From assembly GCF_003018255.1 (NCBI RefSeq), contig NZ_CP027440.1: a stretch of DNA of 64,000 nucleotides, one strand, 5' to 3'. Numbering within the stretch: the first letter of the stretch is position 1; each line of letters begins with the position of its first letter. The translations under genes were made by a program, and so were the position numbers. The stretch is from Escherichia coli. GTDB taxonomy: Bacteria; Pseudomonadota; Gammaproteobacteria; Enterobacterales; Enterobacteriaceae. Below are positions 1-64,000 of the stretch, in pieces. The notes under the pieces are model-generated. The model had not been told where the DNA came from. It worked only from the letters and a program-made list of their open reading frames with translations, and made no database searches.

Positions 1-159
1 AACGCTGCGTCGAGCAGCTGGCGAACTGGCATAAAGAGCTGGAGGAGTATAAGAACGCCTCCCGGATTGATATTAAACCGTCACGGGAATATGCCAGCAC
101 AATCATGAACGCTATCTGGACTGGCGAGCCGAGTGTGATTTACGGCAACGTCCGTAACG
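1..159 (+). pseudogene. melA: melA alpha-galactosidase (GH4), upstream part of reading frame, interrupted by prophage insertion at ~159/160
   Basis: Frame 3 reads ...NAIWTGEPSVIYGNVRN then V-stop inside prophage end; same frame resumes at 39000 as NDGLIDNLPQG...DWLPGWLHR*. Confidence 0.7.
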
Positions 160-176
160 TATAGCGCGGCGATTTT

Positions 177-242
177 TTTGATACCGATTTGCATTTCATT
201 TGATACCGCTGAAAAACGCCGATACGCAACTTATTTGATACT
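177..242. repeat. Right-end transposase-binding site cluster (three TTTGATAC(C) repeats)
   Basis: tttgataccg at 177-186, ttgataccg at 199-207, tttgatact at 234-242; reverse complements occur at the other prophage end. Confidence 0.6.
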
Positions 243-287
243 AAATCGGCGCTTTTCTTTTGAGTTTTAGAATGAGTTTTTAAGCGC

Positions 288-1025
288 TCATTCACTCTCT
301 TTCAAACCAGTTTTAACTGTTTGTGGTTTTGGGTAAGGCTGGACTTTGAATAGCTTTGTGTTGAGGCGTTTTCTGGCCCTCTTGTTCAGAAACCGGATGT
401 AACGAAACTGTCGGAACTTATGCACACTGGCTCTGTCGATATTAGCCCTCAGATGTTCACCTCGTTGTCCGCCTCGTTTAATGGCACTCCTGCAAATCTC
501 GTGATACCACTCGCCATCAAGTTCATAGAATGTTGATTCATGGCTGCCTACATAATCAAAATTGCTTGCCTGATACACGACACCAAGACAGCCACAACGC
601 TCATCTGCAAACGACTGAACCCACTGTACCTGCGGATAAAGCTGCCTGATTAGCTTGAGCGCGTAACTGATTGCCCTTGATTCGGAGTTTCTCGGCATAC
701 AGTCATGCATCCATAGCCGGTTAAGCTCCATATATTCTCGGTTCTGCGTACCCGTTACGACGCGTGCACCACTGTTTGGGTTAAGGGCGTAACCCCATTG
801 CATTACGCCAACAAGTTCCCGTTCTGAAAATATACCCAGATGAAGGTAGGAATTATTTACGAAACGGTGGCTGTAATGTTTATTGACGATAACCAGTCTG
901 GCCAGCCAGCAACTTATTGTCTCAACCCGCAACTCACGGGAGCCATAACCAACGATATTGTCGTTATAGCGAATAAGTTCAGGCGTGCTGATGATACGGG
1001 ATGTGACTTGCTTTCTGTTCCCCAC
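288..1025 (-). CDS. mom: Mom-like DNA modification protein
   Basis: 245-aa ORF at the Mu right-end position, overlapping the 3' end of com as in Mu; assigned by position and resemblance to Mu Mom from memory. Confidence 0.8.
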
Positions 1026-1179
1026 GACAGGATTTCCTTGTGTATGTGGGGTGCTCTGTGGCGCTCGGAGATGTGATTTGATTGAGGGTTTTACAGCGCG
1101 GACATTTTACTTCCAGATAACTGAAACTGGCCCGTGCCAGTAGCTTATTGCAGTGTCGGCACCGTATGTTTCGATACAT
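979..1179 (-). CDS. com: Com zinc-finger translational activator of mom
   Basis: [14 protein letters not shown]...CPRCK matches Mu Com C4 zinc finger; ATG at 1179 preceded by AGGAGG; track start at 1224 is a TTG extension. Confidence 0.8.
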
Positions 1180-1380
1180 GGCCGCATAACCTCCTGCTTT
1201 GTTGTTGATGCCTTTCTCATGCAATCGATCGACAAAAACGATCGATTCGATTTGTTTAATTGATACAACAAATAGATTTAAAAGTCATCAACAATGATTC
1301 AGGGCGGTGATTATTTACTTAAAGAAACGAAGAGTTAGGTGGTGAAAACGATCATAAAATGATCATTTTATTGACTTTTT
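1180..1380 (-). promoter_or_regulatory. com-mom upstream regulatory region with clustered Dam (GATC) sites
   Basis: GATC at 1227, 1240, 1350 and 1361; palindrome cGATCAtaaaaTGATCa at 1349-1365; Mu Pmom is known to be controlled by Dam methylation of upstream GATC sites. Confidence 0.5.
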
Positions 1381-1585
1381 ATACAGTGAAGGTAGGATCG
1401 CGCGTATATGTAGTATGTTTCAAATCAACAGGATACTACATAAAAGGGAAACCCAGCATAGCTGGAACTATGCTGGGTCAATCTGTAAAAACTTGCATCA
1501 ATGCTTTACTTCGAGCTCGTGGCGTATCCTATGATATTCCCCGGTCTCCTGTAAAGCAGAGATGCATAAAAAGGAGATCTTTATC

Positions 1586-1756
1586 ATGGATAAAGAGCCT
1601 GTTTGCCCTGCCTGTAAGACTCCCTTACAGCTCATCTATCGCCGTTCTCGATCTCAAAATGGCAAGACATACAAACCAAAAAATGCTTCCTGTTTCAGGA
1701 TGCTGATATGTCCTGCCTGTTCTCCCCGGAGGGAAAATACACAAAACGTGCATTAA
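1586..1756 (+). CDS. Small zinc-ribbon protein (CPxC...CPxC), hypothetical
   Basis: 56-aa ORF MDKEPVCPACKTPL...LICPACS with AAGGAG Shine-Dalgarno 8 nt upstream of ATG; opposite strand to the late operon. Confidence 0.5.
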   Translation: MDKEPVCPACKTPLQLIYRRSRSQNGKTYKPKNASCFRMLICPACSPRRENTQNVH

Positions 1757-1794
1757 CAAATTCACCCGGCAGGGAAACCTGCCGGTCGGTATTG

Positions 1795-2040
1795 TTACAT
1801 CATAGTACCGTCAGTTCCGGGTTGAACCGGCTCTGGTTGCTCTACGGGTTGAGGCTCATTTTCCGTGCTGTTTTCAGCCGGAGAACGACCAACCATTCGG
1901 GCCAGCACTTCATCAACATATGCGTCGATTTGTGCCTCAAAATCCTTGCGAACCTGCGCCTTCAGCACGCGGTTCACTTCTTCAGAATAAAGTGCCTGTT
2001 TGACAAGCTCTTCAGTAACCGTGCCTTTAATCTCTGGCAT
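1795..2040 (-). CDS. Hypothetical acidic protein (81 aa), cargo
   Basis: ORF MPEIKGTVTEELVKQ... with Pro/Glu-rich C-terminus; downstream of esterase and small membrane gene on the same strand. Confidence 0.45.
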   Translation of the reverse strand: MPEIKGTVTEELVKQALYSEEVNRVLKAQVRKDFEAQIDAYVDEVLARMVGRSPAENSTENEPQPVEQPEPVQPGTDGTMM

Positions 2041-2075
2041 GAATATTCTCCTTTCCTTTTCTGGTTCACAAAAAA

Positions 2076-2255
2076 TTAAATCTGACCGGAGTCTTTCGGC
2101 TGCGGCATTACAGCACCGCTTTTTATCTTTTCCTCGGCAGCTGCATCAATTTTATTTCGAAAATAATTGCGAATAATTTTATAACCACCGCTGACAAGCA
2201 ACAGACAACAAACCACCGTGCAGAAATACAGCAGGCAGACGTTTATATATGTCAT
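2076..2255 (-). CDS. Small membrane protein (59 aa), hypothetical
   Basis: Hand translation MTYINVCLLYFCTVVCCLLLVSGGYKIIRNYFRNK...; N-terminal hydrophobic helix, GAGG SD upstream; below the 60-aa cutoff of the ORF track. Confidence 0.45.
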   Translation of the reverse strand: MTYINVCLLYFCTVVCCLLLVSGGYKIIRNYFRNKIDAAAEEKIKSGAVMPQPKDSGQI

Positions 2256-2312
2256 ATAAGCCTCACTCTTATTAACTGATGTTACAGCCGGATAAATTCC
2301 CGGCCGTCACGA

Positions 2313-4361
2313 TTATGCCGCAGGGGTATTAACCTCAAGGACAACGCTCTCAAAAGACACGCCATAAGTTGCCCCTTTGGTGACATCTGTCAGTGTCAGC
2401 GTATCTTTGGCAGGGGAAAGTGCATCTTTCACCATCTGGAATGCCTGGCCCGGAGTGCCATCCAGCACAGGCGTTACCTGGGCACTTCCCGCCGTAAACT
2501 TCAGGACAAGTGTATGCCACTGGTTATTGTAGGCTCCAAATGATCCCAGTTTCGTATTCCCCCCTGTTTTATGGTGCATCAGATTTAACTGGCCGCCTGT
2601 TGTCTGGAGATAATACGCCATCAGGAACGGTGTGCCTGTACCACTCATGGTTACACCTTCCGGGACCGTATCGGTGTGGAGGTAAATACCCAGAGCAAAC
2701 TGGCCTTCTTTTACTTCACCTGACAGACGGAATTTACAGGTCAACTGACCACCATGCTTCAGAAGTTCACCGGCTGCATCAGTTCCATGGGTAAGCGTCC
2801 AGGTTTTTCCGCTTTGTTTGGATACGGTCAACGCTTTACCTTCGTCCGTCAGCTGGATTGTACCATCTGTAATTTTCCAGCCCTGAGCCGGGGCTTCTCC
2901 TGCTGATGCTTTAAGTGAAAGCAGCGTACGGAGTGACGGGGATGTCGGATGGGGGGACTCACTGCCTCCTGGCTGACTACCTGTCGGCGCTTCCGGTTTC
3001 CCACCCGGCGCGGGCTGAGGCAGGGCTTCACCATCAGGGGCCACACCGGCAATAAATGCAGAGGTCAGACCTGCATATTTAAGAATTGCTGATGCAAAAC
3101 GATCTGAGACCAGAAAACGGCGCGCCCAGGAGCTAAAATGGGTTGCCCTGGATGCTGTTGTCCAGTTGCCATCTCCCCGTGATTCCGCACCATAATACCC
3201 GGCAGAAGCGATATCCGGGTCGTGCTCCGGCAGGTTGGTCGCGGTTTTATTACCGAACTCATCGTGCATCAGTGGAACAAAGTGAATGTTCTCGGAAGCC
3301 CGGTTTTTATATCCGCTATAAATGGTTTCATATGCCGCCGGGTTCTTCTCTTTCCAGTCATAGGTTGTGTCACCACATAACCACGGCACACTGTCTGATG
3401 AACCACCAATACACTGACCGGAGAAAGCACCAAGATCCGCACGGAATTTTTTCACCATCGCAGTAAACTGGGCACCATGCTGGGCCGGGGTCGCTTTAAG
3501 GTCTCCTTCCCCCTGAATCCATACGACAGATAACAGCACATTCTTTGGATTCGCCTCAAGTGCCGCTTTAGTTCGACTGACAAGATCCTGATACAGTGGG
3601 GTATCCACTCCCCAGCGTAGTGACGCCTCGGCTGCACCACTTGCCGGATCGAATGAGCCAACTGCGCCGGTTGTAAAAGCAGAGCCGCCACGGGCACAGG
3701 GAACCAGTAAAATCCCGGCATCAGCAGGAATCACCGGTAATACTTTTTTCGCAATATGAAGTCCCTGCCCCACACAACCATACTGCCCTTTTTTCAGGTC
3801 TGCTTTTGGATGGTTCAGCAGACTCATATTCTGAACATCATGAAGGCAGTGATCTGCTGGAATGATTTCATTGTATTTGCAGGGAATACCTCCGGGGGTT
3901 TGTGTATTCCTGCGTGCCAGCTGCATAATACGTGGATCAGGACGATCATAAGAATCCGGAAGGGGCAACCCTTCACCATAAGATGAAGCATTGGACTGGC
4001 CGGCTATAACAATCACGTAATACCAGGAAGGGGAGCTGGAAGCAGTTTCATTTCCTGACGGACGGGTATGTGTTTCAGCATTATCCCAGTCTGACGGTTC
4101 AGCAGTACCGGCAACATCAGCACTTAACGGAATGACCGCACCAATACCCGCTCCGGTAATTTCCACACTCGGATCACCGGATACTGGCCTTACCCACAGG
4201 CAATCCCGTGTATTAAAACTGATGAGACAGTCAGCAAATGTCATTCCTCCTTTTGTTTCGGCCGGAGGAAAGGGAGCCTCAAGAAATGCCGCTGTACCAC
4301 CGGAAACTTTAACAGTAAAGTTTCCGGGCATTGATGATAGTTGAACCCATTTGGACGTCAT
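2313..4361 (-). CDS. SGNH/SASA-family esterase (sialate O-acetylesterase-like) with Pro-rich linker and C-terminal beta-sandwich lectin-like domain; NanS-p-like
   Basis: 682 aa; GQSN nucleophile motif (VIAGQSNASSYG), WIQGEGD block, PQPAPGGKPEAPTGSQPGG linker, Gly/Thr-rich C-terminal domain. Confidence 0.55.
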   Translation of the reverse strand: MTSKWVQLSSMPGNFTVKVSGGTAAFLEAPFPPAETKGGMTFADCLISFNTRDCLWVRPVSGDPSVEITGAGIGAVIPLSADVAGTAEPSDWDNAETHTRPSGNETASSSPSWYYVIVIAGQSNASSYGEGLPLPDSYDRPDPRIMQLARRNTQTPGGIPCKYNEIIPADHCLHDVQNMSLLNHPKADLKKGQYGCVGQGLHIAKKVLPVIPADAGILLVPCARGGSAFTTGAVGSFDPASGAAEASLRWGVDTPLYQDLVSRTKAALEANPKNVLLSVVWIQGEGDLKATPAQHGAQFTAMVKKFRADLGAFSGQCIGGSSDSVPWLCGDTTYDWKEKNPAAYETIYSGYKNRASENIHFVPLMHDEFGNKTATNLPEHDPDIASAGYYGAESRGDGNWTTASRATHFSSWARRFLVSDRFASAILKYAGLTSAFIAGVAPDGEALPQPAPGGKPEAPTGSQPGGSESPHPTSPSLRTLLSLKASAGEAPAQGWKITDGTIQLTDEGKALTVSKQSGKTWTLTHGTDAAGELLKHGGQLTCKFRLSGEVKEGQFALGIYLHTDTVPEGVTMSGTGTPFLMAYYLQTTGGQLNLMHHKTGGNTKLGSFGAYNNQWHTLVLKFTAGSAQVTPVLDGTPGQAFQMVKDALSPAKDTLTLTDVTKGATYGVSFESVVLEVNTPAA

Positions 4362-4460
4362 AATAATCAGCCTGTTCCTGAATAAACTGAATTATCATAT
4401 CCACAGACCGATAAACGCCATTTTGCGTTAATTCAGTAAAGGCCCAACAAAGAGAGCGTC

Positions 4461-5021
4461 TTATTTTTCCGAAACGCTCGCAGGATAATAACGATAAAGG
4501 GTTGAAAGACCGATATCAAAAATAAGTGCCACCTGTCTTCGACTGACACCCCCGGCCAGTAAACGCCCGACCTGCTCGTATTGTTCCTGCGTGAGACGGC
4601 GGGGTCTGCCGCCGGTTCGTCCCCTTTCACGGGCAGCTGCAAGACCAGCCCGTGTCCGTTCGACAATTAATTCACGCTCCATTTCTGCCAGCGCACCCAT
4701 TATGTGAAAAAAGAAACGCCCCATGGGGGTTGACGTATCAATGTTGTCAGTAAGACTACGAAAATTTATCCCCTGTTGCTGTAATTCATCTGTCAGCGCA
4801 ACAAGGTGGCGCATACTGCGCCCCAGCCTGTCCAGTTTCCAGACCATCAGTGTGTCACCGGGTTTTAGTTTCTTCAGTGCCCGCTTCAGTCCCGGCCGCT
4901 GTGTCGTTTTACCACTCATTTTGTCTTCAAAAATCTGCTCACATCCTGCACATTCCAGCGCATTTCTTTGTAAACCGGTGTTCTGGTCATTTGTTGATAC
5001 GCGTATATAGCCAATCAGCAT
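4461..5021 (-). CDS. gin: Gin/Hin/Pin-family serine DNA invertase
   Basis: MLIGYIRVSTNDQNTGLQRNAL...GRFFFHIMGALAEMEREL closely matches Mu Gin. Confidence 0.95.
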   Translation of the reverse strand: MLIGYIRVSTNDQNTGLQRNALECAGCEQIFEDKMSGKTTQRPGLKRALKKLKPGDTLMVWKLDRLGRSMRHLVALTDELQQQGINFRSLTDNIDTSTPMGRFFFHIMGALAEMERELIVERTRAGLAAARERGRTGGRPRRLTQEQYEQVGRLLAGGVSRRQVALIFDIGLSTLYRYYPASVSEK

Positions 5022-5075
5022 GTATTTACCTTCCTTAAAAAGAGGTGAAAATGCCTTTTAAAACAGATATACGGT

Positions 5076-5101
5076 ATCCCTGAAAACCTCGGTTTACGGG
5101 A
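5076..5101. other. gix-like recombination site (gin-proximal)
   Basis: tccctgaaaacc-tc-ggtttacgggaa resembles Mu gix (TTATCCAAAACCTCGGTTTACAGGAA); 28-bp perfect inverted match with 6437-6464. Confidence 0.7.
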
Positions 5102-5471
5102 AACGGTAAATAAGGCTGCTGATGCCCTGCCATCGGGTGGAACCGCCGTGGCAGCAAACAGACTCGCCACCCCAAGAAATATTAATGGCGTTCCTTTTGA
5201 CGGAACGCAGGATATCAACATCACGTCAGGAATGACGCAGTCAACCGCAGATGGCCGGTATGTACAGAATGTTCAGCTTGGAGCACAGAGCTATCATTCA
5301 CCCGGAGGCAATGAAATATCATGGAATTACAGCGCACCTTCCGGTTGTATGCTTTCCGGTATTAACGTGCAGGAAACCGGCTCCCGGTCTGCGGACAATA
5401 TCGGTGGGGTCTATTATCGCCCGGTTCAGATTTATATTAATAATGCCTGGAGAACGGTAAGTTCAGTGTAA
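5091..5471 (+). CDS. Alternative tail-fibre C-terminal segment (Sv'), promoterless, expressed only after inversion
   Basis: Plus-strand frame GLRETVNKAADALPSGGTAVAANRLATPRNINGVPFDGTQDINITSGMTQS... parallels the C-terminus of the tail fibre on the minus strand. Confidence 0.65.
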   Translation, partial: GLRETVNKAADALPSGGTAVAANRLATPRNINGVPFDGTQDINITSGMTQSTADGRYVQNVQLGAQSYHSPGGNEISWNYSAPSGCMLSGINVQETGSRSADNIGGVYYRPVQIYINNAWRTVSSV

Positions 5472-5505
5472 ACCACAGAAAAGGGTGCTGAATGCACCCT
5501 CTGAA

Positions 5506-6138
5506 TTATTCCGGTTTTTCCGGCCAGGGAATCGCCTGGTAATGCCCCTCACTGGCAATATCATTAAAGTGCATTTCTTTAAGCTGTCGGATATACGCCA
5601 TCCAGCGCGTCAGCTGTAATTTATTTTCATCGCTAATCATGTCCAGTTTTAATTCTGTTTTCCAGTCATCCACGGTTTCGTTGGCTTCCTGGAGCAGCGA
5701 TGAGCGACGCTTTTCAGCAACCGTCTTCCAGTTTACCGGCACCTTTGATATCAGGCCATCAGAAAACTGCCAGTTACCGTCAATATTCACACCTTCCGGC
5801 AGTTCGTCCACTTCAACAACAGTAAAACCTGCCGGATATAAAGCAGAGACATCTTCAGCAACAGAGCAGATAATACCCGTTACAGGCGAAATACAGAGTT
5901 TGTATTTCTTTGTGAAAAGCGGGATAGATTCATAAAAATCCCTTCCGTCCTCACTCTGGAAATACTGAACATCCTCACCATAGGGTTTGTGTTCCGGGTA
6001 ATATCGTTTTACGTTAATAAGCTCCATTATTTCACCTTGTTTTTGTTGAAAAGACAAAATCATCATATATTTATTCAGATAATCTGTTTTTTGAACTACT
6101 GCACTTTTATGCGCTGGAAGCTGTTTTCCACGAACCAT
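5506..6138 (-). CDS. Tail fibre assembly chaperone (U/Tfa-like)
   Basis: 210-aa ORF immediately downstream of the tail-fibre variable part, inside the invertible segment. Confidence 0.7.
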   Translation of the reverse strand: MVRGKQLPAHKSAVVQKTDYLNKYMMILSFQQKQGEIMELINVKRYYPEHKPYGEDVQYFQSEDGRDFYESIPLFTKKYKLCISPVTGIICSVAEDVSALYPAGFTVVEVDELPEGVNIDGNWQFSDGLISKVPVNWKTVAEKRRSSLLQEANETVDDWKTELKLDMISDENKLQLTRWMAYIRQLKEMHFNDIASEGHYQAIPWPEKPE

Positions 6139-6994
6139 CTATCAGAAACTGAACAGGTCGATAATATGCGGTTACCGTTGCATTACCATCACCAGCGACA
6201 TCAAGCCCTGTAAGTACGCATCCGTCAGGAACTTCAAAAATATTATATTGCATTCCAATCGTTGACCTTGAACCTCTTCGAATGCTTTGAACATAACGTG
6301 AGTCAGCCACAGACTGCGTCATCCCCGATGTAATATTTATATCCTGCGTTCCGTCAAATGGGACACCATTAATATTTCTTGGAGTGGCGAGTTTATTCGC
6401 TGCAACAGCCGTTCCGTTCGATGGCAGGGCATTCGCCGCCTTATTTACCGTTTCCCGTAAACCGACGTTATCGATAAAAGCGCCTTTATCCGGAATGTCT
6501 GCGCCGTTCTGCTCCCTGCGCAGGTAACGGTTATCACCTTCGCTTTTGCTGTAAACATCCAGATTATTACGGGCGGTTCCCGCATTCTCCAGGTCGGCAA
6601 GGTTCTGATCCTTCGCCAGAGCATTAACGTCACCGGGACCAAGACTGTTTTTTGTGGCAAGCGCCCCAAGACCAAGATAACCACGGGCAAGACGCTGGGC
6701 TTCCGCACCGGCATCAGCAATTTCTTTCAGGTTGTTTTTCCGGGAAAAGGCATTCGCAGCGATAATGGCTTTAATGGACAGCGTAAGCTGGTTTAACTGC
6801 GCCTTATCCGGCTGAATACTGGCTTCAGCCAGAATATTCAGCAGTTCGGCCTGGAGAATATTCAGCCAGTCCTGACCAATCCAGCTGATACCTTTTTGTC
6901 CGTCACCTTCGGTAAACCAGGTGGTGGTATTACTCTGCGCCGGTGCCAGCGCAGGCATATTCGCCACGCCGGAATTATTATCAACATGAAACAT
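6107..6994 (-). CDS. Tail fibre protein S (constant N-terminal part plus invertible C-terminal part)
   Basis: 295 aa; C-terminal ~115 aa lie within the invertible segment; crossover falls at IDNVGLRETVNK. Confidence 0.75.
   Translation of the reverse strand: MFHVDNNSGVANMPALAPAQSNTTTWFTEGDGQKGISWIGQDWLNILQAELLNILAEASIQPDKAQLNQLTLSIKAIIAANAFSRKNNLKEIADAGAEAQRLARGYLGLGALATKNSLGPGDVNALAKDQNLADLENAGTARNNLDVYSKSEGDNRYLRREQNGADIPDKGAFIDNVGLRETVNKAANALPSNGTAVAANKLATPRNINGVPFDGTQDINITSGMTQSVADSRYVQSIRRGSRSTIGMQYNIFEVPDGCVLTGLDVAGDGNATVTAYYRPVQFLIDGSWKTASSA
6451..6475. other. gix-like recombination site (inside tail fibre gene)
   Basis: ttcccgtaaacc-ga-cgttatcgata; inverted partner of 5076-5101. Confidence 0.7.
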
Positions 6995-7554
6995 TAAATA
7001 GTCTCCTCTTCATGGCTGTTTGCATACACGTAAATAAACGTCTGCCATGCAGGCTTATAACGGTTCAGAATACATTCCAGCGCACCGCCTTCATAAATAC
7101 GCAGCGGCGTGAGAATATCATCCAGCACATTCATATTCCGGTAGCCGGTTTCACTGTTAATCGTGACAATACTGACCCACTGTGAATCCGGTGATGGCTG
7201 AATATCTATTTCATAACCAAACTCTGCCGCAAACCGGATATAAAATTCACGGTTAAGAGAGGGTTTCATCCGGTATTTATTCCCGGCATAACGCTGACGC
7301 TCCTGAATGGTTGCGCCGGTCATATCACATTCCGGTAACCCCAGATAACGCTCCCAGTCTTCCAGCAGCAGACGGGATGAATCAGGAAAACGTTCTGCCA
7401 GCATCTGGTTACCGGTCCAGGAAACACGCTCCGTGGAATGACTGAGGCCCAGGCACAAAGCCGCAAGAACGGATGACGGCCGCTTATCCCATGCCAGCCC
7501 GTCAGGCAGCAACTGCAACAGGGCACGCTGATGCGGGGTCAGGGTTACAGCCAT
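6994..7554 (-). CDS. Tail/baseplate protein (Mu gp48-like)
   Basis: Position between baseplate J-like gene and tail fibre. Confidence 0.6.
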   Translation of the reverse strand: MAVTLTPHQRALLQLLPDGLAWDKRPSSVLAALCLGLSHSTERVSWTGNQMLAERFPDSSRLLLEDWERYLGLPECDMTGATIQERQRYAGNKYRMKPSLNREFYIRFAAEFGYEIDIQPSPDSQWVSIVTINSETGYRNMNVLDDILTPLRIYEGGALECILNRYKPAWQTFIYVYANSHEEETI

Positions 7555-8630
7555 GTGATTTCCCCCACGGTCAGCAACTCTGTATCTCCGGCCATCACGG
7601 ACTTCAGCGGGCTGCGAACTTCAAAATCCTCCAGTCCTTTCACCCCTGCAACAGCCCGCCAGAATGATGAAGGCAATACAAGTCCACCCGGCCGCGATTC
7701 GTTATAAAGCAGGTCCGTTAATGCCTGTTTTACGGCAGCCTGATTTTCCGGCGTTTTGGGTACAATCCTGATCTCAAACGCCACCGGCTTATTGGTCAGC
7801 TTAAACACGCTGATTGTCGGCCCAAGTGGCTGACCAACGGGCTGGCCCGTCGCCGGATCATCATGACTGCGGATATAATCCGCCACCCGCTTCACATCAC
7901 CTTCTCCGGGGAAAATGTCAGGGTTATTATCCTGAACAAAAGTCACACCAACACTACCCGCCTCAGGCCATTCAGGCTTACACCATGCCCGCGTCACGCC
8001 CGGTACTTCCCGTGCCCAGCGTTCAAAATCATACTGTGTTCCCCCTGATGGCGGGTTCTGTACCCGGAATACCAGCCTGGACAGCAACTCCGGCACCGTT
8101 TCCACATCCGCACCACCGGTGAGTCCCGTGCCGGTGACCGTGGCTGTCTGGTTGATGCCCGCCTGTGGCGTGATAAAGGACAGGCGGGTTCCGGTCGGGG
8201 TATTTCCAGCGCGCCCCGCACTTTCCGCCTCCACATTAACATTCAGTGTTCCGGCTTTTCCGGTCGCAGAGCCGGTGATGCGGTACACAACACCATCGCT
8301 TCGCTGAAGGAGTACGCCTTCCGTGATCCCTGCATCCGTGGTCAGCATCAGTTGTACCGGTCCGTCAGCGCGGGAAGCCGGTTTACGGATGACACCCCAG
8401 AATGCGCAGTGTTTCAGGAGTTCGGCTTCATCAGCTTCTGTCGGAATTATCTGCCGGGAGATCCAGGCCAGATGTTCATGCTCCTGTGCTGACAGACCCG
8501 CCAGTGCATACGCAATGGCATTCAGGGTGGTTTCATTCACGCCCGGCTGCGAACCGGGCAGGCGCTGGCTGATATCCTGTTGTGTCTGTGTGATCAGTTG
8601 CGCCAGTGGTAAGGGCTGATAAGGCATCAT
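7545..8630 (-). CDS. Baseplate J-like protein (Mu gp47-like)
   Basis: 361 aa, position and size. Confidence 0.7.
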   Translation of the reverse strand: MMPYQPLPLAQLITQTQQDISQRLPGSQPGVNETTLNAIAYALAGLSAQEHEHLAWISRQIIPTEADEAELLKHCAFWGVIRKPASRADGPVQLMLTTDAGITEGVLLQRSDGVVYRITGSATGKAGTLNVNVEAESAGRAGNTPTGTRLSFITPQAGINQTATVTGTGLTGGADVETVPELLSRLVFRVQNPPSGGTQYDFERWAREVPGVTRAWCKPEWPEAGSVGVTFVQDNNPDIFPGEGDVKRVADYIRSHDDPATGQPVGQPLGPTISVFKLTNKPVAFEIRIVPKTPENQAAVKQALTDLLYNESRPGGLVLPSSFWRAVAGVKGLEDFEVRSPLKSVMAGDTELLTVGEITWL

Positions 8631-9064
8631 TCCCCCTTCATATCAGCATAAAAAATCATCGGATGTCTGCTTCCGTCCGGCAGGGTGATTTTCACGGAAA
8701 GCGAAAGGCGAGCATGCCCCACACGCATGGCATGGCATACCACGGATGTGGCAGCACCGCTTTTATGCAGCCACGCCAGCGCTTCATCAGCATAGGCCTG
8801 TGCACGGCTGACCACGGAGGACAGCGTCTTTTCACGGCTTAACAGCCAGAGACGGGAGCCAACGGGGCGCTCCCGGAAACTGTCTCCCCACCATCCCCGA
8901 CGGTCACGGGTGCCGTCAGGGATTTCATCGGAATCCAGCGCCCGCCTGTCCGTAAACAGTGAAATAATGACCGCAGTCAGCAGGCTGTTATCCGTCAGAA
9001 GATCTGCGCCGTTCAGTTGCAGGGAACCGCAACCCTGATCCCAGACGACAGCAATATCAGCCAT
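8627..9064 (-). CDS. Baseplate protein (Mu gp46-like)
   Basis: Likely start MADIAVVWDQ at 9064 (track ORF 8627-9277 is an upstream extension overlapping the previous gene). Confidence 0.6.
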   Translation of the reverse strand: MADIAVVWDQGCGSLQLNGADLLTDNSLLTAVIISLFTDRRALDSDEIPDGTRDRRGWWGDSFRERPVGSRLWLLSREKTLSSVVSRAQAYADEALAWLHKSGAATSVVCHAMRVGHARLSLSVKITLPDGSRHPMIFYADMKGE

Positions 9065-9671
9065 TCTCTGGTCCTCCCGTTTTGCTGCCTTCACCGTTAT
9101 CGTGATGCACATGACCTGAATAGGTGATCCCGGCAATAACCGCTTCGGACATCGTGAACGTCCCCTGTGATCTTCCGGTGCCGTCAATGGACACATTGCC
9201 TTTGACATGCAGGTTCTTATCCACTGTGACATTACCGGTAAAGTGAGCCTCCGGTGTATCCACCTGAACACCTTCATCGGCGTAAATCTCCAGCGTCTTA
9301 CAGGTCACAATGATCCGGCCGTTCTTTGTCAGACGTATACGGTGCCCCTCATGGTGATACACGCCGGTATCTCCGGCGGTAAGTCCGGTCGGGCGACTGC
9401 GGCGGTCTTCCACCACAAGCACCACGGCCTGATCCCGTTGTCCGCCAGCACAGGCCAGAAAAACTTCCGCACCAGGCAGGGGGACGCTGATTTGCCCGTA
9501 CTGCTGGGGGCGTTCAACGTCATCAAAGGTTTCACCATCCATACCGGTGATTTGCACATTCTGGATTTTTAGCGTGTCCGTTGTGCCGGTCAGTACACCA
9601 CGCCCGAACAGCAGACGAACACCCCGCATTACGGGGGCCAGAAGGCGGCTGATGACTTCGTCATTCATCAT
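9057..9671 (-). CDS. Baseplate spike/assembly protein (Mu gp45-like, gpV-like)
   Basis: 204 aa, position. Confidence 0.65.
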   Translation of the reverse strand: MMNDEVISRLLAPVMRGVRLLFGRGVLTGTTDTLKIQNVQITGMDGETFDDVERPQQYGQISVPLPGAEVFLACAGGQRDQAVVLVVEDRRSRPTGLTAGDTGVYHHEGHRIRLTKNGRIIVTCKTLEIYADEGVQVDTPEAHFTGNVTVDKNLHVKGNVSIDGTGRSQGTFTMSEAVIAGITYSGHVHHDNGEGSKTGGPENG

Positions 9672-10785
9672 TGAATTTAATCCCCTGTTTTTTCATCTGT
9701 GCCCGCACGAAGGCGTCCACGTCACCCGCATTTCCGCTTCCGCTGTTTCCCGGCTCTGCCGGAACAATAAAGCCGTCACGGGGTGCCAGAATCAGACGGG
9801 TGGTTTCGCCGTGATTTGCATCCAGCGAAAACTCCACCTGACAGACAAGAAGATCACGCTCTTCCACTCCGGTGCGGGGAGCCGTGACAGCCGTCAGCAG
9901 GTTGATATCCCACAACTGGCCGTTCTCCCGAAACCAGTGCCGCACGGTGGCTGTCAGGCGCACAGAGCGGGCAACCGCCCGGCGCATTTCTCGGACAGCC
10001 CTCTGGCGTGCACCGTCTGCATCAACAGCATGATCCGCCAGCACAATTTTCGGTCTGTAACGGTGGATGGCACTGTCTGTCACCGTACCAACGGGTGCGG
10101 CCAGCGTTCCGGCTGTCAGTGCATCCCCGGCATGACCACCACCACGCCCGTGCCCCCGTACACGGTATTCACTGTGGCGCAGACGGTGATCCACGTTGTG
10201 ATCCAAATCCAGCAGATTTTCGCCCAGCGTCAGCGTGTCGCCACGCTGACTGCCGGCCTGAGTGAAAACCAGTTCACCGGCGGCATTACTGGTTACCAGG
10301 ACGCCTCTGTGTCTCGCGGCCCGTGTCAGCGCATCTGCCACGGTTTCTGAGTTTTCCAGTGTGAAGGTGGAAAAGGGCCGGGCTGCCGTTGCATCATTTA
10401 CCTGCCAGCGCACCGTGACCCCGAACGGAGCACACAAATCTGAAGCAATGTGCTCCAGCGTGCGGTTCCTCCACTGGCTGCCCGGATGAATGGCTGAACA
10501 GTCCACCAGGTCACCGGTTTTATCCCGTCCGCTGAGCGTGATCTGAAAACGCGTGGCGCTGATGCGCTGCCGGACCTGATCCAGCCAGCCAGTGATCACA
10601 GGCTGACCGTCAATGCGCAATTCCAGAGACTGACCGGCACGGACGGATGACGGAAGGCGTACACCGGGCATCATTACCCCCAGTTCAAAGGAGCCCGCCA
10701 GATGTTCAAGAGAGCGACGAACACTCACCGTCAGCCAGCCGGAAAAAATCTCACCGCCCAGATACAGTTCAACCCTGCTGCTCAC
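9661..10785 (-). CDS. Baseplate hub protein (Mu P/gp44-like)
   Basis: 374 aa, position after N-like gene. Confidence 0.7.
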   Translation of the reverse strand: MSSRVELYLGGEIFSGWLTVSVRRSLEHLAGSFELGVMMPGVRLPSSVRAGQSLELRIDGQPVITGWLDQVRQRISATRFQITLSGRDKTGDLVDCSAIHPGSQWRNRTLEHIASDLCAPFGVTVRWQVNDATAARPFSTFTLENSETVADALTRAARHRGVLVTSNAAGELVFTQAGSQRGDTLTLGENLLDLDHNVDHRLRHSEYRVRGHGRGGGHAGDALTAGTLAAPVGTVTDSAIHRYRPKIVLADHAVDADGARQRAVREMRRAVARSVRLTATVRHWFRENGQLWDINLLTAVTAPRTGVEERDLLVCQVEFSLDANHGETTRLILAPRDGFIVPAEPGNSGSGNAGDVDAFVRAQMKKQGIKFNDE

Positions 10786-12139
10786 TAATCACCTCCACTG
10801 AATGGCCTCCGGGAATGAACAGCGGATCAACAATACCGTTACGGCGCACAAAACGTTGCCAGCCGGTACTGTTCCCGGTGGCACGGTACAGGGTCACCAG
10901 TGCAGGCTCGGTGGTACGTACAGTCACTACTGTTGCACCGGGTAGCTGAACTCCCCGTGTATTCAGATCCTCTGTCAGTGCCAGTCTGGCATCACGAAGC
11001 GTCAGCGCCGTGGCGGTATACCCCTGCCCGGACAGTGTCATCACCTGCCGTTCGAGCGCTTCGCTTAAGTCACGGTTAATGCGCTGAAGATCAACTGAAC
11101 TTTCCAGCCAGACAGGCCAGGTACGGTGGGCTGCGTCACTGTCCGGCAGGGTTTCCTGACTGAGAACCTGATCCAGCAGTTTTCCCACGGTCTGTGCCTG
11201 GGCCACCACGGCAGCACTCTGCATTACCGCCCGTATCAGACGAATATTCTTTTGTGCTGCCGGTGTCAGACCGATGAGAGTCTGCGGATTATCCTGCTCA
11301 TCCAGCACGTAACGCAGGGAAGATAATGTCCTGTACAGTTGCGGCATTCCCTGAGAGACGGCGGATGTCGTCCGGCCGATACTGCCACCGGGCCGGGTAT
11401 TCAGGCCTCCTGAAGACAGTGACGGCAGCGATGGCAGGGTGATCAGGGCACTGAAAAGCCCCGCAAAAGATGAGGCCATGCGGGAAGGTGCTGTCAGTAA
11501 TGCCGTGGCATTCCCTTTCAGCGCCGTGAACGTGGCAGTAAAGGCACTGATATCCTGTACAATCCCCATGCCGGAAACGGCATTTTCCAGGGCGGACACC
11601 TTATCGCTGATGGTTTCGGTCATTGCCTGGACATCGTGCATTCCGTCAGAAATCACCGTCCAGCCCGCTTCCAGGGTTTCAAAAACCTTCCCGAGCGCGG
11701 TGGTACTCTTCTGCTCCAGAATGGCGGCCGTGTCCTGTGTGACAGCAGGTGCGGTATCATCACTTACCGGCGTGACATTAATGGTGAACTCAACCACGCC
11801 CTGTTCAGCAGCGTTATAACGACTTTCAAAGCTGTTTATCAGCACATTTAACGTGCCGTAATCCGGGTGAAGCAGCTCCCCGGCACCGGGAGCACGAAGG
11901 GCATCACGCAGACGATTTCGCTGTGTCTGAACATCATCCCCCATCACAAGTACACTGAACGTAAATTCAGCCAGTTTAGGTCCCAGATCGTCTGCACCAC
12001 CGGTTTCCCGTAACGGATATTCCCGACGGACAATGTTTCGCCCGCCACGTTCGCGCTGCTCACGCCAGACGAGGAACGGCACACCACGGAACGCACCACG
12101 ACCGTCACCAGAGGCCATAATTCCCTCCGTTCCAGACAT
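10769..12139 (-). CDS. DNA circularisation protein N-like (Mu gp43)
   Basis: 456 aa between tape measure and baseplate hub. Confidence 0.7.
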   Translation of the reverse strand: MSGTEGIMASGDGRGAFRGVPFLVWREQRERGGRNIVRREYPLRETGGADDLGPKLAEFTFSVLVMGDDVQTQRNRLRDALRAPGAGELLHPDYGTLNVLINSFESRYNAAEQGVVEFTINVTPVSDDTAPAVTQDTAAILEQKSTTALGKVFETLEAGWTVISDGMHDVQAMTETISDKVSALENAVSGMGIVQDISAFTATFTALKGNATALLTAPSRMASSFAGLFSALITLPSLPSLSSGGLNTRPGGSIGRTTSAVSQGMPQLYRTLSSLRYVLDEQDNPQTLIGLTPAAQKNIRLIRAVMQSAAVVAQAQTVGKLLDQVLSQETLPDSDAAHRTWPVWLESSVDLQRINRDLSEALERQVMTLSGQGYTATALTLRDARLALTEDLNTRGVQLPGATVVTVRTTEPALVTLYRATGNSTGWQRFVRRNGIVDPLFIPGGHSVEVISEQQG

Positions 12140-14180
12140 TCACATCCAGTCCGTGACCGGACGTGTCATCAATATCAATACTGCGAGCCTGCCACCCTTC
12201 CGGGGCAACCAGCTCCACACGGGCAGAGGCTTTTTGTACCGCCTGTCCACTGCTTTCATCATCACTGCCCCGTAATTTCTGCCAGGCTTCAGTCAGCCAT
12301 CCCCCCAGATAGTTACCGAGATAGCTGCCCACCGTAGAACCAATGGCAATCCCCACAGGTCCGGCTGCCGCCCCCAGCGCACCACCGGCAATACTGCCTG
12401 CAAGAGAGCCGACCGCTTCTCCCTTGTCTGTGGCACTGGCGCTGCCATCCAGCAGAACCGGGGCTGCCATCGCGCCAGCCCACAGGGCACCTCCACCCAG
12501 CCGGCCGGCCAGTCCACCGGCACTGCGGAAAAAGCCGGAGAAACGCCCCAGCCCCATGCGGCTACCGACAGACGAAAGTAACCCACCGGCGCGCCCCATC
12601 ATGCGCCCCCAGAACCCTGCCCCACCAGAAGAGGGAGACGGTGGCACTGGGGACGGTGGCAGGGGAGGCGTGACCGGTCTTCCGCGCCCCGGTCCGCGTT
12701 TCCTGCGGCCCCGCCCCTGACGTCCGCCTGAGGATGTATCGGTCGCGCCGGTGCCGGACAGTCCTCCTGTGGGCCAGTTTGTTACAAGTACTGGCTGAAC
12801 GGCTGCCGGATTTACCCCGGTAAGAAAGTTTATAAAACGTTGCCCTCGTCCCTGAGATGTGCCTGGTGGTGTTCCGGCCGGAGGAGAGCGCCGGAAAGGT
12901 GAAGTCAGGAAGGCCGCCGCTGATAATCCGTATCCCAGCAATGCAGCACCCGGACGTATAATCCCCGTTCCGACAGCCCGCGCCATTTTCAGGGCACGGG
13001 TGGCGAGATACATGTACAGCAGGTATTTCGCGGCAGTCTGTGCCCCCTGACCAATGCGATCCAGCGCATCACCATAGCCCGCATCCCGCAGAGCCTGAAG
13101 CGTGTCGCGTACCTTTCTGATCGCCTGATAAAACCCTGTCACTGCATCACGGGCATACTCAAAGCCCTGGTTCATGGCTGATGCCGTGCTTTCCGCCAGG
13201 GAATGGTAACTGCCATCAGATTTGGCACTGTCAACCCATGAAAGAAATCCCCTGAGATTACCCTTCAGTTTTTCAAATGGCCCACTGTCCATCACATCCC
13301 GGGCAAACTGGTCCCAGACGTCACCCATCATGGCCGTCAGGCCACTCCAGGAATTCATTGCGTCCTTTTGTGCTCCCCTGGCCTGTTCCGCCAGCGTCTG
13401 AAATAACAGGCGAATACTGTCCGGCCCAAGCAGCCCTTTTTCACCAAGTTTTCTGACCACTTTCTGGTCCACACCCAGACGATCAGCCAGCACGCGGTAG
13501 GCATTAATGCCGTAGGTGGCAAGAATATTTGCATCCGCCGCCTGAATACTGCCTCTTGCATACATCTGTTTCAGTTGCAGGGATGCCCCCTGTGCATCGG
13601 ACAGTGACCAGCCGCCCACGGCCCCCTGATCCTGAAGCATGGTGACAAAATTTCGGGCCTCCCTGTCACTCATACCAAAGCCCAGACTGGACGTATATTC
13701 CTGCATGACGCCAGCCAGCCCCCAGGTGGTTTCCTTCGCATTCTGTATTGCCCACCTGCGGACATCATCCGTTTTCGCCCGATCCCCTTTGTAAAGGGAG
13801 TTCAGGCGAATCATATAGGTTTCCATCTCCGCTGCCGGGCGAATAAATCCCCGGTTAAAGCCATATACAGCAGCACCACCGGCCAGCATTCCGTAAAGAT
13901 TGCTGATCCGCCCGATGGTGCCGGTAATACTGCCCTGAAGACGGTCAAAATCAGAAGTGACATGGCGGATACTGCCCCGCACCCCGGCCAGCGTGCGCTG
14001 CATCCTGCTTCCGAGTACATCTGTTTCCTGCCCGGCACGGCGGGCAGCATTTCCCAGGCCACCCAGCCCCGCCTGGCCGGAGCGTGAGAATGCCCCCAGC
14101 TCCTGTGACCACTGGCGGGATTTGGCTGAGATATTGCCGAGCAAATCAACTATCAGAGATGCTCTGAGATTTCGGGCCAT
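12105..14180 (-). CDS. Tail tape measure protein
   Basis: 691 aa with long Gly/Ala/Pro-rich low-complexity region; lies downstream of tail tube and chaperone. Confidence 0.8.
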   Translation of the reverse strand: MARNLRASLIVDLLGNISAKSRQWSQELGAFSRSGQAGLGGLGNAARRAGQETDVLGSRMQRTLAGVRGSIRHVTSDFDRLQGSITGTIGRISNLYGMLAGGAAVYGFNRGFIRPAAEMETYMIRLNSLYKGDRAKTDDVRRWAIQNAKETTWGLAGVMQEYTSSLGFGMSDREARNFVTMLQDQGAVGGWSLSDAQGASLQLKQMYARGSIQAADANILATYGINAYRVLADRLGVDQKVVRKLGEKGLLGPDSIRLLFQTLAEQARGAQKDAMNSWSGLTAMMGDVWDQFARDVMDSGPFEKLKGNLRGFLSWVDSAKSDGSYHSLAESTASAMNQGFEYARDAVTGFYQAIRKVRDTLQALRDAGYGDALDRIGQGAQTAAKYLLYMYLATRALKMARAVGTGIIRPGAALLGYGLSAAAFLTSPFRRSPPAGTPPGTSQGRGQRFINFLTGVNPAAVQPVLVTNWPTGGLSGTGATDTSSGGRQGRGRRKRGPGRGRPVTPPLPPSPVPPSPSSGGAGFWGRMMGRAGGLLSSVGSRMGLGRFSGFFRSAGGLAGRLGGGALWAGAMAAPVLLDGSASATDKGEAVGSLAGSIAGGALGAAAGPVGIAIGSTVGSYLGNYLGGWLTEAWQKLRGSDDESSGQAVQKASARVELVAPEGWQARSIDIDDTSGHGLDVNVWNGGNYGLW

Positions 14181-14306
14181 ACTTACTGCTTCGTTCTGAT
14201 GATTTTTTCTGTCTGTCGGCAGTGCCGGTAAAGTTGCGACAGGGGGAGGTTAAGCGCCCATTCCGGACCGCTTTTTGTCACCATCCCCAGGATAATTGCC
14301 GCTTCT

Positions 14307-14801
14307 TCAATCTGATCCCGACACTGCGCCTGATCGCCCCCGGTCAGCTGCCAGCTTTCCGGCAAGCGCGGTATCCAGCAGGCTGACCGCTGCCATCAGG
14401 CGGGAGAGATCGCGCTCGCTTAACTGTCCAATCTGACGGGGTGACAACGGACCTTCAATGTCTCCCACTGCGGCAATCTGACGGCGCAGCAGTGCAACAC
14501 CGCGTAACGACGGAGACGCTATCAGCATCGGGCCATTGTTTGTCTCCACCACGCGCTCGGCTTCTGCTTCTGCGTCAATACTGTCTTTCGCTGTCAGTTC
14601 CCGGAACGTGACACGATATTCACGGGTCTCACCAAACGGCAGACCATCAAGCAGATCCACATATCCCTTTGCCAGTTGCTCTGTCAGCCCGGCAGTGCGT
14701 GGATCAGCCCCCTCAAGTGCTTCCCGGATTGCCTCCATCACGGCTGCCTCGGAAACTGCCGTTTTTTTCTTACGTGTGGTCATTTTATTTTTCCTGATCA
14801 C
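14307..14801 (-). CDS. Tail assembly chaperone (possible frameshift extension into 14183-14365 frame)
   Basis: 164-aa ORF between tail tube and tape measure; overlapping +1-frame ORF runs to the tape measure start. Confidence 0.6.
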   Translation of the reverse strand: MIRKNKMTTRKKKTAVSEAAVMEAIREALEGADPRTAGLTEQLAKGYVDLLDGLPFGETREYRVTFRELTAKDSIDAEAEAERVVETNNGPMLIASPSLRGVALLRRQIAAVGDIEGPLSPRQIGQLSERDLSRLMAAVSLLDTALAGKLAADRGRSGAVSGSD

Positions 14802-15163
14802 TGAACACGGGTACTGGTGGCGCTGGCGAACTTCACGGAGATCTCCCCGCCACCGTCAAGCGAGGCCGGTTCACTGCTCCAGGCCTTCGTCATCATGTGG
14901 ACTTCGCCGGTATCCGCCACAAACTCGATAGTGACCGCAGTCCAGTTGTTGATTTCATCAGCGGCTGGTGAGCCTTCTCCGCCTGCCGGAAATTTGCAGT
15001 CCAGCGTCGCTTCACGTGGTTTCTGGCGGTAACCATAGACTTTCGCGCCTTTCACCACTTCACGTTCAAAACCTGACGGAGAAAATGTAGCCCCCTCAAG
15101 CGTCTCGTATTCCTGACCGTTCACACGGATAGTGGCCGTGCCCTGATACTGTTTTCCGCTCAT
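14798..15163 (-). CDS. Tail tube protein (Mu M-like)
   Basis: 121 aa immediately downstream of sheath. Confidence 0.75.
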   Translation of the reverse strand: MSGKQYQGTATIRVNGQEYETLEGATFSPSGFEREVVKGAKVYGYRQKPREATLDCKFPAGGEGSPAADEINNWTAVTIEFVADTGEVHMMTKAWSSEPASLDGGGEISVKFASATSTRVQ

Positions 15164-15171
15164 GCCTTACC

Positions 15172-16674
15172 TCACAAAATGAAACGGATCTGTGCTGCCA
15201 GGAAGCGGAACTGGTTAACCAGATCCGGCGTGCATAACACGTCAAGACGGTTTCGATCTGACGCATTACGCTCCACAAGCAGATTCTTTTTAAAGGTGTC
15301 CAGATTTTCGACCAGCCCGAGTTCCACCCACTCTTCACCCAGCGAAATTAACTGAAGCTTCATGATCTCCGGCGTCACGATATTCTGACCGGCACGAACG
15401 GGCGTCCCGTCATCAGCCAGTTTATGGCGCGGAAAACGTTGTGTGATAAAAGTACGCAGGGAATAACGCAGCCAGGAGAGGGTGTAGATGGTTTCCACAT
15501 CCAGATAGCTGGGATCACTTTCGCCGTACACGTTCTGGCGATACATGGTCACCTGACGTTCGATCTGAACCACATCACCGGCAGCCACACTGACCGTGGC
15601 AATCCCTCCCCACAGCAGACTGTTACGCTCTTCACGCGTCAGACGATCGGCCGGAGCCGGGGCCATGCGTGACGGAAGCGCCAGCGTCTGAAGCGGACGC
15701 GCAGGATCTGCTCCCAGAGAGGGTGCACAGGTGGCACAGACCGCCGCTGCCCAGAGGTAATCCGGTTCAGGGGCTTTGGGAATGGATGTGCAGGTCGCCA
15801 GAAAATCATTGCGTTTTGCCCCGAATGCCTGCACCTCACCAAACGTGCCGGTATGTGCCAGCCACAGCACGCCGTCAGACATTTTGGCCGGTCCCCAGCG
15901 TTTCAGAAGCTCATCACTGATGATTTTCAGGTTTGCATCATCCTTATAGGGCATGACGACATAGTTGTACTGGCGATCGCCCATCCCCGCCACGCTTCGG
16001 GTGATATCCGGGTTAGCCGCTTTTTGTTTCGGATAGGCTATAGCGACCTGTATTCCTTCCGGGGTTGCTTCCCCGTCGTGATAGTTCAGGCGCACATCAT
16101 GAACGGAGCATTCACCGGTAAAGCGGGCGGTGATCCCCAGAGACCCTTTCAGACCTGCGCCATTATCACCACTTCCTGCACCAGAGGAGGCCGTGAAGGG
16201 CGCGTCAGGATCGGCATTGATCAGCGCGGCCAGCTCGTCGGTCAGTTCTTTGCCTTTCTTACCTTTTGGTGCCGGGAGTGTATAACGCCGCCCCCCCACG
16301 CAGGCATAAACAATCCCGTCACGGGTGACCGTTCCGGTCAGATTCATGGCCGCAGCCGTTGCCTGTCCGGTGCCGTTCCCCTGAGCAATGGCATACAGTT
16401 CAGCATCAGGATTGATGGCGATAAATTCCGCCACCATCAGGGCAATCATGGAACCGCGCCCCCAGAGTTCTGTTGCCTGAGACGCACGGGTGATCCTGAC
16501 CGGAACATCCAGAACACCGGCACCGTCCACGGCATTCTCTTTCATTCTCGCCTGACCAAACAGCAGCACACACTGACGCTGTGCCGGAGTGCCGGTGACA
16601 GCCATGGAGTTATTAAACTCAACCTCAATCAGCGGTATACGGCGGTCATTACCGATCCCGTCAAAATTAATCAT
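15172..16674 (-). CDS. Contractile tail sheath protein (Mu L-like)
   Basis: 500 aa, position. Confidence 0.85.
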   Translation of the reverse strand: MINFDGIGNDRRIPLIEVEFNNSMAVTGTPAQRQCVLLFGQARMKENAVDGAGVLDVPVRITRASQATELWGRGSMIALMVAEFIAINPDAELYAIAQGNGTGQATAAAMNLTGTVTRDGIVYACVGGRRYTLPAPKGKKGKELTDELAALINADPDAPFTASSGAGSGDNGAGLKGSLGITARFTGECSVHDVRLNYHDGEATPEGIQVAIAYPKQKAANPDITRSVAGMGDRQYNYVVMPYKDDANLKIISDELLKRWGPAKMSDGVLWLAHTGTFGEVQAFGAKRNDFLATCTSIPKAPEPDYLWAAAVCATCAPSLGADPARPLQTLALPSRMAPAPADRLTREERNSLLWGGIATVSVAAGDVVQIERQVTMYRQNVYGESDPSYLDVETIYTLSWLRYSLRTFITQRFPRHKLADDGTPVRAGQNIVTPEIMKLQLISLGEEWVELGLVENLDTFKKNLLVERNASDRNRLDVLCTPDLVNQFRFLAAQIRFIL

Positions 16675-16916
16675 TGCGGTTTCTCCTTATCGGATGCCGG
16701 TTGGGCGACCGGTTTTTCTGTCGCAGTCGTTGCATCCGCAGATACAGCCGGAGCCTCTTCAGCGGCTTTTTCAGCCTGAATGACATCGCCGTCATCAAGA
16801 CGCCGACACCAGAACGGCGTAAAGGGCTTTTCCTCCCCCTCCTGTGCCAGCGGGCGCATTGTGTCGGGATCACGAATCAGGCGTCCCGGCGCGGGTTTGA
16901 TAAAGATGGTTTTCAT
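16671..16916 (-). CDS. Hypothetical protein (Mu gp38-like)
   Basis: 81-aa ORF coupled to sheath gene. Confidence 0.5.
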   Translation of the reverse strand: MKTIFIKPAPGRLIRDPDTMRPLAQEGEEKPFTPFWCRRLDDGDVIQAEKAAEEAPAVSADATTATEKPVAQPASDKEKPQ

Positions 16917-17477
16917 TTACAGTTCCTCCGGCGGTTCGACCGCCGTTGTCGTGTTCCCCGGCAAATCAATATGTGCCTCAAACGGCGGCGTACCGGGCGG
17001 CTCCACAAAGGTTTCGTAATGACGCAGGAAGTCGTCCAGCGAGCTGGTATCGGTCAGCGGTGCGATCATTTCCTCGCAGGAGAAATAAAGCGCATACATC
17101 ACCGCACCACTGTCCGCCTGGGTTTCGGTGTAACCGTTGACCGCCTTTTCAAAGTAAAGCGGTGAGGTTTTTTCTGTTCTGAAGCCGTTAAGCACGGCAA
17201 TCAGCCGGGCCACAATCTGATACAGTCCGGGACGGCTGGCCTCACGCCCGTTGAGCATGTCGCCGATGACGTAGAACACCCAGTGACTGACCAGGCGACC
17301 ACGGGTACGGCCTTCACCGGCACCCAGCCAGGCAACGTAGATCGCCGGGGCGTTAATCAGCATGGTGCGCAGTACGCTGTCGCTCCAGTCGCCGGGATGC
17401 GTGTCAACAGACACCAGTTCATTCCCGAAATACTCACGGATACGGGCGATGTATGCCTGTTCGGTTTCCGTAATCAT
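16917..17477 (-). CDS. Head-tail joining / tail completion protein (Mu gp37-like)
   Basis: 186 aa, position. Confidence 0.55.
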   Translation of the reverse strand: MITETEQAYIARIREYFGNELVSVDTHPGDWSDSVLRTMLINAPAIYVAWLGAGEGRTRGRLVSHWVFYVIGDMLNGREASRPGLYQIVARLIAVLNGFRTEKTSPLYFEKAVNGYTETQADSGAVMYALYFSCEEMIAPLTDTSSLDDFLRHYETFVEPPGTPPFEAHIDLPGNTTTAVEPPEEL

Positions 17478-17893
17478 ATGAAGCCCTTCTGGTTGCGCCC
17501 GAATACCGCTGCATCAGACTGAACCTGTGGTAAATCCCCGGATTCAGGGGCCGCACCGTTCGTATCCACACCGACCGGCACATTGCCGTTCATGACATCT
17601 TTCAGCCAGGCCAGCGCTTCACGGTAACGGTCACGCGCCTGATCGGAGGCTCGCTGATCGCACAGGTAATAAAAGGCAATCGCGCAACAGTGCTGAACAA
17701 GAACGGCCGGAATAACCTCCAGCGGCAACGTGTAACGGGCGGACAGATAGCTGTCGATAAGGGCTGACGCATCTGTCAGCGCCCGGTTCAGCTTGCGCGT
17801 GTCCGGCTCATCCGAACGGGGCACAGCCAGTAACGGCCTGAGCAAATCCTCGCGGTAACGCGCCCGCATATCGGTTTCAGTGGCGTAATTCAT
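17474..17893 (-). CDS. Head-tail connector protein (Mu gp36-like)
   Basis: 139 aa, position. Confidence 0.55.
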   Translation of the reverse strand: MNYATETDMRARYREDLLRPLLAVPRSDEPDTRKLNRALTDASALIDSYLSARYTLPLEVIPAVLVQHCCAIAFYYLCDQRASDQARDRYREALAWLKDVMNGNVPVGVDTNGAAPESGDLPQVQSDAAVFGRNQKGFI

Positions 17894-18243
17894 GCGCGGG
17901 CCTTTTTCGCCTGTTTCGCTTTGTTACCGGTCTTTTTCCGGGGAGTATCCTGTCCGGCTTCGGCTAAATCTGTACCGGCCACTGCATGAACCACACCCGC
18001 CACGCTCCCCGCATCATCAGCAGGCGTCTGTAGTATTCGCACAGTGAGGCATGGCTCCGCCTCCAGTCGGGCAAGCTGCTCCGGGGAGACCTCAACCTGC
18101 TGACGTCCACGCGTGAACAGGAACCCCGCACGACGAAACGCCGAACGACTGCAACGCACTTCTGCCAGCACTGTGACAGAATTGTCACCACTGACCTGAA
18201 GACCTGAATCATCTGTTGCTGCCACAGTGTGATGTTCATTCAT
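17890..18243 (-). CDS. Head completion protein (Mu gp35-like)
   Basis: 117 aa, position. Confidence 0.5.
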   Translation of the reverse strand: MNEHHTVAATDDSGLQVSGDNSVTVLAEVRCSRSAFRRAGFLFTRGRQQVEVSPEQLARLEAEPCLTVRILQTPADDAGSVAGVVHAVAGTDLAEAGQDTPRKKTGNKAKQAKKARA

Positions 18244-18286
18244 ATTTGCCCTCCGCAGGGGCCGGGCCGTAAGCCCGGCTCACCGT

Positions 18287-19234
18287 TTACAGATAATCCG
18301 CGACAACCAGCTCCAGCTTGCCCTTCATCTCGTTAGAGACGGTTGCGTTTCCGTCTGCGAACAGTTCACGCTCCAGCAGCTGCACCGCCTGTTTTTCCAG
18401 CGAGGTGGGGACAACAATATGGGTGGGTTTGATGCCGAGTTTGCGGCCACCGTCAGCGGTAAATTCGCGCATGGCTGACCAGCCGTGCCACAGTGCATCC
18501 AGCGTCAGCGGTGACTGCATCATGTAGGCCATCTGCCAGAAGCCGTAGCCCACATTGCGACGGGCGGATGCACCAAACACAAATTCGTTATCGGTGAATG
18601 CGCGACCTTCATCGACTTTGGTCTGGGCAACCAGTTCAGCCTTACGGCGATCCTGATAAATCAGCGGTTTGATTGCGCGTGAACAGTCGAGCAGATACCA
18701 GGCAGGACCGCTGTAATCCGCTTGTGCACCGACAGAGCCGGTTTTTGCCACAAACATATTGCTGACCATCTGCGCATCCCCGGAGCCATCCACTTTGGGG
18801 TAAACAGGATGTTCGGTATCAAAGAAGTTCTGGCCGTCATAGCAGGCCGCATTAATCCCGTCACGAAGAGCAGCAAAGACCAGTTCATCCGGTTGTGCCG
18901 CAGCAGCGCGCCCCATCTCCTGGAACAACGGGGAATAAATACCGAGGTTATCGTCTTCGAAGTCATCGCGGTTAATGGCGACGGTGCCTTCAAAGGTTTT
19001 GTTCACGATGGCATAGCCATAGGCCTTCATCTTCTCGATGACGCGGGAGCCGATCCACTCACGGAACTGCGGGAACTGCCCCAGCCAGCCGTAGGTGTTG
19101 GATTTCGACGTGGACGGTACGGTCATCGCAATTTTTTTGTACTGCGACGGGGCCATGGACATCCCGGCCTGAAAATCAGAACGGTAGCCCGTCATCAGGG
19201 CGGTGATCATCGCCGGTGTAATCGGGGTAGGCAT
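18287..19234 (-). CDS. Major capsid protein (Mu T-like)
   Basis: 315 aa downstream of protease/scaffold gene. Confidence 0.85.
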   Translation of the reverse strand: MPTPITPAMITALMTGYRSDFQAGMSMAPSQYKKIAMTVPSTSKSNTYGWLGQFPQFREWIGSRVIEKMKAYGYAIVNKTFEGTVAINRDDFEDDNLGIYSPLFQEMGRAAAAQPDELVFAALRDGINAACYDGQNFFDTEHPVYPKVDGSGDAQMVSNMFVAKTGSVGAQADYSGPAWYLLDCSRAIKPLIYQDRRKAELVAQTKVDEGRAFTDNEFVFGASARRNVGYGFWQMAYMMQSPLTLDALWHGWSAMREFTADGGRKLGIKPTHIVVPTSLEKQAVQLLERELFADGNATVSNEMKGKLELVVADYL

Positions 19235-20358
19235 TATTGCATTTCCTCTTTCATTTTCAGGAACTCGGCTTCGGTTTTACCCAGCAGTTTGGCGGCCGCG
19301 ATATCTTCAGCCGACAGCACAGCGGTGGCAGTCTTTTTATCCGGCACGGTCACGGTGTCGGTCTGAAGGCCGGTCAGGGCCGCAACCGGCTGGCGGGCGT
19401 CAAGCTGTGCAGAAAGTGCCGCAACGCCAATCTGCCCGCCCAGTTGTTCCAGATAGCCGCGTTCGCTTTTGAAGATGCGCCCTTCGGATTCAGCCTTGTC
19501 CAGCACCTGCTCCAGCGTGGTGCTGCCGTGCTGCGCCGACAGCGCAACGTATTCGGTACGCAGGGCGTTATACGTTTCAACGGGCACGTATTTCGTCAGA
19601 TCAATACTGCCGCCAGCCGGTGTGCCTTTTGCGGTTTCCAGCTCTGCCGACAGACTGGCGACCTGTGTTTTCAGGTTGTCGTGTGCATCCGCACGGGTTT
19701 TGATCCCGGTGAGGGCAGACAGCGCCGCCGTGCCCAGCTCCGGCGTAAATTCGTCACCGTCAGCCACGGTCAGACCGAGCGCCGTCAGCAACTGGCGTAA
19801 TTGCTCATTCATGGAGGTATCCTTTAAAGGAGGGTTTAAGGCGTTATAAAGGTCATCCGCCGACAGTGCGGCGACAGGATTCATGCCGGTCAGACCGGGG
19901 TCACCGGTAATAGCCAGCATCCGAAGTTCGACAGGTTCGCCGGTGCTCTCGTCATAGCCAATCACCGGTGAAAACCAGGGGAATTCGTTATTACGCAGAT
20001 GTTCAAGGGCCGGAGGGTTCCACTTCGGGCGCACCTCGAAACCTCGCTCTTCACTGAAGCGAAAATTCTCCGGTGAGGCCATCACAAAACCGGCAGCCGG
20101 TGCCGGATGTCCCTCAATCAGGGTCTGGTGGTTGTAGTCAATTTTCACCGGCTGATTGAGCGCCACAACACGGGAGACCATGCGCTCAACGGCTGCATGG
20201 TTGATCAGCCAGCCCTCGGCCGGTTTTTCCGGGCGACCGTCACGGGCCTTTACCCGACCGGCTGGCATGATCTGACACCAGTCACCGTCCCCGTCTGCGG
20301 ACAGGCTGATGGCATTCAGAATGGCATAAGCAAGTTTGGGCGTGTTTTTCGTCTTCAT
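19234..20358 (-). CDS. Head maturation protease / scaffold (Mu I-like)
   Basis: 374 aa, Ala/Leu-rich coiled-coil C-terminal half typical of scaffold. Confidence 0.8.
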   Translation of the reverse strand: MKTKNTPKLAYAILNAISLSADGDGDWCQIMPAGRVKARDGRPEKPAEGWLINHAAVERMVSRVVALNQPVKIDYNHQTLIEGHPAPAAGFVMASPENFRFSEERGFEVRPKWNPPALEHLRNNEFPWFSPVIGYDESTGEPVELRMLAITGDPGLTGMNPVAALSADDLYNALNPPLKDTSMNEQLRQLLTALGLTVADGDEFTPELGTAALSALTGIKTRADAHDNLKTQVASLSAELETAKGTPAGGSIDLTKYVPVETYNALRTEYVALSAQHGSTTLEQVLDKAESEGRIFKSERGYLEQLGGQIGVAALSAQLDARQPVAALTGLQTDTVTVPDKKTATAVLSAEDIAAAKLLGKTEAEFLKMKEEMQ

Positions 20359-20534
20359 TCCGGCAGCATAGGCCGGGAATTTTCAGGGCGGGTTTTGCGG
20401 GATTTCAGGAAGTGCTTCCAGGGGAAAAATACAAAGGCGCTTCACGCAGATTTTAAAGCCCGTTAAATACAGGTTAGAAAATCACGACACGCGCCTGAAG
20501 GGGGTAAGGTAATGCATTTGCATACCTTAAACAA
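20359..20534 (-). promoter_or_regulatory. Intergenic region upstream of I-like gene, candidate late promoter/terminator
   Basis: 176-bp gap in an otherwise packed operon; near-palindrome aaggtaatgcatttgcataccttaa at ~20497-20526. Confidence 0.3.
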
Positions 20535-21008
20535 TTAAGGCGTTTCTGTGGCCTTTTTAAAGCGTTTTCTGATTTCGTCCATGATCTCCTGCTCTGCCAC
20601 CTGATCAAAGCCCATATACGGACGTGCACCAATGGCCGCCGGTCCCGGCGGCATACCTGGCAGGCCACCCCACTGATGAATGGCCGCATAAGGCTCATTT
20701 GATCCAATCAGCGCCCAGGTGTCGCCATAATCCGTGGTCAGGCGTCGGGCCAGATCGCCGTTCAGCGTCAGGATTTTGCCGGGCATGTATCCCTTACGGG
20801 TACGCCACTTGCGGTAAGGATCTGACCAGTCATGCCAGCGTTCGCCGTCCGGCTCTTTTTCCTGTTCAAACGCCATTTCTGACGATGACAGAAGGCTGGA
20901 CGCCACACTGCGGGCCAGGTCTTTTCCGCCACCCACAAACTGAAGCCGGGCAAAGACCCGCTGGAGACGCGTAACGTCAACAACGACGGCGGCATCAATG
21001 GATGACAT
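20535..21008 (-). CDS. Virion morphogenesis protein (Mu G-like)
   Basis: 157 aa, position. Confidence 0.7.
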   Translation of the reverse strand: MSSIDAAVVVDVTRLQRVFARLQFVGGGKDLARSVASSLLSSSEMAFEQEKEPDGERWHDWSDPYRKWRTRKGYMPGKILTLNGDLARRLTTDYGDTWALIGSNEPYAAIHQWGGLPGMPPGPAAIGARPYMGFDQVAEQEIMDEIRKRFKKATETP

Positions 21009-21129
21009 ATTGCCTCCGTATAAAATATGAATATAAAATAAGCAGGCGGTCAGTGTACGCTTAACTGGTAAAGTCGGTGCCTGCCTCCGGGTGGATCATG
21101 TATGCGGGTTCGACCCCCGCCACTGACCG

Positions 21130-22461
21130 TTAATCAATATCTCCTTCCAGTACCTCAAGCATTCCGCCCCGGATATCCGATTTCAGCTTATCCATATTGA
21201 TAACCCGGTAAGCATTAACAATCACATCCAGTTTATCCGGCTGACGCTTCAGGCTGTACGGTGCATTAACGGCAATCTGCACACTGCCATCCTGATTTTC
21301 CACGATATACATCAGATTGTTGTGCCGTTTGTCCCACAGTACCGCTTTTGGCCTTGCCAGCATTGCCGGTAAGCGCCCGAAATCCTCCGGTGTCAGGGCG
21401 ATACCGTCATTCTGATGTTTCATGCTGTCCGCATGGAGCACATTTTTACCGCTCATCGCCAGCAGGCGGGCCGGTGGCGTTCCCGTCCGGCTTTCCACCG
21501 CCTGCGCAATGCTTTCGGTCATAAAGCCCAGCGTGCGGATATCGTTACCGCCTCGCCGGGTTTTCATGATGTTTTTTGCCCAGATGCGGAACGCCAGCTG
21601 CCGCTCCGGGCTGTTGTTCATCTCCTGAACCACCATTTCCCGTAACGCCGGGCTTTTCACCTCGATCAACTTGCGGAGCAGCGCCTGGTCTGTGCCGAAC
21701 GCCGCCGAACCGGGGTTATATGACCAGCCCACATCCGGTGTCATGGTTCTGGTGCCATCTGAATATGTGGTCACCGGCATTTCTCTGACTTCTCCGGTCT
21801 GCTTATCCACGCCAGCCTCAACATTGCGGGTGGAAAGATGATCCTGACCGGATGAAACGGATAACCCCATTGCATCCAGACGGGTCTGAGACAATGGCCG
21901 GACACGGCAGCGGCAGTTCCAGCCATTGGGTGGGTAGTGTGTATTCCAGAACGGATCGTCATAGCGGAATACCAGACCGTTAAGGGCGGAATGCGCCGGG
22001 CGGGTGCGGCTGTCCATCACCGCCACATACTGCCAGAACGGATGCGTGTCCGTGTTGTTCATCATCTGCGTGTAACGCCCGGCATTGTAAGCCACGCGGG
22101 TGTTCACGTTGTAAATCAGCGCCAGACGGCGGGGACAGCCCAGCTGCACTTCTTCTGCGTTACCGGCGCTGTCCACCACAATCTGCTTTCCCCACCATCC
22201 CAGCTTTTGCAGGCGGGGGGTCAGTGTGCGGATAAATGCTTTCTGTGAAATCCCCTCATCAATGGCCCGTTGCACTTCCGCCTGTAGTGTGGTCAGTACG
22301 TCCAGGCGTGCCACTTTTGCCGCCGTGAACGAACGGGCATGAACATCCGCGTCTGTTTCGAACCAGTTCCAGCTGATATGCGCCCCTTTGGCGCGGAAGT
22401 ATGCCACCGCCTCTTTTGAGGGAAGCGTGGCGGCATAACCTAAATCAATCCCCTGTGCCAT
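21130..22461 (-). CDS. Minor head protein (Mu F-like)
   Basis: 443 aa downstream of portal. Confidence 0.8.
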   Translation of the reverse strand: MAQGIDLGYAATLPSKEAVAYFRAKGAHISWNWFETDADVHARSFTAAKVARLDVLTTLQAEVQRAIDEGISQKAFIRTLTPRLQKLGWWGKQIVVDSAGNAEEVQLGCPRRLALIYNVNTRVAYNAGRYTQMMNNTDTHPFWQYVAVMDSRTRPAHSALNGLVFRYDDPFWNTHYPPNGWNCRCRVRPLSQTRLDAMGLSVSSGQDHLSTRNVEAGVDKQTGEVREMPVTTYSDGTRTMTPDVGWSYNPGSAAFGTDQALLRKLIEVKSPALREMVVQEMNNSPERQLAFRIWAKNIMKTRRGGNDIRTLGFMTESIAQAVESRTGTPPARLLAMSGKNVLHADSMKHQNDGIALTPEDFGRLPAMLARPKAVLWDKRHNNLMYIVENQDGSVQIAVNAPYSLKRQPDKLDVIVNAYRVINMDKLKSDIRGGMLEVLEGDID

Positions 22462-24043
22462 CCAGCATCCCCTTCATTTCCGCAGCAAACATGGCATCAC
22501 TGAGCAGCGTCATCAGGCGGGAATCATCCATTTCACGGTAAAGGGCAGGCAGGTCTGCCAGTGCCTCCGCCAGCCCCCGCGTTCTGATGGCATCAATGAC
22601 CGGCTCCAGTACCGGGTCGATGGCCTCCTGTAACCGGCGGGCAGGCACCGCATCCCCCATGTCGTCCAGTTCATCTCGGGGGCTGCTTTTCGCTTCCGGC
22701 AGTCTGGCAGCCAGCGCTGTCTGCTCTGTCTTCTCCTGTTTTTCCGGTGGCATCTCTTTGTCTGTCTGAGCAGGTTCATTGCCACTCTGACGGACACGGA
22801 AGATGGCTTCACCGGGGGCAGGCTGTGGAATACCGGTCTGCTCCCGTACCCAGGGATCAGGAATATCCATCCCCGTACTGAGCTGCATCACCGCACTGGT
22901 GATTTTGGTGATATCCCCCGGCTCTTTTGTCTGGAAACAGATACGCGGCAGGCGACGGATATCAATGGCGTGGGCGGTGTTCAGGGCATACAGCGGATAC
23001 ACCAGATCGCGGTTCAGCGTGGCGGCCAGCTGACGTAAATCAGAATCCCTGATTTCCCGGCGCACCTCGTTATGCACTTCACCCAGCGAACGTGCGCCCT
23101 TGTCTCCGGCTTCCGTGGTCAGCGTGCCGCCGAGGATAGCTTTGGAGATGGAACGCTCCCCCCACGAAATCATGGTTTCAAACGGATCGGCCTGACCGTT
23201 CGCTGCCGCCTGAAACTCCAGCGACATCCCGGCCGGGATGATCCCGCCTGTACGTCGCCCGATATCCATCACCGCCCGCATCAGGGCGCTTTTCTGCTCC
23301 GGTGTTGCCCCGGAGGGGTATTTACCGACCTTCATCGGCAGGCCGTACACCTCCAGAAATTCAGCCAGATCGCGCACGGAATAGTTTTTGAAAATGAACG
23401 GCCAGATAAGCGTTCTGACAAGCCCCGTCGCACCACCGTAGCCGGTGCGTGAACGTGACTGATGCACTATCCAGCCAAAGGGCTGAAACGCCACCCCGGC
23501 ATGGCTGCCGTCACGCAGCCGCAGTTCGCTCAAATCATCCGGGTTAAGGCAGAAATGCCCGCTGTCACGCCAGCGGATGGCGCGGATGATGTGCATTTTA
23601 CCGAGCATCCCGTGCTCAATCTCCATGCAGGAATAGCCTTTCAGGATGGCATCGGTGGCATCAAACAGCATGGCATCAAACCAGTCGGCGGAATGCAGAT
23701 ATTCGTCGAGCATTTCCGCGTCCTTTTTCTCATTCGCGCTGGCGTTCGGGGGCGGCTCAATACTCCAGGGCACGCCCTGAATGGCAAGACGTCGCTTGCC
23801 CAGCTCTGCAAAAAGGTGGGTATCCTTTTCTTCAATGTCAGCGGCCAGATCGGACTGGGCAATCAGATCGCCACGTTCAGCCCCGCGAAGGCACTGTGCC
23901 GCCCGGTTCGGGGTGATACCCGAGGCCGGATGTTCAATATAACGGCTGGCAATCTGCGGAATATCCAGCGCGGCGCTCTGCATCTCCGGGTCAAAGGAGA
24001 AAGGTTTTCCGTCAAGATCAATTATACGTCCCACTACCAGCAC
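22445..24043 (-). CDS. Portal protein (Mu H/gp29-like)
   Basis: 532 aa downstream of terminase large subunit. Confidence 0.85.
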   Translation of the reverse strand: MLVVGRIIDLDGKPFSFDPEMQSAALDIPQIASRYIEHPASGITPNRAAQCLRGAERGDLIAQSDLAADIEEKDTHLFAELGKRRLAIQGVPWSIEPPPNASANEKKDAEMLDEYLHSADWFDAMLFDATDAILKGYSCMEIEHGMLGKMHIIRAIRWRDSGHFCLNPDDLSELRLRDGSHAGVAFQPFGWIVHQSRSRTGYGGATGLVRTLIWPFIFKNYSVRDLAEFLEVYGLPMKVGKYPSGATPEQKSALMRAVMDIGRRTGGIIPAGMSLEFQAAANGQADPFETMISWGERSISKAILGGTLTTEAGDKGARSLGEVHNEVRREIRDSDLRQLAATLNRDLVYPLYALNTAHAIDIRRLPRICFQTKEPGDITKITSAVMQLSTGMDIPDPWVREQTGIPQPAPGEAIFRVRQSGNEPAQTDKEMPPEKQEKTEQTALAARLPEAKSSPRDELDDMGDAVPARRLQEAIDPVLEPVIDAIRTRGLAEALADLPALYREMDDSRLMTLLSDAMFAAEMKGMLDGTGD

Positions 24044-25698
24044 CCCCGATCAAATTCATGATATGCCTCATCGTCATCACGATAACCGCCCTCCATGGCC
24101 CGCGACCGCTCCGGCAGCGCCTGACAGGCTGATTCATCCAGGATGAAGCCCTCCATGTATGACGCCCGGTTTGCCATACAGAGCGCCACGGCAAAATCGC
24201 CATGGCGGCGGGCGTTCACAGCCGTTGCGTTCTGGTCCTTCGTACGCCCCTTGTCAATTTGCGGGATACCGTTCACCACCTTCACATGGCGCAAATCATC
24301 AAGCGTGGTCTGATGGCGGGCGACGAGGATATTCTGATCCTCAAACTCGGCCTTCAGTTTTGGCATCCACTCGCCGTACCACTTCGGCGATAACATCACG
24401 CAGTCGATGATGTCCGGGCCAAAGGCCAGCAGCGCGGCTTCGGCCAGATAGCCGCCGTTACCGGTGGCGTCGAACGCCGCACCGACCAGCGCCGGAACGC
24501 GGGTCAGGATGTACATCATCACCTGCTCCTGCTGGGCATACGGCAGGTTGCGCAGCTCCACGCGAAACACCTCGCGTTTTGCCAGGGATTCAGTGATTTC
24601 CAGCAGCACAAAGCAGGAGAGGTCACCGATGCGGGCAAAGTCTTCCCCGAAGCTGAAGCGGGAACGGGGATTTAACGCCTCTAAAAGCGGTTTTAAATGT
24701 TCTTCACACCAGGTTAAAACCTCCGATTCACGCAGCCATGCGGCACGGCTGATGAAGTCGTCCGGGGCTTCAAACGTCAGAATCGGGATGTCGCGGAGCA
24801 TCGCCATTTCAATAAGCGCGTGAGGAATATAGGCACCGCCGGATTTTTTCGGGATACAGCCGTATTCCTCGTCGGCATCCTCACGGGTCGGGGCGTTTTT
24901 GTAGAGATCATCACGCCACTTCTGCTCGCTTTCCGGTGACCATTCGCGGCCGGTGACATAACAGATACGACGGTACAGCCCGTCCGCAATGGCATCATCC
25001 AGGGTAATGCGGTGGACGCTGTAATCCTTGCGCCCCTCGCGGGCTTCCTGAATGTACTGATTAAACAGATTATCGACGCCGTTATGCGTGGAGATAATAC
25101 GCACGCGCGCGCCCCACATGGTGAGCGCCATTGCCGCCTTGAGAAGCTCATCCAGTGACTCGTGGAACGCGGCTTCATCAATCACCACATCCCCCTGAAG
25201 GCCGCGCAGGTTTGACGGACGGGAAGACAGTGCCTGAATTTTGAATCCACTGTTCGGAAAGCGGATCATGTAGGTCAGAATTTCTTCTTTTTTATCCCGA
25301 TCCCAGAAGGTCTGCTCATACACATCAGCATCTGCCAGCTGGTTAAAGGCACGGGAGAACAGTGCGCAGGCAGAAATATATTCCAGCGCCATCTCCTGCT
25401 TTGACCCCACATAAAACACATTGCGGCCACCACGCCGCTTAGGCTTTGCGGCGGTAATGACGTTACGCCCGGCTTCCGCCCAGGTAAGCCCGGTGCGGCG
25501 GGATTTTTCCGCGATGCAGACCTCGCTTTCATCCTCAAACCAGCGGGCCTGATAATCCAGAAATACCGGCATATCACCGGGCAAATCAAGGCTGTCCGGC
25601 ACATCCACGCCCAGCAGGGCTTTTTCACCGGCCAGATCAATTTTGCGGGTGGAGACGGTATTCGTCAGTAAGGGGGAGAGTTCTTCGGCGTTATTCAT
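24034..25698 (-). CDS. Terminase large subunit (Mu gp28-like)
   Basis: 554 aa, position. Confidence 0.85.
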   Translation of the reverse strand: MNNAEELSPLLTNTVSTRKIDLAGEKALLGVDVPDSLDLPGDMPVFLDYQARWFEDESEVCIAEKSRRTGLTWAEAGRNVITAAKPKRRGGRNVFYVGSKQEMALEYISACALFSRAFNQLADADVYEQTFWDRDKKEEILTYMIRFPNSGFKIQALSSRPSNLRGLQGDVVIDEAAFHESLDELLKAAMALTMWGARVRIISTHNGVDNLFNQYIQEAREGRKDYSVHRITLDDAIADGLYRRICYVTGREWSPESEQKWRDDLYKNAPTREDADEEYGCIPKKSGGAYIPHALIEMAMLRDIPILTFEAPDDFISRAAWLRESEVLTWCEEHLKPLLEALNPRSRFSFGEDFARIGDLSCFVLLEITESLAKREVFRVELRNLPYAQQEQVMMYILTRVPALVGAAFDATGNGGYLAEAALLAFGPDIIDCVMLSPKWYGEWMPKLKAEFEDQNILVARHQTTLDDLRHVKVVNGIPQIDKGRTKDQNATAVNARRHGDFAVALCMANRASYMEGFILDESACQALPERSRAMEGGYRDDDEAYHEFDRGCW

Positions 25699-26279
25699 CA
25701 GGCTTTACCCAACAGAATCCCCTTAATACGGGACTCAAGCTGTTCACTCATCCCGTCCACGCCGCGCAGCTCGTCGGTGACGGCGTTTGCCATCTCTTCA
25801 GCAAATGCAGCCCGGATTTCTTTTTCACGCTTAATGCTGCGCTCGGCGGCACTTTCCGCACGCTGTGCTGACAGGAGGATGTCCTTAATAAGACGCATAT
25901 CCACGTCGCTGTCACTGTTCAGGGATTCGGTCGCGGCACGCAGACGGCGGTACATCAGGGCGCGGGACATCTCCAGAATCAGCGCTGTGGTTTCACCGGT
26001 TGGCTTGTCTCCCAGTTCGGCCATCATGGCTTTTGTCTGCTCGCGTAAATCACGCAGGTTACGGGCAATCAGCTCATTACGGGAGGCTTCCCGGCTGATG
26101 GCCGCCGGTGAAAGCTGCTGCTCTTCCGGCAGGCCCGCCTCACGGATCAGACGGTTGATTTCCTCGCGTATCTGGACCTGCGTCAGACGTTTTTCACGCA
26201 GCATTTCCAGCAGTGGCTTACGGATGCTGTCGGGGAGCAAATCCACCTTGCGCACGCGTCCACGCGTCGGCTTGTCCAT
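25698..26279 (-). CDS. Terminase small subunit (Mu gp27-like)
   Basis: 193 aa, charged helical protein just upstream of large terminase. Confidence 0.7.
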   Translation of the reverse strand: MDKPTRGRVRKVDLLPDSIRKPLLEMLREKRLTQVQIREEINRLIREAGLPEEQQLSPAAISREASRNELIARNLRDLREQTKAMMAELGDKPTGETTALILEMSRALMYRRLRAATESLNSDSDVDMRLIKDILLSAQRAESAAERSIKREKEIRAAFAEEMANAVTDELRGVDGMSEQLESRIKGILLGKA

Positions 26280-26281
26280 CG

Positions 26282-26572
26282 TTACCCCCTTGCGCGTGGT
26301 TTCTTCACACCCGGAACGCTGGCGCGACCTTCCGCCACATCCTGACCCCGGCCGGTCAGTTCGGCGATGAAATAACCGTTAACGAGCGTGCGCTTACGCA
26401 CCAGTCCCTGCTCGGCAAGCCAGGCAATGTGGGTGTGAACGGTGTCGCGGGACACGCGGTGGCCGTAATCATCCAGACAGTCCTGGAGCACGGATTCACC
26501 CAGTTCACCGTTGTAATCTGCCAGCGACCGCAGAATGACCAGACGCTGATCTTCAGTAATGAAATCACTCAT
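26282..26572 (-). CDS. Hypothetical protein (Mu gp26-like)
   Basis: 96-aa ORF coupled to terminase genes. Confidence 0.5.
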   Translation of the reverse strand: MSDFITEDQRLVILRSLADYNGELGESVLQDCLDDYGHRVSRDTVHTHIAWLAEQGLVRKRTLVNGYFIAELTGRGQDVAEGRASVPGVKKPRARG

Positions 26573-26877
26573 TGCGTTTTTTTCCTTACAGCCTGCTCCA
26601 GCAGCAGTTCGTTCTGATAGGAGACAGAGCGGAGCGTGGCGTTCGTGGTTTTCAGTTCACCCCGCAGGGTCACGATTTCCACATTCAGACGGTTGACCTC
26701 GGCTTCTGTCGGCAGTGACGACAGGCGGGTTTCCACCTTCTCAACGCGGTCGGAGAGTTTTTCAAAGGCCTCGCGGGGGACAAACGTTTTGCGCATCAGC
26801 GCCATGAATATCCCGCCAGCGGTTGCCGTCGCCGAAAGGATCGGCACAACATAATCTTTAACGATGCTGACCCACAT
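26569..26877 (-). CDS. Membrane protein (Mu gp25-like)
   Basis: N-terminal TM helix followed by coiled coil. Confidence 0.5.
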   Translation of the reverse strand: MWVSIVKDYVVPILSATATAGGIFMALMRKTFVPREAFEKLSDRVEKVETRLSSLPTEAEVNRLNVEIVTLRGELKTTNATLRSVSYQNELLLEQAVRKKTQ

Positions 26878-27151
26878 GACGGGCCTCCATGATGTTCTGG
26901 CAGTTCACACAACGGATGGCATCCGGCACAGCAACAAGACGTGCGGCGGGGATCTCTCCGCCACAGTCCGCGCAGACACGTCTGCCCGGAGCATCCATTG
27001 CCCGGCGCTTACGTGTCAGCCGGTTACAAAGGGCGCGTTCTGATCCCCGCTCCATCACAGCCTGAGCACGATCTGAATCATCCATACCTTTTTCCTTACT
27101 TCGTCTTTCCTGCCGGAACAGCAGGCGTTCCGGCCATATCAGTAAATTCAT
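26858..27151 (-). CDS. TraR/DksA-family C4 zinc-finger protein
   Basis: CADCGGEI...RCVNCQ C4 motif. Confidence 0.65.
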   Translation of the reverse strand: MNLLIWPERLLFRQERRSKEKGMDDSDRAQAVMERGSERALCNRLTRKRRAMDAPGRRVCADCGGEIPAARLVAVPDAIRCVNCQNIMEARHVGQHR

Positions 27152-27467
27152 GTTGTCGCCGCGCCTCCAGACGACGAATACTGGCCTTGTCCACGTTGCA
27201 GTTCTTGATCACCGCCAGCAGTTGCAGGTTGTAAGTGACCGATGCCCCAAACGTGAACGGCTCCGGCGCAGGAGGGACCAGGCAGTCAGCCAGCCATTCA
27301 GCGGGGATCGGCACCGGCTTCACAGGCACGTATTTCACAGACGGCCCGGCGCACCCGATCAGCCACATCATCAGGAACAGGGGCAGAGGCCGCAGGCACT
27401 GCCGCCAGCGACCGGCGGACAACGCTCTGCTGCCCCTCGCTGTGCTGAATGTTCTGTTGTTTTTCAT
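27096..27467 (-). CDS. Putative o-spanin (Rz1-like lipoprotein) embedded in i-spanin frame; start uncertain
   Basis: Frame contains LFLMMWLIGCAGPSVKYVPVKPVPIP: lipobox LIGC followed by Pro-rich region. Confidence 0.4.
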   Translation of the reverse strand: MKNNRTFSTARGSRALSAGRWRQCLRPLPLFLMMWLIGCAGPSVKYVPVKPVPIPAEWLADCLVPPAPEPFTFGASVTYNLQLLAVIKNCNVDKASIRRLEARRQHEFTDMAGTPAVPAGKTK

Positions 27468-27819
27468 TCGTGGCCGCCTCACTGATTTGTGAAATGAGTT
27501 GCAGGGTGTGCTGCTGATTTGCCAGCACCTGACGCGCCTCATCCCGCTCACGCACAAGCACCTGATTATTGTCTTCAAGGCGCTGCGTCTTCTGGTGCAT
27601 TCCCCATATAGCGGCAACCAGTACAGCGATAATCCCCAGCGCCGCCATGCACGCCCCGGCAATCAGGGCCGGTAAGGCATTATTCACCGCAGCCACAGGA
27701 CACCCCGTAACAGCAGTACCGCACACAGCAGCGCTATCATGAGCGGTCGCCAGAAGCGGTTCAGACTTTCGGCAAGTCGTAGCGACATAACCATTCATCC
27801 GCCGAACGGCGGGCCTCAA
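27298..27819 (-). CDS. Putative i-spanin (Rz-like); true start probably downstream of track start
   Basis: TM segment LPALIAGACMAALGIIAVLVAAIWG followed by coiled coil; directly after endolysin. Confidence 0.55.
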   Translation of the reverse strand: MRPAVRRMNGYVATTCRKSEPLLATAHDSAAVCGTAVTGCPVAAVNNALPALIAGACMAALGIIAVLVAAIWGMHQKTQRLEDNNQVLVRERDEARQVLANQQHTLQLISQISEAATNEKQQNIQHSEGQQSVVRRSLAAVPAASAPVPDDVADRVRRAVCEIRACEAGADPR

Positions 27820-28261
27820 GGCCGGGGAGTTTCACCCCCTTTGAATAAATCCAGCGGATATACTGCTTACAGGACGCGGGCATCTGCCCGGCATTGATCA
27901 GGCGCAGAAGCGTGGAGTTGCGAAAGTTCGTTTCACCGGCCCAGAAGATCCACGAAGCCAGCGCCACCGTCTGACCACGGGTAAGCGGCACCTGAACACG
28001 CCGATCAATGGCCGCAAAGGCCCATTTCATGTCCTTTTCCAGTAGTTCCAGGCATTCTTCATCTGTCAGGGTCATACCCGGTTTCACATCCGGGCCGGTA
28101 TGGCCGTAACAGATGGTGGGTGTACCGGAGGGATCGATATACGTGGAGTTTTCTTTCCCTTCCCAGTAACCGGTGTAATGCGTGGCAATCGTGAACGTCC
28201 CGGCACCGGCCAGAACAAGGGCAATCAGCTTTTTACGCAGTGGTGCGGGGAGTTTTGGCAT
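27761..28261 (-). CDS. lys: Endolysin (lysozyme) with SAR-type N-terminal signal anchor
   Basis: 166 aa with N-terminal LIALVLAGAGTFTIA hydrophobic segment as in Mu SAR endolysin. Confidence 0.85.
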   Translation of the reverse strand: MPKLPAPLRKKLIALVLAGAGTFTIATHYTGYWEGKENSTYIDPSGTPTICYGHTGPDVKPGMTLTDEECLELLEKDMKWAFAAIDRRVQVPLTRGQTVALASWIFWAGETNFRNSTLLRLINAGQMPASCKQYIRWIYSKGVKLPGLEARRSADEWLCRYDLPKV

Positions 28262-28262
28262 T

Positions 28263-28300
28263 GTTACGCTGTCTCATGATGTTCTCTGAGTCAGCGTAAC
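28263..28300 (-). promoter_or_regulatory. Inverted repeat between mor/C-like gene and lys (candidate late promoter activator site or terminator)
   Basis: gttacgctg (28263-28271) ... cagcgtaac (28292-28300), 9-bp arms. Confidence 0.3.
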
Positions 28301-28332
28301 GGTGAAGGAGAGGCGGCAGGCTTTGCGGAATA

Positions 28333-28758
28333 TCAGAAAAGTGGCGGTTGCGTTCTTGCCAGATGCAGACGGCGCTGTTCGCGTATGACGGTATAAATCT
28401 GGGTTTCTGACATCCGGTAATGGCGGCGAAGGGATTCAATTTTCTCGCCCCGGTCCCAGCGCGAAAATATCTCATTGTTTCGCAGCTCGGCAAAGAGAGA
28501 TTCCCCGACCGGCAGGTAATAACCCCGTCCGCCCATATAGGCTGCCTGAGCCGCAGCCACCTTGCGTGCCAGTTTACCGGCCAGTACCGGCTCAATCCCC
28601 TGACGCTGAAGTTCTGCGCCGGTGACTTCAACCAGTTCTGACAGGGTCCGCGGCCAGTTCTTTTTGAGAACATCATCAGGGATGTCATCAAGGCGGTCGA
28701 TAAGGGCGTGCAGTTGCTCACTGTCACCACCAAACATGCTCATCTGAGTTTCTGCCAT
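28333..28758 (-). CDS. Mor/C-family transcriptional activator
   Basis: 141 aa with C-terminal HTH; resembles Mu Mor. Confidence 0.8.
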   Translation of the reverse strand: MAETQMSMFGGDSEQLHALIDRLDDIPDDVLKKNWPRTLSELVEVTGAELQRQGIEPVLAGKLARKVAAAQAAYMGGRGYYLPVGESLFAELRNNEIFSRWDRGEKIESLRRHYRMSETQIYTVIREQRRLHLARTQPPLF

Positions 28759-28827
28759 ATCAGCCTCCGGTTCTCGCGTTCCCGGTAAGTTTAAAATAAA
28801 AATCCCGCGTTGTGGCGGGATTTGGAG

Positions 28828-29337
28828 TTAACGGGGAAGTGATTTTTCATACTGCCTGCAAACGGCGTCATACCCCATCAGCGTGCGTTCGGGCATTCCC
28901 ATCGCGGCCAGCATTTTGCGGCGGTGCCATCGCTTGAGACGCTCCAGCACATCTGAGGCCAGGGCGGGGTGTTGCTCCAGCCACTGCCAGTTTGCCACAC
29001 CTTCGCCGCCGTTTTGCGCGGCCGTCTGCGATTTCACCCAGCGGTTAAGGGCGGTTTCCGCACCATCGGTGATAAAGCCCTGCCGGTGCATCACCTTCCA
29101 GATGGCGCGAATTTTGGCGGTCACCGTACCCGGTTTTAAGGCCCGGTTAACCGGGTTCTGACGCACTTTAAAACCGCGTTTTTTGAAAACATCCAGCACG
29201 CGGGATAACTCATCCGGTGACATATCCCGGCAGCTGGTTTTGCCGGTGGCTGCCAGCAGCGCGGATGTATAAGTCTCATCATCCAGGGCAAGCTCGCGCT
29301 TTGCCACATGAATGGCGGATATCAGTTTTCCTCTCAT
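28828..29337 (-). CDS. gemA: GemA-like protein (Mu gp16)
   Basis: 169 aa; position immediately upstream of mor-like gene. Confidence 0.7.
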   Translation of the reverse strand: MRGKLISAIHVAKRELALDDETYTSALLAATGKTSCRDMSPDELSRVLDVFKKRGFKVRQNPVNRALKPGTVTAKIRAIWKVMHRQGFITDGAETALNRWVKSQTAAQNGGEGVANWQWLEQHPALASDVLERLKRWHRRKMLAAMGMPERTLMGYDAVCRQYEKSLPR

Positions 29338-29630
29338 ACCGTATTTACCTTTTTACGGACATGGAAAGCCTTTTCTGCCTCATCCCACCGGGCATGGTGT
29401 GTTGGTGGAATAATCATTATGTGCCAGCCATCTCTGGTTGTTATCCGGCAGAAAAATTCACCGCTATATAACACAATGGCCTGCTGAATGAGCGCATCAG
29501 CCGCCCGTTCAACCGGATGTCTTTTATCAAAAAAGCAGATGATTTTTCGACATAACCACCGGGTAATAACAAATGCGCCGAAAAAGGATGTGATATATAA
29601 GCACCAGAACAACAGAGAACTATTGTCCAT
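29334..29630 (-). CDS. Hypothetical early protein with N-terminal TM helix
   Basis: ORF coupled in early operon. Confidence 0.5.
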   Translation of the reverse strand: MDNSSLLFWCLYITSFFGAFVITRWLCRKIICFFDKRHPVERAADALIQQAIVLYSGEFFCRITTRDGWHIMIIPPTHHARWDEAEKAFHVRKKVNTV

Positions 29631-29817
29631 TATCTTTCTCCTTATTCAGTCTTCTGCGACATTCGGCACAGTCATCAGGGCTTTCAAATGTATCCGGCTC
29701 GCGATTATGAGCCAGATATAACCACCGCCTACATATACTGATATTATCGCCAGTTTTAAAAAAATGATGCTTCTTAGCCATCAGAGGGCGCGCCCATCCA
29801 GCGGGTAGACTATTCAT
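29620..29817 (-). CDS. Hypothetical small early protein (Cys-containing)
   Basis: 65-aa ORF coupled in early operon. Confidence 0.45.
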   Translation of the reverse strand: MNSLPAGWARPLMAKKHHFFKTGDNISICRRWLYLAHNREPDTFESPDDCAECRRRLNKEKDNGQ

Positions 29818-30184
29818 TTGCTTTATCCTCCATACTGGACAAAATCATCTGTATTAATGTCGGGCGTGGAGATATACGCATTTCATTAAGCGTCTGAAGG
29901 GCAGCAACAGCTGCCTGTTTATCGGTGCCTTTGGCAATTTCCGCAAGAGAATGCACAATCCATAACGGACTTAACGCCACGACTGAATCCAGAATCATGT
30001 CATCCATAATAATTTCTGACACATCCCGCTTATCACATTCCTTATCCATAAAAGAAACGATTTTTTCCACATCTTCCGGTTTCATGCCTCCGGCGATAAG
30101 AAATTTGCGATACTCATAAGACGATCTTAATTCAATACTCATATTCATCTCCTGTAACTCTGACAAGGACGTGATTTTTCTCAT
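29810..30184 (-). CDS. Hypothetical early protein
   Basis: 124-aa ORF. Confidence 0.5.
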   Translation of the reverse strand: MRKITSLSELQEMNMSIELRSSYEYRKFLIAGGMKPEDVEKIVSFMDKECDKRDVSEIIMDDMILDSVVALSPLWIVHSLAEIAKGTDKQAAVAALQTLNEMRISPRPTLIQMILSSMEDKANE

Positions 30185-30366
30185 TTATGTTTTCCAGTAA
30201 TACGGATATATATGTCGATAAGAAGATTCATAATAAACAGGAAGAGCGACATCCTGATAAAGAACCAAATATCTGGCATCATGGACAGGTTTCCTGTAAT
30301 CGCAAATATAACCCCCCCCCCCAACACCGGAACGAAAATTGCGAAAAATACAAGTCTCTTTATCAT
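30181..30366 (-). CDS. Small two-TM membrane protein containing an 11-nt poly-G tract
   Basis: MIKRLVFFAIFVPVLGGGVIFAI...; C11 run on plus strand at 30312-30322. Confidence 0.5.
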   Translation of the reverse strand: MIKRLVFFAIFVPVLGGGVIFAITGNLSMMPDIWFFIRMSLFLFIMNLLIDIYIRITGKHK

Positions 30367-30914
30367 GGCGTTAACTCCCGTAATACAGCGTCCTCGGCAG
30401 TCCGGCGATGGTGATAAATAAAATTCACCGTACTCTCGGATAATTCAAATTTCTCGCCTATTTCCCGGAAGGTAAGACGTCGTGGTGATTCAGCATCCCG
30501 TAATTCACGAATAAGATGAACATCATCGTCAGGTATACGGGTGAAGGGCAGCAATTCTCCGTATTTTTTCATGCTTACGCCAATATATCGCGCCCGATTG
30601 TGGACAGAATCCCGGTCTCGCCCCAGATATTCTCCTATTTGCTTACCGGTCATCGTTCTGGCATTTTTTCGGATAAATTTATCTTCATCATGTTTAAATC
30701 TTGGACGTTTGCATTTGAGCAACTCCGGGTAAGTACCGCGTAATAAAACAATCCGGTTATGTACACCCCAGAAACTTCTTTTTACCCTGACAGCAATATC
30801 CTTAACCGGGGTGGATGGATAAAGCGCAATCAGCAGCGCATCTTCTTCAGGTGTCCACGCACGGACATGAGCAGGTGCCTGACCTTTTCGCCCCATGGGT
30901 TGTAAAATCATCAT
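30363..30914 (-). CDS. Hypothetical early protein with C-terminal HTH-like segment
   Basis: LTFREIGEKFELSESTVNFIYHHRR helix-turn-helix-like. Confidence 0.5.
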   Translation of the reverse strand: MMILQPMGRKGQAPAHVRAWTPEEDALLIALYPSTPVKDIAVRVKRSFWGVHNRIVLLRGTYPELLKCKRPRFKHDEDKFIRKNARTMTGKQIGEYLGRDRDSVHNRARYIGVSMKKYGELLPFTRIPDDDVHLIRELRDAESPRRLTFREIGEKFELSESTVNFIYHHRRTAEDAVLRELTP

Positions 30915-30917
30915 ACA

Positions 30918-31433
30918 TCACCCCCTGACTCGCTTTTCAGCAGCATAAAACTCATCAGACAGAATTTCGGTCATTTTCTGATTTGCGGGTTTTACGCCGC
31001 ACTCAAGGTAAATCACATCGTCAACGCAGAACCACTTCACAGGGCCAAACATGATTGCCGAGAAATCAATACCCAGCCAGAACAACAGTGCATCGGTTCT
31101 GGCATACGTGACGGGCGAATATTCACGCCACAGACTGTTAAGTTCGTCAGAGGCAACGCGCAGGGCTTTGGGAATACGTGATGTGCGCGGTGTGCAGCTC
31201 CAGCCATTCGACGCAGTCGGTTTTCGCCATAAGTCGCGATGAAAAGGATATTTGTCATCCATAAAGCGCAGCCCTTTAAAACAAAAGCCACTGATACCGG
31301 ATACAAATACCGACCGGCACGCAACATTCAGCACGGCCTCAAGGCGTTTTGCCTCATCCTTAACTTTCTGGCAGTCCTGCTGATATTTTTGCCACGCGGC
31401 CAGCGCGGAAGGGTTTGATGTTTTAAAGAACAT
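30918..31433 (-). CDS. Hypothetical early protein
   Basis: 171-aa ORF. Confidence 0.5.
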   Translation of the reverse strand: MFFKTSNPSALAAWQKYQQDCQKVKDEAKRLEAVLNVACRSVFVSGISGFCFKGLRFMDDKYPFHRDLWRKPTASNGWSCTPRTSRIPKALRVASDELNSLWREYSPVTYARTDALLFWLGIDFSAIMFGPVKWFCVDDVIYLECGVKPANQKMTEILSDEFYAAEKRVRG

Positions 31434-31966
31434 TACGCCACCTCCGCAGATATCCCGGCAGGCGCGGCCGTCCGGTCAACAATCAGGTAACGCAGAACGC
31501 GCGAGGTGATATTCCAGCCGCTTAAACCGCAGATAATGACACCCAGGCGTATGTCGATATACGCCATCACAAACTGGGGCACGCCTTCTTTCATGGCCTG
31601 CTCATCAACTTCAGCCACCACATAAACGGTTTCACAGGTCAGAACGCCCTGAGCAAATTCCCACGCCATTGACGGAATATCATGCCCCTCAATCCACGGC
31701 AGGGATTTTCTGAAGCTGCACCACTGAACATCATCAGCCGCACCTTCCTGGCTGCATTTGCGACGAACCGGCTGCACCGGGCGGGGACGCGGAATATCAT
31801 AAAAACCGTTACATTCCGTCAGCACCCCGGCATCGACCGCATCACGCAGAAAATAAACCATCGAGGATGGCGGCATATTCATTTTTTCAGCCAGAATGCC
31901 GCAGGTCAGACGCCCGTAAATACTCAGCCAGTTTTTAACCCCTTCAAGCACTTTTGCATCAATCAT
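31433..31966 (-). CDS. Hypothetical early protein (possible N-terminal winged-helix)
   Basis: 177-aa ORF. Confidence 0.5.
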   Translation of the reverse strand: MIDAKVLEGVKNWLSIYGRLTCGILAEKMNMPPSSMVYFLRDAVDAGVLTECNGFYDIPRPRPVQPVRRKCSQEGAADDVQWCSFRKSLPWIEGHDIPSMAWEFAQGVLTCETVYVVAEVDEQAMKEGVPQFVMAYIDIRLGVIICGLSGWNITSRVLRYLIVDRTAAPAGISAEVA

Positions 31967-31969
31967 GAA

Positions 31970-32512
31970 TTATTCCTCCGTCAGCGCCACATATTCAGAA
32001 TGTTTAATCTCCTGGCATTCTTCAGGAATACCCCCTTTTATTTCCCTGCCATAAGCGCCTACTTTAAACACCACGCACAGGGCATCACGGGAGAGCGACG
32101 GGGTCCACCAGGAGTCCATGTTAAACATGGAGGGGATTCTCATTACCCCCAGCTTTTCACAGAGCCAGACAAGGAAATCAGGACGCTTTCTTAACTCGCG
32201 TTCAGCGGCTTCAATCATTGCGGCAATCGCCGGTCCTTCAGGGCATGACTCATCAGGTCTGGCAATAAAGCACGGTCCGTCCCCGATAAAAGCCACATCA
32301 TCGCGCTTACGCCAGCCCGCAGGCAGAGCACCAGAAAAATAAAACTCACTGATTACGTCCATGGCAAACGGCTTTAAGCGCAATCCGGCAGCGCCTGTAT
32401 TTTTCAGTAATGCCCGAAGAATACTGTTGCGTAGCGGTAAAACAGTCTGTTGATATTTGGTGAAATATTTATTTGTCTGCACACGGTCTAATTTGAAATA
32501 AAAATATGCCAT
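31970..32512 (-). CDS. Hypothetical early protein
   Basis: 180-aa ORF. Confidence 0.5.
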   Translation of the reverse strand: MAYFYFKLDRVQTNKYFTKYQQTVLPLRNSILRALLKNTGAAGLRLKPFAMDVISEFYFSGALPAGWRKRDDVAFIGDGPCFIARPDESCPEGPAIAAMIEAAERELRKRPDFLVWLCEKLGVMRIPSMFNMDSWWTPSLSRDALCVVFKVGAYGREIKGGIPEECQEIKHSEYVALTEE

Positions 32513-32609
32513 ATATCCTGTTCCTTATTTTCAGTTTACAGGCGCAGGCAGTCCCCTGACGCGAGCGCCATACTTAAAACGATGTGATATTTAAAGATTT
32601 AATGCGGTG

Positions 32610-33140
32610 TTATTTATTCAGTCCGGCGTCCTGTTCAAAAGGCTCGACATAAAAACTTTCAGCGCCTTTATTCACCTTAATACCGGCAATGCCTTTCACT
32701 GCATCCGGCTCCGCCAGGACCGCTTCCTTGTTCACTTCCTCTTTCGTGCGGATGAATCGCTCAAGCCCCATACGGCGCAGCATTTCAATCACACCTTCCA
32801 CATCACGGCTGACGCTGCATGATGGATTTCCCAGCCGCCATGATACTGTTCCGGTGGTCAGATTGGCTGTTTTGGTTTTGCCGCCGTTCGTCAGCTCATC
32901 GCGGTTGGTTTTGCACCAGTCCTGAATCCCCTTAAAAAGCACTTTGATTTCTTTTTTAAGGTTTTCAATCTGCGGCGTATAACGGGCGGTGATTTCTGCC
33001 ACTTCATCATTCATCGCCGTTTCCAGCCGCAGCGCCTCTCGCTGAATATCGCCCAGGGTACGGATATCGCGGCTGACTTCTTCGCGGGTCTGCGGTGCAG
33101 CCTCGGCTGCGGCCTTTAATTTTGTAACACGTTTAGCCAT
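32610..33140 (-). CDS. gam: Gam host-nuclease inhibitor (DNA-end binding)
   Basis: 176 aa, MAKRVTKLKAAAEAAPQTREEVSRDIRTLGDIQRE... matches Mu Gam. Confidence 0.85.
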   Translation of the reverse strand: MAKRVTKLKAAAEAAPQTREEVSRDIRTLGDIQREALRLETAMNDEVAEITARYTPQIENLKKEIKVLFKGIQDWCKTNRDELTNGGKTKTANLTTGTVSWRLGNPSCSVSRDVEGVIEMLRRMGLERFIRTKEEVNKEAVLAEPDAVKGIAGIKVNKGAESFYVEPFEQDAGLNK

Positions 33141-33151
33141 TTTGTTTTTCC

Positions 33152-33445
33152 TTATTGCAGTGTGCCTGATGCTTTATGCACGCGGTGGCGTTTAATGATG
33201 GCATCCGCCCCAAAAGCCTGTACAGATGCCTGAAATTCCGCTGAGAGAAACTGAATAATTTCAGGACTGTGATACTGGAGAATACTTGCATAAACGTCAC
33301 AGAGTGACGTCGGCCTGTTATTCGTATCACGTTCTGTTTTTACATCCACACCAATCTTTTCATGCACTTCAACACAGTCATTGCCTGCCGGTTTTTCGTC
33401 ATGCGAAACATGCTTAAATTCAAAAATAACGCGTACTTTGCTCAT
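33152..33445 (-). CDS. Small hypothetical protein, paralogue A (start MSKVRVIFEFK)
   Basis: N-terminus nearly identical to adjacent gene. Confidence 0.5.
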   Translation of the reverse strand: MSKVRVIFEFKHVSHDEKPAGNDCVEVHEKIGVDVKTERDTNNRPTSLCDVYASILQYHSPEIIQFLSAEFQASVQAFGADAIIKRHRVHKASGTLQ

Positions 33446-33449
33446 GGAA

Positions 33450-33722
33450 TTACCCCTGCTGATTAAATTCATTACCTTTAATAACCCCGGAACGCATGCT
33501 CATATCTTTCATGAGCGCACTGGCTTTCATTGCCACAAGTTCAGCAAAGTCTCTGCTTTCCGCGAGCATAACCACCCCAAAAATCATGGCGGGTCCATCA
33601 CCTTTCTGCTTTATCCCGGTTGAACGTATGTCCAGACTTACCCCCATGCGCACTGTTCCATCAGCGTTTTTATGGATAACGTGCTCCTTGTATTCGAAAA
33701 TAATGCGTACGACTTTACTCAT
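33450..33722 (-). CDS. Small hypothetical protein, paralogue B (start MSKVVRIIFEYK)
   Basis: Tandem diverged duplicate of 33152-33445. Confidence 0.5.
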   Translation of the reverse strand: MSKVVRIIFEYKEHVIHKNADGTVRMGVSLDIRSTGIKQKGDGPAMIFGVVMLAESRDFAELVAMKASALMKDMSMRSGVIKGNEFNQQG

Positions 33723-34000
33723 CCTCTGGTCCTCGTTCTGTTTGGATAACTGACCCGGCGTCTGACCTCACGGCAGAACCGAATCATGGCATTAAAGGCT
33801 TCTTCCTCCGTCACCGCTTCCGGTATCCCCGGAACCAGTAACTGCTCCTGTTCATCACGTCCATGACGCGCCATAACCTCAATCACATGCCGTACCGTGG
33901 CAGGCTTTCCGGCAACTATCGGCAATGCACCTTCCGGCAGGACGTAACCAAACTCAATAAGACCACTCGACCACGCCCATGCAATGAGATTTTTTTTCAC
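33719..34000 (-). CDS. Hypothetical early protein
   Basis: 93-aa ORF. Confidence 0.45.
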   Translation of the reverse strand: MKKNLIAWAWSSGLIEFGYVLPEGALPIVAGKPATVRHVIEVMARHGRDEQEQLLVPGIPEAVTEEEAFNAMIRFCREVRRRVSYPNRTRTRG

Positions 34001-34001
34001 C

Positions 34002-34268
34002 TCACACCTCCCAGTAAACCGTGCAGCCGCTGATGCGGGTGGCCTTCACACGGCGGCGCAGGCCGTTGGTCTGTATGGTGATTTCAATTTCACCGGTTCC
34101 CTGCACGTTGCCTACCGGCGGCGTGGTTTTCAGTGCAAAACGTTGCGGATAGCGCTTACTGCGTTCCAGTACCGCACCGGCAAGTTCGGTCAGACGGCGC
34201 GCGCTGTTCAGGGAGTCGAATAAATTCATTTTGTTACCGCAGGATTGCATATTCATATAACACCTCAT
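34002..34268 (-). CDS. Hypothetical early protein
   Basis: 88-aa ORF. Confidence 0.4.
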   Translation of the reverse strand: MRCYMNMQSCGNKMNLFDSLNSARRLTELAGAVLERSKRYPQRFALKTTPPVGNVQGTGEIEITIQTNGLRRRVKATRISGCTVYWEV

Positions 34269-34496
34269 TTAGCTGACTTGTTTCGCACCAACAGAACGGC
34301 ATATTCCGCTGTAAACGTCTGTCGCACCTTCGCGATCAAGTCCGGCAGATATCACCATTCGTGTGCGGTCATTAAATTCAAAAAGAAAATCGCCACATTC
34401 TTTATTTTCGGCCAGTGAAATCACCTTCACGTTATCGAAATTAACCAGGTAAAAGCGTCCGTAAATATCAGGAATATTAAATACCGCCATAATCAC
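34269..34496 (-). CDS. Hypothetical early protein at kil position (directly after B)
   Basis: 75-aa ORF; position only. Confidence 0.4.
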   Translation of the reverse strand: MIMAVFNIPDIYGRFYLVNFDNVKVISLAENKECGDFLFEFNDRTRMVISAGLDREGATDVYSGICRSVGAKQVS

Positions 34497-35425
34497 ACCT
34501 GTGAGAGTAATTCAGGGTTGGTATAAACCTCTTTAAAGGCCGCATTAATATGTTTTTCTGTCAGCGCCGCGCCTTCACCGCTGGCGGTGAGCCACGCCTG
34601 GTTAAGCGTATGTGTCAGAACGCGTAACGCTCCCGGCTTTTCAGCGATAGCCTGCATGACGGCCAGCTCGGCCTCACCACTGATCCCCCACGCCCTGGCA
34701 ATGGCCAGCACATCCGCCTTTTTGGCCTTGCGAAGTTGTTTTGTACGGGCAAGACGGCTGAACAGGCGCGATAAATCATCAAAGGCGCGGCGTCCACCTT
34801 TAAACAATCCGCGCGGGTTACCAATAAGCACCATCCCGATCCCCGTGGCGTCCTGAATTGCCCGGAGTTGCTCCAGACCGTCAATACCAAGATGATCCGC
34901 CTCATCCACAATCACCAGTCCACGCGTTCCCATCAGGCGACGGCGGATGGCGCGGGATAATGCCCCTTTGTTCGCGCGGGTGTAATCAATCCCCAGCGCA
35001 TCGGCCAGCTCCAGCAGACACTCCGTGACGCTGGAGTGCGCGGGTGACAGGGTGATCATCCAGGTGTTTGGTTGCTCCTGGCAGTAATTACGGGCAGTGG
35101 CCGTTTTACCCACACCCGGTACGCCCACAATAACGTTAATACAGCCCATCAGACGAACCGCCTGAAACAGTGCGCGCAGCTCCTGGACTGTCTGCGTTTC
35201 CACAAACTGCGGCGGTTCCGGCAGTGCGCTTTGTTTATTCCAGTTCTCATACCAGGAACGCAGGGAAGCAGCCACAGCAGCGTTATCGCCTTTATATTTT
35301 CCCTTACGGAAAGCCGATAATGTGCCGTCGGAAATTCCCGCCTCTCTGGCGATGGCATACTGCGTCAGTACGCCGCCATCAATAAGTTCATCAATGGTCT
35401 TGATTACATCGTTAATATCAGTCAT
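34493..35425 (-). CDS. Transposition ATPase B (MuB-like, AAA+)
   Basis: Walker A GVPGVGKT, N-terminal HTH-like region; directly downstream of transposase. Confidence 0.9.
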   Translation of the reverse strand: MTDINDVIKTIDELIDGGVLTQYAIAREAGISDGTLSAFRKGKYKGDNAAVAASLRSWYENWNKQSALPEPPQFVETQTVQELRALFQAVRLMGCINVIVGVPGVGKTATARNYCQEQPNTWMITLSPAHSSVTECLLELADALGIDYTRANKGALSRAIRRRLMGTRGLVIVDEADHLGIDGLEQLRAIQDATGIGMVLIGNPRGLFKGGRRAFDDLSRLFSRLARTKQLRKAKKADVLAIARAWGISGEAELAVMQAIAEKPGALRVLTHTLNQAWLTASGEGAALTEKHINAAFKEVYTNPELLSQV

Positions 35426-35496
35426 ATTATTAACCTCTCATTTGATACCTTGTTTAATCAAATAACCTGAGTCGCCGCTCGGGTTATTTTTTTATT

Positions 35497-37587
35497 TCAG
35501 GCCAGCGGGTCATTTTCTTTTAATTTCGCTTCCAGCAACTGCAATCCCCGCTGGAAATTACGCTCGTATTCTTCATCAGGTTCATCGTCAGCGACCGGTT
35601 GCTGAACGGTCACCGTATTACCCACAGGGCGGTATATGTTTTCCAGCCAGGGCTCCTGCGGCTTGTGCTCCAGCACGTTGACAACCTCATCCTCGGCATC
35701 ACGGATTTTTTCCTCTGCGCGTTTACGCATGCCTTTAAGGCGTTGCTGCTGTTTGTAGTATTCCGCGCTAACCGGGAAGGCTTCGCGTTTATTACCGTCC
35801 CATACCGCCTCGCAAATCACGCTGCCATCCAGGCGACGTACGGTAATTCGTTCGGCATCATGAATGTCATAGCTGATAAGCACCTTACGACCATGCTCGT
35901 CACGCAGCTCGGGCGCGTAGTAAATATTATTCAGCCAGCGTATTTCACAGCGTCTTACAGGGCGTTCCACCATCGGCCGGAACATATCCCGCAGCTCAAC
36001 ATCGGACAGCCATTCAATTTCCGTGTCCTCTTCCGCCAGGCGTTTTTTTCTGAACTCCGCCGGGCTGTAATGCTTGCCGTTCGGCTTCACCGGTAATTCA
36101 TCGTGCGGCCGGTTGTTGTACCACTCAACACCGTCACGAATGGCATCAATCAGTTCAGACCAGGACGGTAAATCACGCATCGCTGACTGCTGCCGGGCGT
36201 TCAGCCGTTTGCCCTGTTGCAGGGCAGTAAATGCCGAGCGTAAATCGCGGTTGGTTTTGCGTAACGTCTCGCGATCTGCACCTTTCCCGAAATAGGTGCG
36301 GTATTTACGGGCTATGCGCATCGGTAATGTGCGGTTAAGCCGTTCGATAATGCCTCGTCCCTGCGGATTACCGGCAATCCCGGTCGGGTGATTAATCCCC
36401 AGTCGCGGCAGTATCCCCACAACCTCCTTATCCAGGATGTCGGCGGTTTCCCCGGAGCCGTTATCCGAGTAATACAGAAACGGTTTGCCGTGATGGCGAA
36501 TGCCGTGCTGTATGGCACCGGCTACGGCGAAAACATTTTCAGCCAGGTCAAGGCTCCAGCCCACCACAAAGCGCGTGCCACCGTCGATAACAAAGGTCAC
36601 TTCCGGTGCAAATGGCCGACCGTGAACCGGGTGTGCGCATTTCAGCTTCATGCCGTGACCGTCACCAATCCAGACATAATTCACCGGCATTCTGGACCAG
36701 TCGCGGCGCGTGAATCCCTCAAGCTGGCGGTATTCACTGCCGGTCACCCGGCCTTTTTGTTTCACCACTTCCGGCAGTTTCTTCATTGCGCGGCGAATGG
36801 TGTCATAAGACGGCATGATATCGAGCATATAAGGCTCATCAGCGTGCCGGTGCTGCCATTCAGCGACAAAATCCTCGTAAGCCTCGGTCATTGGTCGGCC
36901 GTTTGACTGGCGATACTGCGCCAGAAATTCGGGCAGCCAGTTAATATCTTCAGCTTTTATTTCCTGGCGCTTACCCGGTGCCAGTAAAAGCAGGCGTTCA
37001 GCGGCGTTCTGCGCCTTGTTAAAGGCCGCAATCCAGCGTTTCAGCGTTATTTCACTCAACGCACGGCTGTTTCCCTTTTTGGCGTTCGCCGTCTCAACCA
37101 TTGCCACAATGCGCTCGTCCAGTTGCGAACGTGCCAGGTTGTCAACGATAAACCGGATAGCTTTCGCACAGCTGAAACCGGGTTGTTGCGCGACTTTCAT
37201 CACTTCGCTGACGATCGCAATTCGTGCATCAGCCACCTGGCGCTGGTTTTCAGTCAGGGCATTAAGGCGTTCAACCATCAGTTGTGGTGATCCGCGATAT
37301 GCCTCCACCGCATCAACCACGGCAGGCGAGCGTCTGGCCTTTGTCACCACCGGAGCCGGTGATTCATCAGCTTTTTGCGTCATCAGTTGAAGGGCATAAC
37401 GTTCACGCAATACTTGTTGCGCGCCAGAAGGCAAACAATCGATATTAAATTCGATTGCTTTTGTCCCCTTACGTTTGCGTAACATGGCTGCATTTCCCGC
37501 AGCTGCTTTTGTGAGTCGATGGCGAATGTTATGTTCCATCATTGGTAAATCAGGAAGACCAACACATTCTTTTGCTGTTACCCACAT
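35497..37587 (-). CDS. DDE transposase A (MuA-like)
   Basis: 696 aa, N-terminal MWVTAKECVGLPDLP resembles MuA. Confidence 0.9.
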   Translation of the reverse strand: MWVTAKECVGLPDLPMMEHNIRHRLTKAAAGNAAMLRKRKGTKAIEFNIDCLPSGAQQVLRERYALQLMTQKADESPAPVVTKARRSPAVVDAVEAYRGSPQLMVERLNALTENQRQVADARIAIVSEVMKVAQQPGFSCAKAIRFIVDNLARSQLDERIVAMVETANAKKGNSRALSEITLKRWIAAFNKAQNAAERLLLLAPGKRQEIKAEDINWLPEFLAQYRQSNGRPMTEAYEDFVAEWQHRHADEPYMLDIMPSYDTIRRAMKKLPEVVKQKGRVTGSEYRQLEGFTRRDWSRMPVNYVWIGDGHGMKLKCAHPVHGRPFAPEVTFVIDGGTRFVVGWSLDLAENVFAVAGAIQHGIRHHGKPFLYYSDNGSGETADILDKEVVGILPRLGINHPTGIAGNPQGRGIIERLNRTLPMRIARKYRTYFGKGADRETLRKTNRDLRSAFTALQQGKRLNARQQSAMRDLPSWSELIDAIRDGVEWYNNRPHDELPVKPNGKHYSPAEFRKKRLAEEDTEIEWLSDVELRDMFRPMVERPVRRCEIRWLNNIYYAPELRDEHGRKVLISYDIHDAERITVRRLDGSVICEAVWDGNKREAFPVSAEYYKQQQRLKGMRKRAEEKIRDAEDEVVNVLEHKPQEPWLENIYRPVGNTVTVQQPVADDEPDEEYERNFQRGLQLLEAKLKENDPLA

Positions 37588-37597
37588 ACATCCCCCA

Positions 37598-37864
37598 TCA
37601 AGCCACTTCTCTGGCGTCCACCTGGTATCTGCTGGGCCAGATTACAGCAGGTTCAACCCCTATTTTTTCGGCGATGGCGGCTTCGTATTTACGGCACTGG
37701 CGGTAAAACACATTGCGCATTGATCCGCTTTTTAATCCTAACTCCCTTTCCAGTTCAGGGAGGTCTGTGCCTTTGTTTTCAAGGGCTGCATATACCGCTT
37801 TAGCAGACCAGTCACACCCCTCTCGAACAAACAAATTATTCGATGCTTGTCTGGATACCCTCAT
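37598..37864 (-). CDS. ner: Ner-like DNA-binding regulator
   Basis: C-terminal EPAVIWPSRYQ matches Mu Ner. Confidence 0.8.
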   Translation of the reverse strand: MRVSRQASNNLFVREGCDWSAKAVYAALENKGTDLPELERELGLKSGSMRNVFYRQCRKYEAAIAEKIGVEPAVIWPSRYQVDAREVA

Positions 37865-38020
37865 TGTGTGATCCTCTCATGTTTACCTGAACCGATAATC
37901 AAAACCGGTTATCGATTTAGGTAAATCATAATCGCAAAATAATTCGATATCAACGGTTTTTTGCGAGCATATCGAAATTAAATGCGATGTCGATAATTTC
38001 TTTGTTTTATAGGGGGTTAT
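37865..38020. promoter_or_regulatory. Divergent early/repressor promoter-operator region
   Basis: 156-bp gap between divergent ner and repressor genes with repeated TCGATA/TTATCG motifs. Confidence 0.55.
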
Positions 38021-38632
38021 ATGGATAAGGCAGAAAAAACCGTATCCAGTGCGGAACGGTTTATTGATATGGAAGGAATAAACCGATTTTCAGAACGCTT
38101 AGCTATGGCTATGGGAAACATGACAAACGTCGAACTGGCGACCCTTTGTGGACTATCTGAAGCCACAGTAAGAAATTACAGGAAGGGGAAAAACTTCCCT
38201 CCTTTGGATAAACTGGCCTTAATAGCTAAAGCCTGTAATTGTTCACTCGAATGGTTGGCCACAGGCAAGAACGAAGATGAATGCGGAAAAATCGAAAACA
38301 ATTGCGATTCAGGTTCGGGTATTGATCAGGCGCTTAGCTCTCTAAGCCCCCAAGAGAAGCAATTAATCCTTACATTCATCAGGCGAGAAGGTACTAATAA
38401 CCTTGTCAGGCTGGCAGCAATGAATACATCTACAATCAGCCAGGATGCGGTAGAAAGCATCATTGATGCCTTGCCATTACGTCCCGTACTAAAAAATGCA
38501 ATAAAGATAGGAATGGCGGGAAGTGAAGAAACAGACAAAGAGATTTTGCGCGTTATTGAGAAGTACAACTCGAGCAATAACGCCACCCAGGAATCAGGGG
38601 CAGTGACAGTAAAGAAAAATGTTGTTGGTTAA
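38021..38632 (+). CDS. Prophage repressor (c-like, HTH)
   Basis: 203 aa with HTH (VELATLCGLSEATVRNYRKGK), divergent from ner/A/B. Confidence 0.75.
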   Translation: MDKAEKTVSSAERFIDMEGINRFSERLAMAMGNMTNVELATLCGLSEATVRNYRKGKNFPPLDKLALIAKACNCSLEWLATGKNEDECGKIENNCDSGSGIDQALSSLSPQEKQLILTFIRREGTNNLVRLAAMNTSTISQDAVESIIDALPLRPVLKNAIKIGMAGSEETDKEILRVIEKYNSSNNATQESGAVTVKKNVVG

Positions 38633-38778
38633 GCGCCATCGCTATCATGAGGTGGTGCTGTAAATACATATAGAGATCATATGACTCATCCCAAGATAAT
38701 CACGCTATTGAATAGTAATTCATGATGATTATCATACTGATTATAGTTAGATCGATTATGTGAGCATTTTGGCAGTTT

Positions 38779-38812
38779 GAAGATGTTTTGAAGATGTTTT
38801 GAAGAAGATTTT
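38779..38812. repeat. Tandem repeat (gaagatgtttt x2 plus partial third) near left end
   Basis: Direct sequence repetition at 38779-38812. Confidence 0.6.
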
Positions 38813-38828
38813 AAGGGTAAATTAGCAG

Positions 38829-38983
38829 TATCAAATGTGTCGCCGTTTTTTGATCTTTTGACTATTTGTTGAGCAGTCGGTATCAAAAAGAGTTTTCCGT
38901 CCGAAGTATACATCACCTGTTTTATTTCAGCATCTTACAGGTGATTTCACCTCCTTTCACTAAAACCCTTGTCGGTATCAAAT
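38829..38983. repeat. Left-end transposase-binding site cluster (three GTATCAAA repeats)
   Basis: gtatcaaa at 38829, ggtatcaaaaa at 38879, ggtatcaaa at 38974; inverted copies of the right-end sites. Confidence 0.6.
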
Positions 38984-38999
38984 GATTCACCTGGTTACA

Positions 39000-39311
39000 A
39001 ACGATGGATTGATTGATAACCTGCCACAAGGATGTTGCGTGGAAGTAGCCTGTCTGGTTGATGCTAATGGCATTCAGCCGACCAAAGTCGGTACGTTACC
39101 TTCGCATCTGGCCGCCCTGATGCAAACCAACATCAACGTACAGACGCTGCTGACCGAAGCCATTCTTACGGAAAATCGCGACCGTGTTTACCACGCTGCG
39201 ATGATGGACCCGCATACTGCCGCCGTGCTGGGCATTGATGAAATATATGCTCTTGTTGACGACCTGATTGCCGCCCACGGCGACTGGCTGCCAGGCTGGT
39301 TGCACCGTTAA
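39000..39311 (+). pseudogene. melA: melA alpha-galactosidase, 3' fragment downstream of prophage
   Basis: NDGLIDNLPQGCCVEV...DWLPGWLHR* continues the frame broken at 159. Confidence 0.7.
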
Positions 39312-39958
39312 GGGGTAATCGCTTCCGGCGCTCTGGTGATTAAGCCAAAGCGCCGTAGCTGGCGGCAATGAAAGCGAGCGAGGAATATCACCGTCGTTAA
39401 TGCGCCAAGCAGCGCGCAGAACATATCGGATTGCGTGTCCCACTGGTCGCCCTGGGTGCCGAGAAAATCATCCGCTCCCTGACCCATTGCCAGCGCCGCC
39501 CACCACTCGATTAATTCATACATCGCGCTTATCGCCAGCGCCACGCAGCAGACCAGAAACGCCACCATCTTATGTCCGTGAACGTACATCCCGCGCACAA
39601 GGATCTCTCGTGCCACCAGTGCAGGCACCAGCCCCTGGAAAAAATGTCCCAGTTTGTCATACGGATTACGGCTCAACCCCAGCCATTCCTGCACCTCAAA
39701 ACCAACGGGGACTTTCGCGTAGGTGTATTGTCCGCCGACCATCAGGATGATGGCGTGAAAGAAAATGAGCGTATAGAGCAGCGGCGTTAACGGATAACGT
39801 TTAGCGGTGGCAAGCAGTAGCGGCACGACAATAATCACCGGTGTCACTTCCATCAGCCAGGTGAGTTTGTCATTGGCCGAAATGCCGGTATAAATCAGGA
39901 TTAACGTTAGCGCCAGTGCGCCGGTGTTAAGAATTAACGGCTTGAGTGTGCGGGTCAT
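39308..39958 (-). CDS. yjdF: Inner membrane protein YjdF
   Basis: Multi-TM 216-aa ORF at the expected position upstream of fumB. Confidence 0.75.
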   Translation of the reverse strand: MTRTLKPLILNTGALALTLILIYTGISANDKLTWLMEVTPVIIVVPLLLATAKRYPLTPLLYTLIFFHAIILMVGGQYTYAKVPVGFEVQEWLGLSRNPYDKLGHFFQGLVPALVAREILVRGMYVHGHKMVAFLVCCVALAISAMYELIEWWAALAMGQGADDFLGTQGDQWDTQSDMFCALLGALTTVIFLARFHCRQLRRFGLITRAPEAITP

Positions 39959-40080
39959 GGTGAGTTCGCAAGTCAGGGAAAATACTGACTATTGACCAGT
40001 AAGCGTGAAATTACAATCGCAAAAGAGGTGGCCCAGGGGGATCACCTGGCAGCATGCTGCCAGGCGCTGGGCCGAAGAGG

Positions 40081-41727
40081 TTACTTAGTGCAGTTCGCGC
40101 ACTGTTTGTTGACGATTTGCTGGAAGAAGTCGTTACCTTTGTCATCGACCAGGATAAACGCCGGGAAATCTTCTACTTCGATTTTCCAGATAGCTTCCAT
40201 ACCCAGCTCCGGATAAGCGACGCATTCCAGATGCTTGATGCTCTGCTGCGCCAGTACCGCCGCCGGACCGCCGATACTACCGAGGTAGAAGCCGCCATGT
40301 TTATGACACGCGTCGGTAACCTGCTGACTGCGGTTACCTTTCGCCAGCATGATCATGCTGCCGCCGTGGGATTGCAGCAGATCCACGTAGGAGTCCATAC
40401 GACCTGCGGTGGTTGGGCCAAGTGAACCTGATGGATAACCGGCAGGGGTTTTCGCCGGACCCGCGTAGTAGATCGGGTGATCTTTGATGTACTGCGGCAG
40501 TTCTTTACCGGCGTCAATCAGCTCTTTCAGCTTGGCGTGTGCAATATCTCGGCCCACGATAATGGTGCCGGTGAGCGACAAACGAGTGGAAACCGGATAT
40601 TGCGAAAGCTGGGCGAGGATCTCTTTCATCGGGCGGTTAAGGTCGACCTTCACCGCTTCGCCTTCACCGGCCTGGCGCAGTTCTTGTGGAATGTACTGGC
40701 CTGGATTGCGTTCCAGCTTTTCGATCCAGATACCTTCGCGGTTGATTTTCGCTTTAATGTTACGGTCAGCGGAGCAGGAGACGCCCATGCCTACCGGGCA
40801 GGATGCACCGTGACGCGGCAGACGGATAACGCGAATATCGTGCGCGAAGTATTTACCACCAAACTGCGCGCCAAGACCGAGTTTCTGGGCCTCTTCCAGC
40901 AGTTCCTGTTCCAGCTGGACATCGCGGAACGCCTGACCATGTTCGTTCCCTTCCGTCGGCAGTTCATCGTAATAGTGGGCGCTTGCTAACTTGACGGTTT
41001 TCAGGTTGGTTTCCGCAGACGTACCGCCAATCACAAACGCGATATGGTACGGCGGGCAAGCTGCCGTACCGAGGGTACGCATTTTCTCGACGAGGAAGTT
41101 TTTCAGTTTGCCGGGCGTCAGCAGGGCTTTGGTTTCCTGGTAGAGATACGTTTTGTTGGCAGAGCCGCCGCCTTTCGCAACGCAAAGGAATTTGTACTCA
41201 TCGCCATCTACCGCGTACAGGTCGATTTGCGCAGGCAGGTTCGTGCCGGTGTTGACCTCTTTATACATGTCCAGCGGCGCGTTCTGTGAATAGCGCAGGT
41301 TATCTTCGATATAGGTGTTATAGACACCTTTCGACAGTGCTTCTTCATCACCGCCACCGGTCCACACGCGCTGGCCTTTTTTACCGACGATGATCGCGGT
41401 GCCGGTATCCTGGCAGGTCGGCAGCACGCCTTTGGCGGCGATTTCGGAGTTTCTTAAGAATTGCAGCGCCACGTACTTGTCGTTTTCGCTGGCTTCTGGA
41501 TCGTGAAGAATAGCCGCAACCTGTTTCTGGTGTGCTGGGCGGAGCATGAAAGAAGCGTCGTGAAAGGCTTGCTGCGCCAGCAGGGTCAGGGCTTCTGGTT
41601 CCACTTTCAGGATGGTTTCGCCGTCGAAGTCGGCAACGCTAACGTAATCGGAAGTGAGTAGATAGTATTCGGTATTGTCTTTCCCCATCGGGAAAGGTGC
41701 CTGGTAGATAAAGGGTTTGTTTGACAT
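40081..41727 (-). CDS. fumB: Fumarate hydratase class I, anaerobic
   Basis: 548 aa, [24 protein letters not shown]... Confidence 0.9.
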
Positions 41728-41804
41728 AGCTTCCAGCCTGTAACTCTGTATTTGTTATTCGAAAATGGCGTGCCGCGTAGTCACGGGCGGCACGCAAAGT
41801 GCAT

Positions 41805-43145
41805 TTATAAGAACCCGTACATCGCGGCGAAGATCCAGCCGAAGACGCACGATACGCTCACACCAATCAACCCCGGCAGAATAAAGCTGTGGTTGATGAC
41901 GAAGCGACCGATGTGGGTGGTGCCGGAACGGTCAAACTGAATCGCTGCCAGATCGCTCGGATAAGTCGGCAGGATGTAATAACCGTAGCAAGCCGGTGCT
42001 GAAGCCACGATGTATGCCGGATCAACGCCGATCGCCAGCGCGACCGGAACAATCGCCGCCAGCGCCGCAGCCTGAGAGTTTACAAACTTGGAAACCAGCA
42101 GCAGAACAATGGCATAGGCCCACGGATACTCTTTCACCATTTCGCCCAGTACGCCCTGAATTTCAGACATATGCGCACCGAACATGGTTTCAGCCATCCA
42201 TGCGATACCGTACACCGCCACGATGGCGATCATACCGGAACGGAAGACTTCGTTTTTTGAGATAGACGCGGGATTGGTTTTGGTCAGGATAATAATCAGC
42301 GCCCCGGTCAGCAGCATAAACATCTGAATAACCAGTACCATCGACAGCGGTTTGCCACCGAAGGATGGACGCAGGTCCGAATCAGCACCAAGAAGTGCGA
42401 CTACAGCGATTGCCCCGAGGAAGATCCACATTGCAAGCCAGTTGCTTTTCGGCAGTTTTTTATCGAGCAGCGTCGCGGTATCACCGTAAACATACTCACG
42501 GTTTTCCGGTATGGAGATGAATTTCTGGAACTCTTCGTCTTTATCCAGATCTTTACCGCGGAACCAGCTGAAGATACCGATCGCCAGGATACCGATTAAC
42601 GTCGATGGAATGGTGATTGCCAGCAGGTCGAGGAACTCAAGATGGCGACCATCAAAGGTGACATTACCCAGCATCGCAACCAGAGACACGACTGCAACCG
42701 ACACCGGACTGGCGATAATCCCCATCTGTGCACCGATAGAACTTGCCGCCATCGGGCGTTCCGGACGGATGTTGTTCTTAATGGCGACGTCGTAGATGAT
42801 CGGCAGAATGGTGTAAACCACATGACCCGTACCGCAAAGAATGGTCAGCGTACAGGTCACAAACGGCGCGACAATTGAGACATATTTCGGGTTGCGGCGC
42901 AGCAGCTTCTCGGCAATTTGCAGCATGACATCAAGACCGCCCGAAGCTTGCAAGGTCGCCGATGCTGCCACCACCGCAATGATAACCAGCATGACATCAA
43001 CCGGTGGTTTACCTGGCTGAAGGTGGAAGACGAAGACCAGAATGACCAGACCGATACCGCCTAATAAACCCAGCGCGATACCACCCTTTCTGGCACCATA
43101 AAACAGACATATCAGTATTATGATAAGTTGGATAGTAAATAACAT
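41805..43145 (-). CDS. dcuB: Anaerobic C4-dicarboxylate transporter DcuB
   Basis: 446-aa polytopic membrane protein, paralogue of DcuA in this window. Confidence 0.9.
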
Positions 43146-43715
43146 GTGTGAACCCTCGCGATAATCCTATTTAAATTTTTGCTGAATAGATCACAGTCAC
43201 GTTCTGTTTTGTATGAACTGTTTTCAGAGCCTGACTAAATATCCGTTTGGTCGTTACCGGCTTGAGCAAATACCTCACAGTGAATATTGGCTGATTAAAG
43301 CAGCGGCAAATTTATGCACTGTGATAAGCGGCTTTTTCAGAGAGAAAAACTCTCTGGCGATGGGTTTATAGTTTGTACTGCGCAGATGTTAATGTTTTGT
43401 TTGCTGTTATCTTATTGATATTTATCGGTCTATTTTTTGTTCTCAGGGCAGATATCATTAGGTTTATAGATTAATCTGATCTACCCATTTGTGGGTAAAA
43501 ATACACATAATACGGGTGACATAATAGTTAATTAACTTTTGTTAGCGTTTTGAAATTAAAAACACCGTTCACCTGAAGAGATATTAATTTTTAGCGATGA
43601 TGGAGGGATAATTATATTTGATCTGGCACAAGTTTTACTGATGAAGGATGTAACTTGTGCCAGGGGTATTTTGCATTACAGTAATAATTATTACTTACAG
43701 ATAACCAGCGATCCG

Positions 43716-44435
43716 TTATTGGCAATATTGTTTCAGTAGTGAGTAGTGTTCTGCCTGAATACGGTAACGGTAAACCGGACGCCCCGTGACGCCATAATGG
43801 ATACTGGTGAACAAGATGTGGCAGTTGACCAGCCAGATGAGGTATTTACGGCAGGAAACACGCGAAATGTTAACCTCGTTAGCCAGCTCGTCGGTTGAAA
43901 ACTCATAGTCCTGATGCGCGTCAATCCACTGACACAGCGTGCGTAACGTCTGCGGCGTTAAGCCTTTTGGCAAGCGACGAGGATCCTGCTCGTTGGAGCT
44001 GCTGCCGTGGATTAGCTGATCAAGCTCGGCCTGGTCATAATACTGATGTTTTTCCAGCGCCATTTTCTTTTGCCGCCAGCCGGTGAGCGCCTCTTCAAAG
44101 CGGGAAGCCTGGAAGGGTTTGATCAGGTAATCCACGACACCGTAATGCAGCGAATCTTTAATGGTTGCCGCATCGGCTGCGGAGGAGATGACAATCACAT
44201 CACTTTTGCAACGCGCGTTATGCAGGACAGGCAGTAAATCGAGCCCGTTCTCTTTTTGCATATAGATATCGAGCAATATCAGGTCGATAGGCGTATCGCT
44301 ATTGAAGATAATCTCTTTGGCTTTCTCCAGCGTCGAAGCCGTTCCACAGCATTGAAAGCCCGGGATTTGTGCCACGTATCGGCGATTCAGCTCCGCGACC
44401 ATTGCGTCGTCATCGATAATTAATACATTGATCAT
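43716..44435 (-). CDS. dcuR: Response regulator DcuR
   Basis: 239 aa, receiver domain plus HTH, overlaps dcuS stop. Confidence 0.9.
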   Translation of the reverse strand: MINVLIIDDDAMVAELNRRYVAQIPGFQCCGTASTLEKAKEIIFNSDTPIDLILLDIYMQKENGLDLLPVLHNARCKSDVIVISSAADAATIKDSLHYGVVDYLIKPFQASRFEEALTGWRQKKMALEKHQYYDQAELDQLIHGSSSNEQDPRRLPKGLTPQTLRTLCQWIDAHQDYEFSTDELANEVNISRVSCRKYLIWLVNCHILFTSIHYGVTGRPVYRYRIQAEHYSLLKQYCQ

Positions 44436-46063
44436 CTGTTCGACCTCTCCCCGTCCCAGGGTATCTGGACAAAAAATTGTGTGAAAATCCCGGGTTCCGA
44501 TTCCACGGCGATGCTGCCGCCGAGATTTTCTACCTGTTGTTTGACAAGTGCTAAACCGACGCCTCGCTCGCTTCCTTTTGTCGAGACACCTTTGTCAAAA
44601 ATGTGATCGATTTTGTCGGGTGCGATCCCCGGTCCATCATCGTTAACTTCGCAGTGCAGCCAGCCGTGACGGTAGTGCAATGTTACGCTAATTTCGCCAC
44701 CGGGTTCCGGTCCTAATGCCTCCAGCGCGTTTTCTATCAGATTTCCCAACGTGGTAATCAGCGTCGCGACCTGATCCTCACTACCGCTGTCTGGCAGCTG
44801 GCTTTCACTGTTTAAAATCAGCGTATGGCCTAAATCGGTCGCGCGGTTAATCTTGCTGATTAAAAAACCAGCGATAACCGGAGATTTGATCTTACCCAGC
44901 AGAGAGCCAATCTCTTCCTGATAGTTATTGGCTGTTTTGAGAATGTAATCTTCCAACTGCTTATAACTCTTCAGATGCAATAATCCGAGAATCACATGCA
45001 ATTTATTCATAAATTCGTGGGATCGTTCACGAAGTGCGTCAGCATAGTTGACCAGACCGTCGAGTCGCTGCATCAGTTTACGTACTTCAGTTTTGTCCCT
45101 GAAGGTTGAAATGGCACCGATGATAACGCCATTACTGCGCACCGGAACGGTGTTGATCAGTAATAGTCGGTCCTTAATCGTAATCTCTTCGTCGCGGCGT
45201 GGAGTACCGTCGCGTAACACTTCCGAGACATCTACCACCTGTGACCACGAGTGGCTTAGCGTCGACAGTTTCTCATCGTCCTGCGACTTACGGTAATTCA
45301 GCAATTCTTGTGCGGCATCGTTGATCAGCGTGACTTCACCGCGATCGTCCACGGCAACGACGCCTTCTTTGATAGACTGCAACATGGCCTGGCGTTGCTC
45401 AAACAGCGTGGAGATTTCGTAGGGTTCCAGGCCGAAAAGGATTTTTTTCAGTACTTTAACCAGAATGCAGGTGCCGATCAGCCCGACCAGCATGCCAAAT
45501 AATACCGACCAGATGATGCTCCAGCGACTGTCATTGATCTGTTGGGTCACGCGACTTAACTCAAGGCCGATCGCCACCACGCCAATTTGTTTATGATTTT
45601 CATCGTAGATGGGGGTAAATACGCGTAAAGCCTGCGCCAGAAAACCGCGATTGATAGCGACATTTTCTTCGCCATTCAGCGCTTTAAGGATGTCATCACC
45701 TTTAAATGGCTGACCAATACGCTGGGCTTCAGGATGCGAGTAGCGAAGACTTTGCATATCGGTAACGACAATAAACAGCAGATCGTTGCGTTTGCGCACG
45801 GCTTCCGCGATGGCCTGGATTCCACTCTCCTGTGGTTTTTTCTGCAAGCCCTGACGGATTTCCGGCGAGTCGGCGAGGGTACGCGCTACTGCCAGTGCCT
45901 TGTTAGCTAGCCCGTCTCGCGTCATATCACTGATTTGCGAGAAGTAAATCAGATGCACCACCAATAGCACCGAGAACAGTACCGCGCTGACCATTAAGAT
46001 CACTGTGGTACTCAATTTCATCGGACGTTTGCGTAACATGCGGTAGGGCAATGAATGTCTCAT
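44432..46063 (-). CDS. dcuS: Sensor histidine kinase DcuS
   Basis: 543 aa, TM plus periplasmic domain plus kinase. Confidence 0.9.
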   Translation of the reverse strand: MRHSLPYRMLRKRPMKLSTTVILMVSAVLFSVLLVVHLIYFSQISDMTRDGLANKALAVARTLADSPEIRQGLQKKPQESGIQAIAEAVRKRNDLLFIVVTDMQSLRYSHPEAQRIGQPFKGDDILKALNGEENVAINRGFLAQALRVFTPIYDENHKQIGVVAIGLELSRVTQQINDSRWSIIWSVLFGMLVGLIGTCILVKVLKKILFGLEPYEISTLFEQRQAMLQSIKEGVVAVDDRGEVTLINDAAQELLNYRKSQDDEKLSTLSHSWSQVVDVSEVLRDGTPRRDEEITIKDRLLLINTVPVRSNGVIIGAISTFRDKTEVRKLMQRLDGLVNYADALRERSHEFMNKLHVILGLLHLKSYKQLEDYILKTANNYQEEIGSLLGKIKSPVIAGFLISKINRATDLGHTLILNSESQLPDSGSEDQVATLITTLGNLIENALEALGPEPGGEISVTLHYRHGWLHCEVNDDGPGIAPDKIDHIFDKGVSTKGSERGVGLALVKQQVENLGGSIAVESEPGIFTQFFVQIPWDGERSNR

Positions 46064-46242
46064 CAGCTTCCTTGTGTGACAAATTTCTTAAGCATTATCT
46101 CTGATGAGGCGGGTAATTCAAAGGGAGTAAGAATGATTGGCATATAGGGGAAGAGACTCTGGCAACGGAAACTGCCAGTGCTGTATGAAGATTCCAGGGC
46201 TATGCTTATAGTGAAAACCATACTGATGAGAGAGGGAAGGTC

Positions 46243-46473
46243 ATGGATCAGGCGCTACTGGACAGGGGTTATCGCTGTTATACCGGCGAAAAGATCGATG
46301 TCTATTTCAACACTGCGATATGTCAGCATTCTGGCAATTGCGTACGTGGCAACGGCAAGTTATTTAATCTCAAACGAAAGCCGTGGATCATGCCGGATGA
46401 AGTCGACGTCGCCACTGTGGTTAAAGTGATTGATACGTGCCCGAGCGGCGCGCTGAAATACCGTCATAAATAA
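46243..46473 (+). CDS. yjdI: Uncharacterised protein YjdI
   Basis: 76-aa Cys-rich ORF. Confidence 0.8.
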
Positions 46474-46484
46474 GCGAGGGTAAA

Positions 46485-46757
46485 ATGGAAATACGCGAAG
46501 GCCACAATAAATTTTACATTAATGACGAACAGGGCAAGCAAATCGCTGAAATTGTCTTTGTGCCGACCGGAGAGAATTTAGCGATTATCGAACATACCGA
46601 TGTCGATGAAAGCCTGAAAGGGCAAGGGATTGGTAAACAGCTGGTTGCGAAAGTCGTGGAAAAAATGCGTCGGGAAAAACGAAAAATTATCCCACTATGC
46701 CCATTTGCGAAACACGAATTTGATAAAACGCGGGAGTATGATGATATTCGCAGTTGA
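46485..46757 (+). CDS. yjdJ: GNAT-family acetyltransferase YjdJ
   Basis: 90 aa. Confidence 0.8.
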
Positions 46758-46983
46758 TGGGAGAGTACAGAGTCACGATATTTTTCATGCTCTCCGCGGT
46801 GTGATGCAGGAGAGCATCTGAAGGGTAGGGGGATGCACAAAGAATGGGCAGAGAGCGCGTTTTTTTGTCCCAAGTCATCCCCTTTACTGAGCAAAAAAAA
46901 GAATATCTCCTATATGAGAATCATCAATCGGGGTTAATAAGTTTTGCGTCCCCAGAGCGTTTAATATTGATAGGAGTCATATT

Positions 46984-47280
46984 ATGGAAGGTAAAAACAA
47001 GTTCAATACTTATGTTGTTTCTTTTGATTATCCATCATCTTATTCCTCAGTGTTCTTAAGGTTAAGATCATTGATGTATGATATGAGTTTCTCCTCTATC
47101 GTGGCTGATGAATATGGGATACCACGACAACTGAATGAAAACTCCTTCGCAATAACGACATCGTTAGCCGCAAGTGAAATCGAAGATTTAATCAGGCTTA
47201 AATGCTTAGACTTACCGGATATTGACTTTGACCTCAACATTATGACAGTTGATGACTATTTCCGTCAGTTTTACAAGTAG
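46984..47280 (+). CDS. ghoS: Type V antitoxin GhoS (endoribonuclease)
   Basis: 98 aa MEGKNKFNTYVVSFDYPSSY... Confidence 0.85.
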   Translation: MEGKNKFNTYVVSFDYPSSYSSVFLRLRSLMYDMSFSSIVADEYGIPRQLNENSFAITTSLAASEIEDLIRLKCLDLPDIDFDLNIMTVDDYFRQFYK

Positions 47281-47307
47281 CCAGGAAGGATAAGAAGAAC
47301 ATAAAAA

Positions 47308-47481
47308 ATGGCACTATTCTCTAAAATATTAATTTTTTATGTGATTGGTGTGAACATATCCTTTGTCATTATCTGGTTTATCTCACATGAGAAAACACAT
47401 ATTCGTTTACTTAGTGCATTTCTGGTCGGAATAACCTGGCCAATGAGTCTGCCTGTGGCATTACTTTTTTCTCTCTTTTAG
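47308..47481 (+). CDS. ghoT: Small membrane toxin GhoT
   Basis: Hand-translated 57-aa ORF MALFSKILIFYVIGVNISFVIIWFISHEKTHIRLLSAFLVGITWPMSLPVALLFSLF. Confidence 0.8.
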   Translation: MALFSKILIFYVIGVNISFVIIWFISHEKTHIRLLSAFLVGITWPMSLPVALLFSLF

Positions 47482-47550
47482 GAGCTGTAGTTGAGTGGAC
47501 CCGCTGGTTATCTTGAAACGAAGCGTCTCTCCTCAAAACTGGATTTGCGG

Positions 47551-47588
47551 AATGACGAACGAAGCAGTCGCCTGACTGCTTCGTTCAT
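47551..47588. terminator. Stem-loop between convergent ghoT and lysU (candidate bidirectional terminator)
   Basis: aatgacgaacgaagcagtc / gactgcttcgttcatt inverted repeat. Confidence 0.4.
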
Positions 47589-47599
47589 TAAAGTGAAAT

Positions 47600-49117
47600 T
47601 TATTTCAGTGGGCGCATCGCCGGGAAGAGAATAACGTCGCGAATAGTATGACTGTTTGTAAACAGCATAATCATTCGGTCGATACCAATACCCAGACCAG
47701 CGGTTGGCGGCAGACCATATTCCAGCGCAGTTACGTAATCTTCGTCATAGAACATGGCTTCGTCGTCACCTGCAGCTTTAGCGTTAACCTGTTCCTGGAA
47801 ACGTTCAGCCTGATCTTCTGCGTCGTTTAATTCGCTAAAACCATTACCAATTTCACGACCACCGATGAAGAATTCAAAACGGTCGGTGATTTCCGGGTTA
47901 ACATCATTACGGCGCGCCAGCGGTGACACTTCTGCCGGATATTCCGTGATAAAGGTTGGCTGAATCAGATGTGCTTCTGCCACTTCATCAAAGATCTCCG
48001 TGACAATGCGTCCCAACCCCCAGCTTTTCTCTACCGTAATTCCGATAGATTCAGCTAATGCTTTAGCAGCATCAAAATTATCCAGATCCGCCATATCGGT
48101 TTCTGGACGATATTTTTTGATTGCTTCGCGCATGGTGAGTTTTTCAAACGGTTTGCCGAAATCAAACACATGCTCGCCATAAGTGACTTTAGTGGTACCC
48201 AGTACCTCTTGTGCCAGAGTGCGGAACAGTGATTCCGTCAGTTCAATCAAATCGTGGTAATCCGCATACGCCATGTAGAGTTCCATCATCGTGAACTCAG
48301 GATTATGACGAACAGAAATACCTTCATTACGGAAGTTACGGTTGATTTCGAATACCCGTTCAAAACCACCTACAACCAGACGTTTCAGATATAGCTCCGG
48401 CGCGATACGCAGGTACATATCTAAATCCAGAGCGTTATGATGGGTAATAAACGGGCGAGCAGATGCTCCACCTGGAATTACCTGCATCATCGGGGTTTCT
48501 ACTTCCATAAAGCCGCGAGCGACCATGAACTGACGGATAGCGGCCAGAATTTTTGAACGGACAACAAACGTTTGACGGGATTTATCGTTAGCGATGAGGT
48601 CCAGATAACGTTGACGATAACGGACTTCCTGATCCTGCAGACCATGGAATTTATCTGGTAAAGGACGTAGTGCTTTAGTCAGCAGGCGCAGCTCAGTACA
48701 GTGAATGGAAAGCTCACCCGTTTGCGTCTTAAACAGCGTACCGCGGGCACCGATAATGTCACCCAGATCCCATTTTTTAAACTGATCGTTATAAACACCT
48801 TCTGGCAGGCTATCTCTTGCAACGTACAGTTGAATACGGCCACCGACATCCTGCAACGTTACAAAGGAGGCTTTCCCCATAATACGACGGGTCATCATTC
48901 GGCCAGCAACCGAGACTTCAATGTTTAAGGATTCCAGTTCCTGGTTATCCTTCGCATCAAACTCTTCGTGCAACTGGTCAGAGGTATGGTCGCGGCGAAA
49001 ATCATTGGGAAACGCCACACCTTGCTGACGTAGTGCCGCCAGTTTTTCGCGGCGATTTCTCAGTTCATCGTTAAAATCAATAGCCTCATTGGCTCCCCGT
49101 GTTTCTCGTTCAGACAT
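47600..49117 (-). CDS. lysU: Lysine--tRNA ligase, heat-inducible
   Basis: Class II aaRS; true start [15 protein letters not shown] at 49117. Confidence 0.9.
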
Positions 49118-49353
49118 TTTGGTTCCTCTAAATCCAGCTTTCAATTTAGCGTAGATAAAGAGACAGATCGGTACACTGTATTATCTGCCTCGACTATTAA
49201 TAACTCAGTTTATCTTATCGAAACTAACGCTTACCTCAAGTTGATATCACTAATAAATAACCATAAAAATGGTTTAAATGACTTATTAATCTCGATTTGC
49301 TAGTGTGATAAACTGAAAGTTAATTTATTCATAACCAATTGTTTTTACGACAG

Positions 49354-50811
49354 TTAATCGTTGCTCTCCTGTATCATATTCGTCGGCGTGCTAAACAGAA
49401 AACGGGTAGCAAAGGCCAATACCACGATGATCGCGACACAAGCCAACGTCCACTCTCCCATCTGAGAAAAGAATCGCTGGTAAGCGGCAATTGCCATACC
49501 GCTAATTTGCGACTCTGTCGTCTGCTGTGCCACGACGCCTGCCAGCCAGTTGGCGACCGCGCCTGTTGCCAGCATATAAATACCGGTTAATACGCCAGAC
49601 ATTTTCAGACGCGTGATTTGCGCAATCGCCACCGGGTCAATAAAGAGTTCAGCAAAGCCCATTAGCGCCAGCCCGGATATCATCACGCCCATTGACGCTT
49701 GACCGCCAGCCGCTGCATGTCGGGCATCAAATGCCAGCAACATAAAGCCACAAGCCATCAGCAGTAGGCCAAAGGCAAACTTCAGCCAGACGCGCAATGC
49801 TGAATTGCCGCGGCTTTCTGGCGACGCCAGCCAGGCCAGAACAACCCCAGCGAGCATCACCGCAATAGCATTCACCGACTGGAATAGTGCTGTAGGTACT
49901 TCAATATTGAATGCCTGACGATTCACAAAGCGATCGATAAACAAGCTGATGGTACTGCCGCCCTGTTGTGCCAGTACCCAGAACAACGTCCCGACAAACA
50001 TCAACAATACAATTTGCCAAAGAGCACGGCGGTGTTCGGGGAATTTGATCATCATGCGGGCAATGATTTGTGCTGCAATGAGGCAAACGATCGCCAGCAA
50101 ATATCCGGACCAGTCGTTCTCCAGCAGCAGGGTAAAAAATACTGGGGCTAAACAGAGCATCACCACTAACCAGCTCCATACTGGTAAGGCAAATTTGACG
50201 CTAGTGAGCGCTTTTTTATCCATACTACGCGTGGACTGGAAATGACGATGACCACTTAAGAAAATCAACAAACCGATAAACATGCCGCCTCCCGCAAGGG
50301 CAAAGCCAACATGCCATCCATACCACTGAGCAGCCAGGCCGCAGGCGATGGGCGCGGCGATAGAACCGATATTGCCCGCAGCATATAGCAGCGAAAAACC
50401 GCCATCACGTCGATGATCGTTCTCGTCGTAGAGCTCGCCAAGCAAACAGCTGATGTTTGATTTGAATAAACCGTAGCCACAAATAATGATTGCCAGCGCC
50501 AGATACAGGCTAAAGGTTGAATTTGTATCAATGCCCAGCACCACATGGCCAAGGGTCATTAACAGCGCGCCGGCAATCACTGCAGTGCGGTTGCCGAGCA
50601 GGCGGTCGGCAAGCCAGCCGCCGAGAATAGGGGTAACGTAAACCAGAGAAGCATATGCGCTGAACAGGCTGATGGCATGGTTATCATCAAAACCAAGCTG
50701 ATGGGTGAGATAGAGAATGAGTAAGGCACGCATGCCGTAAAAACTGAAGTACTCCCAGATTTGGATCGCCACGATATAGTATATCGCGCGCGGCTGTGAG
50801 GGTGTTTTCAT
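49354..50811 (-). CDS. dtpC: Dipeptide/tripeptide permease DtpC (YjdL)
   Basis: 485-aa POT-family transporter. Confidence 0.9.
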
Positions 50812-50824
50812 GTGTTCTCCTTAT

Positions 50825-50858
50825 GAGCAAAAAAGGGAAGTGGCAAGCCACTTCCCTT
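50825..50858 (-). terminator. Rho-independent terminator after cadA
   Basis: aagggaagtggc-ttg-ccacttccctt hairpin followed by T-run on minus strand. Confidence 0.6.
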
Positions 50859-50869
50859 GTACGAGCTAA

Positions 50870-53017
50870 TTATTTTTTGCTTTCTTCTTTCAATACCTTA
50901 ACGGTATAGCGGCCATCAGCCTGACGGTATGCACCGTGAATATCGGTTTCAAAGCCCGGATAGTGAGCGCCGATTTCACACAGCATCTGCAGGAACTCCA
51001 GAACCGGACGGCTTTCTTCGGTGATCATTTCACCCGGCATTACCAGAGGAACTCCCGGCGGATACGGAAGGATCATATTGGCGTTAATACGACCTACCAT
51101 TTCGTCGAGGTAAACTTCTTCGGTCATACCGTGCAGCTCTTTCTGGAACGCCGCATACGGAGTCATAACCATTGTCGGCAGAACTTCAAATGCGCGATAC
51201 ATCAGATCCGGCAGATTGTGGTGAACAATCAGTTTGTGGATATTCTGAGCCAGTTCCTGAATACGCATATCTTCATAGAATTCAGGATCTTCACGATATA
51301 GAGACGGCAGCATGTTTTTCACACGCAGGTTCAGGTCGAACGCACGTTTGAAGTCAGTCAGAGCACGCAGCAGGCTCAATGCTTTGGTCTTATCAATACC
51401 GATGCTGAACAGGAACAGCAGGTTATACGGGCCGGTTTTCTCAACAACGATGCCATGTTCGTCGAGGTATTTCGCCACGATGCTGGCCGGAATACCAAAG
51501 TCGCTCATGGTGCCGTCTTTTTCCATCCCCGGGGTCAGCAGGGTGACTTTGATCGGGTCAAGATACATGTGCTCATTGTCGATGTTCTTGAAGCCGTGCC
51601 AGGAGCTGTCAGAACGCAGCGGCCAGCATTCAGTGGTATCGATATGATCCGGCTGCCATACATCAAAGAACCAGCCATCAGATTCCGTTCTCAGACGTTT
51701 GATCTCTTTACGGAACTTGATCGCACGTTCAATGGAACCGTTGATCAGACGCTTACCAGCATTACCTTTCATCATCGCCGCAGCGGTTTCAGTGGACGCC
51801 ACGATACCGTAGTGCGGAGAGGTGGTGGTGTGCATCATGTAGGCTTCGTTAAAGGTTTCTTCGTTTACGTCACCTTTAACGTGGATCATGGAAGCCTGAG
51901 AGAACGCCGCCAGCAGTTTGTGAGTGGACTGGGTTTCGTAAATCACTTTCCCTTCTACACGGCCACCGCTCATACCGCATTTACCTTCGTAAATCGGCGA
52001 GAAGTTGGTGTAAGGCACCCACGCGGAGTCAAAGTGGATGGATTTCACATCCAGCGTTTTCTTGATGAAGTCGGTGTTGTACAGCAGACCATCATAGGTA
52101 GAGTTGGTAATTACGGCATGTACCGGCCAGGTTGCGTTTGGTGTTTCTTTAACGCGCTTAGCAATGGTTGCGTGCTGGAATTCACTCTGTGGGATACCAC
52201 CAAGAATACCGTAAGCGTTACGGGTCGGGCGGAAATAGATTGGGGTAACATCGCTCATCATCATTAGGTGGGTTAGCGATTTGTGGCAGTTACGGTCAAT
52301 CAGAATGGTGCTGCCTGCCGGAGCAGAGTACATACCGACAATTTTGTTCGCAGTGGAAGTACCGTTGGTCACCATGTAGCTGCGGTCTGCGTTAAAGACG
52401 CGAGCGATATACTGTTCCGCTTCTTTGTGTGGACCGCTGTGATCCAGCAGAGAACCCAATTCAGATACTGAAATGGAAATATCAGATTTCATGGTGTTCG
52501 GACCAAAGAAATCATAGAACAGGCTACCTACCGGGCTTTTCTGGAATGCAGTACCGCCCATGTGACCAGGAGTACAGAAAGTATATTTACCTTCACGAAC
52601 ATATTTAAACAGTGCTTTGGTCAGCGGAGGCAGAATAGTGTTGATATATTCGTCAGTGGTCTGCTTGATCTTGTTAGCAATATCATCAGCAGCACCCAGC
52701 GCATATTCAAAGAAGCTAATCTGTAAACGCAGATCGTTCAGGCTTACATCGAGTGTGGAATACGTATTAGCGAACGCGTACAACGGCAGGTTCTCGTTCA
52801 TTTTGCTAATTTCTTCGCACAGCTCGAGATTATATTTATCCCAGTCAAAAATAACACCGCACAGACGCGCATTGTTTTCGATCAGTTTTAATAAGTCGTC
52901 ACGGTCATTCGGGTAAACAATCTGGAAGTTCAGACGTTCAAGCGCGCGATGAAGTTCACGGATGGGTTCTTCTTTAAAATAAACACCCATGTGATTCAAT
53001 ATTGCAATAACGTTCAT
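50870..53017 (-). CDS. cadA: Inducible lysine decarboxylase CadA
   Basis: Start MNVIAILNHMGVYFKEEPIRELH at 53017; 715 aa. Confidence 0.95.
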   Translation of the reverse strand: MNVIAILNHMGVYFKEEPIRELHRALERLNFQIVYPNDRDDLLKLIENNARLCGVIFDWDKYNLELCEEISKMNENLPLYAFANTYSTLDVSLNDLRLQISFFEYALGAADDIANKIKQTTDEYINTILPPLTKALFKYVREGKYTFCTPGHMGGTAFQKSPVGSLFYDFFGPNTMKSDISISVSELGSLLDHSGPHKEAEQYIARVFNADRSYMVTNGTSTANKIVGMYSAPAGSTILIDRNCHKSLTHLMMMSDVTPIYFRPTRNAYGILGGIPQSEFQHATIAKRVKETPNATWPVHAVITNSTYDGLLYNTDFIKKTLDVKSIHFDSAWVPYTNFSPIYEGKCGMSGGRVEGKVIYETQSTHKLLAAFSQASMIHVKGDVNEETFNEAYMMHTTTSPHYGIVASTETAAAMMKGNAGKRLINGSIERAIKFRKEIKRLRTESDGWFFDVWQPDHIDTTECWPLRSDSSWHGFKNIDNEHMYLDPIKVTLLTPGMEKDGTMSDFGIPASIVAKYLDEHGIVVEKTGPYNLLFLFSIGIDKTKALSLLRALTDFKRAFDLNLRVKNMLPSLYREDPEFYEDMRIQELAQNIHKLIVHHNLPDLMYRAFEVLPTMVMTPYAAFQKELHGMTEEVYLDEMVGRINANMILPYPPGVPLVMPGEMITEESRPVLEFLQMLCEIGAHYPGFETDIHGAYRQADGRYTVKVLKEESKK

Positions 53018-53096
53018 AGTCATATCTCCAGGTAAAAAAGGCCCCTCCCAACACATGGGACAAAATGAAAGGAGGAGCCTCGGAAAATACTTTTAA

Positions 53097-54431
53097 TTAA
53101 TGTGCGTTAGATGCTGTGTGGTTATCCATTGAGTGGCTCTGGCGCTCGTGCATTTTGCGAGCGTAGAACATCAGGATAATCAGGCTGACGATGAAGGTAC
53201 CAGCCAGCTCGAAGGAGCTTGCGCCCATCAGAGCGATGAAGCAGAACACGCAACCCAGTACAGAGCAGATCAGGCTGACAAAGTTGCGGATGTTAACGCC
53301 TTCAAAACGAATCAGGTCAACGCAAGAGTAGAAGTACGGCAGCATAGTCAGCAGTACTGCGATACCGGTCAGTTCACCGAACAGGTCAGATGCTTTACCA
53401 CCGGCAGAGTTCATCAGAGTGATGAGGATCATCAGGGCAGTCATTTTCACTGCAGCCAGCAGCAGACCTTTTTTCGGAATACCGTTGCTGTCGACTTCAC
53501 CATAAACTTTCGGGAAGTTACCGTCGTTAGCGGCACGCACACCTGCCTGGCCGACCAGCATCATCCAGGAGCCCAGAGAAGTCAGGCACGCAAAAGCGGT
53601 GAATGCAGAAACCATCGGCGCAGCCCAGTTACCCAGGATAGTAGAAGCACTGATTGCAAACGGAGCACCGGAGCCTGCCATTACAGAAGACGGATACATA
53701 CCGGAAAGAACCTGAGTCGCAGCAATGTAAACAATACCTGCTAAACCAGTCCCCAGCATGGTTGCCAGTGGAACAGTACGTTTCGGGTTTTTAACCATAC
53801 CAGTACTTACAGCTGCGGATTCCACACCCACGAAGGCCCACAGGCAGAGCAGAATACTTTTAATGATTGCATGACCATCAGTAGTACCTGCGGTATTCCA
53901 GTTAGCTGCATAAGTTGCAGCATCAAACCAATGCCAGCCAACAATAGCAGTCATAACCACAGGAATAAGAACCAGTACCAGGCCAATAGTGGTTAAACGG
54001 CTTACCCAGGTACCGCCGAGCATATTTACAAAGGTAAATACCCAGACGATAGCAATACAGGCGATACCCGCCGGAGCAGGATCATTTAATACTGGGAAGA
54101 AGGTGGAAAGATAAGATACAGCGGTAATACCAATTGCCAGGTTACCAATCCAGTTAGCATGGTAATAAAGAACACCTGTCTGAAAACCAAATGCAGGAGA
54201 AATTTCTCCGGCATACGCAATTGGGCCACCTTGTTGCGGGTTTTTTGTTGCCAGTCGGGCATATACATATGCCAGCGACATTGCACCAATAATAGAGATA
54301 ATCCAACCCCAGATAGCAATACCACCGATACTTGCTAGGTTCGCAGGTAATAATGCAATACCGCTCCCCATCATATTACCGGCAACAACACCGGTACAGG
54401 CAAATAGCCCGATCTTCTTGGCAGAACTCAT
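53097..54431 (-). CDS. cadB: Lysine/cadaverine antiporter CadB
   Basis: 444-aa APC-family transporter. Confidence 0.95.
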   Translation of the reverse strand: MSSAKKIGLFACTGVVAGNMMGSGIALLPANLASIGGIAIWGWIISIIGAMSLAYVYARLATKNPQQGGPIAYAGEISPAFGFQTGVLYYHANWIGNLAIGITAVSYLSTFFPVLNDPAPAGIACIAIVWVFTFVNMLGGTWVSRLTTIGLVLVLIPVVMTAIVGWHWFDAATYAANWNTAGTTDGHAIIKSILLCLWAFVGVESAAVSTGMVKNPKRTVPLATMLGTGLAGIVYIAATQVLSGMYPSSVMAGSGAPFAISASTILGNWAAPMVSAFTAFACLTSLGSWMMLVGQAGVRAANDGNFPKVYGEVDSNGIPKKGLLLAAVKMTALMILITLMNSAGGKASDLFGELTGIAVLLTMLPYFYSCVDLIRFEGVNIRNFVSLICSVLGCVFCFIALMGASSFELAGTFIVSLIILMFYARKMHERQSHSMDNHTASNAH

Positions 54432-54796
54432 GCTCTTCTCCTAATTTCATTTTTGAATTTGGAGTCCGGGTCATGATGTATAACTATTTCCTGACCAGAC
54501 CAAACTGGCGCTAAGATTACTCACGAAAAAAGGATTAATCCTAAAGATTAGGTGAAATAACACAAAAGTTTCTGTAAGTGAGAACTTGAGGTTTTTTATT
54601 AACACATCAGGATCGCAAGTTGATATCATGAAAAGATAAACATTCAATGTTTACAATGTGTTATGTGACATTTTCTGGTTAAATTTATGTAATAAAAATT
54701 ATGCGACAAATAAATTGCCGCAACATATTATACCAACAGGAACATACAAAAACTCAACAACAAATATTCCCGAGCATGAATCAACCCGGGAGTTAC
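54432..54796 (-). promoter_or_regulatory. Pcad promoter / CadC-binding region
   Basis: AT-rich 365-bp region between cadC and cadBA. Confidence 0.6.
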
Positions 54797-56335
54797 TTAT
54801 TCTGAAGCGAGAAATTTGTCGAGATAAGGTACAACATAAGGAACAGAAGTCTGGAATATACCATTTTCAATCCAGTAAAGGGTGTTTGCCCCTGGGCGTA
54901 AATTAAAGGCGGTGAGATATGCATCAGCTGCTTCCCGGTTCATCCCCTTCATTTCATAAACCTTGCCAAGCAACACATAATTTAGCCAGGACATTTCAAG
55001 ATCAATGCCAGTATTTATCGCCTGATAAGACTCATCTGTTTTACCTTTTACCAGGGCACTGACCGCTTTTATTTGATATATAATGGACAGGTTGTTCAAT
55101 TCCGGCAGTGTAACAATGTTATCTATTTCTGTGTTAAGTGCTGCTAATTGTTTTTCGTCTAAAGGATGTTGAGAATGGCGCACGATATCAACTAATGCTT
55201 TTTCTGCTCTCGCGTAGGTAAATTCTGGGGATGATTGAACAATCTCACCTAATAATTCACTGGCACGATCCAATGATTTATCATCACCATGCAGTAAATA
55301 ATCATGTGCCTGATAAAAATTAGTTAATAACGCACCACGATGCGGCAAAATTTGCTGGAGCATCTCCTGCATTCGTTGTGGCCACGGTTGGTTTAACGCT
55401 TTTGATAAACTCTCCAGTAAATCATTTTGAATCGCCAGCTGATTACCGTTAGTGATGACATAACGTTTATCCAGCATGGTTGAACCATCTGCATTGTCTA
55501 CCAATTTTACCGACATAAAGCATTGTTGAGCACGGTATTGGCGCTGATTAACAAACGCAATAGATAATGTTTTACCGGAACTGCTCGGTTCATCAATGTT
55601 GTAGTTGATTTTGTCATGCACCATAAAGGTGGAGAAGGTGTTAAGTGATGTCGCCACCAAATCACCCACGCCTATCGCGTAAGAGAGCTGATACGGGGAA
55701 CTCCAGCTGTTACAACTTTTATTTACCATATTAATGTCAATATCGCGTGGATTGAGCAAAATACGCGATTTGCTCATCGGAAGACGTGTATCAAGACTTG
55801 AAAACGCTACCAGTGCTACACAGATACCTAACGACAACAGGAAAAAAAACCATACCCAAAAGGTAGTGAATCGTTTGCTTTTAACTGGGGATTGTTCAGG
55901 TGGCGTTGCGGTGTTTTGAATGTTAAGACTGTGGGAGGGAGAATCTGTGGCAGGAACCGCCTCTGGTATAGGGGGAGGCGAAGATAGCATTATTTCCTCT
56001 CCCTCTTCTTCGCTGTACCAGATAACCGGCACCATTAATTTATAGCCGCGCTTTGGTACAGTAGCGATATAGACAGGACTATCTTCATCATTATCTTTTA
56101 ATGACTTACGTAGTTCTGAGATACTCTGCGTCACAACGTGATTGGTGACAATACTTCTCTTCCAGACATTATCGATAAGTTCATCCCTGCTAAGTACTTC
56201 GCCACTGTGTTGAGCAAAGAAAACCAGAAGGTCGATTAATCTCGGCTCAAGGGTAAGTTGACGCCCATTGCGGCTAATTTGGTTTATGGACGGAGTAACA
56301 AGCCATTCGCCAACGCGAACTACAGGTTGTTGCAT
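54797..56335 (-). CDS. cadC: ToxR-like membrane transcriptional activator CadC
   Basis: 512 aa, N-terminal winged-helix, single TM. Confidence 0.95.
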   Translation of the reverse strand: MQQPVVRVGEWLVTPSINQISRNGRQLTLEPRLIDLLVFFAQHSGEVLSRDELIDNVWKRSIVTNHVVTQSISELRKSLKDNDEDSPVYIATVPKRGYKLMVPVIWYSEEEGEEIMLSSPPPIPEAVPATDSPSHSLNIQNTATPPEQSPVKSKRFTTFWVWFFFLLSLGICVALVAFSSLDTRLPMSKSRILLNPRDIDINMVNKSCNSWSSPYQLSYAIGVGDLVATSLNTFSTFMVHDKINYNIDEPSSSGKTLSIAFVNQRQYRAQQCFMSVKLVDNADGSTMLDKRYVITNGNQLAIQNDLLESLSKALNQPWPQRMQEMLQQILPHRGALLTNFYQAHDYLLHGDDKSLDRASELLGEIVQSSPEFTYARAEKALVDIVRHSQHPLDEKQLAALNTEIDNIVTLPELNNLSIIYQIKAVSALVKGKTDESYQAINTGIDLEMSWLNYVLLGKVYEMKGMNREAADAYLTAFNLRPGANTLYWIENGIFQTSVPYVVPYLDKFLASE

Positions 56336-56911
56336 AATAGAAACTCATTCGAAAAGGGAATGGTGCAATGATAATTGGCATAACCTATTTTTACCATCTA
56401 TAGATGGGTTTATTTACATATTATTGGTGAATGCAAGACGTTATTTTTACCAGACATAAACTTCTTGATTACATAGTGTTGAGAAAGGATTTTACTGAGA
56501 ACCAGAAGTAATATTCCTTACCATCAAAATTCATCATCTTTGCCAAAGAAAAATGTTCAGAAAATAATCCATGGAAAATTGTCCGGAGCGCTTACTATTT
56601 TAATGGATTGTTAGTCTTTGCATGAGCAAACGGACTGATACATTTCTCTTTGTTCTCATTCAGAAAATCTCATCAGTTGGCGTTCTGCCCGATGTTGTGC
56701 TTTATGGGTGCGTTACGCTCCTGATGACGTCATTTGACGTTCAACAGCATCACGGGGCCGCACGACATTTCACGTCAGTCAGCGCTATAGCTCAGAAACA
56801 AATTTTCCCGAATTGGAATATGCCCGCAAATTGCTGGGGATGTGGGGAGAATCTGGTTGAGTTCGGTAGAATTGATTTGGCGGCAGGACGCTTAAATCGT
56901 GGCGTCCTGAA

Positions 56912-56945
56912 ACGAAAAACGGACCTCCGTGGAGGTCCGTTTATA
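56912..56945 (-). terminator. Rho-independent terminator downstream of pheU
   Basis: aaacggacctcc-acgg-aggtccgttt hairpin followed by T-rich run on minus strand. Confidence 0.7.
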
Positions 56946-56951
56946 TGAATT

Positions 56952-57027
56952 TGGTGCCCGGACTCGGAATCGAACCAAGGACACGGGGATTTTCAATCCC
57001 CTGCTCTACCGACTGAGCTATCCGGGC
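56952..57027 (-). tRNA. pheU: tRNA-Phe (GAA)
   Basis: Reverse complement is GCCCGGATAGCTCAGTCGGTAGAGCAGGGGATTGAAAATCCCCGTGTCCTTGGTTCGATTCCGAGTCCGGGCACCA. Confidence 0.97.
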
Positions 57028-57133
57028 AACGGGGCGCATTAAACCGTAATCTGCACATCTCGTCAACCTAATTTCAGTAAAAGCGATTCAACTGCTTAAG
57101 ATTGCGGCAAATCGCTTCTTTTCTGTGTTTCTG

Positions 57134-57733
57134 TCAGGTCAAAGCACCACCCTGGCGGCAGCGGGCGAAGCGCAGGATATCTTCCGCCAGCCGATGTGCG
57201 GTGTCGACATCCGCCTGGCTACGATTCACCAGCATTCGGCTTAAACAGCCTTCCAGCACCAGTTCCATCTGCTTTGCTACCATCGCCGGATCGTCAACTT
57301 CCAGTGTGGTTAACAGTTCGTGGGTGAAATCGTAGGCCGCGCTTTTTTGCTGATCGGCCAGTTGATGAATAGGGTGGCCAGGATCGGGATAAAACGTACA
57401 GGCAGCGATAAATAGACAGCCCGGATAGCGGTTGTTTTTAACGCACTCCGATAACGCCTGATAACGTGCCAGCAGCTTTTGTTCGGCGGTTTGCGTTTCG
57501 TCCAGCATCAGCTGACGACGCCAGGCATCTATCTGTTGGCTAAGATAACGCAGCGCATCGTAGAGGATTGCCTCTTTGTCTGGCCAGAAGCGGCGTAGCT
57601 CGTCCAGTGGGTAATCCACACGTTCAGCAACCATCTCAAGCGTGGTGTTGGCAATCCCTTGTAATTCTAATAATTTCAGGGCTTCTCCCAGTACATCTTC
57701 ACGTTGCACGCTATTTTCCTCCGTCTTTCCCAC
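57134..57733 (-). CDS. yjdC: TetR-family regulator YjdC (true start possibly GTG at 57709)
   Basis: N-terminal HTH. Confidence 0.85.
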
Positions 57734-57745
57734 TGCAAGTGTCGT

Positions 57746-59443
57746 TCACGGTTGGCGATCGCGCAAATGTGCGCTGAAGGTTTCAGCATCCATAAAGCCC
57801 GTGACGCGTGCTTGTGGATGCTCCTGGCCTTGTCCGTCAAAAAAGAGAATTGTCGGTAGGCCAAGGACATTAAGATGCTTTAACAGCGCCACATCTTGTG
57901 CGTCGTTGGCAGTTACGTTAGCCTGAAGTAAGACCGTGTCTGCTAACGCTTTTTGCACCTGCGGGTCGCTGAAGGTGTATTTCTCAAACTCTTTACAGGC
58001 GACGCACCAGTCGGCATAGAGATCTAACATCACTGGTTTGCCTTTGGCTTCAACGAGCGCCTGATTTAACTCATCTACCGTTTTGATTTGTGTAAAGTTG
58101 AGATGCGTCTGAGTTTGCGCGGTATGTGTTGCACCAAATGCCCAATCCTGAAGTGGGCGCACGCTAACCAATGCCGCTGCCAGCAGGATTATTTGCACCA
58201 CGCGCATCCAGCCGCGTTTGGCCTGTAGGCTGGTGATAAAGGCCCAGCCAAAGAATGCGACACCAAGCGCCGACCACAAGCGTAATCCCCATATATCGCC
58301 AATCACTCGCTCCAGCAGGAAGACCGGCAGTGCGAGGATCACAAAACCAAACGCGGTTTTGACTTGTTCCATCCACGGGCCGCTTTTCGGCAGCAGGCGG
58401 TTACCAAAGACGGTTATTAGCATCAGCGGCAGGCCCATGCCCAACGCATAGAGATAAAGCGTGCCGCCCCCCAGCCACATGTTCCCGCTTTGGGCGATAT
58501 ACAACAGAATCGCGCTAAGCGGTGCGGTGGTGCATGGTGAACAGATCAGTCCGGCAATCGCTCCCATAACAAACACACCGCCAGGTGAGCCGCCCTGTTG
58601 GCGATTGCTCATCAGCGTGAGGCGCGTTTGCAGCGAAGAGGGGAGTTGCAGGGTAAACAAACCAAACATTGACATCGCCAGCAAGGTAAAGACGATGGCG
58701 AGGCCAATGAGCACGTATGGGTGCTGTAGCGCCGCCTGGAACTGTAACCCTGCGGCGGCAACTACCAGACCCAGCGCCGTGTAAGTCAGTGCCATCCCCT
58801 GCACATAAATAAAGGTCAGCAACAATGCTCTGGCAGTGGAGAGCCGCTGTTTACCACCCAGCACGATACCAGAAATCAGTGGGTACATTGGCAGCACGCA
58901 TGGCGTAAAGGCGATACCAATACCGATCAACAACGCCCAGAGCGCGGAAAAGGGCAATTGCGCGGTGGGCTGCTCTTGCTGCGGAACAGACACAGGCTGT
59001 GACGCTGCGTTGTTGGCGACCACTTCGCTTAACGGAACGGTTTTGGTTTCTGGCGGATAACAGAAACCGGCATCAGCACAGCCCTGGTAGGTGACAGTTA
59101 ACGTCGCTCCCGCACTCGCCTGGTTGATGGTTACGGGAAGCGTCAGCCGATCGCGGTAAATCTCGCTTTTGCCGTAAAACTCATCTTCATGCCAGACGCC
59201 TTGTGGCAGCTGCACGTTGGCAATTTTCGCGTGTTCCGGCGTAATGCGGATCTGTTTACGGTAGAGGTAATAACCGTCTTTGATCTGCCAGGTCAGATTC
59301 AGGTCATGTTGGTTTTGCTGAAAATCAAAAGCAAAGGCTTGATCCGCGGGGACAAATTGTGAACGTCCCGGCGCGTCGAATAATCCGGCAAAAACGGAAG
59401 TGCTGCAAAGTAGCAGGATCAGCGTAAAGATGCGTTGAGCCAT
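57746..59443 (-). CDS. dsbD: Thiol:disulfide interchange protein DsbD
   Basis: Start [19 protein letters not shown] at 59443; TM core plus thioredoxin-like C-terminus. Confidence 0.9.
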
Positions 59444-59757
59444 GAGAGGTAATCTGTGTCTCCGTGTGTAACAGGTAAAACCAGAAGTTCCGGGGTTTGA
59501 TATGGATGATGAGACTTCAGGCATTCCAGCAGTGCCTGCTGGTGAGATACGGTAGTTTTTAAAATCATCTGCACTTCGTATTCTTGCTCCAGCTTACCTT
59601 CCCAGTAATAGAGAGAAGTAGCGCCGGGGATCAAGGTCGCGCAGGCCGCCAGTTTTTCCGCCAGCACTTTGGCGGCTAAATCCTGGGCTGTCGCTTCATC
59701 CGGTGCGGTACATAGCACCACGACAGACGCGGTATTCGAACTTTTTTCATCAAGCAT
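59419..59757 (-). CDS. cutA: Divalent-cation tolerance protein CutA
   Basis: [21 protein letters not shown]... Confidence 0.9.
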
Positions 59758-59872
59758 AAACACCTCGCAAGAACAGATGGAACCGCAAGAGAGAGGTCAC
59801 TATACAACGGACGGGGGAAGGATGTTAGTCGGCGGGAAAGAAAGCGGGGCGTGAACGCCCCGCGATTGATCA

Positions 59873-61174
59873 TTACAGCATGAAGCTACCCAGCACGAAG
59901 CCGAAGCAAACGGCCAGGGCAACACCCAGAGTACCCGGGATGAAGAACGGATGGTTGAAGACGAATTTACCGATACGGGTAGTACCCGTGTCATCCATCT
60001 GTACCGCAGCAACCAGCGTCGGGTAGGTCGGCAGAATGAACAGACCAGACACCGCAGCGAAAGAAGCAACAGCGGTCAGCGGAGAAACGTTCAGTGCCAG
60101 AGCCATCGGCATCAGTGCTTTTGCGGTTGCAGCCTGAGAGTACAGCAGAGCAGAAGCAAAGAAGAAGATGACGGCCAGCAGCCACGGATGACCCTGAATC
60201 ACTTCACCAGCGGTATCTTTGATCCAGTCGATGTTGTTGGAAACGAAAGTATCGCCCAGCCACGCAACACCCAGGATACAAATACAGGCGCTCATACCTG
60301 CTTTGAAGGTGCTGGAGTTGAGGATGTTGTCGGTATCGACTTTACAGATAACGGTGGTCAGAGTTGCAACGCTGAGCATGATGATCAGGATTGCGTTGGT
60401 GGTGTTCATCAGCGGTTTTTCAACCAGACCCATGCTTGGGCTGTTGATGATTGCATAGATAACAACGCCAACTACGCCCAGCAGGAACAGCCAGACGGAC
60501 GTTTTTGCACCGGATTTGATTTCAATCTGCTTTTCACCGCGCAGTTCAACCAGGCCTTCTTCCAGACGCTTGCGATAAATCGGATCGTCAGAGAGTTTGG
60601 AGTTGAACAGCATAGTGACCAGGAAGGACATCACCAGAACCGCCAGCAGGGTGGACGGGATGACCACGGAGAGCAGATGGAGGTAGCTGATGCCATGACC
60701 TTCCATTACGGAAGACATGTAAACCACTGCCGCTGAGATTGGCGATGCGGTGATCGCAATCTGCGCGGATACCACTGCAGTAGACAGCGGACGGCAAGGT
60801 TTAACGCCTTGTTCCTTCGCAACTTCAGCGATAACTGGCAGTGTCGCCAGAGAGATGTTGCCAGTACCAGCAAAGATTGTCAGGAAATAGGTCACGATCG
60901 GTGCGAGGATCGTGATGTATTTCGGGTTACGGCGCAGCAGCTTTTCTGTCTGATGAACCAGATAGTCCAGACCGCCAGCAACCTGCATGGCAGAAATAGC
61001 GGCGATAACCGCCATGATAATGGAAATGACATCGAACGGGATGTTACCGGGTTTAACGCCAATAGCGGCAAGAACCAGCACCCCCAATCCGCCTGCAAAA
61101 CCAATACCTATTCCCCCCAATCTGGCGCCCAAGAAGATCGCCAGCAAAACTATGATGAGTTCTACAACTAGCAT
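59873..61174 (-). CDS. dcuA: Anaerobic C4-dicarboxylate transporter DcuA
   Basis: 433 aa. Confidence 0.95.
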   Translation of the reverse strand: MLVVELIIVLLAIFLGARLGGIGIGFAGGLGVLVLAAIGVKPGNIPFDVISIIMAVIAAISAMQVAGGLDYLVHQTEKLLRRNPKYITILAPIVTYFLTIFAGTGNISLATLPVIAEVAKEQGVKPCRPLSTAVVSAQIAITASPISAAVVYMSSVMEGHGISYLHLLSVVIPSTLLAVLVMSFLVTMLFNSKLSDDPIYRKRLEEGLVELRGEKQIEIKSGAKTSVWLFLLGVVGVVIYAIINSPSMGLVEKPLMNTTNAILIIMLSVATLTTVICKVDTDNILNSSTFKAGMSACICILGVAWLGDTFVSNNIDWIKDTAGEVIQGHPWLLAVIFFFASALLYSQAATAKALMPMALALNVSPLTAVASFAAVSGLFILPTYPTLVAAVQMDDTGTTRIGKFVFNHPFFIPGTLGVALAVCFGFVLGSFML

Positions 61175-61239
61175 ATTAGCCTTCCTTGTTTTTTTAACAA
61201 GTTGATATTAGATTGTTATTTTTAAGTTACTGCTCACAA

Positions 61240-61276
61240 GAAAAAAGGCACGTCATCTGACGTGCCTTTTTTATTT
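61240..61276 (-). terminator. Rho-independent terminator after aspA
   Basis: aaggcacgtca-tc-tgacgtgcctt hairpin flanked by A/T runs. Confidence 0.65.
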
Positions 61277-61292
61277 GTACTACCCTGTACGA

Positions 61293-62729
61293 TTACTGTT
61301 CGCTTTCATCAGTATAGCGTTTTGCTTTGTAAGCCGGGTGCATCAGATTCTGTACGGAGAAAATATCGTCAAGTTCCGCTTCAGTCAACAGACCGCGTTC
61401 CAGAACGACTTCACGTACACTCTTACCGGTTTCGGCACAGATTTTACCCACGATGTCACCGTTGTGGTGACCGATGAACGGGTTCAGGTAAGTAACGATA
61501 CCGATAGAGTTGTAAACGTAACCTTCGCACACTTCTTTGTTAGCAGTGATGCCGTTAATGCATTTTTCCAGCAGGTTGTAGCAAGCGTTGGTCAGAATGT
61601 GAACGGATTCGAACATGGCCTGGCCAATGACCGGCTCCATAACGTTCAACTGCAGCTGACCTGCTTCTGCTGCCATGGTAACAGTGGTGTCGTTACCGAT
61701 GACTTTGAAGCATACCTGGTTAACCACTTCCGGAACAACCGGGTTTACTTTAGCTGGCATGATGGAAGAGCCCGCCTGCAGTTCCGGCAGGTTGATCTCG
61801 TTCAGGCCGGCACGTGGGCCTGAAGAGAGCAAGCGCAGGTCGTTACAGATTTTGGACATCTTCACAGCCAGGCGTTTCAGCGCGCCGTGAACCATAACAT
61901 AAGCGCCGCAGTCAGAGGTCGCTTCGATCAGGTCTTCAGCCGGTACGCATGGGAAGCCAGTGACTTCAGCCAGTTTTTTCACTGCCAGCGGAGAGTACTC
62001 TTTCGGCGTGTTCAGACCAGTACCGATTGCTGTTGCGCCAAGGTTAACTTCCAGCAGCAGTTCAGCGGTACGTTGGATGTTTTTCACTTCTTCTTTCAGC
62101 AGGATGCTGAAAGCGCGGAATTCCTGACCGAGGGTCATCGGTACTGCGTCCTGCAGCTGGGTACGACCCATTTTCAGGATGTCCTGGAATTCGACAGCTT
62201 TACGTTCAAAGCCTTCACGCAGTTGGTTAATCGCATCTACCAGCTTAATCAGGGAAGAGTAAACTGCGATACGGAAACCGGTCGGGTAGGCGTCGTTAGT
62301 GGACTGACATTTGTTAACATGGTCGTTCGGGTTCAGGTACTGATATTCACCTTTCTGGTGACCCATCAGTTCCAGACCGATATTGGCCAGCACTTCGTTG
62401 GTGTTCATGTTTACGGAAGTACCTGCGCCGCCCTGGTAGACGTCTACCGGGAACTGATCCATGCATTTTCCGTTGTTCAGGACTTCATCACATGCGGCAA
62501 TGATGGCATTCGCTACACTTTTAGGAATGGTTTGCAGCTCTTTGTTTGCCATAGCTGCGGCTTTTTTAACCATTACCATACCGCGAACAAATTCAGGAAT
62601 ATCACTGATTTTGTTGTTGCTGATATAGAAGTTTTCAATCGCTCTCAGAGTGTGAACACCATAGTAGGCATCAGCTGGAACTTCCCTGGTACCCAACAGA
62701 TCTTCTTCGATACGAATGTTGTTTGACAT
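61293..62729 (-). CDS. aspA: Aspartate ammonia-lyase
   Basis: Start [24 protein letters not shown] at 62729; fumarase/aspartase family. Confidence 0.95.
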
Positions 62730-63065
62730 GTGAACCTTCTTTTTCAAGCTGCCAATGATTTGCTTTAAACACACAGAATATATGTGGTTTCGAATGTTTT
62801 TCGACCGACGATTATCCCCTGCATCGACCGAATACCCGAGATCATATGCTGCTTGAGGATTTCTACCGTAATCTGGATCACTTTAAGTGTCGGTTTTTAC
62901 CCCTTAATTATTAATTTGTGAAATAGATCACCGCTTTGGGATTACTACCAAAAATAGTTGCGCAAACATCTTGAAATTTTGCTAATGACCACAATATAAG
63001 CTGAACGCGATTCGCAACCCATTCAGGTAGCCGGGTTTAACCGGCTGCTATTACAGGAGAAACCT

Positions 63066-63542
63066 TTGCGCTGGTTACCTTTTATTGCCATTTTCCTTTA
63101 TGTCTATATTGAGATTTCAATCTTTATTCAGGTTGCCCATGTATTGGGGGTATTGCTGACTCTCGTGCTGGTTATATTCACGTCAGTTATCGGTATGTCA
63201 CTGGTACGTAACCAGGGCTTTAAGAATTTCGTGCTGATGCAGCAAAAAATGGCGGCGGGTGAAAACCCAGCGGCGGAGATGATTAAAAGTGTTTCGCTGA
63301 TCATTGCCGGTTTGCTGCTTTTATTACCGGGCTTTTTCACCGACTTCCTCGGTCTTCTGCTTTTGTTGCCGCCGGTGCAAAAGCATCTGACAGTGAAGTT
63401 GATGCCGCATTTGCGCTTTTCTCGCATGCCAGGCGGCGGTTTTAGCGCCGGGACCGGTGGCGGTAATACTTTTGATGGTGAGTACCAGCGAAAGGATGAT
63501 GACCGCGACCGCCTTGATCATAAAGACGATCGCCAGGATTAA
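63066..63542 (+). CDS. fxsA: Inner membrane protein FxsA
   Basis: 158 aa MRWLPFIAIFLYVYIEISIFIQV... Confidence 0.9.
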   Translation: MRWLPFIAIFLYVYIEISIFIQVAHVLGVLLTLVLVIFTSVIGMSLVRNQGFKNFVLMQQKMAAGENPAAEMIKSVSLIIAGLLLLLPGFFTDFLGLLLLLPPVQKHLTVKLMPHLRFSRMPGGGFSAGTGGGNTFDGEYQRKDDDRDRLDHKDDRQD

Positions 63543-63557
63543 TGTCGAAACGCCGGA

Positions 63558-64000
63558 TTATGTGGTTATGCCATTTTCCGGCGTTTTTCGTTTTGGCAGA
63601 AACAGCCATAACCCCGCCAGCATGATCAGCGCATAGAGACTTTTCCAGCCGACCATTGTCAGTAACAGAACGCATAACAGCCCGCCAACCACCGCCAGTA
63701 GTCGATAACGTCCTTGCAATAATTTACAGCCTGCCAGCATGCATAACAGATAAATCATAATAAAGATGCCATTGGCATAAATAATAAGAGCGTCCAGATT
63801 GATCTCTAAAGCATGAATCACCAAAGTGCTCACCACGCAGCAGCCGAGCACCGCATTGAGGGCATTATTCGGGATATGGCGAGAAGAGAGGCGTGACAGG
63901 TAGTGGTCAGGATTATGTTGCGCCTGCGACCAGACCAGGCGGGCGAAGCTCTGTATATAAATGTTGAGACTGGCAAAGCAGGCCAGATAGCCAATCACGC
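63558..64000 (-). CDS. yjeH: Amino acid exporter YjeH, C-terminal part (5' end beyond window)
   Basis: ORF open to window edge, multi-TM. Confidence 0.8.
   Translation of the reverse strand, partial: VIGYLACFASLNIYIQSFARLVWSQAQHNPDHYLSRLSSRHIPNNALNAVLGCCVVSTLVIHALEINLDALIIYANGIFIMIYLLCMLAGCKLLQGRYRLLAVVGGLLCVLLLTMVGWKSLYALIMLAGLWLFLPKRKTPENGITT

Follow-up and report, generated by a model that had tools for sequence, protein, structure and literature searches.

The window examined here is a stretch of 64,000 nucleotides of Escherichia coli DNA (contig NZ_CP027440.1) in which melA, the gene for alpha-galactosidase, is split by a transposable prophage. The prophage is oriented against the numbering of the window, with its left (c-repressor) end at 38999 and its right (com/mom) end at 160 (Table 1). 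Its gene content is taken from the annotation of near-identical copies, and its genes stand in the same order as in Mu: repressor, ner, A, B, gam, mor, lysis, head, contractile tail, gin-invertible segment, and com/mom. All 17 ORFs that were checked are open (repressor, ner, A, B, gam, mor, terminase-like, portal, head, protease, capsid, sheath, tape measure, gin, DUF6645, com, and mom).

Table 1. Features of the prophage and its junctions with melA (positions in the window)
Feature	Position	Strand	Basis or remark
melA (alpha-galactosidase), 5' part	1..159	+	broken after ...VRN; frame 3 translation; ~5,400 E. coli genome matches
Target-site duplication, copy 1, AACG	156..159		single AACG in the empty site
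Sp18-type Mu-like transposable prophage, 38,840 bp	160..38999	-	both boundaries recur at many unrelated sites
Right terminal dinucleotide	160..161	+	5'-TA read inward, or ...TATA-3' on the transferred strand, where Mu has CA; invariant in fetched copies
Right-end repeats (presumed transposase-binding sites)	177..244	+	R1 177-187 TTTGATACCGA, R2 199-209 TTTGATACCGC, R3 234-244 TTTGATACTAA
mom (245 aa)	288..1025	-	ORF intact; RefSeq annotation of identical copies; ~71% nt identity to Mu/D108 mom
com (66 aa)	979..1179	-	ORF intact; RefSeq annotation
B protein, MuB-like AAA+ target-delivery ATPase (310 aa)	34493..35425	-	Pfam Phage-MuB_C 2.5e-25, AAA_22 4e-18
Transposase A (680 aa), DDE core of integrase (rve) type	35497..37539	-	Pfam Mu-transpos_C 1.4e-17; rve sub-threshold only
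ner-like HTH regulator (88 aa)	37598..37864	-	ORF intact; annotation of near-identical copies
c-type repressor, HTH (203 aa)	38021..38632	+	ORF intact; annotation of near-identical copies
Left-end repeats (presumed transposase-binding sites)	38825..38982	-	L1 38972-38982, L2 38877-38887, L3 38825-38835
Left terminal dinucleotide	38998..38999	-	5'-TG (CA on the + strand); TG in 56/60 sampled copies
Target-site duplication, copy 2, AACG	39000..39003		single AACG in the empty site
melA 3' part resumes (NDGLIDNLPQG...)	39000..39300	+	frame and comparison with CFT073

Some parts of the prophage vary among copies. When the early module (35497-38632) is compared with those of the copies L007-L010 and L117, at least three alternatives are seen behind identical ends; they differ in the repressor, in the ner-like gene, and in the N-terminus of the transposase (680, 695, and 696 aa), a pattern that suggests swapping of the immunity module while the part that recognizes the ends stays. 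A DUF6645 gene of 672 aa (2313-4331, minus strand; 672-689 aa among copies) lies between gin and com, and beside it is an ORF of about 460 nt (approximately 1294-1756, plus strand) that is frameshifted in most annotated copies and intact, at about 154 aa, in Sakai-type copies. RefSeq places a “tRNA-OTHER” of 80 nt in most copies, L001-L006 among them, between the head-morphogenesis and virion-morphogenesis genes. At the corresponding positions of the window (about 21049-21128), ARAGORN finds no tRNA, and Rfam at the gathering threshold finds no tRNA or RNA family. The host part of the window has an ordinary tRNA gene at 56955-57027 (minus strand; Rfam 68.3 bits).

At the first junction (159/160), the host sequence ends with GTCCGTAACG, of which the last four bases are 156-159, and continues into TATAGCGCGGCGATTTTTTTGATACCGA, so that the first prophage base is 160. 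At the second junction (38999/39000), TCGGTATCAAATGATTCACCTGGTTACA reaches to 38999 and is followed by AACGATGG, with AACG at 39000-39003 and ATGG next. An earlier note on this DNA, made from the sequence alone, had proposed an alignment to an uninterrupted melA in order to define the exact junctions. In the melA of strain CFT073, the 5' part and the sequence from 39004 onward are contiguous, and the uninterrupted gene reads GTCCGTAACGATGG, with AACG once only. Deletion of the prophage together with one AACG restores the melA frame, with 4 mismatches to CFT073 over 404 nt. Because the empty site has a single AACG and excision restores the frame, the duplication in melA is exactly 4 bp, and the alignment yields no canonical 5-bp repeat. 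The would-be fifth duplicated base is A in melA, whereas T occupies position 160.

Read inward, the end at 38999 is TGTAACCAGG and the end at 160 is TATAGCGCGG. The strings on which the earlier note was built (TG at one end, TA at the other, AACG on both flanks, and T at 160) are all present where it had placed them. Its distance of 17 nt between terminus and first repeat holds for both ends, as TTTGATACCGA begins at nt 18. Measured from the terminus, the three repeats start at 18, 113, and 165 nt on the left and at 18, 40, and 75 nt on the right. The window has 8 occurrences of the core motif TTTGATACY where 0.92 would be expected, and none of 100 shuffles reaches 8. Six of these eight occurrences lie within 175 nt of the termini, three per end, and every one of the six faces inward. 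By analogy with the R1-R3 layout of Mu, the repeats of the TTTGATACCGA type are presumed to be binding sites of the transposase. Two further exact copies of the core TTTGATACC occur inside the prophage (35441-35449, plus strand, and 18815-18823, minus strand), one of them in the short gap between the A and B transposition genes.

Constancy of the ends in other genomes

When positions 1-1,200 of the window are compared with other genomes, about 225 E. coli genomes match the prophage part only, beside many different host genes. At the right boundary, all of the matches listed start at or before 160 and none later. At the left boundary, where 33 of the records listed cover at least 80% of the query, the matches that pass through the prophage end stop at 38999 with few exceptions; these either extend 2-6 nt by chance or, in divergent relatives, stop at 38997. 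The first seven copies compared have identical ends, and at the independent sites for which the complete prophage or its two junctions were compared the termini are the same, 5'-TGTAACCAGGTGAATCATTTGATACC ... GGTATCAAAAAAATCGCCGCGCTATA-3'. About 4% of complete E. coli genomes, most of them from STEC, carry a member of the family to which these copies belong, here called the Sp18 type after prophage Sp18 of O157 Sakai.

Searched by BLAST, the outermost 100 nt at the right are found in 282 locations across 231 E. coli genomes and are at least 99% identical in 219 of 233 records. In 60 of 60 evenly spread records, including copies only 92-93% identical, the match begins at nt 1. This means that TA is kept in all of them, since BLAST would not start there if the second base differed. 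The left end is found at 283 places, and the sampled matches start at nt 1 (TG) in 56 of 60 records and at nt 3 in the other 4. Among IMG/VR sequences, right ends are TA in 16 of 16 cases, beside 15 distinct flanks, and left ends are TG in 9 cases and TA in 4. A lineage whose left end is about 80% identical, represented by the mouse strains M18 and M3, starts with 5'-TATAACCAGG and has TA at both ends. On the transferred strand, the terminal A is invariant and the preceding base is C or T.

The earlier note had set two readings of the right terminus side by side: a point mutation, possibly immobilising the prophage, and a family-specific end. It had also allowed that related phages might share the TA terminus, and they do, in the 60 sampled E. 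coli copies and the 16 IMG/VR right ends alike. A CA-to-TA change in the transferred strand of this copy alone, which perhaps fixed it in melA, has in its favour that TG..CA ends are the rule for Mu and for most DDE elements (PMC3562280). Yet every examined copy has TA, next to more than 30 different flanks, and the distinct flanking genes exclude assembly duplicates of a single locus. Moreover, a copy in strain War, inserted in the portal gene of another prophage, differs from the window copy at 3 of 38,840 nt. So small a difference at another site indicates a very recent move of this phage with its TA end already in place, and the checked ORFs are all intact. A private mutation is therefore extremely improbable, and the family-specific end is the reading that stands.

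Two pattern searches in species-representative genomes are uninformative on the range of the family beyond E. coli: a strict two-end pattern gives 0 matches, and a looser end pattern gives 58 chance matches in unrelated taxa and none in Enterobacteriaceae.

Length of the target-site duplication

With the ends fixed by the constant terminal sequence, duplications were called at 16 independent insertion sites. All 16 have an exact duplication of 4 bp, and none has an exact one of 5 bp. In phage orientation, the duplications are CGTT in melA (the window), CATA in etk, CACG in gabP-gabT, CCAG in the prophage portal gene of strain War, ACTA in ydeE, CAAT in sbmA, TGTT in dprA-recQ, GTAC in an MFS gene, CGTG in bcsA, TAAA in sorM (Sp18 of Sakai), TACC in hsdR of M18, CGCA in flgL of M3, AACA and AGAA in the first and second IMG/VR pairs, and GATC in phsC and CGGA in yeaW of strain 8479. 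The same procedure applied to Mu as a control returns TG..CA ends and 5-bp duplications (GCCGC and TCCAG) at both independent sites compared, one in E. coli W and one in APEC E19057; strain B-766 was left out because it has the same Mu insertion as strain W. The 5 bp that the earlier note had expected are thus correct for Mu and do not apply to the Sp18 family, in which the length is 4 bp. When symmetrised, the 16 duplications lean toward Y-R-Y-R (21-23 of 32 per position), and 16 sites are too few for a claim of target preference.

Ends shifted by 1 nt, which would give duplications of 5 or 6 bp, were considered and ruled out: among the 16 sites, the terminal A is matched by the fifth base upstream of the left end at 1 site and the initial T by the fifth base downstream of the right end at 4, and both counts are at chance level. 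The same counts bear on the suggestion that the duplication is really 5 bp, with one base mutated in this copy or with an end called 1 nt off, so that the terminal T/A belongs to the host. The annotation of Sp18 in Sakai (NC_002695.2, 5040971..5079729) is consistent with such a reading, as it appears to have been drawn as if an imperfect 5-bp repeat, TAAAT/TAAAG, were assumed. Its first base is the G of the terminal TG, so that it starts 1 nt within the left end, and its last base lies 5 nt into sorM, whereas the constant sequence places the ends at 5040970..5079724 (L016/L017). The empty melA, however, has A after AACG and not T, and the terminal bases are constant beside varied flanks. A true 5-bp duplication has accordingly only a minute probability.

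A single 4-bp match arises by chance once in 256 trials, and three copies elsewhere (L004, L005, and L010) lack a duplication, the flank on one side being unrelated to that on the other. Both facts could be taken to mean that no transposition occurred and that the repeat in melA is a coincidence of illegitimate recombination or assembly. Yet 16 exact 4-bp matches at 16 unrelated sites have a chance probability of about 3e-39, removal of the prophage with one copy of the repeat restores melA precisely, and one of the three copies without a duplication proves to be a recombinant of two insertions, each with its own 4 bp. Coincidence can be dismissed for practical purposes.

That recombinant, L004, lies on NZ_CP074995.1, the “plasmid” p8479-1 of 166,865 bp, which carries the chromosomal genes ydhX, phsC, and yeaW together with one Sp18-type prophage. 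Reciprocal flanks were predicted for a chromosomal copy in the same strain and then found (L117, NZ_CP074994.1, 2099300-2139100). The phsC site has GATC at the plasmid left flank and the chromosomal right flank, and the yeaW site has CGGA at the chromosomal left flank and the plasmid right flank. The two copies differ in their early modules (680-aa and 696-aa transposases); therefore, they represent two separate insertions that later recombined, freeing a chromosomal circle of 166 kb. Judged from these sequences, p8479-1 is either a circle excised between two directly oriented prophages or the assembly of a mixed population. The duplication is missing from L004 because this copy recombined with a second one, and the pair adds two 4-bp cases to the count. 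The other two copies (L005 from strain 142, NZ_CP028609.1, and L010 from strain 48, NZ_CP166879.1, a strain with 5 matching places) are probably products of similar rearrangements between copies. Pairs of Sp18-type prophages drive large rearrangements, of which the circle in strain 8479 is an example.

Transposition proteins and a proposed mechanism

The transposase of the window is about 24% identical to MuA over 429 residues. MuA matches the Pfam families DDE_2 (2e-136), HTH_Tnp_Mu_2 (3e-48), HTH_Tnp_Mu_1, and Mu-transpos_C. Of these, Mu-transpos_C is matched by both Sp18-type transposases (680 and 696 aa), and HTH_Tnp_Mu_1 is matched weakly, above the curated cut-off in the 696-aa form and below it in the 680-aa form of the window. 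Neither Sp18-type transposase has a Pfam match to DDE_2 or to HTH_Tnp_Mu_2, the I-gamma end-binding domain, and both have sub-threshold matches only to the integrase core (rve) families. A search of PDB sequences with the transposase returns weak matches to retroviral integrase cores, in which the motifs SDNGS and IIERLNR align to the second Asp and the Glu of the catalytic triad; MuA is not matched in this search. The GDG motif of the transposase aligns to D269 of MuA, and on these alignments the catalytic triad is likely D293, D359, and E399. The B protein is, by its sequence, a clear MuB homologue. Because both the catalytic core and the end-binding domain differ from those of MuA, a different stagger and a different terminal preference are unsurprising.

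The nearest phage transposases are those of Yersinia vB_YpM_5/6 (79%), Klebsiella Kp4866-3 (58%), and SuMu and Mannheimia 3927AP2 (about 44%). Transposases of D3112-like Pseudomonas phages are about 30% identical to the Sp18 type, and that of Mu falls below the search cutoff.

In all, it is very probable that positions 160-38999 of the window are an intact phage of the Sp18 family that transposed into melA, and that the normal ends of this family are TG (in a minority, TA) on the left and TA on the right, with a duplication of 4 bp. The TA end is then no lesion, and the insertion in melA is an ordinary, intact, and probably mobile prophage. The steps of its transposition can be sketched by analogy with Mu (PMC3562280). 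Transposase A, with a DDE core of the integrase type and aided by the MuB-like ATPase, would bind the end repeats and nick after the terminal A at each end, as the junction sequences suggest, leaving ...ACA-3' on the left and ...ATA-3' on the right. Both 3'-OH ends would be joined to target phosphates that, again judging from the junctions, lie 4 nt apart, and gap repair or replication would fill in the 4-bp duplication. The end requirement would seem to be YA (pyrimidine-A) rather than CA. CA and TA are the most easily unstacked dinucleotide steps, which would fit the substitution of T for C.

The asymmetry of the ends might also be regulatory rather than a neutral trait of the family, for example if the right end were a weaker or differently timed substrate. 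The right TA is invariant and the left end polymorphic (about 93% of the copies sampled have TG and about 7% the variant), and the two ends of Mu are functionally non-equivalent (PMC3562280). However, the TA..TA lineage of M18 and M3 transposes with 4-bp duplications at two different sites, so a left TG is not required. A regulatory role is unlikely.

Comparison with known systems

Sp18 of O157 Sakai was described as a Mu-like prophage that is predicted to be intact and whose DNA is packaged, but that is not inducible by mitomycin C (PMC2669165). The lack of induction fits Mu-like behaviour and is no proof of activity. Sp18-like phages of STEC have been reported at strain-specific sites (PMC7430833, PMC10132054). 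In Sakai, the prophage has the ends 5'-TGTAACCAGG ... GCGCTATA-3', identical to those of the window over at least 25 nt on the left and 30 nt on the right, a 4-bp duplication in sorM, and the same gene order. The difference lies in the early module: Sakai-type copies encode a 696-aa transposase, whereas the window encodes a 203-aa repressor and a 680-aa transposase. Morgan et al. 2002 (J Mol Biol 317:337) reportedly compared the ends of Sp18 with those of Mu. The accessible literature does not state the terminal dinucleotide or the duplication length of Sp18-type phages, and earlier notice is possible; the family itself is already known, and its 4-bp duplication and TA end are apparently unremarked.

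By transposase, several phages are closer relatives than Mu: the Pseudomonas B3/D3112 group, SuMu, Mannheimia 3927AP2, Yersinia vB_YpM_5/6, and Klebsiella Kp4866-3. Accessible papers do not report the duplication length and terminal dinucleotide of these closer relatives. Three Mu-like prophages of Citrobacter rodentium (CRP28, CRP49, and CRP99) transpose experimentally and have direct repeats of 3-7 bp with no defined length (PMC3072379). They share with the Sp18 type the character of enterobacterial Mu-like prophages. Some structural proteins of the M18 and M3 copies carry RefSeq accessions (e.g., WP_012908603.1) that presumably occur in C. rodentium as well.

Reviews and surveys give as the hallmark of transposable prophages TG..CA ends with a duplication of 5 bp (Mu) or 6 bp (B3 and Leptospira) (PMC8705779). 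Phage KS10 lacks TG..CA (PMC2628397). Duplication length varies among transposable phages, that of Pseudomonas phage B3 being 6 bp, and transposable prophages of Leptospira have TA-TA ends and 6-bp duplications (PMC8705779). The Leptospira elements are a precedent for TA in place of TG/CA, and the M18/M3 lineage is likewise TA..TA. They differ in having unrelated hosts and 6 bp rather than the 4 bp of M18 and M3, and the window copy has TG/TA. Boundary callers that assume TG..CA and a repeat of 5 bp (or 6 bp), as in PMC8705779, will misplace the ends of Sp18-type prophages.

In the broad sense, the Sp18 type is Mu-like. Beside one end lies an early operon that encodes a repressor, a ner-like regulator, the DDE transposase A, and the AAA+ protein B, and insertions with short duplications occur at many unrelated sites (16 distinct sites, dozens of flanking genes). 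It has the genome plan of Mu, D108, and SfMu, near-random insertion, and three repeats per end (L1...L2-L3/R1-R2-R3) that are presumed to bind the transposase. The accessory architecture, as read from the sequence, is kept from Mu: a MuB-like ATPase, 3+3 end repeats, and Mu-transpos_C. In the strict sense it shares with Mu the com/mom modification module at its right end and the tail-fibre segment inverted by gin, and departs from Mu in other traits: Mu has TG..CA ends on both sides and duplicates 5 bp (the control above; PMC3562280), with DDE_2 and HTH_Tnp_Mu_2 as the catalytic and I-gamma domains of MuA, and end repeats unrelated in sequence to those of the Sp18 type. There is about an even chance that the Sp18 type is a natural Mu-like system in which both the terminal CA and the 5-bp stagger have changed (to YA and 4 bp) while the Mu accessory architecture was kept, and that this has so far gone unremarked. 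If so, the family would be a comparative model for how transpososome geometry sets the length of the stagger and for the role of the conserved CA. For structural and biochemical studies of both questions, an architecturally close cousin of Mu with a 4-nt stagger and with T tolerated for C offers a natural point of contrast.

Follow-up and report, generated by a model that had tools for sequence, protein, structure and literature searches.

The analysed stretch of E. coli DNA (64,000 nucleotides, hereafter the window) carries at its left end the right end of an Sp18-type, Mu-like prophage that is inserted in melA; positions 1-159 belong to E. coli melA, and the right end of the prophage starts at about 160. 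Prophages of this type are present in 232 of 5,426 complete E. coli genomes, with at least 90% identity throughout and at many different insertion sites, and the carriers include many O157 and other STEC strains. Strain 95NR1 (CP021339), which has a published methylome (PMC6602927), is one such lysogen. Open reading frames and the RefSeq annotation identified the following genes next to the prophage end:

288-1025, minus strand: mom, DNA-modification gene of 245 amino acids (RefSeq "Mom family adenine methylcarbamoylation protein" / "protein mom")
979-1179, minus strand: com, 66 amino acids, zinc finger of the form CxxC...CxxC (RefSeq "Com family" protein)
1190-1195: Shine-Dalgarno sequence of com, AGGAGG

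The two genes overlap by 47 nt at the start of mom, and mom is 71% identical at the DNA level to the mom genes of Mu and D108. The organization is that of Mu in that an overlapping com-mom operon stands at the right end of a transposable phage (phage end near 160, beside melA), and differs from that of Mu in the extra genes, about 3 kb, that lie between gin and com. Because com and mom are both on the minus strand, their control region must be sought to the right of 1179, with transcription running leftwards. The sequence-only reading had taken 1180-1380 for the com-mom control region of a Mu-like prophage, and this assignment was confirmed: the GATC-rich region is upstream of com, which in turn overlaps mom.

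Four GATC sites are located in this region at 1227-1230, 1240-1243, 1350-1353 and 1361-1364, exactly as reported earlier, and a fifth was found beyond them at 1396-1399. The first two are referred to here as the proximal pair and the next two as the distal pair. The string at 1349-1365, previously described as a perfect palindrome, had been misread at its first base (1349 is C, not T); it correctly reads cGATCAtaaaaTGATCA and represents a direct repeat, with AAAAyGATCAT occurring twice at an 11-bp spacing (1345-1366). The true palindromes are two others: TAAAATGATCATTTTA at 1355-1370, which is 16 bp long, perfect and centred on GATC 1361, and a perfect 9+9 inverted repeat, AATCGATCG-N7-CGATCGATT, at 1223-1247, which holds GATC 1227 and GATC 1240.

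The frequency of GATC in the window was as expected (243 found vs 252 expected). Four GATC within 134 bp occurred three times in the window, and 95% of random placements produced one or more such clusters; a group of five within 169 bp was seen once, with a 54% chance of turning up anywhere in the window. If the region is specified beforehand, the Poisson probability of the cluster is 0.002 to 0.0006. A GATC-N9-GATC pair occurred once in the 64 kb, the chance expectation being 1.09. Clustering of GATC was dropped as evidence by itself, since it is not significant window-wide; the signal that departs from chance is the position and conservation of the 13-bp pair, and not the density of the cluster.

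Control by Dam and OxyR is established for mom of phage Mu and is a classic example of bacterial epigenetic control. The same class of switch is established for agn43, gtr and opvAB (PMC2909390, PMC4856963, PMC4872104). The reduced form of OxyR canonically contacts half-sites about 32 bp apart centre to centre, and at opvAB half-sites that match 7 of 10 positions are functional (PMC4856963). The criterion used here was taken from the same source: two half-sites resembling ATAGnTnnnAnCTAT, placed about 31-32 bp (reduced OxyR) or 22 bp apart, centre to centre (PMC4856963). Accordingly, the whole window was scored against the 20 defined consensus positions at offsets of 22 bp and 31 bp. Two OxyR-like half-sites were recognized upstream of com:

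1223-1247, no strand: proximal operator half-site within the inverted repeat, with GATC 1227 and GATC 1240 at 13-bp spacing
1259-1273, reading ATTT-gttgtat-CAAT on the minus strand: second OxyR-like half-site, free of GATC, 7/10 positions, 31 bp from the first

The putative half-site proper, ATCG-N7-CGAT, occupies 1228-1242 and also scores 7/10; its context, gATCG-N7-CGATc, corresponds to the OxyR dimer site with a GATC in both arms. At the 31-bp offset, 1228-1242 and 1259-1273 together matched 14 of the 20 positions, a score reached at only two of the approximately 64,000 positions of the window. For comparison, the operator of Mu scores 14/20 at 31 bp and that of agn43 16/20 at 32 bp. At the 22-bp offset, nine positions of the window scored at least 13/20; four of these fall within 1228-1259 and include the single 14.

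Further comparison revealed that the 23-nt core of the proximal operator, ATCGATCGTTTTTGTCGATCGAT, is identical at 21 of 23 positions to the core of the E. coli agn43 operator (two differences), with an alignment score that was reached by none of 2000 shuffles, while the cores of Mu and agn43 agree at 19 of 23 positions (four differences). In the upstream half-site at 1259-1273, TATCAAT stands where agn43 has GATCAAT.

The conservation of these elements was analysed in 80 com-mom loci from viral contigs, in which the GATC sites were placed relative to the com start codon. Every com locus of the window type has a GATC pair at -64/-51, all 14 distinct upstream sequences of the window clade carry the proximal pair, and the half-site at 1223-1247 is unchanged across the loci of this clade. 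In the nine M3-type loci the pair is likewise at -64/-51 despite other flanks. The pair was also kept at similar positions in four relatives with other flanks, namely -70/-57 in L010, -66/-53 in L033, -65/-52 in L034 and -67/-54 in L035; the Mom proteins of L033 to L035 are 79-83% identical, and L034 and L035 have kept one more GATC, which precedes the pair by exactly 31 bp. In the alignments, cGATC...cGATCGAT appears as a conserved island amid diverged flanks. Among the distinct 130-nt sequences upstream of com, taken over all com types, 42 of 44 contain at least two GATC and 28 of 44 a 13-bp pair, and no 13-bp pair was found in the other 157 kb of the same loci. At the level of sequence, 1223-1273 has what distinguishes Dam-sensitive OxyR operators as a class: the half-sites, their spacing, the placement of the GATC sites and conservation. 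The class is further defined by binding of OxyR that methylation of the DNA abolishes, and by shielding of the GATC sites from Dam in vivo once OxyR is bound. The earlier suggestion that the GATC sites form an element akin to the Dam/OxyR control of Mu mom is thereby upheld for the proximal pair only, which has the form of an OxyR half-site and is conserved together with com-mom.

Candidate promoters for com-mom were sought on either side of this operator, and two were retained for discussion:

1205-1235, minus strand: likeliest com-mom promoter (inferred), -35 TTGTCG at 1230-1235, 19-bp spacer, -10 CATCAA at 1205-1210, transcription start near 1198
1274-1313, minus strand: alternative upstream candidate, -10 TAAATC at 1274-1279 with the C-box-like segment ATAATCACCGCCC at 1301-1313

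CATCAA is located 31 nt before the com ATG and is the sole position with a Mu-like distance to com, the TAAGAT of Mu lying 33 nt before it. In this window the hexamer is weak, lacks the key T residues and was not reported by the promoter scan. Sister alleles have TATCAT (5/6) or TATCAA at this position, which together with TTGTCG at 19 bp makes it the top-scoring promoter of the region. In L033 to L035 the best -10 (TATACT or TATAGT) is 9-10 bp further upstream, so that the promoter is not clearly fixed across the clade. A start near 1198 would place the two GATC sites at about -45 and -32 and the operator at -77 to -31; from the upstream candidate, the operator would extend from about -6 to +40. 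The upstream, Mu-like arrangement (ATAATCACCGCCC...TAAATC) was favoured at first and was then downgraded, given that 9 of 12 close variants have TCAATC in place of TAAATC and that the C-box-like segment varies.

Regarding activation, only one gene of the Mor/C family (28333-28758) is present in the prophage, immediately ahead of lys. A 22-nt box, CTGAwATyCCGCAAArCCyGCC, is common to its Plys and PI regions and stands in both at an equal distance from a -10 of the form TAyGCT. No copy of this box was found near com or the P gene; the next best match has five mismatches and is on the wrong strand. No recognizable Mu-type C activator site is present between the operator and the -10. The lack of a late-activator site near com counts against the reading preferred below.

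The distal pair belongs to a different context. The features on this side of the region, most of them facing rightwards, are:

1345-1370, no strand: distal element, consisting of the direct repeat AAAAyGATCAT (GATC 1350 and 1361) and the palindrome at 1355-1370
1371-1398, plus strand: rightward sigma-70 promoter, P(+), found by promoter scan, with TTGACT (1371-1376), a 16-bp spacer and TAGGAT (1393-1398)
1407-1442 and 1451-1478, plus strand: two strong hairpins in the leader of the P(+) transcript (folding z = -5.6)
1586-1756, plus strand: zinc-ribbon open reading frame of 56 amino acids (CPAC...CPAC) with a strong Shine-Dalgarno sequence, the conserved gene of the accessory module

The distal element is an A/T-rich tract immediately upstream of P(+), set against its -35, and the GATC at 1396 overlaps the -10. 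A-tracts 11 bp apart just upstream of a -35 are typical of a UP-like or curved promoter element. The second hairpin of the leader (1451-1478) doubles, when read on the minus strand, as a leftward terminator. Counterparts of P(+) are retained with changes in L033 (TTGACT...TAAGAT) and L034 (TTGACG...TATAAT), the arms of the leader hairpins of L034 differ in sequence but still pair, and the zinc-ribbon open reading frame is 43% identical in L033 and L034. A plus-strand open reading frame of 154 amino acids that begins at 1294, is annotated in RefSeq and would span the distal pair was rejected as a gene because frameshifts interrupt it here and in most relatives and protein-level conservation is confined to its zinc-ribbon end. 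It matched a PHROG family without known function and gave no match in NCBIfam. Since this frame is broken here and in most relatives, the distal pair is best read as non-coding. A search of the window for other copies of the distal motif, as a possible regulon, gave none that was convincing, and an Rfam search of positions 1-5200 returned nothing at threshold.

The distal pair also differs from the proximal one as a candidate OxyR site. Its best half-site score is 6/10, and its GATC sites are 11 bp and not 13 bp apart, a spacing that cannot put one in each arm of a single OxyR half-site. The starts of the two pairs are separated by 123 bp, outside any 32-bp register. The distal block is unchanged in 12 closely related variants, and the distal pair is absent from the M3-type (9 loci), L010, L034 and L035, all of which keep com-mom and the proximal pair.

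Taken together, the region is best explained as two separate control elements standing back to back, and we consider this explanation probable as a whole: 1223-1273 would be a Dam-sensitive OxyR operator for com-mom, while the distal pair and its palindrome would belong to the module of P(+) and not to the mom switch. OxyR binding and its sensitivity to methylation are inferred here from the half-sites, their conservation and the likeness to validated operators. When the proximal GATC sites are unmethylated, the host repressor OxyR, in its reduced form and as a tetramer, would be bound and would keep RNA polymerase off the com-mom promoter. It would occupy one half-site, ATCG-N7-CGAT, that carries GATC 1227 and 1240, and a second, GATC-less one 31 bp upstream. 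Methylation of 1227/1240 by Dam would exclude OxyR and make transcription possible, and after this derepression the translation of mom would still require Com. As the gap between operator and com start codon is just 47 bp, the operator likely overlaps the -35 of a weak promoter starting near 1198, and repression would then act by simple occlusion, as at OxyR(BC) of P22 gtr. The second element, 1345-1399, would consist of an A/T-rich upstream tract and the core of a rightward promoter that drives the structured leader and the zinc-ribbon gene, as a mosaic accessory module. It is possible that the distal block functions at P(+), perhaps in a Dam-sensitive manner, without being needed for com-mom.

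Other explanations were weighed against this one. The same operator could serve a promoter located upstream of it (-10 TAAATC at 1274-1279, start near 1267) and thus lie over the transcription start and the beginning of the transcript. At agn43, which has such an arrangement, OxyR occupies the DNA from the -10 to about +35, and the best-scoring promoter (TTGTCC...TAGAAT) and the annotated isrC start put the GATC sites at about +1, +20 and +33. An upstream promoter would suit the lack of a good -10 between operator and com in this window, the fact that the late strand of the prophage has TTTAAA(A)TC at just two places (this one and the G-I intergenic, or PI, region), the TAAAAT or TATAAT hexamer found upstream of the operator in M3-type loci, L010, L033 and L035, and the case of L039, in which just 11 nt lie between the end of a GATC triple and the com ATG, leaving no place for a promoter downstream of the triple. 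However, the variation of TAAATC and of the C-box-like segment among close variants argues against it, the last base of TAAATC is not the T expected of a -10, the likeness to the Mu Pmom core is not significant, and the distance between upstream hexamer and operator ranges from about 0 to 50 bp between subtypes; on balance an upstream promoter appears rather unlikely. The sequence-only reading had joined both GATC pairs into a single, composite methylation-sensitive switch for mom, which would have to work through alternative OxyR sites, as at gtr and opvAB, or through looping. Both pairs do lie less than 190 bp upstream of com, the distal block is invariant among the 12 variants, AAAACGATCA resembles the surroundings of GATC I of agn43 (P about 0.014), and gtr provides a precedent for a switch formed by two GATC pairs (PMC2909390). 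Only the proximal pair, however, fits an OxyR half-site and is conserved with com-mom; the 11-bp spacing, the low half-site score, the register, the loss of the distal pair from sister loci and its position beside the -35 of a promoter directed away from com make a composite switch improbable. A pap-type Lrp/Dam switch, in which two GATC sites are about 102 bp apart, was considered too.

It is also conceivable that the proximal inverted repeat is no OxyR site but is bound by a phage-encoded dimer, for example the late activator of the Mor/C type, or acts in RNA as a hairpin or terminator. The perfect 9+9 repeat is more symmetrical than OxyR requires, would be centred near -37 of the candidate promoter, folds as RNA with -10 to -11 kcal/mol and was flagged as terminator-like on the plus strand. 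Against this, the same perfect repeat, its outermost base aside, forms the OxyR operator of agn43 in the context of a host gene; the late promoters Plys and PI share a quite different box that is missing here; and the hairpin has a z-score of only about -2, with no U-run on the com-sense strand. A role apart from OxyR is very improbable on these grounds. Finally, GATC sites may have gathered in an A/T-rich intergenic region by chance and regulate nothing. Such a reading would be compatible with the expected occurrence of such a dense cluster somewhere in 64 kb and of one 13-bp pair per window, but not readily with the position and spacing that the pair keeps across diverged com-mom loci, its absence from 157 kb of surrounding sequence or the 21/23 identity of the proximal core to a validated operator, and it is extremely improbable.

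If the reading as two back-to-back elements is correct, the Dam/OxyR control known from Mu mom would be found here with the same parts rearranged, in that an agn43-type operator with two GATC sites would adjoin or overlap the promoter. Confirmation would mean that one form of operator is common to phage and prophage-borne genes (mom, agn43 and gtr) and that it can be moved with respect to the promoter without losing its role. A modest practical gain would be a better annotation of the control region of a toxic gene, with the second GATC pair reassigned to a different promoter. The literature that we searched contained no study of the control of mom in Sp18-type prophages or of unmethylated GATC sites at the locus, and no binding, methylation or transcript reports for this phage. 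Because a near-agn43 operator would lie over the -35 of a promoter that has no recognizable late-activator site, mom in this widespread STEC prophage family could conceivably be switched on and off heritably (phase-variably) in lysogens rather than being strictly late lytic, a suggestion that we regard as improbable; in that event a minority of cells would carry Mom-modified DNA, and P(+), which has GATC sites at its -10 and upstream boundary, might likewise respond to Dam or SeqA.

Comparison with the known systems started from Mu, in which the GATC sites (1160, 1178 and 1191 of L001) are at -109, -91 and -78 from com, at spacings of 18 and 13 bp. The proximal pair therefore has the spacing of GATC2-GATC3 of Mu, contrary to the earlier claim that the spacing here differs. 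Further likenesses are the position of the 13-bp pair in an ATCG-N7-(C/A)GAT half-site, the second half-site 31 bp upstream and the score of 14/20. If the candidate -10 is the right one, its distance of about 31-33 nt to the com ATG, the poor -35 and the 19-bp spacer would add to these likenesses (PMC3378877). In Mu, the C activator site, a poor -35, a T-run and the -10 TAAGAT are found between GATC3 and the com ATG (PMC3378877, PMC4461284), over a distance of 74 bp. Unlike Mu, with its three GATC sites, this locus has two, the position of GATC-I reading TATC; the distance from operator to com is 27 bp shorter (-51 vs -78); there is no room for the C site, which in Mu sits between operator and -10; the spacer has no T6 run; and there is a single Mor/C-family gene, whose Plys/PI box is absent here. 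The description of the region as a variant of the Mu switch thus holds for the locus and for the class of mechanism, but not for the union of both pairs in one device or for the spacing of the proximal pair, the real differences being the number of GATC sites, the shift towards com and the missing room for C. Direct sequence homology with Mu, or a swapped order of its modules, was considered and rejected, as Smith-Waterman alignments against 1180-1400 were too weak: the Mu operator matched only ATCAATTAAA (P = 0.04) and the Mu promoter core only TGATG..TTTTAA (P = 0.26). As the alignment is not significant, homology with Mu rests on form and position, and not on sequence.

The operator of agn43 is almost identical in its core, ATCGATCGTTT(A/T)T(A/G)TCGATCGAT, and shares the perfect 9+9 inverted repeat, the 13-bp GATC pair and an ATCAAT motif upstream. 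In K-12 the GATC sites of agn43 are at 218, 237 and 250 of L088, with GATC II and III 13 bp apart, and OxyR acts there purely as a repressor that is excluded by methylation (PMC2909390, PMC4872104). The agn43 locus differs from this one by an additional GATC, 19 bp further upstream than the pair, and by an operator that runs from the -10 into the transcribed leader, which would be the case here only with the upstream promoter. In addition, agn43 (flu) is a host-type adhesin gene, and it shows heritable phase variation.

In the gtr locus of P22, both GATC pairs are 13-bp spaced, and OxyR at the BC site represses by covering the -35 (PMC2909390). The arrangement of gtr and opvAB, in which two GATC-bearing half-sites in a register of about 32 bp share a middle half-site, was not found here. 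With its third half-site (A) and a second 13-bp pair in the 32-bp register, gtr has alternative OxyR positions and phase variation, and the first GATC sites of its two pairs are 64 bp apart with a half-site in the middle, whereas here they are 123 bp apart, the second pair is spaced by 11 bp and another promoter is involved. The proximal operator resembles OxyR(BC) in having an ATCG-N7-CGAT half-site, with a 13-bp GATC pair, about 20-21 nt upstream of the candidate -10 and a partner half-site 31-32 bp upstream. With a start near 1198, the GATC sites at about -45/-32 would agree within one base with GATC3 and GATC4 of gtr, which lie at -46/-33 (PMC2909390).

The leader of the rightward transcript is predicted to form two strong hairpins, at 1407-1442 and 1451-1478 (z = -5.6). 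The following features were identified in this part of the window:

1526-1555, strand opposite the rightward transcript: promoter-like site (TTTACA at 1550-1555, 18-bp spacer, TAGGAT at 1526-1531)
1450-1479, strand opposite the rightward transcript: terminator, followed by TTTCCCTTTT
1294-1756, plus strand: 154-aa hypothetical protein (RefSeq annotation)
1586-1756, plus strand: 56-aa zinc-ribbon ORF (CPAC...CPAC) with a strong Shine-Dalgarno sequence

As judged from the sequence, the opposite-strand promoter-like site and terminator could together give rise to a cis-antisense transcript about 75 nt long (z = -4.1); no Rfam match was found in this segment (window 1404-1555, both strands). The 154-aa gene is recorded as a frameshifted pseudogene in the RefSeq entry of the identical strain 142, and in most relatives it is disrupted by frameshifts that differ between them. 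Conservation at the protein level within this region was confined to the C-terminal zinc-ribbon ORF, the product of which weakly matches phrog_9584.

Analysis of the region between gin (4461-5021) and com (window 1795-5021, minus strand) revealed three genes without a counterpart in Mu:

2313-4361, minus strand: DUF6645 protein, 682 aa (phrog_143)
2076-2255, minus strand: DUF1378 protein
1795-2040, minus strand: DUF826 protein

The segment from the DUF826 gene to com is mosaic, strains M3 and 102651 carrying different small plus-strand genes. At the phage right end (approximately 160), the host flank (window 1-160) is E. coli melA (alpha-galactosidase), which is interrupted by the Mu-like prophage. 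In other genomes, the same prophage was found in many other genes, as expected of a transposable phage.

A 22-nt box, CTGAwATyCCGCAAArCCyGCC, is common to two upstream regions, and in both the distance from ATyCC to the TAyGCT -10 element is 33 nt:

28276-28336, minus strand: region upstream of lys
20367-20408, minus strand: region upstream of protease gene I

These two regions are probably the late promoters of the prophage, whose sole Mor/C-family activator gene lies at 28333-28758; no copy of the box was found upstream of com or of the P gene. A RefSeq 'tRNA-OTHER' feature at about 21049-21128 (21426-21505 in comparison locus L003) is oriented opposite to the late genes and is flanked by a head morphogenesis gene and a virion morphogenesis gene.

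In a relative (L039, an IMG/VR contig, 2280-2330), the GATC triple is Mu-like (18 + 13 bp) but stops just 11 nt short of the com ATG, so that the promoter there must, on this spacing, overlap or precede the operator, and operator-promoter geometry thus varies within the family. The operators compared were:

window 1223-1273: com-mom
L001 1148-1197: Mu
L088 206-253: agn43
L090 3060-3140: P22 gtr

The agn43, P22 gtr and Mu operators resemble that of the window in that all four combine an ATCAAT motif beside GATC or TATC with an ATCG-N7-CGAT half-site, and the shared ATCAAT hints at common origin or common constraint among these phage and prophage-borne operators.

Follow-up and report, generated by a model that had tools for sequence, protein, structure and literature searches.

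In EHEC, NanS-p esterases are tallied and investigated as fitness factors encoded by lambdoid Stx prophages. The lambdoid alleles compared here are Z1466/ST933Wp42 of phage 933W and vb_24B_21 of phi24B (gp84; PDB 6YP6). Enzymes of this kind de-acetylate Neu5,9Ac2 and O-acetylated mucin and sustain growth (review PMC8065619). At their N-terminus lies DUF1737 (PF08410), which is described as a helix plus three strands and as a capsid-docking domain responsible for virion binding of phi24B gp84, where it forms capsid-bound hexamers (preprint 10.64898/2026.04.10.717836). In lambdoid Stx phages the gene is followed as standard by DUF1378 and DUF826, upstream of holin S (PMC10462455). This three-gene sialic-acid de-acetylating module of Shiga-toxin lambdoid phages is already known; what is new at the locus described below is the N-terminus of the esterase.

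Two further systems are relevant. The chromosomal NanS (YjhS, 9-O-acetyl-N-acetylneuraminate esterase; PDB 3PT5) is a single-domain protein of about 326–337 aa that belongs to the nan regulon and has neither an additional N-terminal domain, nor a lectin domain, nor DUF1378/DUF826 partners. Phage tailspikes can also bear virion-borne SGNH deacetylases, an example being G7C gp63.1. In phage Mu itself (AF083977), gin is followed directly by Pmom, com and mom: between the end of gin (35673) and the start of com (35768) there is a gap of 94 bp that holds Pmom alone.

Gene content between gin and com

The window, a 64,000-nucleotide stretch of Escherichia coli DNA (contig NZ_CP027440.1), contains a Mu-like prophage that departs from this canonical right-end order. 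Its gin-type DNA invertase (4461–5021, minus strand; phrog_125, E 6e-95) is 73% identical to Mu gin at the nucleotide level, and com and mom occupy 288–1224 on the same strand (com 979–1179/1224, phrog_13819/6417; mom 288–1025, phrog_1384), with mom 71% identical to its Mu counterpart. The order gin, com, mom and the GATC-rich control DNA upstream of com are as in Mu. The gin–com gap, however, measures about 3.2 kb and, as checked from the ORF coordinates, contains intact genes. The original prediction that this block is missing from canonical Mu was thus borne out, and all the ORFs that it had placed in the block are present.

The first and largest gene (2313–4361, minus strand) encodes a 682-aa protein of 71.9 kDa and pI 5.95, which is assigned to the NanS-p family of sialate O-acetylesterases by phrog_143 (E 2e-273) and by the Pfam families SASA and DUF6645. 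PGAP places its start at Met11. Since W5 and L8, upstream of Met11, are conserved among homologues, we favour the ATG at 4361. The N-terminus is not hydrophobic and, as in lambdoid NanS-p, no signal peptide is present.

Two small genes follow on the same strand, as they do in the lambdoid phages. The first (2076–2255) encodes a 59-aa single-pass membrane protein of the DUF1378 family (PF07125, E 1e-23; phrog_494) with one strong transmembrane helix at residues 4–22 (Kyte–Doolittle 2.46), and the second (1795–2040) an 81-aa acidic protein of pI 4.37 belonging to DUF826 (PF05696, E 3e-15; phrog_311). The membrane and acidic character originally proposed for these two proteins was therefore correct. 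They had also been regarded as unexplained, which no longer applies: both are the usual followers of nanS-p in lambdoid Stx phages. In 309 phage records a DUF1378 homologue immediately follows nanS-p, and DUF826 comes after DUF1378, in the same order behind nanS-p, in TL-2011c and PhiR5_1. Across divergent copies dN/dS is about 0.1–0.5 for both small genes, and 0.13–0.39 for DUF1378; both are under purifying selection. The esterase, DUF1378 and DUF826 ORFs are real genes rather than chance ORFs, given the homologues of the esterase (which number in the hundreds), the Pfam families and the low dN/dS of the small genes. NCBIfam models gave zero matches to the four block proteins, and an Rfam scan of positions 1–5500 at E ≤ 0.1 found nothing.

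The fourth ORF faces the other three. It had been proposed as a convergent zinc-ribbon gene, and an ORF with the CPAC...CPAC pattern does exist (1562–1756, plus strand, 64 aa), probably starting at the ATG at 1586 (56 aa) behind an AAGGAG Shine–Dalgarno sequence. Its status as a gene fared less well: RefSeq/PGAP labels 1294–1756 a frameshifted pseudogene, searches of Pfam, PHROGs and 5.8 billion proteins gave no significant family match, turning up nothing beyond copies with ≥ 95% identity, so we treat it as an orphan or doubtful gene. It occupies the slot between DUF826 and com, which is the only truly variable one; other Mu-like lineages carry unrelated ORFs of 66 or 86 aa there, and searches with the orphan ORFs of this slot gave no matches.

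The intergenic DNA contains several candidate signals. By reading of the sequence, a GC-rich hairpin, CCGGCAGG-GAAA-CCTGCCGG (1766–1785), separates the convergent DUF826 gene and zinc-ribbon ORF, with RNA folding energies of −18.3 kcal/mol on the plus strand and −17.1 kcal/mol on the minus strand. A terminator scan returned an intrinsic-terminator-like hairpin on the minus strand (1450–1479; −21.5 kcal/mol); it has a stem of 13 bp with TTTCCCTTTTAT behind it and probably terminates the module transcript ahead of the com–mom control region. At the block edge upstream of com lies a palindrome (1223–1247) with GATC at 1227 and 1240, and more GATC sites follow at 1350, 1361 and 1396. The Mu counterpart reads CGATCG...GATCGATT, and the palindrome probably serves the mom promoter as a control region of the Dam/OxyR type. 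Scanning upstream of the esterase for sigma-70 promoters returned none that was convincing; sigma-70-like sites showed no excess over shuffled sequence, so no promoter was assigned. The Mu C-protein box TTAT-N6-ATAA is absent from the prophage, but the phage has diverged, so this has no bearing on late-promoter control.

Domain architecture of the esterase

The features first noted in the 682-aa protein (an SGNH/SASA esterase with GQSN and WIQGEGD motifs, a Pro-rich linker and a lectin-like C-terminus) were all recovered, and its resemblance to NanS-p was upheld by matches to 3PT5, 6YP6 and the two Pfam families. The SGNH/SASA catalytic domain comprises residues 112–430 (3072–4028, minus strand). 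Residues 104–429 align to NanS 3PT5 (phmmer, E 3e-110), matching the catalytic domain end to end with 54% structural-alignment identity, and the folds agree (Foldseek, E 8e-30, TMt 0.82). The identity to the lambdoid catalytic domains is 65–68%, and the Pfam SASA match has E 7.5e-13. GQSN falls at residues 121–124 and WIQGEGD at 281–287. The GQSN serine, the block II glycine, the QGExD motif and the block V histidine that define the SGNH blocks are all present: S123, N124, G225, Q283/E285/D287 and H408 are invariant across 16–17 homologues (alignment A1). As the full-length AF2 model, built on an alignment of 17 sequences, reached only medium quality (pLDDT 69), the catalytic geometry was judged not from the model but by alignment to 3PT5, in which the Ser, Gly, Asn and His of the catalytic site are retained.

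A second, Pro-rich linker (residues 431–477; 2931–3071, minus strand), read from the sequence and with AF2 pLDDT < 50 at residues 439–475, leads to a lectin-like jelly-roll domain (residues 478–682; 2316–2930, minus strand), identified by Pfam, Foldseek and 6YP6. A linker and domain of the same kind are found in lambdoid NanS-p, at 40–57% identity for the DUF6645 domain. Against phi24B NanS-p 6YP6 the sequence match has E 1e-41 and the fold match TMt 0.88 and rmsd 1.9 (Foldseek), the next best structures being sialic-acid-binding and L-type lectins. The Pfam DUF6645 match has E 2e-25. Three of the four proposed carbohydrate-binding aromatics of phi24B NanS-p are aromatic here (F555, Y560 and Y584), whereas the fourth position is P650; the ligand specificity may therefore differ from that of phi24B NanS-p. 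Sequence and fold place the 682-aa protein among the sialate 9-O-acetylesterases of the NanS-p family. The Mu-lineage allele would be expected to de-acetylate Neu5,9Ac2 and mucin, as lambdoid alleles have been shown to do.

The sole unusual feature of the module is a different N-terminal domain at the place where the lambdoid enzyme has the capsid-binding DUF1737. The claim that the first ~110 residues are unlike NanS-p survived scrutiny: identity to DUF1737 N-termini is only 16–17%, and a Pfam search of residues 1–115 gave no match, to DUF1737 (PF08410) or otherwise. This N-terminal domain (residues 1–95; 4077–4361, minus strand) is predicted to have an all-beta core at residues 1–70; when modelled alone by AF2, these residues reach pLDDT 78–90 with strands throughout. 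It is followed by a flexible linker rich in Ser, Thr, Pro and Gly (residues 96–111; 4029–4076, minus strand) that ends in ...ASSSPS, is longer than that of lambdoid NanS-p, and varies in both sequence and length in alignment A1; in the full-length AF2 model pLDDT is < 50 at residues 70–109.

For the N-terminal domain, Foldseek searches of PDB and BFVD gave nothing at E ≤ 0.001, the weak matches (E ≥ 3.6e-3) being to cupin-like and uncharacterised small phage proteins. Exhaustive HMMER over 1.84 billion representatives returned five matches, and wherever the domain occurred it formed the N-terminus of a SASA protein. Four of the five are fragments of same-family esterases: P0004 and P0008 continue into the SASA domain, whereas the other two cover little more than the N-terminus. 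The remaining match, to the 1445-aa repeat protein P0005, was rejected as a homologue, as its match covers linker-like residues 53–103 only and was judged compositional. A word-indexed search returned near-identical fragments only, and no stand-alone paralogue was found elsewhere in the window by tblastn or profile HMM. The domain is conserved down to 24% identity (P0008).

Distribution and exchange of the module

The block had been proposed as cargo that might vary between prophages. Instead, it is constant at its position, lying between gin and com in every related Mu-like prophage inspected: seven annotated loci (L001, L002, L007, L008, L009, L010 and L012) and 34 of 34 IMG/VR loci, all of the latter carrying the N-terminal domain. 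Upstream of the module in the IMG/VR loci is gin or Mu gp48, wherever the locus extends far enough. In the 29 with a downstream flank, DUF1378 and DUF826 follow in every case (29/29), com in 26/29 and mom in most. The companion expectation, that the same block would not be met at the same place in related phages under an assigned function, gave way in part, as the position is fixed and the proteins already bear the name 'sialate O-acetylesterase' at NCBI.

Around 290 of 5,426 complete E. coli genomes match the region at ≥ 80% identity. Many are O157:H7, O111 or O103. Genomes matching the block come mostly from STEC or from the bovine or human gut. When the block was compared with the phage collection by Megablast, it matched two records only, both of them Mu-like insertions inside Stx prophage records. 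Among database homologues of the esterase two architectures occur, one that includes PF08410 and one that lacks it. Every context inspected of the new N-terminal domain is Mu-like, and the type of N-terminal domain co-varies with the phage backbone in 41 of 41 cases, while lambdoid and Mu-like alleles have exchanged catalytic and C-terminal domains. Unrelated prophages share the module as a stretch of homology, through which they have evidently recombined (locus L038).

Because DUF1378 and DUF826 also follow nanS-p in lambdoid Stx phages, the trio is best regarded as one unit. We conclude with high confidence that the esterase, DUF1378 and DUF826 genes constitute a portable nanS-p module, which has become a fixed part of the genome in the Sp18-like lineage of Mu-like prophages of E. 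coli and Shigella. This reading is based on homology, catalytic-residue conservation, domain architecture, synteny, fixed position and, for the small genes, purifying selection. The two settings differ: the lambdoid module sits between stx/Q and holin S, whereas that of the transposable Mu-like myovirus sits between gin and com–mom, apart from the lysis genes, and no holin or endolysin adjoins the esterase gene.

Possible roles of the esterase and its N-terminal domain

The module is homologous to the lambdoid one between stx/Q and holin S, with the same gene order. We infer the enzymatic activity, expression timing, release route and N-domain role of the Mu-lineage esterase as follows. Having no signal peptide, the esterase would be made in the cytoplasm, probably from transcripts that run on from gin or the late tail operon, and would reach its substrate only upon lysis or on the virion. 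The lectin-like C-terminal domain may target it to sialoglycans, where the SGNH domain would strip 9-O-acetyl groups off Neu5,9Ac2 on mucin. Sialic acid would thereby become usable for surviving lysogens, and virions might possibly be helped to cross or stick to mucus. The Mu lineage would have swapped DUF1737 for an unrelated domain of about 70 residues, all-beta and on a flexible linker, and with lower confidence this domain could fit the esterase to the Mu-type virion.

One possible function for the module is purely metabolic: lysis of a subpopulation would release the esterase, and sibling lysogens would gain 9-O-acetylated sialic acid, the N-terminal domain having no virion role and serving perhaps in solubility, oligomerisation or regulation. 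This could well be so, and comes close to being probable. It is in line with the function experimentally shown for lambdoid NanS-p alleles, with the lack of a signal peptide and with the gut and STEC origin of most of the genomes, but it leaves unexplained both the presence of a folded N-terminal domain in every Mu-lineage allele, even at 24% identity, and the purifying selection on DUF1378 and DUF826.

Display on the virion would be a refinement of the preferred explanation. By analogy with DUF1737, the N-terminal domain may anchor the esterase to Mu-type virions, docking on the capsid or tail so that the enzyme acts on mucus or the bacterial surface from the particle. The domain occupies the exact position of DUF1737, which is capsid-bound in phi24B, a disordered linker follows it, the gene is at the end of the tail/late region, and the co-variation with the backbone is complete (41/41) while the other domains shuffle. 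The comparison with capsid decoration of the phi24B gp84 type is by position only, however, the new domain being all-beta and DUF1737 a helix plus three strands; its fold matches are weak and to cupin-like or uncharacterised small phage proteins, and it was never found stand-alone or on other cargo, whereas DUF1737 mostly is. The two types of N-terminal domain are not homologous, and neither are their upstream flanks, so homologous recombination alone would also be expected to sort them strictly by backbone. We consider virion display a tentative possibility. Somewhat doubtful is its fuller form, in which the N-terminal domain would be a previously unrecognised virion-docking module replacing DUF1737 and letting a transposable Mu-type myovirus present a mucin-directed sialate esterase on its particle, with DUF1378 and DUF826 as conserved helpers for assembly, processing or release of the enzyme; such a helper role, if true, would account for the trio travelling together between unrelated phage backbones.

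It is unlikely that the esterase instead de-O-acetylates a bacterial surface polysaccharide (a sialylated O-antigen or capsule), aiding adsorption or blocking superinfection. The gene lies directly after the tail-fibre/invertible host-range segment, and one homologue, P0116, bears a phage tail-collar domain (PF07484). As with the tailspike SGNH deacetylases, an SGNH esterase gene adjoins host-range genes and its product could act from the particle; unlike in those proteins, no tailspike or trimerisation domains were detected, and the catalytic domain falls in the NanS/SASA clade. To our knowledge, most of the listed host serotypes (O157, O111, O103) are not known for sialylated O-antigens, which also counts against this function. 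The possibility of receptor modification has been raised for NanS-p (review PMC8065619), but the catalytic domain here is 54–68% identical to enzymes of shown Neu5,9Ac2 specificity, and the protein showed no motif for attachment to tails. Defence or anti-defence, also raised at first, would suit the genome-end position beside the anti-restriction gene mom (a typical accessory-gene site) and the variable DUF826–com slot with its orphan ORFs; this role is highly improbable and was dropped because PADLOC gave no match for the six proteins tested, the three conserved genes having clear non-defence homology and the orphan ORFs matching nothing.

The preferred reading, a portable nanS-p module fixed in Mu-like prophages, bears on how these esterases are surveyed. 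Joint mention of NanS-p and Mu-like phages was not found in the accessible literature searched, and the further, architecturally distinct class of nanS-p alleles borne by Mu-like prophages belongs in tallies or knockouts of nanS-p copies. Given that DUF1737 is the reported capsid anchor, the exchange of the N-terminal domain is informative as a natural test of virion display and of anchor–capsid matching. If the new domain is indeed a docking module, display of a glycan esterase would be a modular trait, transplantable between phage types by means of interchangeable anchors.

The nanS-p module between gin and com

The Mu-like prophage in the window lies in reverse orientation, with its right end at about position 160. 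Toward that end the minus strand carries, in order, gin (4461–5021), a 682-aa ORF (2313–4361), a 59-aa ORF (2076–2255), an 81-aa ORF (1795–2040), com (979–1179/1224) and mom (288–1025). In phage Mu only 94 bp, occupied solely by the mom promoter, separate the end of gin (35673) from the start of com (35768). The extra ~3.2 kb found here is therefore real, and the original prediction was right that this DNA is absent from canonical Mu; when the block was compared with the phage collection by megablast, the sole matches were two records, each a Mu-like insertion within an Stx prophage record. The motif and composition statements made for the ORFs were also all correct.

In sequence searches, residues 104–429 of the 682-aa protein matched Escherichia coli NanS, a 9-O-acetyl-N-acetylneuraminate esterase (3PT5, E 3e-110 against solved structures), while residues 478–679 matched the C-terminal domain of phi24B NanS-p (6YP6, E 1e-41), bearing out the NanS-p-like architecture, with a lectin-like C-terminus, that had been proposed. 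Pfam assigned SASA and DUF6645, PHROGs assigned phrog_143, and NCBI names members of the protein's cluster sialate O-acetylesterase. The AlphaFold model, of medium quality overall and good in the C-terminal domain, superposed on 3PT5 with TM 0.82 and on 6YP6 with TM 0.88 (rmsd 1.9 Å); the next structural matches were lectins, among them the domain of Vibrio cholerae sialidase that binds sialic acid. The SGNH residues S123, N124, G225, Q283/E285/D287 and H408 were invariant among 16–17 homologues, and no signal peptide or membrane segment was found in the protein. It is a predicted NanS-p-family sialate O-acetylesterase. RefSeq/PGAP starts it at Met11, giving 672 aa (the difference is window 4332–4361). 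The upstream residues W5 and L8 are modelled as β-strand and are retained even by divergent homologues such as the 24%-identical P0008, so the ATG at 4361 (682 aa) is to be preferred.

Esterase alleles differ most from one another in the C-terminal domain (32–57% identity). The proposed carbohydrate-binding aromatics of phi24B NanS-p, Y510, Y515, Y540 and F611, correspond here to F, Y, Y and P at residues 555, 560, 584 and 650 (~2410–2700). Together, this divergence and the altered aromatics hint that glycan specificity may have diversified. A 752-aa homologue, P0116, has precomputed Pfam domains DUF1737, SASA, phage tail-collar (PF07484) and DUF6645, which suggests additional domain insertions in the family.

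The two small genes, regarded in the original prediction as unexplained, are standard followers of nanS-p in lambdoid Stx phages. Pfam identified the 59-aa protein, which has a single TM helix, as DUF1378 (E 1e-23) and the 81-aa protein, whose pI is 4.4, as DUF826 (E 3e-15). In lambdoid Stx phages DUF1378 and then DUF826 follow nanS-p, before holin S, in the same order as in the window. TL-2011c, for example, has stxAB, esterase, DUF1378, DUF826, holin and lysozyme, and PhiR5_1 has the same two genes after nanS-p. nanS-p lies directly upstream of DUF1378 homologues in 309 phage records, and the nanS-p arrangement with DUF1378/DUF826 was also noted by Pascal et al. 2023 (PMC10462455). Divergent copies of both small genes from both backbones gave dN/dS of ~0.1–0.5; both are maintained coding genes. 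The esterase, DUF1378 and DUF826 thus form a single module that has stayed intact in two unrelated phage backbones, an argument that its members are functionally linked.

Fixed position and exchange

Among 5,426 complete E. coli genomes, 42 contained the exact block. Part of it was matched in ~170 further genomes, and every such record listed had a divergent esterase allele with the annotated gene order unchanged; with a longer query, ~290 genomes matched at ≥80% identity. Many of the matching genomes are O157:H7, the serotype of strain Sakai. Sp18, the Mu-like prophage of Sakai, is predicted to be intact (PMC2669165).

The module occupied the same place in all seven related prophage loci inspected (L001, L002, L007, L008, L009, L010 and L012), which include prophages without gin and alleles just 47% identical. 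An IMG/VR scan with the esterase's N-terminal domain gave 34 loci, with Mu gp48 or gin upstream in each that reached that far. Where the downstream flank was present, DUF1378 and DUF826 followed in 29/29 and com in 26/29, usually with mom. The block is thus a lineage feature rather than the variable cargo originally predicted, and the suggested defence role is unsupported. It belongs to the known nanS-p module, in a variant architecture and at a new genomic location; our literature search found no paper linking NanS-p with Mu-like phages.

In E. coli 107 (NZ_CP028695), which has an identical block, the prophage disrupts an MFS transporter gene beside eamA and marRAB (L002 4295–5017; compare window 1–287). 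The remaining Mu-like copies inspected were at other chromosomal sites, near ves/spy, elf fimbrial genes or citF, as would be expected of a phage that transposes.

Hybrid loci were also seen (L025 and L038; the latter is IMGVR_UViG_2617270962_000005, 1–11853). In L038, Mu-like baseplate and tail genes and then a Mu-type esterase extend to ~5800, followed by lambdoid DUF1378, DUF826, holin, lysozyme and Rz with 86–94% nucleotide identity to TL-2011c, and by inverted Mu com/mom (10828–11853). Inversion by homologous recombination between two nanS-p modules would produce this structure, the partners being a lambdoid prophage and a nearby Mu-like prophage in opposite orientation. The module thus evidently serves unrelated prophages as a substrate for recombination with each other. 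The com-controlled DNA-modification gene also appears exchangeable: in L001 (LC727881.1, an otherwise collinear Mu-like insertion in an Stx2c prophage) com is followed not by mom but by a 350-aa protein (2774–3826) resembling a C5 DNA cytosine methyltransferase. H164, a match from the longer-query genome search, is likewise annotated 'DNA cytosine methyltransferase'.

Expression and the variable slot

No convincing promoter was found upstream of the esterase, nor any terminator in the 99-bp gap after gin. Given the latter, the simplest model is that the esterase would be transcribed by read-through from gin or the late tail operon. On the module's strand, between DUF826 and a GATC-rich region upstream of com, a hairpin with a 13-bp stem and then a T-run (1479–1450, −21.5 kcal/mol) would keep transcription of the module from running into the tightly controlled com-mom operon. 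Two GATC sites fall within the palindrome AATCGATCGACAAAAACGATCGATT (1223–1247), which is ~45–65 nt upstream of the com start, and three further GATC sites lie farther upstream (1350–1400). This region is similar to, though more compact than, the Dam-methylation/OxyR control region of Mu Pmom; the Mu C-box TTAT-N6-ATAA is absent.

Within this region only the short DUF826-com slot (window 1250–1795; L007 4251–4913; L008 3370–3832; L012 7020–7738) is truly variable. In the window it holds a 64-aa CPAC...CPAC zinc-ribbon ORF on the plus strand, opposite to the module (1562–1756). Its ATG at 1586 is preceded by an AAGGAG Shine-Dalgarno sequence, and a GC hairpin follows its stop codon. Neither Pfam nor PHROGs nor PADLOC assigned the ORF to a family, and among 5.8 billion proteins its only homologues were copies at ≥95% identity. 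PGAP annotates 1294–1756 as a frameshifted pseudogene, and in several genomes a truncated or frameshifted 'hypothetical protein' pseudogene from the same ATG (window 1294). Other Mu-like lineages carry in the slot an unrelated 66-aa ORF (MDKNKKQPDTKG...) or 86-aa ORF (MIENAEIYNDYF...), likewise orphans with no match in PHROGs or PADLOC.

The N-terminal domain and its possible role in virion docking

The N-terminus does differ from that of NanS-p, as predicted: lambdoid NanS-p begins with DUF1737 (PF08410), which the window esterase lacks. Homologues split cleanly into those with DUF1737, covering ~84% of the query, and those without, covering 98–100%. Residues 1–95 are conserved in the latter class (including W5, G13, V17, V19, G21-G22, F26, L55-W56 and G62), and residues 1–70, modelled alone, gave an all-beta domain (pLDDT 78–90). 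Fold searches returned only weak cupin-like matches and uncharacterised ~90-aa phage proteins (E ≥ 3.6e-3). When 1.84 billion representative proteins were searched exhaustively with HMMER, the domain turned up solely in fragments belonging to this esterase family. Two of these continue into SASA, and one of the two is P0008, a distant copy also in a Mu-like prophage. Sakai-type alleles are 100% identical to the window in this domain, but just 67% in the catalytic and 40% in the C-terminal domain; the closest C-terminal domain (57%) is that of a lambdoid allele.

In phi24B, gp84 (NanS-p) is reported to be an abundant virion protein whose DUF1737 occupies the capsid's central hexons as a hexamer and whose esterase part is later cleaved off (2026 preprint, 10.64898/2026.04.10.717836). 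The Mu-lineage enzyme has thus replaced precisely the capsid anchor. By analogy, the N-terminal domain might anchor the esterase to a Mu-type particle, a proposal we regard as tentative, its support being circumstantial. It is positionally equivalent to DUF1737, is followed by a flexible Ser/Thr/Pro/Gly linker, and co-varies fully with the backbone (41/41 contexts) while the other domains are shuffled. However, because the N-terminal domains and upstream flanks share no homology, recombination by homology alone would keep them partitioned. Furthermore, unlike DUF1737, the domain never occurs alone or with other cargo, and no paralogue was found elsewhere in the prophage. The significance of the locus lies in this swap of the esterase's anchor domain and in the contribution, so far unrecognised, that Mu-like prophages make to the pool of nanS-p genes in pathogenic E. 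coli.

Follow-up and report, generated by a model that had tools for sequence, protein, structure and literature searches.

How can a phage tail-fibre switch that offers two alternative tips be run with a single tail-fibre assembly chaperone gene? This question is raised by a Mu-like prophage in the 64-kb stretch of Escherichia coli DNA that we analysed (64,000 nucleotides, here called the window), in which a segment between inverted crossover sites carries two fibre tips, Sv and Sv', and one chaperone gene, tfa. In order of position, the features of the locus are:

4461-5021, minus strand: gin-like small serine DNA invertase, 186 aa, adjoining the invertible segment
5077-5102: left gix-like site, TCCCTGAAAACC TC GGTTTACGGGAA, core TC at 5089-5090
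5082-5266 (left) and 6288-6472 (right): inverted-repeat arms, 185 nt each, 81% complementary
5091-5471, plus strand: Sv', alternative tip, 126 aa and stop, silent in the window state
5480-5502: G+C-rich hairpin between the convergent stops of Sv' and tfa, a terminator-like site on the minus strand
5506-6027, minus strand: tfa, tail-fibre assembly chaperone, 173 aa, preceded by a Shine-Dalgarno sequence of its own (AAGGTGA)
6028-6106, minus strand: A+T-rich untranslated spacer, 79 nt, from the Sv stop to the tfa start
6107-6463, minus strand: Sv, tip expressed in the window orientation, 118 aa and stop, part of a 295-aa open reading frame at 6107-6994
6452-6477: right gix-like site, TTCCCGTAAACC GA CGTTATCGATAA, core GA at 6464-6465
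6466-6994, minus strand: Sc, constant N-terminal portion of the fibre, 177 aa, lying beyond the invertible segment

An exact inverted match of 28 bp (TCGGTTTACGGGAAACGGTAAATAAGGC), the longest present, lies at 5089-5116 and 6438-6465, and the chance of such a match within ~1.5 kb is negligible (~10^6 pairings x 4^-28). It takes in the inner halves of both 26-bp gix-like sites, which agree with the Mu gix used for comparison (TTATCCAAAACC TC GGTTTACAGGAA) at about 20/26 positions on the left and, as the reverse complement, about 22/26 on the right by our count, with 11/12 positions alike between the inner half-site GGTTTACGGGAA and Mu GGTTTACAGGAA. The two inverted sites share one 2-bp core, as Gin/Hin/Cin/Pin systems require, and the invertible segment between the cores runs from 5091 to 6463 (1,373 bp); the original prediction of inverted gix-like sites with a 28-bp perfect match around ~1.4 kb proved accurate in position. 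The arms also encode the conserved N-terminal stretch of Sv and Sv', GLRETVNKAA...NINGVPFDGTQDINITSG.

The adjoining invertase aligns with Mu Gin over 181 aa without a gap, at 75% identity, matches PHROG 125 'DNA invertase' (E=6e-95) and is labelled 'recombinase family protein' in RefSeq. Its N-terminal motif YxRVSTxDQ is present as YIRVSTNDQ, with Ser9 inside it, and the protein fits the small serine recombinases of Gin/Hin/Cin/Pin systems, which have an N-terminal catalytic serine and a C-terminal helix-turn-helix and are encoded beside the invertible segment. Gin/Hin systems have a Fis-bound recombinational enhancer in cis, within the 5' part of the invertase gene; here, a degenerate Fis consensus gave one match at gene position 71, as in Mu gin, with a local nucleotide identity of 73–87%, and a second match at the expected spacing was seen neither in the window invertase gene nor in Mu gin.

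The fibre gene has the architecture of a G segment, with Sc outside, start-less tips inside and both orientations in frame. Directly downstream of a YmfQ/Mu gp48-like baseplate wedge gene, fibre residues 1–198 align to Mu S 1–191 (PDB 5YVQ_A, E=8e-52), and the C-terminal residues 230–295, which belong to Sv, align to Mu S 436–504. Sv' is 59% identical to Sv and is a PHROG 1833 tail fibre match (E=6e-58), its tip domain matching PDB 9CUY_c (E=5e-16) and Mu S residues 434–503. It has neither a start codon nor a promoter of its own: its frame lacks any start codon ahead of 5148 and meets a TGA at 5046-5048, just beyond the segment. Inverting 5091-6463 in silico yields an in-frame Sc-Sv' fibre of 303 aa, next to the current Sc-Sv fibre of 295 aa, and RefSeq annotates flipped genomes with the same protein length and gene layout; in one of them, CP027573, Sv' is the expressed tip and the fibre is a 912-bp CDS. 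The predicted in-frame joining of Sv' to the constant part is thus observed in real genomes as well as in the computed inversion.

Both states occur naturally. The segment is carried in the window orientation by 25 complete E. coli genomes and flipped by 182 (at least 80% of the query covered), making the flipped state the majority state in assemblies, so the switch is not refuted by the condition set for it, a single orientation in all copies. Copies of 100% identity were found in both orientation searches and some strains hold two copies, one per state; judged from these assemblies, the segment inverts in nature. Genomes of Shiga-toxin-producing E. coli (STEC), O157:H7 and O111 among them, hold copies that match the window segment at 99–100% identity; the element is an Sp18-type Mu-like prophage of STEC, in which it is very common. 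A RefSeq 'tRNA-OTHER' within the prophage was unsupported by ARAGORN. In species-representative genomes, 0 loci were returned with the Tfa query and 1 locus with the Tfa alignment; within that collection, the Tfa family is not widespread beyond E. coli and close relatives.

Tfa matches PHROG 136 'tail fiber assembly protein' over residues 1–173 (E=1e-57) and is homologous to Mu U (PDB 5YVQ_B, E=2e-15, residues 17–147), with homology to characterised Tfa chaperones of the Mu U, P2 G and lambda Tfa kind in both domains; its RefSeq record, WP_000420351.1, is unchanged between genomes of either orientation. A second tfa-like reading frame elsewhere, which would have removed the puzzle, was looked for by tblastn with the window Tfa, Mu U and Mu U', and none was found in the 64-kb window. 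Every relative that we examined likewise has a single tfa, the layout being kept across 82–100% nucleotide identity, and the G-segment rule that each tip has its own co-oriented, adjacent tfa does not hold for this segment.

Which tip this Tfa belongs to can be approached through its relatives. In non-invertible relatives, a homologous Tfa (54–59% identical) is encoded 11–14 nt downstream of tips that are 61–71% identical to Sv' and only 35–38% identical to Sv. Additionally, two tfa alleles (65% nucleotide identity) occur in mixed combinations with three Sv and two Sv' types, and therefore there is no strict pairing of tip and chaperone. Nearly all loci have kept Sv' whole and conserved, in two maintained types, and every class has a Tfa with a highly conserved N-terminal half; in Mu, this half is the fibre-binding domain, according to a review of Mu structure (PMC9608196). 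The pairing with Sv'-like tips in non-invertible relatives and the purifying selection on tfa described below hint indirectly that Tfa may bind the tips and be needed for folding them. The original prediction was right that Sv' has no co-oriented tfa, but its implication of an orphan Sv' beside a tfa cognate to Sv lacks support, since Sv'-like tips are paired with the same Tfa family in the non-invertible relatives.

In one lineage the flipped state is frozen. Eleven loci have one identical deletion junction in common, and the shared deletion takes gin, the left gix site and most of Sv. In this locked lineage, tfa is intact, with a dN/dS of 0.10–0.23 at dS up to 0.43, and invertible relatives lie in the same range; the purifying selection on tfa could partly reflect recombination with those relatives. 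The locked prophages interrupt four host loci (flgL, a xanthine dehydrogenase gene, citF and hsdR), implying spread after the deletion, and their hosts include the non-STEC mouse isolates M1, M3 and M18 and the human isolate CI5. In the strain M3 prophage, the only one examined across the late region, the annotated morphogenesis genes are free of pseudogene flags. By these signs, the lineage with convergent tfa persists and spreads, and the verdict that the flipped state is unexplained is countered both by the flipped majority and by this retention of tfa under purifying selection.

Taken together, we consider it probable, on comparative grounds, that the locus is a Sp18-type host-range switch in which one Tfa is the chaperone for both tips. 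The Gin-like invertase (4461-5021) would recombine the gix sites at their cores (5089-90 and 6464-65) and flip the 1,373 bp between them, joining Sc (6466-6994) in frame to Sv in the window state or to Sv' in the flipped state, such that virions would carry either of two receptor-binding tips and host range would switch. The single Tfa would serve both tips, whether its gene lies co-oriented downstream of the fibre gene or convergent to it. In the flipped state, Tfa would still be made and used, with tfa presumably forming its own transcription unit, perhaps from a promoter in the long upstream spacer, and the hairpin at 5480-5502 would part the two convergent transcripts. This hairpin is a probable terminator: its folding energy is -17.8 kcal/mol on the minus strand (z -3.3) and -15.4 kcal/mol on the plus strand (z -2.7), and a hairpin of different sequence occupies the same position in the relative L015, where position is kept and sequence is not.

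The putative promoter role of the 6028-6106 spacer has to be weighed against the history of the spacer. Upstream of tfa in relatives of this family, the spacer measures about 51, 79 or 120 nt and is long only there, and the proximal ~55 nt of the spacer hold only 5 variable positions among nine sequences, with tfa third-codon positions differing by 17–21% in the same lineages. Part of the long spacer is a scar of earlier tip cassettes, so its length by itself argues only weakly for a promoter. A truncated Sv in the relatives with the 120-nt spacer was considered and rejected: the Sv of these relatives is a whole tip resembling that of Mu S, and what lengthens the spacer is left over from the end of an older tip.

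Searches for the promoter were negative in the regions scanned. No sigma-70 match of at least 9/12 was present on the tfa strand in the window spacer or Sv, nor upstream of tfa in the relative L021, and no convincing match to the Mu C-box late promoter (TTAT-N6-ATAA) was found upstream of tfa. The sequences preceding the lysis and protease operons yielded a late-promoter motif of the phage itself, TGAWATYCCGCAAARCCYGCC-N16-TAYGCT, whose only two occurrences lie in those source regions, at 28315-28335 and 20387-20407, with none near tfa. The phage also encodes a Mor/C-family activator, at 28333-28758. The strongest promoter-like match in the locked lineage, ATGATA-17-TATAAT, spans the deletion junction; tfa there could have needed a new promoter.

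These negative scans, together with the position of flipped tfa antisense to the late operon, lend some weight to a second state that is free of chaperone, in which tfa falls silent, Sv' works without Tfa and inversion toggles both the tip and a Tfa cap. Such a cap is conceivable, as Mu Tfa remains bound to the mature fibre tip (PMC9608196) and its presence or absence could alter receptor recognition. We nevertheless regard this reading as unlikely: the Sv'-like tips of non-invertible relatives directly precede a co-transcribed Tfa of the same family, which points to a likely need for it, and the locked lineage keeps its tfa intact at a dN/dS of 0.10–0.23, which is unexpected for an unused gene. 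Similarly improbable is a reading in which inversion swaps the tip and also sets whether, or how much, Tfa is made, giving capped fibres in one state and uncapped or under-chaperoned fibres in the other. If true, such switching of the Tfa level would amount to a two-layer host-range switch, undescribed for Mu, P1 or e14.

The chaperone of the flipped state might instead be supplied in trans, by the Tfa of other resident prophages in place of the tfa in the segment itself. Lambdoid prophages are numerous in STEC, as are tfa genes, and Tfa proteins are reported to fold diverse fibres (North et al. 2019). However, provision in trans would leave unexplained both the purifying selection on convergent tfa in the locked lineage and the conserved N-terminal domain that sets this Tfa family apart, and the locked lineage is found in the non-STEC hosts M1, M3, M18 and CI5 (prophage content of these hosts lying outside the comparison), all of which makes it very unlikely. 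Also very unlikely is an ON/OFF switch or decaying remnant that has lost its second chaperone gene and whose flipped tip is misfolded or absent and the particle non-infectious, since, although canonical systems (Mu, the E2348/69 Mu-like prophage) have two chaperones and the compact layout can be read as a deletion product, flipped copies outnumber the others (182 against 25 complete genomes), Sv' is intact and conserved as two maintained types in nearly all loci, every family member at 82–100% nucleotide identity has the single-tfa layout, and locked-flipped prophages sit at four insertion sites, with the M3 late genes lacking pseudogene flags.

Under the preferred reading, in which one Tfa serves both tips, a Gin-type host-range switch could run on one chaperone for two tips, even with a convergent tfa. 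If confirmed, this would make the Tfa family a naturally promiscuous chaperone, its two alleles having been seen with five tip types, and promiscuous Tfa would be useful for engineering swapped tips on Mu- and P2-like phages and tailocins. The range of strains open to this transposable phage is affected by its tips and by the orientation of the switch, and a 'missing' second tfa should not be taken in annotation as a dead switch state. What is new is modest, namely a Gin-type switch variant with a single chaperone in a prophage whose invertible region was already known, and the single-tfa switch opens no new kind of mechanism.

Among known systems, the nearest is Sp18, the Mu-like prophage of E. 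coli O157:H7 Sakai, which with its STEC relatives belongs to the same element family as the prophage in the window. An invertible region of the Sp18-type prophage has been on record since 2009 (Asadulghani et al.); the single-chaperone layout, the orientation statistics and the gin-less locked lineage are all absent from that account, and our literature search found no description of any of the three.

Carotovoricin Er (Ein; Nguyen et al. 2001; mechanism summarised in PMC13195805) is alike in its compact inversion, which swaps only the fibre C-terminus and alters the target range. Unlike the element in the window, it is a Pectobacterium tailocin of unrelated sequence. Its segment is said to be ~790 bp long and to lack a chaperone gene.

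The e14 P segment, or Pin type, which includes the Mu-like prophage of EPEC E2348/69, is likewise an invertible fibre-tip switch of an E. coli prophage, and sequencing has documented flipping within cultures (Goldberg et al. 2014, PMC4272514). The Pin type differs from the window element in its crossover, AAACCTTGGTTTGGGAGAA, and in having two tfa genes that converge, each directly adjoining its tip; the 'Mu' inversion of EPEC E2348/69, whose flipping was demonstrated experimentally, was therefore rejected as direct evidence for the window element, being that of a two-chaperone Pin-type segment.

With the Mu G segment (Sc + Sv-U / U'-Sv'), the window element shares a serine invertase (75% identity), near-identical gix sites that fall at the corresponding place in the fibre gene (NLGLQETVN in Mu and NVGLRETVN in the window element), a layout in which Sc stays constant beyond the segment and the alternative tips lie within it, and a fibre and Tfa homologous to Mu S and U. 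As predicted, the switch in the window is the more compact of the two, with a segment of 1.37 kb where Mu has about 3.06 kb, tips of 118–126 aa where Mu has about 320–335 aa, and one tfa where Mu has two. The gap between tip and tfa is 79 nt here, 2 nt in Mu, nil in the E2348/69 Mu-like prophage and 11–17 nt in non-invertible relatives; unlike Mu, the window element carries ~3.4 kb of extra genes (DUF6645/SASA protein, DUF1378, DUF826) between gin and com-mom.

A Mu-like prophage takes up the first 39 kb of the window; its insertion lies between gabP and gabT of E. coli, with one of these genes on each flank (1-150 and 39365 onward). It belongs to the family named Sp18 in O157:H7 Sakai, and over a 2.6-kb query spanning the switch (4400-7000) it shows 100% identity with STEC genomes that include E. 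coli O111:H11 strain 88.0502. Relatives occupy many other sites, including the sorbose operon and prpD-prpE (PMC7430833), as expected of a transposable phage. The order of the late genes, on the minus strand, is baseplate genes, YmfQ/gp48-like wedge, tail fibre, tfa (the tail-fibre assembly chaperone gene), Gin-like invertase, DUF6645/SASA protein, DUF1378, DUF826, com and mom.

Late genes around the invertible segment
6994-7554, minus strand, YmfQ/gp48-like wedge gene
6107-6994, minus strand, tail fibre gene (295 aa)
5506-6027, minus strand, tfa (173 aa)
4461-5021, minus strand, Gin-like invertase gene (gin)
2313-4361, minus strand, DUF6645/SASA protein gene (682 aa), directly downstream of gin

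Homologous to Mu S but shorter, the fibre aligns over its residues 1-198 with Mu S 1-191 (PDB 5YVQ_A, E=8e-52) and over residues 230-295 with the extreme Mu S tip (436-504). The product of tfa matches PHROG 136 (E=1e-57) and is a homologue of Mu U (5YVQ_B, E=2e-15); the invertase and Mu Gin share 75% identity. In the 682-aa protein, residues 116-312 form a SASA carbohydrate-esterase domain and residues 534-644 a DUF6645 domain. Its gene is kept in every relative that is invertible or locked in one orientation by loss of gin, and the protein may act as a virion-associated esterase of surface sugars or as a second host-range factor; Mu has no counterpart at this position because its gin abuts com-mom. 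Among genes in the late or right end of the prophage, just one is on the plus strand: a frameshifted ORF between com and the DUF826 gene (1294-1756), where relatives carry other small ORFs. RefSeq places a 'tRNA-OTHER' at 21049-21128 (plus strand) in the identical genome and at the corresponding position of strain M3; an ARAGORN scan of 20000-22000 found no tRNA or tmRNA.

The longest exact inverted match is indeed 28 bp, as the original prediction of gix-like crossover sites held, and lies at 5089-5116 and 6438-6465 within 185-nt arms that are 81% complementary. Each half of the match is the inner half of a 26-bp site (5077-5102 or 6452-6477). The two sites closely resemble Mu gix, share a core dinucleotide and fall at the point of the fibre gene's frame where Mu has its own (NVGLRETVN in the window, NLGLQETVN in Mu). 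In-silico inversion of 5091-6463 fused the constant part of the fibre (Sc) in frame, as predicted, to the plus-strand frame 5091-5471, the alternative tip Sv', giving a 303-aa fibre. Upstream of the left site this frame is closed by a TGA and lacks a start codon, and Sv' is therefore silent in the window state, where the expressed tip is Sv.

Rather than a single orientation, both occur in complete E. coli genomes: at a coverage of at least 80% of the 2.6-kb query, the window arrangement was found in 25 and its in-silico inversion in 182, with 100%-identical copies in both sets. Strains Z869 (matches H7 and H48) and 8479 (H6 and H52) each carry two copies of the element, one per orientation; in 8479, the flipped one is on its own record of 166,865 bp. 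In a flipped genome, RefSeq annotates the 303-aa fibre and, on the opposite strand, the identical Tfa accession, with the Sv fragment now silent; the IMG/VR prophage set holds about 6 co-oriented and about 14 flipped copies. The switch itself is almost certainly real. Since an assembly reports whichever orientation prevails in its culture, the 88% flipped share may stem from clonal sampling or from a moderate equilibrium bias.

No second tfa-like sequence was found elsewhere in the 64-kb window, in agreement with the predicted single chaperone gene. One tfa is present in all invertase-bearing relatives, among E. coli genomes at 82-100% nucleotide identity and 80 IMG/VR loci, in the gene order Sc, tip, tfa, tip', gin, DUF6645; the single chaperone gene is a family trait and not an accident of this copy. 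The tips are exchangeable, nearly all intact cassettes, with three types at the tfa-linked position (one clearly Mu-S-like) and two at the convergent position; they are found in mixed combinations with two tfa alleles, which share 65% nucleotide identity. In relatives with the Mu-S-like Sv (L004, L005, L013, L023 and L026), the 120-nt spacer upstream of tfa holds the out-of-frame end of another tip type (GSWRTAGSA*), a scar of cassette replacement by recombination.

We propose that Gin inversion would select Sv or Sv' while one Tfa serves both tips, a reading that we consider probable. Sv' had been taken for an orphan, a reading that is not supported: the fibre genes of non-invertible relatives are followed, after 11-14 nt, by the gene of a homologous Tfa (54-59% identical), and the preceding tips are 61-71% identical to Sv' and just 35-38% to Sv, making Sv' the type that this chaperone family normally accompanies. 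Sv and Sv' have conserved N- and C-terminal flanks in common, and the best conserved part of Tfa across all classes is its N-terminal half, the fibre-binding domain in the Mu structure (summarised in PMC9608196).

Eleven loci (L015-L020, L024 and L089-L092; seven IMG/VR contigs and E. coli strains M3, CI5, M18 and JE86-ST02) lack gin and have a single tip of either Sv' type. They share an identical junction, left by a deletion that runs from about 47 nt inside the gin 3' end to near the Sv end and froze the flipped state; tfa and the fibre gene are thereby left convergent, tfa and the DUF6645 gene divergent. Throughout this lineage tfa is full length, with a dN/dS of 0.10-0.23 at dS up to 0.43, much as in invertible relatives. 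In M3, the one such prophage checked across the late region, annotated morphogenesis genes carry no pseudogene flags. Four of these prophages disrupt four different host genes (flgL, a xanthine dehydrogenase gene, citF and hsdR). Phages of the Mu type need infection and transposition to arrive at a new site, which implies that particles with an Sc-Sv' fibre and a convergent tfa would be infectious.

A second state that dispenses with the chaperone is unlikely, being contradicted both by this lineage, with its conserved tfa and four insertion sites, and by the Sv'-type tips that accompany this Tfa family. Complementation in trans by other prophages, which we judge very unlikely, leaves selection on the convergent tfa unexplained. 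That the flipped arrangement is an OFF state or a decaying remnant is likewise very unlikely given its natural abundance, the family-wide layout with intact tips and the locked lineage.

With one Tfa serving both tips, the late operon transcript could cover tfa in the window state, and tfa would have to be its own transcription unit in the flipped state. An untranslated spacer precedes tfa (79 nt in the window, about 51-120 nt in relatives) and is long only in the Sp18-type family; the corresponding gap is 2 nt in Mu, absent from E2348/69 and 11-17 nt long in non-invertible relatives. Its proximal ~55 nt have just 5 variable positions among nine sequences, from lineages differing at 17-21% of tfa third-codon positions; tfa has its own Shine-Dalgarno sequence, and between the stop codons of tfa and Sv' lies a hairpin whose position, not its sequence, is conserved. 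These features are consistent with separate tfa transcription. We place a promoter in the spacer only tentatively: a search for a tfa promoter found none, earlier tip cassettes left part of the spacer as a scar, and the best sigma-70-like site in the locked lineage falls on the deletion junction. In L015 that site (3837-3877), with a perfect TATAAT, lies about 124 nt upstream of tfa; the TATAAT is kept in 11/11 gin-less loci. Elsewhere in the prophage, a 21-nt motif, TGAWATYCCGCAAARCCYGCC, followed after 16 nt by TAYGCT, occurs at 28315-28335 and 20387-20407 (both minus strand; 2 matches versus 0.01 expected by chance), upstream of the lysozyme gene, just after a Mor/C-family activator gene, and of the head protease gene. 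These sites are probably activator-dependent late promoters of the phage, and the motif is unlike the Mu C box.

An invertible host-specificity region with genes unlike those of Mu was stated for Sp18 in 2009 (PMC2669165); in the literature searched, we found no description of the single shared chaperone, the convergent majority state or the locked lineage. Without surprise at the level of mechanism, the system is a variant of a well-known kind, of interest to phage tail-fibre specialists and engineers, with one tfa in place of the classical two found in Mu and in the Mu-like prophage of EPEC E2348/69.

Follow-up and report, generated by a model that had tools for sequence, protein, structure and literature searches.

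The tail assembly chaperone of phage Mu, gp41, has an extended counterpart, FS-gp41, which is said to arise by a −2 programmed ribosomal frameshift described by Xu, Hendrix and Duda in 2004, and the Mu-type arrangement has reportedly been on record since that year. The use of −2 frameshifting by Mu is noted in a review (PMC5009743), and as of 2012 Mu provided the only natural programmed −2 case known, with an efficiency of ~2.2 % (PMC3498833). In a purified translation system, the bare 10-mer of the Mu site was found to cause a 14 % shift into the −2/+1 frame, as measured by a reporter assay that is unable to separate −2 from +1 (bioRxiv 10.1101/2025.10.02.679949). In the chaperones of the lambda/P2 type, neither form is present in the virion, and tail assembly in lambda requires both G and GT at a defined ratio (PMC5009743).

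Here we describe a locus within a 64,000-nucleotide stretch of an Escherichia coli genome (contig NZ_CP027440.1; hereafter the window). Judged by its sequence, its slip site matches that of the experimentally verified −2 frameshift of Mu, now within a Mu-like prophage of E. coli O157:H7; the shift is unannotated here, and its mechanism is already known. In our estimation, the locus very probably makes two tail chaperone forms from one start codon via a −2 frameshift, as phage Mu does.

Layout of the locus and its counterpart in phage Mu

All genes concerned lie on the minus strand (Table 1), the tail tube gene directly adjoining the chaperone gene on its upstream side. The chaperone ORF comprises 158-164 codons, depending on whether ATG 14783 or GTG 14801 serves as the start. 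It had first been delimited, in a reading of the sequence only, as 14307-14801, of which the stop is retained; the GTG 14801 start, which comes from a mechanical ORF list and overlaps the stop codon of the tube gene, is possible but less likely than ATG 14783. The latter is favoured because AGGA precedes it by nine bases and because RefSeq uses the same start (WP_000213225.1, with coordinates identical to those of the chaperone in Table 1).

Between the chaperone stop and the tape measure start lies a gap of 126 nt. In the +1 frame, 70 codons are open between stops at 14398-14396 and 14185-14183 (14395-14186; six-frame translation and ORF list); this open stretch shares 86 nt with the 3' end of the chaperone gene, and its closing stop lies two bases ahead of the tape measure ATG at 14180. 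This is the layout that the sequence-only reading had described, in which the chaperone ORF ends and an open +1 frame continues to 14183 beside the tape measure start. The stretch where both frames are open is the sole place in which a shift can connect them, and within it, as within the slip site, lies a run of five G (G5) at 14341-14337. The −1/+2 frame, on the other hand, is open only from 14343 to a stop at 14280-14278, ~21 codons, nine of which lie beyond the chaperone stop.

Table 1. Features of the tail chaperone locus and its neighbours in the window
Feature	Coordinates	Strand	Evidence or detail
Tape measure protein gene, 691 codons	12105..14180	−	phrog_973 tape measure, E=1e-224; RefSeq 'tape measure protein'
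Predicted frameshift extension, +1/−2 frame, 51 residues GDQAQCRDQIEEAAIILGMVTKSGPEWALNLPLSQLYRHCRQTEKIIRTKQ	14183..14338	−	GGC 14338-14336 to TAA 14185-14183
Zero-frame tail assembly chaperone (Mu gp41 homologue), 158 aa	14307..14783	−	ATG 14783 to TGA 14309-14307
Overlap, zero frame and +1/−2 frame both open	14307..14395	−	six-frame translation
Slip site CGG_GGG_CGA, zero-frame codons	14334..14342	−	CGG 14342-14340, GGG 14339-14337, CGA 14336-14334
Tail tube protein gene (Mu gpM homologue)	14798..15163	−	phrog_185 tail tube, E=7e-38; RefSeq 'phage tail tube protein'
Sheath gene	15172-16674	−	part of the contractile-tail module in the window

The locus shares with Mu gp41/FS-gp41 the gene order of tube, chaperone and tape measure, the Pfam family of the chaperone, the slip motif in the same register, and a homologous extension ending just ahead of the tape measure start. 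The chaperone matches Gp41_Mu (PF23746, E=1e-31), more weakly Phage_TAC_7 (PF10109), and the tail assembly chaperone family phrog_508 (E=1.7e-48), while no model in NCBIfam matched either protein form. It is 49 % identical to Mu gp41 (tblastn to Mu, E=4e-26), and the extension is 52 % identical to the C-terminus of Mu FS-gp41 over 46 residues (E=1e-11) and belongs with phrog_12783 (E=1.6e-37). Furthermore, the Mu zero frame reads GAA CGG GGG CGA GTG and that of the window GAC CGG GGG CGA TCA, the nine central bases and their register being identical, and the site stands in column-for-column alignment with those of Mu and D108. The earlier proposal that the G5 run at 14337-14341 in the overlap serves as the slip site is supported by this match. 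Unlike in Mu, the chaperone of the window is ~14 residues longer at its N-terminus, the overlap measures 86 nt instead of 35 nt, and the zero-frame tail past the site counts nine codons instead of seven; moreover, the fusion product of Mu is annotated, whereas that predicted for the window is not.

The position of the Mu slip site was fixed by exact look-up of a reconstructed −2 product in a collection of 15 billion proteins. When tRNA-Gly on GGG is moved back by two bases and decoding is resumed at GGC, the rebuilt Mu product of 188 residues is exactly that of Swiss-Prot P0DJY4 / GenBank UIW09302.1, which carries the extra glycine and is named 'Probable tail assembly protein FS-gp41', whereas the +1 version of the Mu product was absent from this collection. 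In the GenBank record of Mu, the corresponding CDS, Mu_56, consists of two pieces and bears the remark 'verified -2 translational frameshift in PMID 15469818; tail assembly chaperone frameshift product'. A full-text search of the literature for the motif (GGGGGCGA, 'GGG GGC') returned nothing relevant.

For the window, the predicted fusion CDS is join(14783..14337, 14338..14183), in which bases 14338-14337 would be read twice to give 200 aa, and its extension is predicted to be helical (pLDDT 83-88). RefSeq leaves the 126-nt stretch 14181-14306 (minus strand) empty, as seen also in O157:H7 genomes (RefSeq NZ_CP066756.1, 2542576-2542701), and in other records the downstream frame is deposited as a free-standing 60-residue 'hypothetical protein' starting from TTG 14365. 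The window's own −2 and +1 fusion sequences were both absent from the same protein collection, and the product is therefore unannotated for this prophage. Its correct annotation would be a joined −2 frameshift CDS of 200 residues, and the value of the present analysis lies mainly there and in a comparative definition of the Mu-type site; the understanding of tail assembly is left unchanged.

The surrounding annotation is that of a complete Mu-like prophage, with transposase, Gam, Mor, lysis genes, portal, gpT head protein, sheath, baseplate, an invertible fibre region and Com, and the chaperone locus is flanked by the tube and the tape measure gene of this contractile-tail module. Chromosomes of E. 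coli O157:H7 carry an 801-bp segment of it with 100 % identity, and at ≥99 % identity this segment is found in 194 of 228 matching records from complete E. coli genomes. The prophage may be the Sp18-type Mu-like one of O157 Sakai, with which it agrees and which was described as predicted intact (PMC2669165). Elsewhere in the window, a tRNA-like element labelled 'tRNA-OTHER' by RefSeq (21049-21128, plus strand) is located between the genes for head morphogenesis and for virion morphogenesis, in the orientation opposite to that of the late genes. It scores 31 bits against the Rfam tRNA model in a local search, has an over-long anticodon region (24 nt versus 18 in the model), and was missed by ARAGORN and by the whole-window Rfam scan. 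The sole tRNA above threshold in whole-window scans is a standard tRNA-Phe (GAA) gene at 56952-57027 (minus strand), beyond the prophage late region.

Conservation of the slip site and its surroundings

Relatives of the locus were gathered from phage records, E. coli genomes and viral contigs, and removal of duplicates left 73 distinct junction regions, with chaperone identities to the window from 100 % down to ~33 % and including phages of Vibrio, Shewanella, Pasteurella, Alteromonadaceae and Klebsiella. The +1 frame reaches farther past the chaperone stop than the other frame in 72 of the 73, typically for 38-47 codons up to the tape measure start, and G_GGG_CGA is present in register within the overlap in 72 of 73 as well, its nine-base versions being CGGGGGCGA (58 relatives), AGGGGGCGA (4), AAGGGGCGA (7), TCGGGGCGA (2) and CAGGGGCGA (1). 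An alignment with Mu-like phages had been suggested as a check at the outset, and both the overlap and the G run are conserved in it. The lone exception is a viral contig (L069), in which a four-G run fuses the two frames and a second indel follows ~70 nt downstream (1540-1640 of L069), which suggests either an error of sequencing or a copy in decay. As for the −1/+2 frame, its length past the chaperone stop varies among relatives from 1 to 32 codons, with one outlier of 127.

GGGGCGA is the sole invariant block in a nucleotide alignment of 30 sequences. The codon before GGG varies (CGG, AGG, AAG, TCG or CAG, encoding Arg, Lys, Ser or Gln) with its final G constant, and the C of CGA is invariant although a change from C to A would be silent in both frames; because these two positions are kept fixed, selection appears to act on the RNA rather than on either protein. 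In some relatives, the stretch that permits a shift extends no farther than 6 nt ahead of the G run and 3 nt beyond CGA. Together with the Gp41_Mu family assignment, the Mu record and the homologous extension, the 72 of 73 relatives support what the sequence-only reading had claimed, namely a two-product chaperone obtained by a +1/−2 shift. That reading had also set this frame apart from the usual −1 as an unusual variant; the target frame was right, but the variant is not unusual, since it is standard across the Mu gp41 family.

No conserved RNA structure was found downstream of the site, as RNAalifold predicted no pairs on 30 diverse sequences. When 54 distinct relatives were folded one by one, most z-scores were unremarkable, with values of −3 to −5 for a few Pasteurellaceae-type and other sequences, and the 50 nt downstream of the site in the window fold no better than shuffled sequence (z=−0.1). 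In the Pasteurellaceae-type relatives L030, L107, L111 and L112, a long hairpin is possible 5-50 nt after CGA (z down to −3.7); nothing comparable is present in the window, in Mu or in the family consensus. This subgroup hairpin was rejected as a family-wide feature, being paired in 61 % of cells versus 51-55 % when slid by one codon. This negative result fits the low efficiency in Mu and the activity of the bare 10-mer, and the lack of a detectable conserved RNA stimulator may be useful for recoding predictors.

Proposed −2 shift and alternative readings

In the mechanism that we propose, most ribosomes would translate the zero frame to its TGA (14309-14307), yielding the 158-residue chaperone, while a minority would pause with tRNA-Gly on GGG (14339-14337) and the A site occupied by CGA. 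Pausing at this codon, whose decoding is probably slow because of an inosine-adenosine wobble, is assumed here by analogy with Mu. The peptidyl-tRNA-Gly would then slip two bases upstream, where it could re-pair perfectly with GGG 14341-14339, and decoding would restart at GGC (14338-14336) and proceed to TAA (14185-14183), thereby producing a 200-residue fusion (…LAADRG-GDQAQCRDQ…RTKQ; predicted −2 junction peptide …LAADRGGDQAQCR) beside the 158-residue main form. A fixed low shift rate, such as that of Mu, would set the ratio of the two chaperone forms. By analogy with lambda gpG/gpGT, the shared N-terminal part would coat the tape measure protein and the extension would recruit the tube subunit, these assembly roles of both forms being assumed from lambda for Mu-type myovirus tails.

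The direction of the shift in this prophage, −2 versus +1, is taken from Mu only. The claim made from the sequence alone, a +1 shift that was held equivalent to −2, was correct as to the frame; by homology, −2 would be the direction rather than +1. Ten of the 72 relatives have a run of only four G, with AAG, CAG or TCG before GGG_CGA, and in them a −2 slip would place the tRNA on AGG or CGG with a first-position mismatch; hence ~1 in 7 distinct relatives would be unable to re-pair perfectly after such a slip, and the −2 direction may fail to hold for the whole family. These G4 sequences are L053-L058, L026 and L027 (AAG GGG CGA), L075 and L078 (TCG GGG CGA), and L061 (CAG GGG CGA). A −1 slip on the G5 run would also re-pair perfectly, leading into a dead-end frame of ~20 codons with its stop at 14280-14278 (window 14278-14341, minus strand), and any product of it would probably be a by-product, its frame length varying among relatives. 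One could also imagine, though we hold it to be rather doubtful, that the family-invariant G_GGG_CGA acts as a 'hungry A-site' element permitting −2 or +1 slippage according to the upstream bases and on G5 maybe also the equally well-paired −1, with a third, truncated product ending at 14280-14278, which would make it a site of multiple outcomes instead of a pure −2 site.

That the two products result from a +1 shift seems to us improbable, though less so for the G4 relatives. In this case, tRNA-Gly would move from GGG to GGC while slow CGA leaves the A site empty, giving a protein of 199 aa (…LAADRG-DQAQ…; predicted junction peptide …LAADRGDQAQCR) with one glycine fewer. The same frame is reached by +1 and −2, the reporter of the 2025 preprint cannot discriminate between them, and the invariant core is only G_GGG_CGA, such that in the ten G4 relatives −2 re-pairing is no better matched than +1. 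However, Mu, whose 9-mer is identical, is curated as −2, and its curated protein carries the extra glycine, and on G5 the −2 re-pairing is perfect whereas +1 creates a mismatch at the wobble position. In addition, a +1 shift gives no role to the invariant G upstream of GGG, and −2 is favoured over +1 because this G matters only for backward tRNA movement.

The extension itself shows the marks of protein-coding selection. Compared with relatives ~85 % identical, the part past the chaperone stop shows 7-8 synonymous versus 2-5 non-synonymous codon changes, the differences clustering at third positions of the +1 frame, a pattern indicating that the gap is under purifying selection in this frame. 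Among the peptides of the family, similarity sets in precisely at the slip-site GG, and +1-frame stop codons occur 2-4 codons upstream of the site in Mu and in a Shewanella phage, both of which argue against the very improbable reading that the downstream frame is a separate gene of 60 aa with its own initiation at TTG 14365. A TTG-initiated ORF of this length is indeed present, is deposited as such in some E. coli records, and has a parallel in phage D108, whose annotation contains a distinct gene 41.5 ('gp41.5'). However, no Shine-Dalgarno sequence precedes TTG 14365, this codon is TGG in close relatives, and over the +1-frame interval from the preceding stop to the motif 24 of 72 relatives lack any ATG, GTG or TTG and 54 of 72 lack ATG; since start codons are so often absent and TTG 14365 is replaced by TGG, independent initiation is not a conserved option.

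Equally improbable is slippage of RNA polymerase instead of the ribosome, with two G added or one G lost on G5 in some transcripts. The insertion of two G would yield the same protein as a −2 ribosomal shift, and in-frame Mu-type fusions of 187 aa with a shorter G run occur in some assemblies, alongside L069. Two of them, P0002 and P0008, both assemblies of public sequencing runs, encode 187-residue fusions reading …TQERGEW… and …TQERGQW…. Productive transcriptional slippage in bacteria requires runs of ~8-9 or more A or T, by which measure G5 is short, and the invariant CGA after the run would have no role in it but fits an effect in the A site. Homopolymer errors in sequencing, mutation or reads derived from slipped transcripts may account for the fusions of L069, P0002 and P0008, and errors or mutations are the simpler explanation of the shorter runs, L069 having a second indel nearby.

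Finally, a chance open frame in a GC-rich non-coding spacer between chaperone and tape measure, as +1-frame runs of at least 70 codons, 5.6 % of the runs in neighbouring genes of this GC-rich phage DNA, might suggest, is effectively refuted by the homologues of the extension in Mu and phrog_12783, by the frame kept in 72 of 73 relatives and by the mostly synonymous substitutions. Because 5.6 % of neighbouring runs are as long, the length of the open frame is by itself weak evidence, and the case for the −2 shift into a conserved extension depends on position, homology and conservation rather than on ORF length.

Comparison with other recoding systems

The locus resembles lambda gpG/gpGT and P2 gpE/gpE+E' in that two chaperone forms sharing an N-terminus would be encoded just upstream of the tape measure gene, their ratio being set by a low-efficiency shift. 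In contrast, the −1 shifts of lambda and P2 come about when tandem tRNAs slip on an X_XXY_YYZ heptamer, whereas here the +1/−2 frame would be entered through the slippage of a single P-site tRNA on a G run. The overlap contains no X_XXY_YYZ heptamer, and its −1/+2 frame is short and not conserved. Unlike lambda G, to which the locus has no detectable sequence similarity, P2 E is linked to it in sequence, solely by the weak Pfam match to Phage_TAC_7, the family that includes P2 E. An assignment to the lambda-type −1 G/GT sequence class was thus rejected, and the locus would work like lambda G/GT only in its logic.

With respect to the slippage itself, the proposed mechanism is closer to the +1 shift of E. 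coli prfB (RF2) at CUU_UGA_C, where likewise a single tRNA slips in the P site during a pause caused by a poorly decoded codon in the A site, and the same target frame is reached. Nevertheless, the RF2 shift is +1, has a stop codon in the A site and an upstream Shine-Dalgarno-like stimulator, and is autoregulatory, whereas here a sense codon, CGA, would occupy the A site, the shift would go back by two and the search for a stimulator was negative.

Natural −2 frameshifts are rare, and the arterivirus nsp2TF is one of the few other programmed examples (PMC5009743). Unlike the present locus, it operates in eukaryotes and requires a trans-acting protein that binds downstream, both the site and the biology being unrelated. 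The Mu site, to which that of the window corresponds base for base, is compact and strongly conserved as G_GGG_CGA, from phages of Enterobacteriaceae to those of Vibrio, Shewanella and Pasteurella.
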